Below are positions 1 to 37,583 of a DNA stretch of 37,583 nt, piece after piece. Each line of letters opens with the position of its first letter. Position 1 is the stretch's first letter. Source of the DNA: Basidiobolus meristosporus CBS 931.73 (taxonomy: Eukaryota; Fungi; Basidiobolomycota); assembly GCA_002104905.1 (NCBI GenBank), contig MCFE01000772.1, forward strand, positions 1 through 37,583. The letters are read 5' to 3'. Both the position numbers and the translations under genes were made by a program. The notes beneath the pieces are model-generated. The model was not told the origin of the DNA. It ran no database searches and saw nothing but the letters and a program-made list of their open reading frames with translations.

Positions 1-122
1 CTGGCCTCTGGCTTGCTCTACGACTCTTCACAAAACCATCCAATCTTCATAACTTGGAAGCGATGGGGAACTTGGGTCGATTCGCTTCACATCAATTCAC
101 TTCTCTTCGTCTCGTCACTTAC

Positions 123-1512
123 CATTTCACAGTTCATTCCCGCGGAAACCATCATCGCGTACTGGTGGTTGAATCCGACCACTTTGGCCGGCGCCACGTG
201 GCCGGGCAGGGTTTTCGCCGGGCGGCCGTTCGGCGCAGGGTTCTGTAGATCCCAGAAGCATATGGCCCCGTTGTGAGATCCTATTGAAAGTAGAAAGAGT
301 TGGAATTGAGGTGCGGTGGTGAAGGGGGGAGGTGGACGATTCACAATACCTGAATAGACGGATTTGCCATCGGGGCTGAACCCTGCTTCCTCACCACCAT
401 CAATGCCTAGTCGATGATGGCCAGTTAATTGGTGTTTGATATCCCCGTTGAAGGCATCCAGCACATAATGAACATCTCCGGTGGTGGTCACCAGGAGGAA
501 TGCCCCGTCCTGGCTAAACTTGATTGAGGTCCATTCCGCTGGAGTATATCCGTTCATTTTGCTCAATACCTCTTGGGTTAGGAATGTGGCAAAGGGGCCC
601 TGCAGAAAAGAATTCATGTGAGTCGACGACATGGTCGAACAGTGTGAAGGAGGTGGAAAGGGTGGTAACCTCAACTTACCTTGTCATAATTCTTTAAATC
701 GTACAGTCGGATGGTGGAGGATTCCAAGCCCGTGGCAAAGATCACTCCAGAGGGGTCGAACGCGACACAAGGGCGGCCGGTTGTTTTCACTACGCCCTAG
801 AGAGACGAAAGAAGTCAGCCCCCTTGTTGATCAAGAACAGCTATTGGCGGGGACACTGACCGAGCAATTCTGCGTGCGTAAGTCCCACAAACGTGCGGTA
901 CCATCCAAGCTACCGGAGAGAAACTGATCGTCCAGCGGGCACATGTCTAACGCTACCACTCTGATATGAAAAAAAGTGCGTAAGCGGGGTCGGTCACTCC
1001 AGAACGCTCTTCCAATTAAAGCTCCTTACCGACGCTTGTGTCCGCGAAAAAACCTAATGTACTTGTTGTCGTGTAACGAGAGGTACCTGATGGCGTCTAG
1101 GGTTAGGGTGAGGGTAAGGGTTCTTGGTAAGTTACCGTGCAGTGAGTCTTCCTCAAAAAGATCTTTACCTTCCTCCCGCGTCGACGAGTGAAGCACGTTG
1201 TTTTGGTGGTGGGTGAATCGAGTTAGATGAACCCCGTATCGTTTACTGAAAACGCTCTTGCTAAGTCTTATGGTGGGAGAGAGGCGGGATAAGTTTCGAT
1301 GGAGGGACTTTCGTGAAACGCTGTAACGCCACTTACTTTCCTCCCAAGCAATCATATAAGCGTATACTGTCATCAGCCGAGGCAACCACGCAGAATTCGC
1401 CCCGATCATCGAAGCTCAACGAGGTAGTGGGCCTCGTCACATCCCGAAACGTTCTGGCTACCTTGAAAGAGGAGATTACCGAAGGTGTTAAGGTGATCGT
1501 TTCATCAGGCAT
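123..1512 (-). CDS. SWD2: WD40-repeat protein Swd2/WDR82 (COMPASS/CPF subunit), spliced, 3' end not resolved in window. Exons: 1512-1337, 1266-1169, 1096-1030, 960-861, 796-680, 599-350, 280-123
   Basis: Hand-spliced GT-AG introns of 64-80 nt keep phase throughout (966 nt, 322 codons). The product reads [23 protein letters not shown]...[24 protein letters not shown]...[27 protein letters not shown]...[16 protein letters not shown]...[10 protein letters not shown]...[14 protein letters not shown]...[11 protein letters not shown], matching recalled WDR82 motifs ([33 protein letters not shown]). A further donor GTAAGT lies at 122. Confidence 0.93.
1097..1120 (+). repeat. Telomere-like (TTAGGG-variant) x4 / G-quadruplex motif in SWD2 intron 3
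   Basis: CTAGGG TTAGGG TGAGGG TAAGGG: four GGG tracts separated by 3-nt loops. Confidence 0.8.
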
Positions 1513-2469
1513 GCTCTAGGTGGTCAGGTGGAAAGGAGTACTGCCCAGGGAATTTATTCGGCCACTGTTGAATTCAGCCGGATTTATTGGTGGCCGGAAA
1601 TCGATGGAAATTTTCCTACCTCATCATCCATCCTGCTCACTAAAACCATGGCATCCCGTCCCCCTTCATTGAATTCCTTGTCTTGTGATGTCTCAGTTTC
1701 TATTGTCTAATCAAACTTTTTGACAGACCTATGGACAACCGTTGAGAACATCGGAGGTGTGAGTTTTTCCCTACTTGAGCCGACTGGCTGAGTAACCATG
1801 TCAGCCATGATGGTTCACAACTTCATTTTAATTCTTCAGTGTTAATGGCTCCTTATTGACTGATTTCCTAGTCATAAAATAATACTCAGAGCCCACCATA
1901 TTTACTTCAGTCTCAAGAGCTGATGGAAGCTTTGTTTGACCAACTGTGTTACTTGGTCAGCAATAATGAAGATCAGTGACAACAAAAAAGGCTTACAAGC
2001 CTACACATATGGGAACTACAGGTTTGAACTTGCATTTAGAAATCATGGCTTTTCTATTGTAAGAGTTTTGGAGATATTAGACTTATTATGTTGGATAGTG
2101 CCACATTGAGCCATGAGTGCCAAATAATGCCATAATGTGCTGGAGAGGCAAAGTAGAACTATACCTGGCCACAGATTGTGAGAGATAGTTCTACATCTTC
2201 ATGCCAAGCAGCCCCTGTGTTTCACCTACTGTGCCAGAGAAAATCCATTTTTTAATCATTTTTGGGGGTCAATGATGTGCATGATGTATAAAAGCACAGA
2301 AGGACTGAAGACATGCATTTGGTACTCTACACCTGTGGCACTCTGAATCTAGTTGCAGAGGTCTGTAGCATGTCACAAAAATGGATGGGACTATCTTGGT
2401 CCACTAGTACTATCTGGCACTATATTTAAATATTGGCCCTAAAGTAAGACCCATATAAAGCACTTATAG

Positions 2470-3262
2470 TGCTTGGACAACTTATCATAATCTTATGTTC
2501 AGTGTACCTGATATTCTGGTGATAATATTCTAAGTAAATTCCAACAAGGTTCTGGCCAGAATTTGCAAAGATTTGTAGGTATTGATCTAAGTAACTAAGT
2601 TAGGTGAGTGTTTAGGCCAAACTACAAATTCTACAACACTCCCACTTAACTAAATACTTATAACAACTAGTCCCAATTGTGATTTAAGATGTTCAATCTT
2701 GTCTCTGGCTGATGGCTTGCTTTCTTAGCCACAGCACCACTGTTGTAGCATCACAGGCTGCCTTATACTTTGCTTTTGTGGTGAAAAGTGCTACATTTTG
2801 TTGCTTTCCTGAGTTTCTTGAGATTGCTCCTTTACAGTCAAGGAATGAGTAAAATATTGTGGATCTACTGTCTTCCAGATTTTTTGCATAGTCCACATCA
2901 GAGTACTCTAGAAGATCCTGTTGTGGATCCATTGGGGCATATTTTAAGCAGATATTGACAGCTCCTCTGAAGTATCTACTATTGCACATAACTGCTGCAA
3001 AATGAGCAGATCCTTAATTCTGACTATGCTGGATGACAACTCCCACTGAATATGAGATATCTAGACATGTTACTAGCATGGTAGATATTATGCTGCTGGC
3101 TGTAGATTAATACAGAAAGTCTGCACTTTCAGATGGCACCCAGCTCTACTGATTTAGCTGCATATTGATCAAGTTATGGATTGTCTCCATTGGGGTAGCT
3201 GCCAATTTACAGTCTTCCATTAGTTACTTCCTAGGTATATCTTGAATATATCCAGACTTGTA
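2470..3262 (-). mobile_element. Old, degenerate Ty1/copia family A fragment (RT/RNase H remnant, PPT, partial 3' LTR at ~2470-2638)
   Basis: ORF 2693-2989 (DVDYA..LEDSRST..SF....GAISRNSGKQQNVAL.TT.A.Y.AAC) is a copia RNase H remnant. The PPT-like sequence CTCCCAC abuts CAACA at 2638, and the LTR sequence is homologous to 16765-17113. Confidence 0.85.
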
Positions 3263-3600
3263 AGCTCTATTATTACACCAATATATTGCCCTAACTGAGT
3301 CACTTGGATGGTTACGCACATATCTTGGAGATTTCTTACCAAATTTCTTATTGGGATTTGCTTGGAATATATCACCAAAATACAAAGTACTCAGAGCATA
3401 AGATCTCTAGATATGTTTCAGACTGCCCCAGAGCCTTGCATATATGCACTTGGGATTCTTCAAGCATTGTCCATATGCTTGCTTAGCAAAATATGTAAAA
3501 GTGTAAATACTACTATTACATTCAATAAATTGTCAAGTGAGAGCTACATAAACTACTTGTTCTCCCTGTCACTTCCAATATCTCCAAAGCTTCTACAACA
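3257..3600 (+). repeat. Diverged copia A LTR
   Basis: Collinear with LTR 11246-11594 (e.g. TACATTCAATAAAT, TCACTTCCAATATCTCCAA); ends CAACA at 3600. The start is approximate. Confidence 0.8.
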
Positions 3601-3607
3601 GGCTGTA

Positions 3608-3686
3608 TGTTGTAAAGATTTGTAATTTTACCTAAATATTCACTGAACTTAGTCACTTAGATCATTGCCTTCAAATCCTAGAGAAT
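3608..3686 (+). repeat. Copia A LTR 5' fragment (~80 bp)
   Basis: TGTTGTAAAGATTTG...CTTAGTCACTTAGATCA...CAAATCCTAGAGAAT matches the first ~80 bp of LTR A. Confidence 0.85.
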
Positions 3687-4079
3687 TTTTTTCTTTGTAT
3701 ATAAGCATTTCATCTGCCAGTCTTTGCAATAAATCCTTGCAATATTCAAGTGCATTTTCTTGAGCACTGCTCTTGACATAGTGTTGCAACCTATTGGTGT
3801 GCCTACTAATGTATCAAAATTCCACTGTAGGCATTGCAATAGCTTTTTGAGTTCTTGATGTTGTTGCTTTGTCTGTCAGTGGGATCTCCACTTGGTCTAC
3901 AATGGAGGACATGAAAGCAGTGGTAGACAAATTTCTTTTCTCTGCAAACTCATCTACCTTACCAGAGTATAGCTTAACTGGCTGCGCTTACAACTCTTAA
4001 GAATACAGCTGTTTTCTTGTTGGTAATTCTTCTTGTCTATGATGGGAATCAGCCTGTTCTGGGCTGATGGCATTGATTG

Positions 4080-4830
4080 GTGAGAACTGCAGCTTTTTTC
4101 TGACGCTTCCCTGTCACTGCCTTGGGTAGACCTTTTTCTCTTGACCTTTACCCTTACCACTGCCTAGTCTTTTGCAGCTGCTTTGACTTTGTGCTTCTTG
4201 TATGGTACTCTGTTTTCTCCTTGATGAATGCTGCACTGGTGCATCCATTTTTGCCTGCTTGTCCCTTGCCAGCACTCTTCTAACAACCTGATGTCTCCTA
4301 GCTGCTTGCTTGAAACTATCAGCTCTGCATGTGATGGGCTCCTGCAAAGACTACAGGTTTTTATCATTGTCAAGTCCTTCACTGCTACCATATCCAAGTG
4401 CTTCTTGCATTGTACTTTGCTCTCTCTTTGATGAATGATGCACTGGTGCATCTGTTCTTGCTTGCTTATCCCTGGCTAGCACTCTCCTGGCAACCTGACA
4501 TTCCCCCAAAGCTTGTTTAGAACTTTCAGCCCTGCACGTAATGGGCTCTTGAGAAAGTCATGGATTTTTATCACTGTCAAGTCCTTCACTGCTACTGTGA
4601 CTGAGTGATTCTTGTATTGAAATGCATTTTCTCCTTGATAGATTATGCTCTGATATATCTGTTTCTGCCAGCCTGTTCCATACTGGCACTCTTCTGGCAA
4701 CCTGATATTTCTTTGCCACTTGTTTGGAGCTTTTAGCCCTGCTTGTGACAGGCACCTGAGGAAGCTGCTGGTTTTTAGCCATGGTGCCCTTGTTCTTTGG
4801 CCCTTGATAGTTTTGGCTATTCCTAAGATA
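4080..4830 (-). repeat. Imperfect 207-bp (69-codon) tandem repeat, ~3.5 copies
   Basis: The anchor CACTC(T/C)..T(G/A)(G/A)CAACCTGA occurs at 4273, 4480 and 4687 (spacing 207), and GTCAAGTCCTTCACTGCTAC recurs at the same spacing. ORFs 4558-4842 and 4114-4347 give homologous peptides (SSKQVAKKYQVARRV / SFKQAARRHQVVRRV). Confidence 0.8.
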
Positions 4831-4973
4831 CTTTTGTTGCATTCCAATGCTATCCCAAAATCAGTTTGCTTGCTTGAATCCAGGAAAATGCTCATGGAAT
4901 GGGTCAAGCACGTTCTGCTTGGCCTCATGCTCCTGATGGTCATATGGTATGCCAGCATTAGGATGATGCCTTT

Positions 4974-5639
4974 CTAGACTTCTAACAGCCTCTTGAATAT
5001 ATGCCCACTCTCACCATTGCACTCAACAGCTTCACAGATCTTCAATGTGCTTTGATTTTTAGGCATGGGTATAAGAACAACAGTCTCTCCCACCCATGCT
5101 GTGACAGGTTTTTCTGATGGCTTTATCTTTGGGCACTGTTGTTGTGCTTCAAAGAATGTATGGTGTTCCTCAGTTGTTACCTTAGGAAATGGCACAATTC
5201 TTGGCTGTGATATTGAGCTACTTGAGTTCCTTCTTTGAAGCAAAGAAGCTGCATTCTCTGCCTGGGATGTCAATTGCTCCTCATGTATTATCCACTCATC
5301 CTGTTTTGGGACTATATCCTCATTTCTCTGGGCCATTACATCTATCCTATCAGTCACCACACCCAATTGCCTCATTAATGCTTTGGTATGGGCTGACAAC
5401 ATACTTACTAGTACAGGTGGTGATGATGTTATGATGGCCACTGGCTGGCCTTCAACTGAGGGTACTGCTTTTGCTATATTCTCATCTGCCTCAGCAATAT
5501 GGTCAGCTAATGGCTCTGCAGTGATTCCCAATTGCTTACTTGACTGAGAGCCTGAGGAGTCCACATTGTTCCCTTCAGTGGGCACACTGTCCACAGGGCC
5601 TTTTTTGATTGTAGTCCTGCTTGTTGCACTGAATGTCAA
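4974..5639 (-). pseudogene. Residual 221-aa ORF of repeat U, function unknown
   Basis: Longest open frame in repeat U; part of it is conserved at 33490-33580. It ends in a CxxxxGH-like stretch (ECNGESGHIFK) that may be a decayed zinc knuckle. Confidence 0.4.
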
Positions 5640-6374
5640 AGCAAGCTGTTGTCCAACTGTTCATCTGCTGCTGTCAGTGGTGGGGTTTGATTGGGAACCA
5701 GATAGCTTTGCTTTATTTCTTGGCAGCATATATATGGAAGTGAGTCAAACCAGAGGGGAAATGGTGTCACATATACATGTGTATGGGGTGCCACAACTTT
5801 TTAAATAATGCTTACTATGGTGGGTCATTGTTGAATCTTACATTCATGTAGGTGCAATGTCACAAATTCAAGACTGACTTAAATCCACATGGGTATTGAC
5901 CAAAAAGCTATATAATAGTGTTATATTGTTAGTGTCAAACTGCTTGCCCCATGGACAACACTATTATGATTTAACACCATAAGAGAAGAGAAAAAAGACC
6001 ATGTGGCTATTGTGGCAAGCCTCTGAACCATGAGGCATGTAGAGAAAATAGCAAGTATTACAAGGATCATGGCCAGTGTTGTGCCACACAAGTCATATTT
6101 GATCATTCACCAGTCATAACCATACCCACAATATCTTGCTGGCAACCTGATACTTCTAGAATGGCATCTGGCTGTACTTATCACCTTGCACAAACTGAGT
6201 CAGGAAAGTTTGTGATGCCTCTATGCTCAGCCCAGCATTATGAATATGGCATGCAGAGTGATAGTTCTGACTAAGAAGGTTCACTGATAGATTGTGAGCC
6301 TATTTCCCCTAGCAACAGTACCATGCATGAGCCTGGTCAGATCCCAATATGTAATGAGACATGCCTGTTGAAAC

Positions 6375-6919
6375 TGTTGTAAGAGTCTTGGAGATATTGG
6401 AAGTGATTGGGAGAACAAGTAGATTATGTGGTTTTCACTTAGTGATTTATTGAATGTAAAAGTAGTATTTATACTTTTACCTGGTCTTGGCATTACAAAC
6501 ACGTAGAATAGGTTAAGAAAGGTCCCAAGAACATGTGTGCAAAGTTTGGGGCTGTTTGGACAACTTTGAGAATTTTTCATGTTTTGGTTACCTGGTATTT
6601 TGGTGAAAATATTCTAAGTAAATCACAACAAGGAACTTGGTCAGTATTCTCTAGGATTTGAAGGTAATGATCTAAGTGACTAAGTTAGGTGAATATTTAG
6701 GTGTAAATACAAATTTTTACAACAGAACATGTGTGCAAAGTTTGGGGCTGTTTGGACAACTTTGAGAATTTTCATGTTCTGGGTACCTGGTATTTTGGTG
6801 AAAATATTCTAAGTAAATCCTAACAAGGAATTTGGTCAGTATTCTCTAGGATTTGAAGGTGATGATCTAAGGGACTAAGTTAGGTGAATATTTAGGTGGA
6901 ATTACGAATTTTTACAACA
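6375..6919 (-). repeat. Compound copia A LTR: full copy 6375-6724 plus a 195-bp LTR 5' part at 6725-6919
   Basis: GAACATGTGTGCAAAGTTTGGGGCTG...TTTTTACAACA occurs twice, ending at 6724 and 6919. Confidence 0.9.
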
Positions 6920-7898
6920 CTCCTACTCAGCTAAATGTTCATACTGACTAGTCCTAATTTTGACCTAAATATTCAAACTTGTCTCTAGCTAATGGTTTGG
7001 TAACCATGTCTGCAATCATTTCATCTGTAGGACAGTAAACTAAGCTAACTAAGTTATTCTCTATAGCTTCATGTATGAAATGATGTCTAATATCTATGTG
7101 CTTGGTTCTAGCATGAAAAGTTGGATTTCTACCTAATTGTATACATCCTTGATTATCTTGAAATAAAGTAATAGGCGTTTTTTGACATAGGCCTAAATCT
7201 GTAAAGAGCTTTCTTAACCACATTGCTTCTTTTGTAGCTTCACAGGCTGCCATATACTCTGCCTCTGTAGTAGAAAGTGCTACGGTTGGTTGCTTTCTTG
7301 AATTCCATGAAATTGCTCCTTTACAGTAAAGAAAGGTGTAACCTGTGGTGGATCTTCTGTCTTCTAAATTTTGTCCCCAATCTGCATCAGAGTATCCCAC
7401 AAGATCTTGTTCTGAATCCTTATAAGTGTATCTCAAGCAAATATCAGCAGTTCCTTTTAGGTATCTAAAAATTTGCTTAACTGCTGCAATATGATCAGAT
7501 CCATAGTTCTGATTATGTTGGCTGACAACTCCCACTGAAAATGAGATATCTGGACATGTTCCAAGCATGATATACATCAGAATGCCAACCATAGATTGAT
7601 AAGGAAAGTCAGGGCTTTCAGATGGCACCAAGCTCTCTTGATTTGGTTGAGTTTTGACCAAGTTAAGGTTTGTCTCCGTTGGGGTAGCTGCCGGTTTACA
7701 GTCTTACATTTTGTACTTCTTTAGTATATCTTGAATATACTTGGATTGGCTTAAGGTAATAGTCTGGGTACTTCTGTCTATGGAGAACTTAATCCCTAAG
7801 TAGTAACTAAGTCCTCCTAGATTGGACATCTTGAACTCCTTAGATAGGCTGGATTTAGTCTCTTCAAATGTTTCTAGGTTATTGGTGGCTCTAATAAG
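6375..7898 (-). mobile_element. 5'-truncated Ty1/copia family A element (RT C-terminus, RNase H, PPT, compound 3' LTR)
   Basis: ORF 6954-7661 contains YSDADW, STTEAEY, DNQG, HIDIRHHF and ADMVTK. The PPT GCTGAGTAGGAG abuts TGTTG at 6919. Homology to copia A RT stops at ~7898. Confidence 0.95.
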
Positions 7899-8199
7899 AT
7901 CTAAAACAATTATTGGATACAGAAGGTCCCCTAACCTAGGAGACATAATTAAATGCATGAATAAGGGAATACAAGCCACCAACCAGGTTGGAAAACATTC
8001 TAGACTACAGGAAAGGGGTACTCCTAACCCATTAAACAATCACATCTTGAAGAAAAGAAAAATTGTTTAAGGGGATCTAACAGAAGAACCTGTATTTAAC
8101 TACTGGAGCCTGATGAGGACGTAACAGTTGAAATAACCTTGGGTTATTGCCCCAATAGTTATTGAAAACTAAACACGCTCTCTCTGTGCAAAGAGAACA

Positions 8200-9240
8200 G
8201 AACAGATAATTCTCCCTAATATTCTATCAGAATAAAAAAGTCCTTTACTTTCTGATAAGACCTTTGAACTCCGCTCCAATCACAAGCAAAAAATTCATTT
8301 TGCCTATAAACCTTTACCTTAGCACCAGATGGATTCCCACTGAGCAAGTATTCTGCTAGCAAATCCTACTAACCACTGATTCTCATCAGCCTGAATCTGC
8401 CACCAATCTTTCAGTATCAGAGCAGCAATATGATGGTGGTCTTACTGACATCTGGGCCTATATGACCATCCCATCTGCATAGCTACCTGTATCTATTGCT
8501 GGATGAATTTTGTATGCTATCCTGCAGTATTCTAGTAAATGACAATCATTTCAAAGTTTAGACTATATCTGCATCAGAGATACCCAGTCATCATCAAAAT
8601 AGCTGGCTCTTCTGGGTGCAATGGACAGTATTGCTTTTAAATGTACAAGATCCAGGGGATTTACTCCATAACTCACACACATCATTACTATCTAACAACC
8701 AATACTAAGGATATTATCTTCCTACAGAGTGAATGTATCAAAGGCAGTATGCAATAGCAACAAAATTAGCAGACTTTAAGCCATTAGTCAGAATATGAAG
8801 TTGATTGGAAACTAGATATAGTTGAGATAGATGGTATCTGTTAAAGCAAATGCCATCCAGTGGGAGCAATGCAATTGTGTTTCAACAATATCCATATAAT
8901 AGTAACCAAGTTGTACATGGAGCATTTCAAGCAGAGTGAGCCCTTTCAGATACCAGAGAAATACAAAAGAATTGTCAGGATACTACAGAGTATAGCTACC
9001 CAAAGTACTATGCATAGGCTCCAATCAATATTCATATGCACATGCAACAATACAAATACAGGGCTGGATGAACTACATATGTATTTATTCAAGTGGCCTT
9101 TTGAAGCCATTTCTACCAAAAGTACATTAAAAGCATTGGGAATCATATGTTGACATTGTAGAAGTACTTATCCAGAAGTAGATCAGCAATGCCAACTTAC
9201 ACTTCTACAGCTTTAATCTCTATGAAAAATAATTTGGTCC
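8200..9240 (+). pseudogene. CMC/CACTA(EnSpm)-like DDE transposase remnant
   Basis: Decayed motifs occur in the expected order: DGFPLSK..S.(W)PLIL..LNL (from 8328), TSGP..P..L.SYL..LLDE, IIKIAGSSG.NGQY..Y.IQG, GAMQL.FNN, GWMNYICIYSSGLL.PFLP....HW. These match the recalled Tnp2/CACTA-like pattern (DGF..WP..NLP; GP..P; KxxGHNxxxC; D.MH; W..W...YS..LL..LP...HW). Confidence 0.75.
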
Positions 9241-9846
9241 CACAGGTGGATCCAATCCAGATCAGCCATCAAAATCCCATCAGGAGACCGCTATAATACC
9301 AGCAGCTTGGAATTGATGACCATATAAACAATCTTATGACAGGATCATAACGGTGTTTGGCTTATTTTACAGCCAAATAAAGTTGAAAAACATAACAGTG
9401 TTTGTACAATGTTTTACTAAGGGTGGGATGGCATTGTCATGGTCTTAGTGCACACTACAACCGTTTGCGTGAATCTAACCAGCCAGTACATCAATTGCTT
9501 TATATGACAAGGAACTTGATAGTGATTTGACAGCCTCTTTGCAAGCCTCTGATGGCTTTATCATGGCAGTACAGTGACCTACAGCTAGTTCTGTATAACA
9601 CTATCATACAATTTACCAAGTGGTATTTCCTTTTTCACCCTCCCCTTGTGCAATTCATATATTCCACTGTATATTCACCCCTCTTTATTTTCCTACTCAC
9701 TAGTACCTTGGGTATTCCATATATGAATCAAATGAAACAATACTATGGCCTCCTGCTTATTGACCTCTACAAATGTGCACACCTGCCGCAATCAACATAC
9801 TTCTATTACATCAACTTTATGGCCTTTTAGTGTGATACTGGCAAAG

Positions 9847-10374
9847 TGTTATGAATAGACACATGGCAGGAGAGTAGGGCTAGGCAAGGCAGGACCAGGA
9901 AAGGACTTAGGTGTGGATCAACAAGGCAAGGCGGATTTCCAAGGCAAGGCTGTTTATTCAAGACCTGTGTTTATCAGACTGAGGTATACATAAGGGGGGA
10001 TAGGACTATGTATACTTTCTGGCAATATGGATGCCAAGAGATATTGGCTAATACTGATGGGGTTCTGGGGTGAGGCACAGTAAGTGTGCAACAATAGAAT
10101 ATACTAAAGAACAGACTGGAATATCACATAGAGATATGTCAGGGGTCAGCTGATAATGTGACTAGGTCATGTGACATGTAGTTACCATATATGGCATGGG
10201 ACTACATAAATTCAAATGGGAAGCTTCCATAGAATGTTCTGTTGTGTAACATTGACTTGGAGCTTTCAAGAAGTTGCTAGAGTGTAGTAGAACTCTCTGG
10301 AAGGAACTGGGATTTCTTCACTGACTTGATTTGGCTAGATAATTGGAGAACAGGAATGTCATGTGATCATGACA
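9847..10374. mobile_element. Solo LTR (528 bp) with perfect 5-bp target-site duplication CAAAG
   Basis: It begins TGTTATGA and ends TCATGACA (7/8 terminal inverted repeat). CAAAG lies at 9842-9846 and 10375-10379. TATA-like and AATAAA elements read on the - strand. Confidence 0.88.
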
Positions 10375-10399
10375 CAAAGTTGCCATATACCTTGTATTG

Positions 10400-11245
10400 C
10401 TGGCAGCATATACATCTTGTAAACATATGCTTAGTTGCTGCCATTGCTTCCATAATATGGTTCCATACCTCCTAAATATCCACAAAGAGCTCTCTGGTAT
10501 TTGGCCAATATATTCCTTCTCCCTGCTGGATTCTAGTCCCTTTTATAGGTGTGTTCTGGCTCTTGTTTGTGTGAGTTCCACAATGAATGGTGTAGAAATT
10601 GGCTGTGACAAAGAGAAATCTGGCATACCTTGGTAGAGTTTTCCTAATAAGAATTAGCTGTATGTTGCACCCAACCCAACTTTGCATTACTTAACTAATT
10701 ACCCATGCATTGAGGCTGCTTAGCTTCTTAATGCCATAGGCATAGGTGTCTGCATGTGCACATTTGTCCTCAGTACCTTACAACTCTTGCTGGCTGTCCT
10801 CCATGTACCAACTCATCACATCCATGACAGACTGAAAGGTAACATTCTTGATGAGATTGGGATATGGTAGTACCTGCAACTTGGCTTATCTTCCTATCTC
10901 CCCACACATCTGCTCTACAGGTAACTCCCAACAGGTGAAGCAAGATCCAATACTCTCAACACACTCAGTAAGATGGAGTAGCAAATGGATACAGTAGCAG
11001 CAGAGATGTACACATTTGGCTTTATGCTTGTAGTATACCCATTCAAATCCCATCACAAACTCTTCATGCAGAAGCTATAGATGCGTCAAGTTGGCATTGG
11101 TGATCTGCTTCTGGATAAATATTCCTACAATGTTCAAATGTGACTCCCAATGCTTCCAATGTACTCTTGGTAGAAATGTATTCAGAAGGCCACTGGAATA
11201 AATACATATCCAGTTCATCCAGTCCTCACACTTGTATTGTACATA
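10400..11245 (-). pseudogene. CMC/CACTA-like transposase remnant, C-terminal half
   Basis: EDWMNWICIYSSGLLNTFLPRVHWKHW is an inverted homologue of 9050-9230. It is followed by FEWVYYKH...CIHLLLHLTECVESIGSCFTCWELPVEQMCG, matching the fungal CACTA-like HxLLH..D.I...GP....W.FPMER.CG motif. Confidence 0.8.
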
Positions 11246-11594
11246 TGTTGTAAAAATTTGAGTTTCCACCAAAATATTCACCTAACTTAGTCACTTAGAT
11301 CATCACCTTCAAATCCTAGAGAATACTGACCAAATTCCTTGTTGGGATTTACTTAGAATATTTTCACCAAAATACCAGGTACCCAGAACATGAAAATTCT
11401 CAAAGTTGTCCAAACAGCCCCAAACTTTGCACACATGTTCTTGGGACCTTCCTTAACCTATTCTACGTGTTTGTAATGCCAAGACCAGGTAAAAGTATAA
11501 ATACTACTTTTACATTCAATAAATCATTAAGTGAAAACCACATAATCTACTTGTTCTCCAAATCACTTCCAATATCTCCAAGACTCTTACAACA
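11246..11594 (+). repeat. Copia A 5' LTR
   Basis: TGTTG...CAACA, 349 bp, followed immediately by the PBS. Confidence 0.97.
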
Positions 11595-11608
11595 GGTTAT
11601 GAGCCCTG
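11595..11608 (+). promoter_or_regulatory. Primer-binding site GGTTATGAGCCCTG (internal half of tRNAi-Met)
   Basis: Reverse complement of CAGGGCTCATAACC, the anticodon stem-loop of fungal initiator tRNA-Met. This is the half-tRNA priming type known from Ty5 and Drosophila copia. Confidence 0.88.
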
Positions 11609-14128
11609 AGCTGTCACTCTCTGCAATGTCTACTACTGCTACTACTGGGATTTTTCCCTCTGCTGGAAAGTTGGATGGATCTAACTACCAAGTGTGGAAG
11701 GTGAAGATGAAGATGCTGCTACAAGAAAGAGGCCTTTGGGATATTGTCATGGGAGAAGAATGCCCTCCTAAAAACATGGGAGAGGAAGCCTTAAAGTACC
11801 AGAAGAAAGAACAAGGTGCCTTTAACTGCATTTGCCTTAATGTCAAGGACAAATTGCTAATTCAATGCTCAAGAGCAAAAACGGCAAAGAATGCCTGAAG
11901 GCATTAGAGGACACCTACCATTCATGTTCAGCTGCCAAGAAAATGTATCTGAGATGAAAATTCTTTACTACAAAGATGCTGCCAGGAGAAGAAATGAAAA
12001 ATCTAATTAACAGAATTACCCTGCTGGTAGATGAGATGGAATCTGTGGGTGTACCAACTACTGGTGAGGATGTGATAGTTACCATCCTGAATAGCCTGAC
12101 AGACAAGTTTCAAGGCCTTGTATCAGCCCTAGAGTCCAGAATTGAAGATTTGATCTTAAATTACGTATATGGAGGGCTCCTAGATGAAGAATTAAGAAAA
12201 TCAAGCGCAAATCCAAAGGAAGAAGAAAATGCTTTAATAAGCAATGATAACCAACAAAGGAGGTACCCAAGACCCTACAAAGGCAACAGCAACCTGTTTT
12301 GTAACTACTGCAAAAGGAAAGGACACACATCAGACCAGTGTCTCAGAAAGAAAGATAATCAGCAAAAGAAGCCTGAATATGGAAATGCTGCAACAACTGA
12401 AGATAGACTATTCATATCTGCACTAAATATGACCACAAACAAGGATTCTCAGACGTGGTATATTGACTCTGGAGCTTCTCAACACTTTACACACCAAAAA
12501 GAACTTTTTACCCAATATCAAGAAATTCCAATTAAGAAAGTTTTCATGGGTGACAATAGAACACTTGATGCAGTGGGAGAAGGAACTATCCAAGTAAACC
12601 TTAGAAGCAGTGAAGGAAGCCATACACTGACCTTTAAAGAAGTACTCTATGTACCAGAAATAGCCAAGAACCTACTATCTGTAAGCAAGGCCACAGCAGA
12701 AGGACTCAGTTTCAGTTTTGACAATTCTGGATGCAGGATCACTGATCAAAATGGTGCACATATTGCTTCAGGCATCAGAGATCAGAATCTATACAAGTTG
12801 ACTTATATTCCATCATATCTGGAAGCCAATATAAGTAACTTAAATGAAGAAACACCAATGCTTTGGCACAGGAGATTTGGACACATCAATTTTGATTATT
12901 TGCATAAAATGATCAAAGATCAGCTAATTTCTGGAGTGAAAATTGATCCCCCAGCTAATTTGGAGCACTGTGAAACCTGCATATATGGAAACAAGCCAGA
13001 CAACTGTTCAAGAGCTCTGGGTTAATCAAAATTAAGGAAAAATTAGATCTAATTCACTCAGATCTGTGTGGACCTATGCAAAATTTATCCTAAGGTGGGA
13101 TGAAGTATTTGATCACTTTTATTGATGATTATACAAGATACACATGGGTCTACTTCATGGAGAGGAAAGAAGAAGCTCTGTCTAAGTTCTGGGAGTTTAA
13201 AGCCATGGTGGAGAGAGAAACTGGTCAAAAAATCTAGAACATACACTCTGACAATGGTGGAGAATATACTTCAAAACTCTTCATCCACTTCTGCAAAATT
13301 CACGGGATAAAGCAAGAAACTACTGTACCATACTCCCCACAGCAAAATGGAGTAGCAGAACAAGCTAACAGATCAATAATTGATATGGCAAGATCTATGA
13401 TCCATGATCAAAAATTATCCTATGATTTTTGGGCGGAATCAGTTGCCACTGCTGTATATCTTAAAAATAGGAGTTATAGCAGAATACTTTGTGATTCTAC
13501 TCCATTTGAAGCATGGTATGGATACAAACCAAGTGCAGAACATCTAAGAATATTTGGGTGTACAGCATATGCCAAAAAACTGGCCGGAAATCAGTCAAAA
13601 TTTGAGCCAAAAAGTGTAAAATACATATTTTTGGGCTACTGCAATGAGAGTAAGACATACAGACTCTACAATACCAAAGCAAAGAAGCTGATCAAGTCCA
13701 GGGATGTGTTGTTTGATGAAAATTCAAAATTTTCACAAAAAATGACATCAGATGATGACAAAAATCTGATCACAAGTCCACCAATTGTCAGGATTGAATC
13801 AGAGCAAAACAATTAAATTTTTCAATCCAGAGGACTCTACAACCGTGGATCAGCCAGAATCAGTGCCCAGGTATATCCCCAAAGTGATCATTCCAGTATC
13901 AAATGCCCAGAGATCCAATTGGACAAGAAATAGCCCAAATTACTATATTAATGTGGGTACAAACTTAGCCTATGCCTATTCAGTCCATATTGATAAGCCC
14001 CAGACTGTAAAAGAGGCCCTAAATAGCCCTCTTACAAGGTTTTGGAGATCTGCAATGACTGAGGAATATAAGGCCCTGACAGAAAATCAAACTTGGGACT
14101 TAGTCATATTACCAATCAACCAAAAATC

Positions 14129-15160
14129 AATTGCTCCTTTACAGTAAAGAAAGGTGTATCCTGTGGTGGATCTTCTGTCTTCCAAATTTTGTCCCCAATC
14201 AGCATCAGAGTATCCCACAAGATCCTGTTCTGAATCCTTATAAGTGTATCTTAAGCAAATATCAGCAGTTCCTTTTAGGTATCTAAAAATCCGCTAAACT
14301 GCTGCAATATGATCAGATCCATAGTTCTGATTATGTTGGCTGACAACTCCCACTGAATATGAGATATCTGGACATGTTCCAAGCATAGTATACATCAGAC
14401 TGCTGAACATAGATTGATAAGGAAAGTCAGGGCTTTCAGATGGCACCATGCTCTCTTGATTTGGTTGAGTTTTGACCAAGTTAAGGTTTGTCTCCATTGG
14501 GGTAACTGCCGGTTTACAGTCTTCCATTTTGTACTTCTTTAGTATATCTTGAATATACTTGGATTGGCTTAGGGTAATAGTCTGGGTACTTCTGTCTATG
14601 GAGAACTTAATCCCTAAGTAGTAACTAAGTCCTCCTAGATTGGACATCTTGAACTCCTTAGATAGGCTGGATTTAGTCTCTTCCAATGTTGCTAGATTAT
14701 TGGCAGCTATAATAAGATCATCCACATATAGAGCTAATAGAACTGGATTTGCTCTATCTGGCTTATAATATATACTATAGTCAGCATTACTCCTTTTGAA
14801 ACTCAAAGATTCCAAATAAGAATCTATCTTGCAATTCCAGGCTATTGGTGATTGTTTGAGACCATATAGTGACTTTTTAAGCTTGCAGACCAAATGGGGG
14901 TTATCTTGGTCAACAAACCCATCAGGCTGCTGCATATACACATTCTCATCAAGCTCTCCATTCAAAAATGCAGTTTTTACATCCATTTGATGAATAAAAA
15001 ACTTATATTTGGCTGCAACAGCCAATATTAATCTGATGGAATTAAACTCGGCTATTGGTGCAAAGGTCTCAGTATAGTCAAGTCCTTATGTTTGAGAGTA
15101 TCCTTTGGCTACAAGCCTTGCTTTGTATCTTTCAGTTGTGCCATCAGCCTTGTATTTTGT
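14129..15160 (-). repeat. 1032-bp inverted duplication of copia A RT (partner 15341-16372)
   Basis: Minus-strand ORF 14294-15025 is nearly identical to plus-strand ORF 15476-16384; 16 mismatches in the 280 bp compared by hand. Confidence 0.97.
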
Positions 15161-15320
15161 GCCTATTCAGTCCATATTGATGAACCCCAGACTGTAAAAG
15201 AGGCCCTAAATAGCTCTCAGACAAGGTTTTGGAGATCTGCAATGACTGAGGAATATCAGGCCCTGATGGAAAATCAAACTTGGGACTTAGTCAAATTACC
15301 AATCAACCAAAAATCAATTG
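15160..15320 (+). repeat. 161-bp direct duplication of 13973-14133
   Basis: TGCCTATTCAGTCCATATTGAT...CAAAAATCAATTG occurs twice, with 9 mismatches. Confidence 0.95.
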
Positions 15321-16764
15321 GATGCAGATGGGTCTTCAAGACAAAATTCAAGGCTGATGGCACAACTGAAAGATACAAAGCAAGACTTGTAGCCAAAGGA
15401 TACTCTCAAGCAAAAGGACTTGACTATACTGAGACCTTTGCATCAGTAGCCAAGTTTAATTCCATCAGATAAATATTGGCTATTGCAGCCAAATATAAGT
15501 TTATTATTCATCAAATGGATGTAAAAACTGCATTTTTGAATGGAGAACTTGATGAGGACGTGTATATGGACCAGCCTGATGGGTTTGTTGACCAAGATAA
15601 CCCCCATTTGGTCTGCAAGTGTAAAAAGTCACTATATGGTCTCAAACAATCACCAAGAGCCCGGAATTGCAAGATAGATTCTTATTTGGAATCTTTGAGT
15701 TTCAAAAGGAGTAATGCTGACTATAGTATATACCATAAGCCAGATAGAGCAAATCCAGTTCTATTAGCTCTATATGTGGATGATCTTATTATAGCTGCCA
15801 ATAATCTAGCAACATTGGAAGAGACTAAATCCAGCCTATCTAAGGAGTTCAAGATGTCCAATCTAGGAGGACTTAGTTACTACTTAGGGATTAAGTTCTC
15901 CATAGACAGAAGTACCCAGACTATTACCCTAAGCCAATCCAAGTATATTCAAGATATACTAAAGAAGTACAAAATGGAAGACTGTAAACCGGCAGCTACC
16001 CCAATGGAGACAAACCTTAACTTGGTCAAAACTCAACCAAATCAAGAGAGCATGGTGCCATCTGAAAGCCCTGACTTTCCTTATCAATCTATGGCTGGCA
16101 GTCTGATGTATATCATGCTTGGAGCACATCCAGATATCTCATATTCAGTGGGAGTTGTCTGCCAACATAATCAGAACTATGGATCTGATCATATTGCAGC
16201 AGTTAAGCGGATTTTTAGATACCTAAAAGGAACTGCTGATATTTGCTTAAGATACACTTATAAGGACTCAGAACAAGATCTTGTGGGATACTCTGATACA
16301 GATTGGGGACAAAATTTAGAAGACAGAAGATCCACCACAGGATACACCTTTCTTTACTGTAAAGGAGCAATTTCATGGAATTAAAGAAAGCAACCAACCG
16401 TAGCACTTTCCACCACAGAGGCAGAGTATAAGGCAGCCTGTGAAGCTACAAAACAAGCAATGTGGTTAAGAAAGCTGTTTACAGATTTAGGCCTATGTCA
16501 AAAAACACCTATTACTTTATTTCAAGATACTCAAGGATGTATACAATTAGGTAGAAATCCAACTTTTCATGCTAGAACCAAGCACATAGATATTAAACAT
16601 CATTTCATACGTGAAGCTATAGAGAATAACTTAGTTAGCTTAGTTTACTGTCCTATAGATGAAATGATTGCAGACATGGTTACCAAACCATTAGCTAGAG
16701 ACAAGTTTGAATATATTAGGTCAAAATTAGGACTAGTCAGTATGAGCATTTAGCTGAGTGGGAG

Positions 16765-17113
16765 TGTTGTAAAAATTTGCATTTCCATCTAAATATTCAC
16801 ATAACTTAGTCACTTAGATCATTACCTTCAAATCCTAGAGAATACTGACCAAATTCCTTGTTGGGATTTACTTAGAATATTTTCACCAAAATACCAGGTA
16901 CCCAGAACATGAAAATTCTCAAAGTTGTCCAAACAGCCCCAAACTTTGCACACATGTTCTTGGGACCTTCCTTAACCTATTCTACGTGTTTGTAATGCCA
17001 AGACCAGGTAAAAGTATAAATACTACTTTTACATTCAATAAATCATTAAGTAAAAACCACATAATATACTTGTCCTCCCAGTCACTTCCAATATCTCCAA
17101 GACTCTTACAACA
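16765..17113 (+). repeat. Copia A 3' LTR (preceded by PPT GCTGAGTGGGAG)
   Basis: 349 bp, TGTTG...CAACA, ~97% identical to the 5' LTR. Confidence 0.97.
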
Positions 17114-17395
17114 AATACTTACCTAGCTTAGTTACTTTGATCATCATCTACTAGTCTTAGAGAATACTGGACAGATTCCAGGTACCCAGAACATGTAAAT
17201 TTGTAAGATTATTCAAACAGCCCCAAGCTTTGCACACATGTTCTTGGGACCTTCATAGGCATATTCTATGTGTTTATTTTGCCAAGACCAAGTAAAAGTA
17301 AAAATGCCACTTTTATTTTCAGTAAATTATACTGTGAAAACCCCATAATCTACTTGCTCACCAAATCACTCCCAATATCTCCAAGACTCTTCAAA
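17114..17395 (+). repeat. Older copia A LTR lacking its first ~28 bp, with an internal ~40-bp deletion
   Basis: Collinear, diverged homology (GCACACATGTTCTTGGGACCTTC; CCAATATCTCCAAGACTCTT) directly abutting the young 3' LTR. Confidence 0.88.
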
Positions 17396-18896
17396 ATGTA
17401 TCCAAGAGACCCTAAAGCTTGCGCACAATCCTCAAGATCCTGTTTAAAGCATTTGTATTCATATGCATACAAAGCTTGCAGGAAATTTCTGGAACTCTAT
17501 GGCACTATCTGGCACTATAATTTCTACCATAATGCCAATGGTAAGATATAGTTACTGGTAGTTTTACTCAATCTTACTTATGTTGCTCAGAATAGTGCTT
17601 TTCTTGCTGTATTTGCTCTTCATAATGCTCCATAAGCATTTCTCTAAGTGGATGTCATCTTGAATGAATATACTGTGCATTGATAAGTATCCTATCCTAT
17701 ATATGCAAAGTCTGCCATATAGTTCTCCCCTCTACTGAGCTCTGGACAATTCTCTACCCAGAGTTCCTTGTTATGCCTACTTTCAGCAAAGAGCCCACTC
17801 AACCAGATGATGTTACCCTCAATGTCAGACAGTGCTTGAAACTTCACACAGTGTGCCTTGTACTTGCCAGAATAAAAGTGCCTCTGCCCTTTAGAAGGTC
17901 TGTAATCCTGAATGGGAAGGTATCTAAAAGACTCCTTATATGGAACCTGTTGCTGAACACTCTTGGATATGGAAGTCTATTAGAGCTTCTGAACCTAGTA
18001 TTCCAAGCTTGCTCTAAGTCATTCATACTCTCTGCAAGGTGTTTCTTCATTGCTGTCAGCTGGGAGTGAAAGCTTCTAGGACTTTTGTTGACATGGATGG
18101 TGGGATAAAAGCTTGTAAGGCAATAGTTCTTGTAATAGCAGAAAAACTTAACAAGGGATCTCCTTGAGTAGATTGAGGTAGATGGTCCACAGTGTTTGGT
18201 ATAGATATCCTCTGGAGTGCAAAAAGGAAATCCAGTGGTAGTGATGGGATTGATGAGAAAAGTCCATTCAGATGAGTAAGTCATATTAAGATTGGTAGGT
18301 GATTGGGCTGAGGTGATTCAAATTGCTTTGGCACAATCAGCTTTATTCATCTAATTTTCCATGCATTATGATTAAATCTCCATCAATTACCATGTATCCC
18401 ATCATTATGTTGCAAAAATTATCCTCAAACAATGACTTGGTATTTTGATTGACGCTTTACTCACAAGTCTATAATCAAACTGGATATCTGCAATTGATGG
18501 GATCCAAGATGTGTTAATGCAATCCAAGATGCATCATGCACAATATATGGATATCAACAATGAGCTGAGAGTAAGGGGATTTGATGAGGAAGCCATGCAG
18601 GAACAATTTTGCATGCAGTTTGCTCAGTACAGGCTGGATGGGTTTGTTTATACCTTGACTTTGGGAACCAAAGAGATTTTGAATGAGTTTTTGCCTTAAA
18701 TGACTAATAGACTTGTTCTGTTGGATAGTGCCATATAGTGCCAGTGATTGCCGCACTTCTTCCAGAGCTGTGCCCAAGAAAATGCAATTGATTATCTCAA
18801 GGATATATTGCAAAAATGAGGTCCTGGACCTTGCAGCTAAAATTGAAAACCAGGACACATGGAAACCTGGAGTGAGCAATGGCATAAGGCCCATTG

Positions 18897-19287
18897 TGGT
18901 GGTGTATAGGTCCAAGGGAGAGATACGTCCAACACTTCTCAAGTGTTTTGTGTGTGGGGTGTTCACTGGGTACAATAACCTCTGGCAAAATCTTGCTAGG
19001 AATACTTGGGTTCTGTCTCTAGTCTAATGTGAAGGGGAATAAAGCCACAAGCTTGTCAAGGGAAAACTATTGAGCTACAATCCCCAACTTAGTTGGCATC
19101 TTAACAAAAGTATGTGCTGGGTTCAGTGTCCTTTGAGATGACAATGTACTAAAGCTTCCAAAGTCAAAACAACTGTAAACTCCACCAGCAGGGACTTGAT
19201 AAGAATGCAGCTGTATTCAATAGTTACAAAGACAGAAAAGTATTGTTGCCTGTACAAGAACAAACTTGGGAAAGAATCAAATATAAT
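18897..19287 (-). mobile_element. Dispersed ~390-bp TE coding remnant (direct partner 23139-23530), family uncertain
   Basis: Long shared blocks (GTGAAGGGGAATAAAG; GGCATCTTAACAAAAGTATGTG; TACAAGAACAAACTTGGGAAAGAATCA). The minus frame is conserved in both copies (TKHLRSV...SPLDLYTTT). Confidence 0.6.
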
Positions 19288-19342
19288 AAAAGATACCTAC
19301 TCTGAGTATTCCTCAAAAGTAGTGCCTCCATGGTCAGTTGGC

Positions 19343-19707
19343 TGTCAGCGTGGTTTCCTGGGAGTGTCCTGTGGTCTAGGGTTGGAAGTTCAGGTAGCAG
19401 CAGGTAGCAGTGATCACACTAATCAACAAGTCAGTACATTGATAAAAGGGATGATGATTTATTGTTGAGGGATAGCCTCCCTTATATACTTTTCTTACTG
19501 GCTAAGTGATTACTAATCATGGTGTTCCAGAAGGTTCTGGATATCAAATAGAAGTCTTAATGACATCAGAATGACCAAGAATGTTCTAAGTAGGTGCCGG
19601 AAGGTTCTAAGACGCACAGCACATCCAACCAATCAGGAATCAGTATTCTGAAACCTGTGTAACTTAGGGATACCATATATGGTATGGAAATGGTAGGTAT
19701 GGTGACA
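19343..19707 (-). mobile_element. Putative solo LTR (family D, ~365 bp)
   Basis: TGTCAGC...GGTGACA termini, and TATA plus AATAAA on the - strand. A ~60-bp piece recurs at ~32260-32320. The TSD is poor (TTGGC/TGGGT). Confidence 0.5.
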
Positions 19708-20644
19708 TGGGTTGATCATGTGTCATGGGTACTGGTGCGGGTACTTGCCTAATATAGAAACGCTTATAGCTAGTAATCTACATAAAGTGAGGGGTAACTT
19801 ATGCAATAAGGTAAGCAGGTGTGATAGTCAACTGGCTTATGGGATAGTACTGATTGGGTAAGACAAATGGGATAAAACTAAAATAAATGTAGTAGAGATA
19901 TAGGGAAGTAGAAAATGAGGGAATGGGCACATCTGTCAGTGGGTGTCACTGTCACCCCACTACACCGTGAGTTGATACAAAAATTAGGGGTTAAGGGCAT
20001 ATTAGTACTGACCCCTACTGAATGGCGTATTTTATTGAAGTCACTTGCTGAATGCAATGTTGGGCTGATTGTTAGTATGGAATCTAAGGACATATATAGG
20101 TCTGCAATATCTGTAATTGAGTTGTTATTAGAGATTCTACAATAAGCTGATGTCTCTGTATAGGCTTGTATATGTTTTAACAATTGGCAACTGAATAACA
20201 CCTAAAGATTCAGTAGAAATAAACCAACTTGTATATATGATGATTGAGAGCACCATTTCTATCAGAGAGTATTGAGTGTGAAGAAGAAGCAGTTGTCCAT
20301 CTATGAACACAGACACCGGAGATGTTGGAGTGTCCAGGATCTCAAAGAGATAGATATGGCAGCAAATGAAGCAAAAGCAGCTCAGGGGTTGCTCCATTCA
20401 AAATATGATTAGATCTTTAGTAAGTTGTGACAATTAATTTGTTCCAACAGCTTTGACACAATGTCATAACTACAGCTATACTGCTTATTCATTGGATCAA
20501 AATTCTGTGACAGCCTTTAGAGAGAATTATTACAGTAACTTACCATGGGGATAGACTCAATCAGTTCATGAAAGCTTGGTACCATGTAAAGCCCCAGACT
20601 TCCTTTTTTAATTAATGGTTGGCAGTGTATTGTATTTATGCTGG

Positions 20645-20880
20645 TGTAATATCCAGATATCTTATATTTAGTGGGAGTTGTCAGCTAGTATAATCTGACT
20701 ATGGATCCAAGCATTTTACAGCAGTTAAGCAGACTTGAGGTAATTAAAAGAAACAGCTGATATAAACCTAAGGAAACCTATAAGGATTCAGGCAAATTCT
20801 CTTAGGATATTCTTATGCAGCTTACAGACTCAATATGAATCACAGAAGGTCCACCTCAAGTCACACCTTTCTCCACTGTT
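20645..20880 (+). mobile_element. Highly decayed copia A RT/RH remnant
   Basis: Homologous to ~16125-16360 (CCAGATATC...AGTGGGAGTTGTC...ACTATGGATC...GCAGTTAAGC...CACCTTTCT). Confidence 0.8.
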
Positions 20881-22629
20881 AAGTGTGGTTTACTACTGAC
20901 AATACCAAGCAGGTGGGAAAGCTTGTAGGTCAAATATATACCATCTGATTCAGAGTAGTTTTGAGTCAAAGGAAGCAAGGTAACAAAGACTTACATTTAG
21001 TATGTCAGAATGCATCTGCCTCAACTTGACTCAGATGGCTATATATATATATCTCAATATGGTGGGCTTAGATGATAGTCAATGTATTATAAAATAGGGG
21101 TGTGAGCACCTTCCTGTTATAGTAAGTGTTCCACATAGGTACAGATAGGAGTAGGAGGGAGGACATGTGAGGGAACCATAGGGAGGATACTGTGGACTTT
21201 GAGTAGGGATCTAGAGGAAGCTCTTGGGGGCATTCTTAGGCACAGAGTGAGCATCATTCTTAGTACACACATATCCTGGGGGTTAAGGGGAAGCTTTGTC
21301 CTTGAAGTTCCATGACTAACCTGCTTGTCCAGAGTCAATTTTGTTTACAGGACCTGGGGAGCTTCCATAGTACCATTGTTGGTTGTCACTTGAAAGAGGA
21401 TTGCCAGCATGAGTCTGATTCCATTTGGCAGCAGAGTAAGATCCAGCTTGGGTTGCTTAAGGGTTACTTTTTACAGAGCCAAAAAATTGGCAAACCATAG
21501 CGCACTGGGTGAGCTCCTTTGCAGGATTGCAGTGGAAGAAGTAATACAGTAACACAGTAAAGTCATGTTTCTTTATATTGCATACATTAAAGGGGCTTGT
21601 CCTTGTTGTACTCAGTTTGATGGTAGGGGCTCTTTGAAGAGGATATAAACTTGGTTGGTATTTGTCCATTTTCACTAGCAGGTTTTTGCTTCTTCAGGGA
21701 CATAACATAGTGCTACTTTAGAGATTGTGCCACAATCAAGGAATGTCATCACTGGCCCCATGGCTTTCACACAGTCCATGGCAGCTTCATCAGCTTTTTG
21801 GACCTGGTGTTTCCACTTGCTCCTAAGTTGCCCTCTGATGCACCACTGTAACAGCTATAATACAACAACTTGCTGAACCACCTAGTTCAAATGGCCAGTA
21901 TATTCAATCTGTTGGTGTATCTTCTTGGGGATGGTTTGTTTTCTAACATGCAGTTTTAAGTGCTTGTAGGCTTCTTGGTGAAGTCCTTTGACTGGGAGTT
22001 CAACTTCTGGTGCCCTTATTGCTTTTACCAGGTCTGCATATATCTCAATGGCTCTGGTACCTATCAATGGCAAGTATGCAACAAGGATGGGGGGCTGTTA
22101 AGGCCTTGAGAGGGCGTCACCATTGATACCTAGAATCTTCTATTGGACTGTATTTAGTTTGGACACTAAGATAAGTGTGGTGTCCTTCTCCTCAATGATC
22201 AAGGAGCTTCAAATCAGGTGGTGTACTGGTCTATTGGTTAGGATCTCCATACTTTGTATTGGCATGGGTAACTTGTCATGTCCCTCCCTGATTGTATCTT
22301 GTATTAACATGAATGCTTTGTTAGATATCTCTTTATATGAGATCTGTTGCATGATACACTTGTACCATGTCTCTCAGAGCTTGCAGGATGGTCATGCTTT
22401 CAATATCATCATTTATCTTGCTGGTGAGAGGAGTAAAACCAGTTTCAAGTGAACTGTTTCTTATTGAGCTTACCATACACTTTCATTTGTTCTCCATTTT
22501 GGGCAAACTTCCTGGCAAATAAAATTTACCTATATCAACAAAGATCTCTTCTACTAAGTGTTGTATATATCCTATGTCTTCTGCTATTCTGTCCTGATAT
22601 TGATTAATCACACTGCAGTATTGATGATG

Positions 22630-23110
22630 ATTGGAGGATCATCTGAGAATGGTTTGAGATGGGCTGGTGCTGCATTGCTGATTCTCTTATTGCCCAGGGT
22701 GATACTGTACTTTGTCAATGGTCTAAACTGATAACAGTACAATGGCCAATCCACTGGGGTGTAAGTTGTGAGCAAATCTTGAGGCCTGCAATAGTTTGTT
22801 CATACAATACCTTATTACCTGGTTTCCATGTTAGTCTTATTAGTTTCTTATTCTGAGGTAGTCTGGGGAGGTGCTTGTCAACATTTTGGAGTACTTTTAT
22901 ATATAGGTAGACAGTACAATGTATCAACCTCTCTATATAAATGTTTTGTTTTGTCAGGGGAACACCTTCTATTGCCAATTGAGCTTCATTACACCACTTG
23001 GGTCTTTGTCCATACAGGACCTCATAAGGGGAGAAGCCTGATGTTCTATTGGGTATGGCATTCATTGCTTGGAGTGTCAGTTGGAGCAGCTTGAGCCATG
23101 ACTGGGGAAG
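22630..23110 (-). pseudogene. Ty3/gypsy integrase C-terminal remnant
   Basis: SWLKLLQLTLQAMN..PNRTSGFSPYEVLYG...WKPGNKVL....LTPQWIG..TV matches the gypsy IN end (TG.SPFE.LYG; GPY/F motif). Confidence 0.75.
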
Positions 23111-23138
23111 TTCCCAATGAAGCTTCTCTAGTATGCAG

Positions 23139-23530
23139 TGTGGTGGTGTATAAGTCTAAGGGAGACCAACATGAAACACTTCTTAAGTGTTTTGTGTTTG
23201 TATCTCTTGACTGGGCAAGATATCCTCTTGCAAAAGCTTGCTAGCAATACTTGGGTAATGTCCTTAATCTAGTGTGAAGGGGAATAAAGGCAGAAGCTTG
23301 TCAAGGGAAACTATTCAGCTACAATCTCCATCTTGGTTGGCATCTTAACAAAAGTATGTGTGGGGTTCAGCATCCTTTGTGATGACCATATATTCAAGCT
23401 TTCAAAATCAAAACAACTGTAAACGCCAGCTGCAGGGACTTGATAAGAATACAGCTGTGGTCAATAATTACTGAGTCAGAACAGTCTCTATGCATGTACA
23501 AGAACAAACTTGGGAAAGAATCAGCTATAA
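23139..23530 (-). mobile_element. Second copy of the ~390-bp TE coding remnant
   Basis: Direct repeat of 18897-19287, roughly 80% identical by eye. Confidence 0.6.
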
Positions 23531-23533
23531 TAC

Positions 23534-23750
23534 TGTTATGATCTACACCTGAATATTAGAGTTAGGTAACCTTTAGTAAAAACAATTAGTTTTATTTTTA
23601 GTCTATCAATATAATGGTGTTATCTACCAAATCAGTAGTATTAGTCAGCAGATGAAAAATCAGATGATGCTATGTTATGATATACCACTTGAACATTTTA
23701 GTTAGGTCAGTTTTCAGTCAAATCAATTAGTTTTATGTTTAGCCTATGTG
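23534..23750 (+). repeat. Two stacked 5' fragments of gypsy LTR C (23534-23670 and 23673-23750)
   Basis: Each begins TGTTATGAT and matches the reverse complement of 24045-24123 (e.g. AGTTTTCAGTCAA..ATTAGTT.TATGTTTAGCCTA). Confidence 0.7.
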
Positions 23751-23755
23751 TATAT

Positions 23756-26700
23756 TGTTGCAAGTCTTGATATAAGAGTTGTCGAGGAAGAGGGAGTTTA
23801 GCTAGTATTGTATTTACTAAAACTTCAACTGATTTTTATTCAGGTTCCAGCAGCTCATTTTTTACATTTTGCCAGATCAATTACTTAATTATTGTATTTC
23901 CTAATGTAGGTTGTGACTGATGACTCATTTGATTACATCACCATCACCCAATAAGATCCAACTTAGTATATCTATTTCTGTTGGATAAGGATCTGCTGAT
24001 TCATTTGCTGACTAATGCTACTGACTTGATCGGTAACACTGATATAGTGGTAGGCTAAACATATAACTAAATGATTGACTGAAAACTAATCTACATTAAA
24101 CATTCAAGCGGTATATCTTAACATTCTCCCCTACTAAGATTGAGAGGGTCCTCCTAAATCTCTATTCTTGTGATACAAATATCTTCATGGCTCAGTACTG
24201 TTGGCAAGTCTTGCAAGCCTGAGTCTGTCTCTATGAGCTAAATCTTCCAGGATATTCCCTTGTTTGTTCACTAGTTGGTAATTTGAAAGTGAACATCCTC
24301 TGATGATCTTATATGGTCCCATGCATTGTGGCTCAGACTTCTTCCAAGTGTTGTTTCTCAGCAACACAAAGTTCCCAAATGTCAATGCTGTTGAAATACT
24401 GAACTATTTGGTATCATTCAGCAGCTGAAAATCTACTTAACATTTCTAGAATAGTTTTGATCATTGTAGGATCATTTTGCAGCCCAACCTTGCCAGTTTC
24501 TTCAGATCTATGTTCCTATGATTATTCCCCTACAGTCAGGATCAAATTAACACTTTTTACCAAACATTATGTACTAGCCTTGAAACTGTTACAGAATATT
24601 CCTGAATGTCCAGAAACCCTCCTTACTTAGTGTTACAGCTGTATCACTTCTACAAAGGAATATAGACTGAGCTTCTTTTCTAATAAACAACAGTTCAACT
24701 ATTTTCACTATTTCTTGATAAATTCCTTGTATTCATATCACTTCTTAAATTGCAACAGGTTATGAGCCATGATTGCCTTGATCTATTCTAAAGATGACTT
24801 CTACCAGCAACAGAACAATACAAGCATCTTCCCTGTAAGATACTGATCCTCTTTATGAATAAACAACTGCTTAACCATTATCACTCTTTCTTGATAAGTT
24901 CCTTATATTCAAATCACTTCTTAAATTACAACATATGCTTCTGGTGATATAGTCTTATCAGGTTTCTGCTTCATCTGTTGTGCACTTTGAGATACTTTAG
25001 CCTGTGCCTCTTATTGTGTTTATTCCAGCTGTTGGTGTCTACTTGGCTGACTGAGCTCATCTTCTAAGGCATCTATAAGCTATGGTTGTGTCCTTCAATT
25101 CCAAGATGTCCTTATTCATGGTGTAGCTTATATATTAAATCCAAGCAAGCAACATAAGGGTAATATGCAATAGGGCTTCCATCAACAATTTGTTAAAGTG
25201 TTTTATCCTGTACCACAAACTTGCTGGCTTCATCCTGGATTATGATCTTGATCTCTTCATCCATGTTTTTAGGAATGTCTAGGTCCTGCAAGTACCCTGG
25301 TAATCAGCTAGGCCAATCTGATTCATGCCCCAAGCTGAGTTGTGCAACTTGTTTTAATATTGATAAGGCATCAGCAACTGTTTTGTTTTTCTCAGGGCAG
25401 TAGACAATCTCCAAATCAAATTGCTGAATGTATTCACTCCACCTTACCATTCTTCTGGAGAGTATCTTCTGAGTAAATATATACTTCAGTGAGGTGTGAT
25501 CAGTCTTCACAGTGCACTTGACTCCTTTAATATAGCATCTCCACATCTTTCAAGCAGTGTATTATAGCAAGCTTCTCCTTTTCATGCACTGGATAGTTCT
25601 GCTCTGCTGGGTCCAGTTTCTTGGACTCAATAGCAAATGTTGAGTCCTTTCCCTCATGTTCCTGTCTCTGTACTCCACCAATTGCATAGTCTGAAGCATC
25701 CATGCACAGAGTAAGCTCTTTTCTGAAGTCCAGGATTCTTAAGCTTGGCCACTTATCAAGTTCATTCTTGAGCATTTGAAAGGCAGTTTCACATGCTATG
25801 TTCCACTTCATGGTGTTGTCTTTCTGGAGAATATCAGTTAAAGGGGCTATAATACTTGCAAAGGACTTGACAAATCTCAAATGCTAGGAAACCATTCAAG
25901 GGAATGATCTGAGCTCTGATATGCTATGAGGCTGCTTCAGATTCTTGATGACTTCAACCTTTTTGGGGTGAAAGGTTATTCCTGTGCTAGTCACTATGTG
26001 TCCCAGGTATTCAAAATGTTCCTTCAAGAATTCATATTTTGCTAGCTTGCTATATAGCTTGTTCTCTCTTTGCTTCTTCAAGACCTTTACAATGTACCAA
26101 GTGTTCTGCTTCTGTCTTGCTATATATCAAGATGTCATCTAGGTAGATTCCCACATACTTTTCTTAGTATTCCTGGAGAACTGTTTGCATCAAGGATATA
26201 TATATTGCTGGGGCATTGGTGAGGCCAAAACTCATGACTAGATACTCATATTGTCCTTATCTGGTCCTGAATGCTGCCTTAGGGATGTCTGCTGGTTTCA
26301 CCCTAATCTGGTTGTATCCTGACATAATGTAAATCTTGCTGAATATGGTAGCTCCATTGAGTTGGTCCAAAAGCTCATCAATACAAGGTATTGGGTGCTT
26401 ATTCTTCCCTTTAACCAAGTTGTAGGCTCTGTAGTCAATGCACATCCCAAGTGTAATATCTTTCTTTTTCACAAAAAGTACTGGTGCACCCCAAAGTGAC
26501 TTGCTGGGTCTGATGTATCCTTGCTCCAATAACTGATCTATTTGTCTCTTCATCTCTTCCAAATCCAATGAACTTATTCTGTAGGGTGTCTTACTCACTG
26601 GAGGACTATCTCCTGTGTCAATGGCATGATCCATGTCTCAGACTAGTGGTAGGGTTGCAAGTTCCTCTAGAAGTATATCTGCATATTCCCTCAAAAGAGT

Positions 26701-27160
26701 CTGCACCTTCTAGGGTGCTGAAGTAGAGGAATCCTCCTTTAATACTGCCATGGGGAACATTGGGGTACCTTTTCTAAGTGCTCTACAGAGCTGTATATTG
26801 TTAAGCTCACTTGTTTCATAAACACTGGAATTGACAAAGTTAAAATCCAGTCTGGCAGGTAATAACACATAGGTCTTGTTGTCCTTCTGGATCTGAGTAG
26901 CATGGGTTCTCCAGTTGATTGATGGATTACAACAGAACAGCCAGGTTTTTTCAAGTACAAGGTCAAACTTGCAGTTCCCAAATATATAGGCCTGAAGGTC
27001 TTCTTCATAGTCATTGATCTTCATCCTTACTGGCTGAGTAATATGGTTGATAATGTGAGAGTTCCCATCTGCTTTTGAGACTGAAGTTGATTTGGTTGGC
27101 TCCAAGTTGATTCCAGCCTTCAAATAAAATTGCTGAGTCAATCATGCAGAAATTGATATA
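23756..27160 (-). mobile_element. Ty3/gypsy (family C) 3' portion: PR-RT-RH-deleted IN, PPT, and 3' LTR 23756-24123
   Basis: CMIDSA (PR), [74 protein letters not shown], and GPY. PPT AGTAGGGGAGAA precedes the 368-bp LTR. There are many stops and frameshifts. Confidence 0.92.
24389..24933 (+). mobile_element. Internally deleted copia B derivative (369-bp 5' LTR, PBS, ~85 bp, ~90-bp 3' end of the 3' LTR)
   Basis: LTR 24389-24757 has the same length as 34233-34601 and is homologous to it. PBS GGTTATGAGCC is at 24758 and the second LTR end CAACA at 24933. Flanks are AATGC/TATGC (4/5 TSD), and removing the insert restores the gypsy IN frame (KPDKTISPEA|LTFGNFVLLR). Confidence 0.88.
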
Positions 27161-27235
27161 TTTAGAAGGATCTAATTGAGTAAGGCTAATGCAATCAAAT
27201 GTGTCTTCACCCACAACATACATTTGGAAATACAA

Positions 27236-30057
27236 TCAGTCAGCAATTGATCCAGCAAACTGTATATAAGGAGCTGCTGGAACCTAAATAAACATCAGTT
27301 CAAGGATTGGTGAATATAACCCTAGCTAAACTCCCTGTCCTTCTACAACTCTTATATCAGGACTTGCAACAATTAGAGAGAAATAGAAGTATGAAGTAAG
27401 ATCTAATTGGGTGATTCTGATGTAACTAAATGAGTCACTAGAACAACCTATATTAGGAAATAAAATTAGCAGTAATTGATCTGGCAAAATGTATAAAAGG
27501 AACAGCTGGAACCTTAATAATAATCAGTTGAGGCTTGAGTGAATACAATTCTAGCTTAACTTCTTATTCCCCAACACTCTTATAACAAGACTTGTAACAT
27601 TGGTAGCAGCAATAACCAGAAACCCCCCTCCTGAAGAAAGAAGATGCCTCCCTCAAGATGTCAGAAAATCAAGAAAAGAAGAATGCTATGCAACAAATCC
27701 TGGCCTAGCAGCAACAGTTACTCCAGATCCTTAGCCAGCAGCAACAAGGAATGACAACCATGGCACAAATAAGTCTCCCTGAAGATGTCAGGAAACCAAG
27801 AATGGAAGAATGCTCTGCAGCAAATACTGTCCCAACTGCAACAGTTACCCCAAATCTTAAGCCAGCAGCAACAAGGAATGACTACCACAGCCCAGATCCA
27901 CCAAGGTGTATCAAGAACAACTTTAGTGTGAAGGTCAACCAGTACTATTGTAGAATCAATGAAACTTTAGGAGGTTGGCTCTTTTGGATTGAAGAATTTT
28001 TCAAGGCTAACAGAATTGGCCAAGAACGCAAGTTACATTATGTAGCCTCTTACCTGGCAGATGCAGCTTAACAGTGGTATCACAATAAGATCAGGTCAGC
28101 CATTGTGATGGGCTGCTCTACTATTTCAACCTGTGATGTGTTTGTGTTGGAGATTCAGGATGCCATTGAACCACCCTGCAAGCAGACACTAAATATGAAG
28201 GAAGCCAAGCACACTCAAGCATAAAGGAGTGGTTTAAGAATACATCTATGAGTATAGAAGTCTACTTGTACAAATTGAAAGATTGAACCCCTTGGATCAA
28301 GTTGAATCATTTATTGATTGGTTGAAAGTACAAACTTGCAAGGAAGTGAATTAACAAAGACCGCAGACTATTGAAGAAGCCATCAAGATTACCATTGACT
28401 ATGACTCTGCTATGCTTTGAGTTGGGAAGCCCACAATGACTAATCAGAGATACCATAATCACTATGAAAGAAGACCATCAGAAGCAGTGCCAATGGAAAT
28501 AGTTGTTACGCAGAAGAATCCCACTTCAGATGAACAGGCTTTGCCTTAATTGACACCAGCAAGGACATACTGCAAAGTACTGCCAGTGGAATAAAAAACG
28601 GACCCCAGTCAACAAGAATTTTCAACCATATTGAAGCCCTTAAGCATAGTAATGTGGAGGATGAACTTGAAGAAGACTCAGAACGTACCTCTCATATGAC
28701 AGAAGAATACTTGTCCCAAAGGACTTCAAACTCAAGGAAGCTAATATACTTTGTGGAGTTGTCAGTAGACTCTCTGCAAAGCTCATAATTGGCACAGTAG
28801 GATTGCCTGAGTATATGTTAGAACAATTTGCCTTGAGAGCTGGAATCAACTTGGAACCCACCAAATTAGTTTCAGTTGCACAAGCTAATGGGAACACTCA
28901 TATAATCAACCATATTACTCAGCCAGTAACAATGAAGATCAATAGCTATGAAGAAGACCCACATGCATATATCTGGGAACTATAAGTTAGACCTTGCACT
29001 TGGAAAAACCTTGCTATTTTGCTGAAATCCATCAGTCAACTGGAGGACTGGTGCTACCCAGGTCTAGAAGGACATGAAGACATATGAGCTATTACCTGCT
29101 AAACTGGATTTTTACTAGGTCAATTCCATTGTGTGTGAAACAAGTGAACTTAGCAAATAGCAACTCTGTAGAGCCTTTGGGGAAAGGACCCAGATCTTAC
29201 TCATAGTTGTAATACAGGAAGATTTCTCTGCTGCAGCACCCCATAAGATCTAAATTCTTATGAGATAATATCCAGACATGTTTCCATATGCATATGTATT
29301 CCTACCACTAGTCATAGATTTGGATTGTGCCATTGATATTGGAGATAGCGCTCCAGTGAGCACAACACCTTAAAGAATGAGTCTCTTAGAGTTGGAAGAG
29401 ATGAAGAGACAAATAGATCAGTTATTGGAGCAAGGATATATCATACCCAGCAAGTCATTCTGGTGAGCACTAGTACTTATTGAGAAAAAGAAGGATGGAC
29501 CGCTTAGGATGTGCATTGACAACCAAGCCCTGAACTCAGTTATCATGAATAATAAGTACCCCATACATTGGATTGATGAGCTTTTGGACCAACTCAATGA
29601 AGCTACCATATTCAGGAAGATTGAATTCATGTCAGGATACATCAAATTAGGGTGAAACAAGAAGACATCCCTAAGATGGCATTTAGGACCAGATATGGAC
29701 ACTACAAGTACCAGTAATGTGTTTTGGCCTTACCAATGTCCCTGCAACATTCATGACCCTGATGCAAACTATCTTCCAGGAGTACTTGGACAAGTTTGTG
29801 GTAATCTACCTAGATGTCATATTGACAGACAGGAAGACTGAAGTAGACCACATGGTGCATATTGAAAATATCTTAAATATGCCAGAGAGAACAGGCTATA
29901 TTAAAAGCTAGCAAAGTGCAAATTCTTGAAAGAACACCTTCATTTTCTGAGACACATAGTGACTAGCACAGGAGTGACCTTAGACCCCTAGAAGATTAAA
30001 GTCATAAAAAATCTGAAGTAGCCACTTTGCATCTCAGAACTTACATCATTCCTTGAG
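27236..30057 (+). mobile_element. Ty3/gypsy family C, plus-strand 5' portion (LTR pieces 27236-27371 and ~27378-27599, PBS, gag, PR, RT N-terminal part)
   Basis: LTR end CTTGTAACA at 27599 is followed by TTGGTAGCAGC. Gag LGGWLFWIEEFF...KLHYVASYLADAA; RT MCFGLTNVPATF...YLDVIL. Heavily decayed. Confidence 0.88.
27600..27611 (+). promoter_or_regulatory. Gypsy primer-binding site (T)TGGTAGCAGCA, complementary to a tRNA 3' end (tRNAi-Met-like)
   Basis: Directly follows the LTR; the same sequence occurs inverted at 31861-31871 next to the other 5' LTR. Confidence 0.7.
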
Positions 30058-32238
30058 CTTCAGATTCTTGAAGACTTCAACCTTCTTTGGGTCTAAGTTC
30101 ACTCCTGTGCTAGTCACTATGTGTCCAAGGTGTTCCACATATTCCTTCAAGAACTGACACTTTGCTAGCTTGCCATACAGCTTGTTATCTCTTAGCTCCT
30201 TCAAGACCTTTTCAATGTGCACCAAGTGTTCCTCTTCTGTGATGCTGTATATCAATATCTCATCCAAGTAAGTTATAACAAACTTTTCCAAGTATTCCTG
30301 GAAGTCTGTTTGCATCAAGTTCATGAATGTCATTGATCTTCATTCTTACTGGCCGAGTAATATGGTTGATTAAGTGAAAGTTCCCATCTGCTGTTGAGAC
30401 TGAAGTTGATTTGGTTGGTTCCATGATTTACAAAATAATCTTTAATAACATTTTTCTTTCCAAATATCACCATTCTGGTTGTGGAAACTACGACATCTTT
30501 AAACTAAAAATCAACTTTGCAACATAACTTTTAAAAACCTTTTTTTTCTGATTGCTTACATCACAGTAGTGGAAACTGTGATGTATATAATTTAAAAACC
30601 AAACTTTGCAAAAATATTCTTTAATTTTTTTGTTCTAGCACCAACATTTTTGTTGCAGAAACTATGATGCATATAGTTTAAAGTCTTAAGCTCATTTGGT
30701 GGCCTCAGGTTGATACCTGGCTTCAAAAAAATTGCTCTGACATGTACTCATGCAAGGCTCCTGAGTCAATCATGCACTTGGCATGTACTCCACTGATTAT
30801 TCTATTCATGTATAATAGCTTTCCTGAGCTTGAGGTCTTCTTGGTTGGGTATTCTTCTGTCATATGGAAGGTGAGTGCTGCATCTTCTTCAAGTTCATTG
30901 TCCATGTTACTATGCTCAAGGGCTTTAATATGGTTGAGGGTTCTGGATGGCTGGTGTGCATTTCTTCTCAAAAGGCAGTATTTTGCAATATTTCCTTGCT
31001 GGTGGCAATTAAAGCAAAGTCCTTTCTTCTTACATTCTTCTAAGGTAAAATTCTTCTGTATGGTGTCTATATCCATTGGCACTGCTTCTGATTGTCTTCT
31101 TTCATAGTGATTGAAGCCTGTCTGATTAGTGATTGTGGGCTTTCCAACTCCAAACATAGCTGAGTCACAGTCAATGGCAATCTTGATGGCTTCTTCCATA
31201 GTCTGAGGTCATTGATAACTCATTACCTTGTAAGCTCTTTCCTTCCACCATTAATAAAGTACTCAACTTGATCAAGGGGTCCCATTTGATCACTTTGTTG
31301 AATTAGATATCTATACTCATAGATATACTCTTGAACCATTCCTTTCTGTCTCAGTGTCTTGAGCTTCCTTCTCAGTAGTGTCTGCCAGTGTGGGGGTTCA
31401 AAAGCATCTTGAATTTCTGACACAAACTTATCCCAGGTAGAGATTATAGAGCTTCTCATCATAGTAGCTGACCTGACCTTGATTTGGTACCACCATAAAG
31501 CTGCATCTACTAAGTAAGCATCTGCATAATGCAACTTACTCTCTGGAGCAATACCCTTAGCCTTGAAAGCTTCTGCAATCTGGAAGAGGCTAGCTCCCAG
31601 GCTTTCATTGACTCCACCATAGTACCAGTTGACTTTCACACTACAGTTGCTCTTGACAGGGTTTTAATGGCTCTTGGCCATGTTAGTCATTCCTTGCTGG
31701 CTCTGGGCCTTGGTAGTCATTCCTTATTTCTGCTAGCTAAGGATCAGCAGTAACTGTTACTGTTGGGCCAGGATTTGCTGCATAGCATTCTTCCATTCTT
31801 GATTTTCTGAAATCTTGAAGGAGGCTTCTTCTTTCTTCAGGAGGGGGGTTTCTGGTTGTTGCTGCTACCAATGTTACAAGCCTTGGTATAAGAGTTGTAG
31901 AGGAATAGGGAGATTAGCTAATATTGTACTTAATAAACTTGGAAAGGTTTTTATTGAGGTTCCAGCAGCTCCTTATTTACATTTTGCCAGATCAATTGCT
32001 GACTAATTATATTTCCTAATTTAGGCTGTAGCTGATAACTCACTTGATTGCCTCTTCATCACCCAATAAGATCCTACTTGATATAACTATTTCTGTCTGA
32101 AGAGGATCTGCTGATTCATTTGCTGGCTGATGCTACTGACCTGATAAATAACACTGATGTACTGATAGGCCAAAGATAAGCTCATTGATTGGGCTAAAAA
32201 CAGATCTAACTCAAACATTGAAGTGATAAATTATGACA
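30058..32238 (-). mobile_element. Ty3/gypsy family C, minus-strand 5' portion (5' LTR 31872-32238, PBS, gag-PR to ~30690, PR/RT fragments 30058-30422)
   Basis: ORF 31223-31639 resembles a retrotransposon gag capsid (WDKFVSEIQDAFEPP...LRQKG.VQEY). ORF 30723-31199 contains CFNCHQQGNIAKYC and CMIDSGA. ORF 30046-30333 is RT (YLDEILI, LAKCQF, HLGHIVT). The 367-bp LTR is homologous to 23756-24123. Confidence 0.9.
30423..30690. repeat. AT-rich ~87-bp tandem repeat (~3 units) interrupting the gypsy protease
   Basis: G(T/C)(G/A)GAAACT..GA at 30481, 30569 and 30655; AACTTTGCAA recurs at the same period. Confidence 0.65.
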
Positions 32239-32319
32239 TCTTAGTAGCATCTGGATGAGCTTAGAATGTTCTAAGTAGATGCTGAAGGTTCTAAGAGGCA
32301 CAGTACATTCAACCAATCC

Positions 32320-32720
32320 AGGCTCATTTAGCTTGAAATGCCCCATGTACAACTTGGTCATCAATATAGTACTATTGTTGAAAAGCAACTGCATTGCTCC
32401 CAGTGGAAAGCTTTTGATCCAACAGATACCCTCTATCTTAAGTATCTTTGGTTTCCAATTAATTTCATATTCTAGCCAATAGCTTGTAGCTTGCCATCTT
32501 TGCTGCAATTGCATGCTGACTTATGTATGTTCTCTCTGTGTAAAGGTGATGTTCTCAGTGTTGGTGTTTGGGTAATGATAATATGTGTGATTTATGGAGT
32601 AAGTCCCCTGGATCTCACACATTTGACAGCAACACTGTCCATTGTGCCCAGAACAGCTGGCTATCTTGCTGATGGCTGGGGTATCTCCAATGTGTACAAT
32701 GTTTTCCCCCAATGGTGGTG
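32320..32720 (-). pseudogene. CMC/CACTA-like transposase remnant, middle part
   Basis: GDTPAISKIASCSGHNGQCCCQMCEIQG and GAMQLLFNN....KLYMGHFK; inverted homologue of ~8575-8943. Confidence 0.8.
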
Positions 32721-32989
32721 GATTCCTGACAAGTTAGACATCCTGCAATGGTGGCATTTCTGATGTGAACGCCATACTACTGTTATCATAAGCTGGTATT
32801 AGAACAGTCTCTGGGTCAAATTATGCCAGCATCATGAGGGTTTTCTGTTTAAAACCTGTACATTGTAAGTTGCATTGTGGGAAGATTTTGGTCAGAAGTA
32901 GTAGAAGATCCTCACAGCCCATATTACAGATATTATAGGAAAATGCTACTTCTCTAGCCACAATATCACACCATCCACCAATAGATTAA

Positions 32990-34232
32990 TTAGAAGGCTG
33001 GGCTGAATCTTAAGGTTTCACAGACTTTCCTGACTCAGTTTGTGCAAGTGGACATGTCTAACCATATGCTGTTGTAGAAGTATCAAGTGGCCAGCAAGAT
33101 AATGCTGGTTCAGTAGTGACTGGTAAATGGTCAATATGACATGCGTGGCAAAACACGGGCCATGATTCTTGTAATACTACCTATGCTGTCTGCATGCTTC
33201 ATGGCTGAGATGCATGCAACAACAGTCACAAAGCCTTTTTACTCTTCTTTTGATCATGGGGCAAACAGTTTGACACTCAACAACATAATGCTATTATATC
33301 ATATTTTTGTCAATACTCATGTGAATTCAAGAAAGTCTTGGATTTGAGACTTTGCACCTGCATGAATGTAAGCTTCAATAATGACTCACCATAATAAGCA
33401 TTATTAATAAAGATGACTGAAGGGAATAATGCAAACTCCTCAGGCTCACAGTCAAGTAGACAATTGGGAAGCTATGCATAGCTGCAAGCTGACCTTATTA
33501 GTGAGGCAGATGAGAATGTAGCAAAAGCAGTGCCCTCAGTTGAAGGCCAGCAAGTGGCCATCATAACATCACCACCACGTGGTTTTGGGCCAGCATTTGT
33601 ATGCTGATTAAGTTACTCAAGAATAGCAGAAACTATCAAAGGCAGAAGACTAAGGGTGCAATGGCTAAAAATCTGTGACTTCCTCAAGACCCATCACAAG
33701 CAGAGCCAAAAGCTCCAAACAAGCATCATAGGGGCATCAGGTAGCTGGGAGAGTGCTGATAAGGGAAAAGCAGGCAGACAGAGATGCACCAGCACAACAT
33801 TTACCAAGTAAAAAGCGTAGTTCTATTTGAAAAGCACTTGGTTAAAGTAGCAATGAAGGACCTGGCAGCAATAAAATACAAAGCTGCCTCAGGAGCCATC
33901 ACAGGATGGACTGAGTGCTTGAAATAAGAAGGTAAGGAGCATTAGGTTGCCTGTAGAGTGCCAACAAGGGACCAGCAGGCCAGAACAGATGCAGCAGAGC
34001 AGCATATATCAAGGAGAAAATGTAACTTAGTACAACAAGCACTCAGACAAAGCAGCAGTGAATGACCTGGCAGTGATCAAGAACAAGGTAAAGGGGAAAA
34101 GTTCTACCCAAGCCGGAGATAGGGTAGTGTGAAAAAACCAGCAGTTCTGGCCAAGTAACACCATGAGCCCAGAACAGACTGAATCCCATTATAGCCAAGT
34201 TGAATTATCAATAAGAGAACAGCTGTTATTAC
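32990..34232 (+). mobile_element. Second, internally deleted copy of repeat U (two 207-type units)
   Basis: Inverted homology to 6240-4000, with a ~600-bp internal deletion relative to the left copy; cut on the right by the copia B LTR. Confidence 0.65.
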
Positions 34233-37200
34233 TGTTGCAATTTAAGAAGTGATTTGGATATAAGGAACTTATCAAGAAATAGTGATAATAGTTGAACTGT
34301 TGTTTATTCATAAAGAAGCTCAGTATTTATACCTTTGTAGAAGTAATACAGCTGCAACACTAAGTAGGGAGGGTTTCTCAATATTCAGGAGCATTCTGTA
34401 ACAGTTTCAGGGTTAGTACATAATGTTTGGTAATAGTGCTAATTTGATCCTGACTATAGGGGAATAATCATAAGATCATATATCTGGAGAAAGTGGCGAA
34501 GTAAAGGCAGTAAATGAGTCCTACAGTGACTAAGACTAGCCTAGAATTGTTAAGTAAATTTTTAGCTGCTGAATGATACCAAATAGTCCAATATTTCAAC
34601 ACTCCCCCTCAACTAAATAATTTCTTAATCCCAATTTCTCTCTAAGGATCTCAAACTGTGGCCTAGCTAGTGGTTTTGTCAATATGTCTGCCACCATTTT
34701 GTCAGTTGGGCAGTAAACCAGCTCTACTAAGTTATTTTCTACAGCTTCCCTCACAAAGTGATGCTGTATATCAATGTGCTTAGTTCTGGCATGATTAGTA
34801 GGATTTCTAGCTAATGAAATACAACTTTGATTATCCTTGTAAATACATGTTGGTTCACCTGAATTAAAACCTAAGTCTTTGAATAATTTTCGTAGCCATA
34901 TAGCCTCCTTAGTTGCTTGACATGCAGCCATATATTTGGCTTCAGTTGTAGATAGTGCCACAGTTGGTTGTTTCTTGCAATTCCAAGTAATAGCTGCACC
35001 AGCATAAAGAAATACATAGCCTGTGGTAGAGCGTCTGTCAATCAGATCTCTACCCCAATCTGAATCACTATAACCATCAAATTTTTGCCTATTAGCTGCT
35101 CCAGAGTATTCCAGTACCATATTTATGGTACCTTGTAGATATCTGAAAATCCGCTTAACTGCTGCAATTTGATCTGATCCATAATTCTGCATGAATTGAC
35201 TGACTATTCCAACTGCTACTGCAATATCTGGACGTGTAGACACCATCAAGTACATTAGGCTACCGACCATTGATTGATAGGGAAAGTTTTGGTCCATATT
35301 TGAGCCGTTTTCATCCATAACTGGCTGAGATTTGCTTAATTTCAGGTTATTGTCCATAGGGGTTGCTGCAGGTTTGCAATTTTCCATTTTGAAGCGTCTA
35401 AGAATGTCCCTGATGTACTTAGACTGATTCAGCACAATTTTCTGCGTAGGTATGTCAAATTTGACCTCAATTCCAAGAAAATAGCTCAATTTTCCAAGAT
35501 CTTTCATCTCAAACTTGCTGAAGAGATCTGATTTCGTCTGTTTAAGTGCCTCTTGATCACTTGTAGCTATAATTAGGTCGTCCACATAAAGAACTAGGAT
35601 GATCACACCCTTTTTGAGCTGTTTCACATATATACTGTGATCTGCAGTGCTACGAGAGAACCCAATTTCCTCTAGATATGTGTCAATCTTGTTATACCAT
35701 GCTCTGGGTGCCTGCTTAAGCCCATACAACAATTTTCTAAGTTTGCACACCTTATGGGGGCTTTTTGGATCGGTAAAACCTTCTGGTTGCTCCATATATA
35801 TAGTTTCTTGCAAATCCCCATTTAGAAAGGCTGTTTTGACGTCCATTTGGTGTAGATCTAGACTGTGTACAGCTGCCAGGGCTAGAACTGTCCTAATAGA
35901 GTTAAACTTGGCAACCGGAGCAAATGTTTCCTTAAAGTCTAGTCCCTGGATCTGGGAATAGCCTTTAGCTACCAGTCTAGCCTTGTACTTATCAACGGCA
36001 CCATTTGAGGTTATCTTGATCTTGTAGACCCATCTACATCCTATTGGCTTTCTCCCATTTGGTAAATCTACCAGTTCCCACGTTTTTGCCTTGATCAGTG
36101 ATTGGTACTCCTCCTGCATGGCTTGTTGCCACTTAGTAGCATCTGGACCTTGCATTGCCTGTTCCAGATTCTGAGGTTTGGCACATAAGGCAAGATAAGC
36201 TTCTTCATGATCATTGGATGTCTGCCACCAGGATCCAGGGGCATTTCTTATTCTGGTGGATCTCCTAACTGGGATAATCTGTTCTGATCTGGAACTGGTA
36301 GAAGTATCTTCCATCTCTGGCTGGATTTGGTACGTATCTTCTTCATTTGTGTTGATTGCATCATCAGGCAGCTGGCCAATGATTTCTGTGGCTTTCTGAT
36401 CTGAATTCTCCTCAAATACAACGTCCCTGCTCTTGATCAGCTTCTGAATTTCGCCATCATACACTCTATACCCTTTAGTATCTTCACAATACCCAAGAAA
36501 GATCCCTTTTCTACTCTTTGGTTCCAACTTTGAGCGTTTTTTGTCAGGGATGTGATAAAAGACATCACTGCCAAAGATCCTGAGGTGCTGGAGATCTGGT
36601 TTTTTGCCTGTATATGCTTCAAAGGGTGTAGAATCACGTAGTGCTGTTGTTGGGCATCTGTTCTTGATGTATACAGCGGTAGCAACAGATTCAGCCCAAA
36701 ACTTGTAGTCCATTCCCTTATCATGTAGCATAGATCTTCCCATCTCTACTATTGTTCTGTTTGCACGTTCTGCTACTCCATTTTGCTGTGGAGTATGAGG
36801 AACTGTGGTCTGTTGAAGTATACCAGTAGACAAGCAGTATTTTGCAAACTCCTTTGAGCAGTATTCTCCTCCATTGTCACTTCGTAGTACCTTCAATTTA
36901 CACCCAGTTTGTGTTTCTGCCATGTTCTTGAAGTGCTTAAACGTCTCTAAAGCTTCATCCTTTGTTTTGAGGAAGTACACCCATGTATATCTTGTCTTGT
37001 CATCAATAAACGTCATAAAGTATCTCTTGGCTCCAAAGGACAGTGTTCTCATGGGGCCACATATGTCTGAGTGTACAATAGCCAATATTTCGGTGGTATT
37101 GATGCCTTCTGAGCTCTTGAAACGTTGCCTAGCTTGTTTGCCATATGAACATCCTTTACAAACATTCAATTTGATCGGAATTGAGTATTTTAGGCCCAAA

Positions 37201-37583
37201 ACAAGCTGATTTTTCACCAATTGGCTCATTTTCTGTTCCCCTATGTGTCCTAGCCTCCTATGCCACGTCTCCCAGTTGGTTTCATCGGTTTCAGCAATGT
37301 TGACATACTCAGGTACAATGATCTTGCATTGTAACTTGTATATATTGTGATCTCTGATTCCCGAAGCTAATTTTTGTCCATTTTCACTCAATATTGAGCA
37401 GCTCAGCTTAGTAAAAACGAATTTCAGTCCCTGAGTAGTTGCTTTACTGACTGAGAGTAGGTTCTTAGCTATTCCAGGTACATAGAGTACGTCAGTCAGT
37501 TTTGCTGTTGTTGCCCCTGAGTTATCACTCATATTTAGTTGTATGGACCCACTGGCGGTAGCTTCCAATGCAGAGTTATCTCC
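34233..37583 (-). mobile_element. Ty1/copia family B element, 3' part (continues beyond the window); 3' LTR 34233-34601, PPT 34602-34613
   Basis: 369-bp TG...CA LTR, PPT GTTGAGGGGGAG, and a long pol ORF. Confidence 0.96.
34596..37583 (-). CDS. Copia B Pol polyprotein (PR C-terminus, integrase, RT, RNase H), open past the window edge
   Basis: >990 codons without a stop: [75 protein letters not shown]. The annotated start is only a TTG within the continuing frame. Confidence 0.93.
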   Translation of the reverse strand, partial: GDNSALEATASGSIQLNMSDNSGATTAKLTDVLYVPGIAKNLLSVSKATTQGLKFVFTKLSCSILSENGQKLASGIRDHNIYKLQCKIIVPEYVNIAETDETNWETWHRRLGHIGEQKMSQLVKNQLVLGLKYSIPIKLNVCKGCSYGKQARQRFKSSEGINTTEILAIVHSDICGPMRTLSFGAKRYFMTFIDDKTRYTWVYFLKTKDEALETFKHFKNMAETQTGCKLKVLRSDNGGEYCSKEFAKYCLSTGILQQTTVPHTPQQNGVAERANRTIVEMGRSMLHDKGMDYKFWAESVATAVYIKNRCPTTALRDSTPFEAYTGKKPDLQHLRIFGSDVFYHIPDKKRSKLEPKSRKGIFLGYCEDTKGYRVYDGEIQKLIKSRDVVFEENSDQKATEIIGQLPDDAINTNEEDTYQIQPEMEDTSTSSRSEQIIPVRRSTRIRNAPGSWWQTSNDHEEAYLALCAKPQNLEQAMQGPDATKWQQAMQEEYQSLIKAKTWELVDLPNGRKPIGCRWVYKIKITSNGAVDKYKARLVAKGYSQIQGLDFKETFAPVAKFNSIRTVLALAAVHSLDLHQMDVKTAFLNGDLQETIYMEQPEGFTDPKSPHKVCKLRKLLYGLKQAPRAWYNKIDTYLEEIGFSRSTADHSIYVKQLKKGVIILVLYVDDLIIATSDQEALKQTKSDLFSKFEMKDLGKLSYFLGIEVKFDIPTQKIVLNQSKYIRDILRRFKMENCKPAATPMDNNLKLSKSQPVMDENGSNMDQNFPYQSMVGSLMYLMVSTRPDIAVAVGIVSQFMQNYGSDQIAAVKRIFRYLQGTINMVLEYSGAANRQKFDGYSDSDWGRDLIDRRSTTGYVFLYAGAAITWNCKKQPTVALSTTEAKYMAACQATKEAIWLRKLFKDLGFNSGEPTCIYKDNQSCISLARNPTNHARTKHIDIQHHFVREAVENNLVELVYCPTDKMVADILTKPLARPQFEILREKLGLRNYLVEGEC

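Follow-up and report, generated by a model that had tools for sequence, protein, structure and literature searches.

Inverted-duplication copies of transposons are textbook natural triggers of RNA silencing. To our knowledge, very few such copies have been traced to the molecular accident in which they originated. Hairpin transposon alleles silence their own families in maize (PMC11624286). One of them, Mu killer (Muk; Slotkin et al. 2003, 2005, cited in PMC11624286 and PMC9868043), is a derivative of the DNA transposon MuDR that carries the terminal inverted repeat and the 5′ region of mudrA and is transcribed from a promoter in its flank. For Muk, hairpin RNA, siRNAs, and inherited silencing in trans have all been demonstrated. 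In Drosophila simulans, the inverted repeat of the Dox suppressor Nmy is the functional part, and its function was proven genetically (PMC2062475; PMC10292708). For the Arabidopsis copia element EVD, nested antisense insertions have been considered as triggers (PMC11624286), and endogenous pararetroviruses that were rearranged into inverted conformations give siRNAs against their own kind (PMC9868043).

The window analysed here is a stretch of 37,583 nucleotides from Basidiobolus meristosporus CBS 931.73 (contig MCFE01000772.1). An inverted duplication of reverse transcriptase (RT) sequence, reported in an earlier note, is confirmed as a real feature of a copia copy in this window, as read from the assembled contig. 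The parts of this element are the following:

11246–11594, plus strand: 5′ LTR, 349 bp, TGTTG...CAACA, with TATAAATA at 11496–11503; gapless 96.85% identity to the 3′ LTR
11595–11608, plus strand: PBS-like word GGTTATGAGCCCTG, from reading of the sequence
11467–13972, plus strand: segment A, with gag, protease-like beta-barrel, pre-integrase, and integrase SH3-like parts in several ORFs, which are interrupted by frame changes and stops
13973–14133, plus strand: segment B, integrase/RT boundary, 161 bp, left duplicate, 9 mismatches to B′
14129–15160, minus strand: left arm, an inverted copy of segment C with RVT_2 on the minus strand
14129–14133, no strand: left junction, AATTG microhomology, end of B and start of the inverted arm
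15160–15320, plus strand: segment B′, right 161-bp duplicate; its first base, T, is the right-junction microhomology
15321–15340, plus strand: segment x, 20 canonical nt linking B′ to C; B′ and x form the 180-nt loop
15341–16372, plus strand: right arm, segment C, canonical sense RT (RVT_2), private stop at 15470–15472
15735–16093, no strand: conversion-like tract in right-arm coordinates, mirrored at 14408–14766 in the left arm
16373–16755, plus strand: segment D, remaining pol (RNase H side) as far as the purine tract
16756–16764, plus strand: PPT-like purine-rich word GAGTGGGAG, immediately before the 3′ LTR
16765–17113, plus strand: 3′ LTR, paired with 11246–11594

The Pfam domains of the element (Retrotran_gag_2, Pol_BBD, gag_pre-integrs, SH3_retrovirus, and RVT_2) follow the copia-type order; the integrase core and RNase H had no Pfam match in ORFs of 60 aa or more. 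Both LTRs have TG...CA ends and differ from each other at 11 of 349 positions. Among the cis signals, the TATAAATA box (TATA box) is retained in both LTRs, and the PBS-like word and the short purine tract preceding the 3′ LTR, two signals named in the earlier note, are present as well. Drosophila copia and yeast Ty5 use a priming word of the initiator tRNA-Met anticodon-arm type, and GGTTATGAGCCCTG is presumably complementary to the anticodon stem-loop of the eukaryotic initiator tRNA-Met; a tRNA gene search found no tRNA gene within the window for comparison with the PBS-like word. A clean 5-bp target-site duplication was not found (ACATA upstream versus AATAC downstream), and the flanks differ in kind: the upstream one is an unrelated repeat, the downstream one a partial related LTR. 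For these two reasons, the LTRs may stem from different insertions, which weakens dating by LTR divergence. This copia copy is now dead; the ORF list and frame arithmetic give at least three changes of frame and three in-frame stops. The earlier suggestion that it could even be mobilised is doubtful in view of these frame changes and stops, the lack of a clean target-site duplication, and the 1-kb stem, which would hinder reverse transcription.

The best relative of the RT ORF in the protein collection was only 70% identical, so the family is absent from that collection. Summed word depths of 1e5–1e6 in sequencing-run contigs characterise this copia family as very abundant. The ratio of observed to expected CpG is 0.09 in the element versus 0.84 in the neighbouring gene. 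Because CpG is almost gone and the family is so abundant, it looks long silenced by means other than the hairpin, of the cytosine-methylation type.

The sequence at 14129–15160 is the reverse complement of 15341–16372 over 1032 nt, with 38 mismatches (96.32% identity) and without any indel (repeat search and own count); such a match, 96% over 1 kb without gaps, lies far above chance expectation. The arm coordinates, their length of 1032 bp, the 180-nt spacer, and the 161-bp duplication given in the earlier note were reproduced exactly, while its estimate of about 94% arm identity must be corrected to 96.3% over the full length. The spacer duplicates 13973–14133 over 161 nt, and this direct duplication (15160–15320; 9/161 mismatches, 94.41% identity) places the switch-point sequence, as B and B′, on both sides of the inverted arm. 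RVT_2 was identified by Pfam in both arms, in a minus-strand ORF at 14294–15025 on the left (E 1.8e-56) and in an ORF at 15476–16384 on the right (E 1.3e-53). The arms are confined to the RT coding region, and the promoter and terminal region of the target lie outside them. The order of segments is A-B-inv(C)-B′-x-C-D. The canonical order, A-B-x-C-D without the inversion, is found at 34590–37583 of the window in a relative with 57% identity and is also supported by B′-x-C, which reads continuously from the integrase into RT. At the left junction, the 5-bp word AATTG both ends B and begins the inverted arm, with an overlap at 14129–14133; at the right junction, the homology is 1 bp, the T at 15160. 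These two microhomologies, already noticed earlier, are seen in the sequence, and neither junction carries filler or transposon ends.

Fold-back artefacts of long-read libraries are perfect palindromes without a spacer. The locus is no perfect palindrome, since the arms differ at 38 sites, B and B′ differ at 9, and the spacer is 180 nt long. We therefore regard it as highly improbable that the inversion is an assembly artefact present only in the assembled contig. The extreme repetition of the family (summed word depths of 1e5–1e6) speaks for such an artefact, but overlap or k-mer assembly cannot, by reasoning, make joins on 5 bp and 1 bp of homology, and the structure lies in the middle of the window, 14 kb from its nearest end, as a coherent product of two switches. 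The sequencing runs were represented by Logan contigs, which are about 60 nt long over this repeat family and too short to bridge either junction; the contig joins seen were short-sided (20–27 nt), as is typical of repeats, and were given no weight.

The locus is probably an old inverted duplication within a single Ty1/copia copy, formed in one event by two microhomology-guided template switches. Such an origin had been suggested before, and it is supported by the anatomy and by the microhomology at both junctions. A polymerase would have copied C, x, and B and then jumped, on 1 bp of homology, to the complementary strand of C, at a point that trailed its own 3′ end by only 180 nt. It would then have copied 1032 nt and jumped back on AATTG (5 bp) to a point 161 nt behind the point of departure, so that B was copied twice. 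This may have happened during the reverse transcription that produced this copia copy. In the simplest form, the growing minus-strand cDNA would have folded back and primed itself; the plus-strand mirror image fits equally. Self-priming of minus-strand cDNA is a described side reaction of retroviral reverse transcription, and so are switches by reverse transcriptase, for which 2 nt of complementarity can be enough (PMC4668388). As an alternative timing, the templates could have been switched during chromosomal replication shortly after insertion. Geometry alone cannot separate an error of reverse transcription from one of chromosomal replication, and timing at reverse transcription is modestly favoured. 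We infer the switching mechanism and its timing from the anatomy, the junctions, and the equal ages described below. LINE-mediated insertion of a copia RNA fragment was also considered and rejected, as the 3′ end of the arm has no poly(A). The exact junction words, left and right, had no match in metagenome contigs.

The divergence of the duplicated parts was 3.7% for the arms (38/1032), 5.6% for B and B′ (9/161), and 3.2% for the LTRs (11/349). All pairwise Fisher tests were non-significant (arms versus LTRs, p = 0.74; arms versus B/B′, p = 0.27). Because these values are equal within error, the rearrangement appears to be about as old as the LTR pair and not detectably younger, an age that would fit an error during reverse transcription. 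Relative to the LTRs, the internal duplicates have a rate ratio of 1.25 (95% CI 0.64–2.67), with the LTR dating weakened by the missing target-site duplication. If a homogenised tract in the arms (see below) is omitted, the internal duplicates are 5.5% diverged versus 3.2% for the LTRs (p = 0.10), a difference that leaves room for a rearrangement predating the insertion or for homogenisation of the LTRs.

None of the stop codons is common to both arms; one occurs in the right arm at 15470 and two in the left arm at the equivalents of 15413 and 16205. Since every stop is private to one arm, RT was open at the time of duplication, which points to a coding-competent source. The differing arm codons include 24 nonsynonymous and 6 synonymous ones and are consistent with neutral decay. 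After the two switches, all duplicated parts would thus have decayed neutrally and gained private stops. RIP-like mutation was rejected as a source of the differences between the arms: these comprise 26 transitions and 12 transversions in mixed directions, and CpG is involved in only 3 of 38.

An inverted neighbouring copy of the family (N, 6371–7901) was the only close copy available for polarising the changes, with an overlap of 591 nt. In the earlier note, the arms had appeared more diverged than the LTR pair, which was taken to suggest that the inverted arm was copied from another family member. The first part is unsupported by 3.7% versus 3.2% divergence (Fisher p = 0.74), and in this sole three-copy stretch the inverted arm is no closer to N than to its own partner arm. 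We consider it unlikely that the inverted arm was taken from a different family member, whether by capture of cDNA at a break or by break-induced replication templated by N. In the distal 279 nt, the left arm has 16 differences to the right arm and 15 to N, as a foreign arm might; here the left arm, the right arm, and N form a star, with 9, 7, and 6 private changes, respectively (p = 0.73). A star, however, is equally expected from a burst of equal-age copies; the identity between the two LTRs of the element (96.8%) is close to that between these LTRs and the LTR of N (95.7–96.0%). The slightly higher divergence of the arms and B/B′ relative to the LTRs outside the central tract (5.5% versus 3.2%, p = 0.10) would also suit a foreign source. 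N lies only 6 kb off in the required orientation, but today it stops at the position equivalent to 15782, so that the 441 nt next to the loop are missing, and it has no special affinity to the left arm, with 26 differences versus 17 between the arms over the 591 nt. Also, simple capture of a fragment would leave the flanking 161-bp duplication unexplained.

The centre of the arms is strikingly closer than the rest, as had been hinted at in the earlier note. The tract at 15735–16093 has 1 mismatch in 359 nt versus about 5.4% elsewhere in the arms (permutation P = 5e-5). Over the central 312 nt, the two arms are sisters, with 1, 0, and 10 private changes in the left arm, the right arm, and N, respectively (P = 1.3e-4). 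We read this 359-nt tract as the probable result of later gene conversion between the arms, which would have homogenised about 360 nt. A mutational cold spot was rejected for this tract because N is not unusually similar there; it differs from both arms at 10–11 sites.

The predicted RNA fold has a minimum free energy of −1862 kcal/mol versus −564 kcal/mol for a canonical-order control of the same length. In this fold, 1003 of the 1032 left-arm bases pair with their mirror partner, and the longest perfect helix is 261 bp. The fold supports the earlier proposal of a dsRNA of about 1 kb from an LTR-to-LTR transcript. RNA from the LTR promoter, if ever fired, would fold into this dsRNA, on paper a good Dicer substrate. 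A search of RNA sequencing runs found none that contains the stretch.

By analogy with Muk, an LTR-driven transcript might have its 1-kb stem diced into siRNAs that silence the whole copia family in trans. A silencer of this kind would have a stem that is very stable on paper, with the predicted 261-bp perfect helix; its LTRs retain a TATA box, PBS-like and PPT-like words are present, and roughly 42% of 21-nt words are calculated to match other copies exactly if the divergence is about 4%. It also finds parallels in triggers of the EVD type (PMC11624286) and in the RNAi genes of Entomophthorales, which are relatives of Basidiobolus, not Basidiobolus itself, and carry Dicer, Argonaute, and RdRP (bioRxiv 10.1101/2023.09.13.557621). 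Against this, the arms cover RT only, with the promoter excluded, and they decay neutrally. The CpG values (0.09 versus 0.84) point to long-standing methylation-type silencing of the family regardless of the hairpin locus, and sources of dsRNA are plentiful, with 24 inverted repeat pairs of at least 150 nt between transposon copies in the window. We find a Muk-like silencer distinctly improbable on this evidence. Any siRNAs from the hairpin would only add to an already abundant, CpG-depleted family rich in inverted pairs, and a single hairpin copy is unlikely to be decisive because the family looks long silenced by other means. In our reading, the hairpin is a by-product rather than a dedicated silencer.

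One further scenario is very improbable as a whole: through minus-strand fold-back, the reverse transcriptase of the element itself produced the hairpin, which integrated as a complete LTR-bounded provirus and then fed RNAi against the family. If this were true, replication errors of LTR retrotransposons would directly yield LTR-driven hairpin alleles, a burst of copies would end itself, and an early-diverging fungus would have preserved such an allele, as a fossil, in this copia copy.

The preservation of both junctions allows the accident to be retraced to a pair of switches, one on 5 bp and the other on 1 bp of homology, and a hairpin between intact-looking LTRs is in principle a clean case for asking whether silencer alleles are created by errors of reverse transcription. 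The locus is single, old, and decayed, and inverted transposon pairs abound in this genome; we regard it as a neat structural example, short of a discovery. A shallow literature search found no paper on a fungal copia element in which such a product had become fixed.

Among the described products, the closest in form are FoSTeS/MMBIR rearrangements and retroviral strand-switch products (PMC4668388), which likewise place an inverted segment beside a short direct duplication. The likeness extends to the microhomology junctions of 1–5 bp and to the lack of transposon ends or a target-site duplication around the inverted piece; the product alone cannot identify the polymerase as the reverse transcriptase of a particle or a replicative polymerase of the chromosome.

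Muk and the copia copy are both natural rearranged transposon copies with an inverted duplication of part of their own coding sequence, separated here by a short spacer (1032-nt arms, 180-nt spacer), and in both a read-through transcript would give a long hairpin homologous to the family. Unlike Muk, the copia copy is an LTR retrotransposon of a zygomycete-grade fungus, and its arms lie between its own LTRs and contain RT only, without the promoter or terminal region of the target. Nmy is also retro-derived and has an inverted repeat of several hundred bp homologous to its target, but it is a retrocopy of a host gene, and its left repeat was judged to be a secondary duplication after retrotransposition (PMC2062475; PMC10292708). 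The target of the copia hairpin would be the transposon family itself, and this hairpin, unlike those of Muk and Nmy, is known from sequence alone. EVD-type antisense nested or tandem copia insertions (PMC11624286) share with it the inverted repeats of a retroelement as proposed hairpin sources of siRNAs. These insertions and the pararetroviral cases are pairs of insertions or composite integrations, whereas the copia copy appears to be an internal copying error with no nesting.

The window has a G+C content of ~40% and is made up of a nest of copia-type elements. A repeat search in the LTR-bounded element at 11246-17113 (the hairpin copy) revealed one inverted pair, 14129-15160 against 15341-16372, with arms of 1032 nt and a spacer of 180 nt, as well as a direct duplication of 161 nt (13973-14133 and 15160-15320). 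Both arms were matched by Pfam to RVT_2, on opposite strands. At the left junction, segment B ends in the same AATTG with which the inverted arm begins; a single T is the microhomology at the right junction. The repeat search and the junction sequences agree with all coordinates of the earlier note, while its arm identity of ~94% is raised to 96.3% by our own count.

Segments of the hairpin copy and the neighbouring family copy
11246-11594 and 16765-17113: 5' and 3' LTRs of the hairpin copy
13973-14133: B, preceded by the 5' part, A
14129-15160, inverted: left arm (L), inv(C)
15160-15320: B', second copy of B
15321-15340: x
15341-16372: right arm (R), C
16373-16755: D
6371-7901, minus strand: N, a close family copy

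Divergence of the duplicated segments (mismatches; identity; transitions/transversions; indels)
Arms: 38/1032; 96.32%; 26/12; 0
B and B': 9/161; 94.41%; 5/4; 0
LTRs: 11/349; 96.85%; 6/5; 0

The stretch B'-x-C is one continuous reading in which the C-terminal region of integrase leads into the N-terminus of RT, and a relative at 34590-37583 (57% identical) contains integrase SH3, B, RT, and RNase H in order and without inversion. Because of this continuity and the uninverted relative, the normal element order is taken to be A-B-x-C-D, about 4.68 kb (11246-14133 plus 15321-17113). The hairpin copy is longer by 1187 bases (14134-15320), which correspond to inv(C) and B'. The inverted duplication is confirmed in the assembled sequence. 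That it arose in assembly is very improbable: a long-read fold-back artefact is expected as a perfect palindrome with zero spacer, whereas 38 differences separate the arms and 9 separate B from B', and overlap-based assembly cannot join sequences that share only 5 bp or 1 bp. The summed word depth of the copia family is 1e5-1e6 (DNA runs of one sample, contigs of ~60 nt).

An inverted segment that lies beside a direct duplication and has microhomology at each join bears the mark of two successive template switches. During minus-strand cDNA synthesis, which runs from right to left, D, C, x, and B' would be copied first. The cDNA 3' end could then fold back over 180 nt and self-prime at the equivalent of 15341 on 1 bp of homology, so that the polymerase would copy 1032 nt of its own strand. 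Return to the template at 14133 via AATTG would lead to a second copying of B and continued synthesis into A. The same product could result from a mirror-image plus-strand version or from a chromosomal replication fork. Among the side reactions described for retroviral reverse transcription are self-priming of minus-strand cDNA and template switches of RT that need no more than 2 nt of complementarity (PMC4668388). The best explanation of the structure is an old copying error with two switches, probably made during reverse transcription, and with gene conversion afterwards.

No significant difference separates the divergences of the arms (3.7%), B/B' (5.6%), and the LTRs (3.2%) (pairwise Fisher p = 0.74, 0.27, and 0.22); the first of these values compares arms with LTRs and does not bear out the earlier view that the arms are more diverged. 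Given these similar divergences and a rate ratio, internal duplicates over LTRs, of 1.25 (95% CI 0.64-2.67), no younger age of the rearrangement relative to the LTR pair is detectable. An accident during, or near the time of, the retrotransposition that produced the hairpin copy is in keeping with this. In the RT frame, no stops are common to both arms: R has one at 15470, and the two in L correspond to positions 15413 and 16205. These private stops, together with the split of 24 nonsynonymous and 6 synonymous among codons differing between the arms, indicate that RT was open at duplication and that both arms have decayed neutrally since. The LTR pair is possibly an unclean clock, because no clean 5-bp target-site duplication was found at the flanks of 11246-17113 (ACATA vs AATAC) and the flanks are dissimilar, the upstream one being an unrelated repeat and the downstream one part of a related LTR. 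The upstream repeat (11072-11240) is 83% identical to 9047-9213, inverted; the downstream LTR (17114-17400; related subfamily, 81-84% identical) begins near LTR position 28, immediately next to the 3' LTR of the hairpin copy. Such flanks may point to recombination between elements or to hosts that were nested and truncated.

The mismatches between the arms are unevenly distributed, with 1/359 nt at 15735-16093 (right-arm coordinates) vs ~5.4% elsewhere (permutation P = 5e-5 for a span of 359 nt with at most one mismatch). A mutational cold spot was rejected as the cause, because in the overlapped part (15782-16093) each arm shows 10-11 differences from N. The simplest reading of these sequences is one arm-to-arm gene-conversion tract, later than the duplication. 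Without this tract, the internal duplicates are 5.5% diverged vs 3.2% for the LTRs (p = 0.10).

The window has just one close family copy, N, which aligns with the distal 591 nt of the arms. At 15782-16093 (312 nt), private changes number 1 in L, 0 in R, and 10 in N (P = 1.3e-4 against a star), while 16094-16372 (279 nt) is star-like, with 9, 7, and 6, respectively (p = 0.73). The star pattern is explicable by a burst of equal-aged copies, since the LTRs of the element are about as similar to each other (96.8%) as to the LTR of N (95.7-96.0%). Origin of the inverted arm from another family member is unlikely, as L lacks special affinity to N (26 differences vs 17 to its partner arm). Multi-base arm differences are clustered at 16094-16128 (four in a row at 16094-16097, then 16113-16114 and 16124-16128), where N sides in part with each arm; the cluster could stem from error-prone synthesis or from small patches of ectopic conversion. 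RIP was rejected as a source of arm differences, their pattern being not RIP-like. N itself is truncated: an internal RT-RNase H part (7901 to 6969) is followed by a 3' LTR that breaks off near LTR position 196 (6919-6724), which abuts a second, complete LTR (6724-6375) and 4 nt of the PBS start, where homology ends. N is another case in this family of LTRs that are rearranged or partly in tandem.

The gag-pol region of the hairpin copy is broken into at least 8 ORF pieces by at least 3 frame changes (near 11898/11976, 13310/13385, and 13785/13816) and in-frame stops at 15470, at 16382, and between 13025 and 13122. Pfam detected no integrase core in its ORFs. The CpG observed/expected ratio is 0.09 in the hairpin copy, 0.14 in the whole window, and 0.84 in the first 2 kb, which are genic (G+C 49%); TpG and CpA are in excess. 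The depletion is consistent with long-term repeat cytosine methylation and deamination. The genic part includes a WD40-repeat gene piece (87-674, minus strand), whose only strong match is a Basidiobolus ranarum hypothetical protein (74% identity over 88% of the ORF); this match supports assignment of the window to Basidiobolus.

The cis signals of the hairpin copy look present. TATAAATA is kept in both LTRs, a PBS-like 14-nt word lies directly 3' of the 5' LTR, and a short purine tract lies upstream of the 3' LTR. The 14-nt word complements the initiator tRNA-Met anticodon arm, as in copia and Ty5 priming; no tRNA gene was found within the window. The proposal that transcription from the LTR would give a long dsRNA agrees with the ViennaRNA fold of 14129-16372 (-1862 kcal/mol vs -564 for a canonical-order control of equal length), in which 1003/1032 left-arm bases are paired with their mirror partners and the longest perfect helix is 261 bp. 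Inverted pairs between transposon copies are numerous in the window (24 pairs of at least 150 nt, at 26313-29641 and elsewhere), for example one with 675-nt arms, 79% identity, and a 2-kb spacer; potential dsRNA sources are common in these 37.6 kb. Three tandem units of 207 bp at 4154-4774 (71% identical to the reference copy) are related, inverted, to 33694-34080 (70-73%).

That the hairpin copy is a silencer allele is possible but unsupported. Dicer, Argonaute, and RdRP are carried by Entomophthorales, relatives of Basidiobolus (bioRxiv 10.1101/2023.09.13.557621). In the model case, Mu killer, as cited in PMC11624286 and PMC9868043, an inversely duplicated transposon part yields hairpin RNA, siRNAs, and heritable silencing. 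In Drosophila simulans, Nmy, an inverted repeat of retro-derived sequence, suppresses its own parent gene (PMC2062475), and retroelement examples include antisense nested EVD copies (PMC11624286) and rearranged endogenous pararetroviruses (PMC9868043). The inverted-repeat structure, known from sequence, is the sole feature that the hairpin copy has in common with these systems, and its arms, unlike those of Mu killer, do not include the promoter region. The locus works as a potential hairpin locus and is at most a candidate member of the silencer-allele class.
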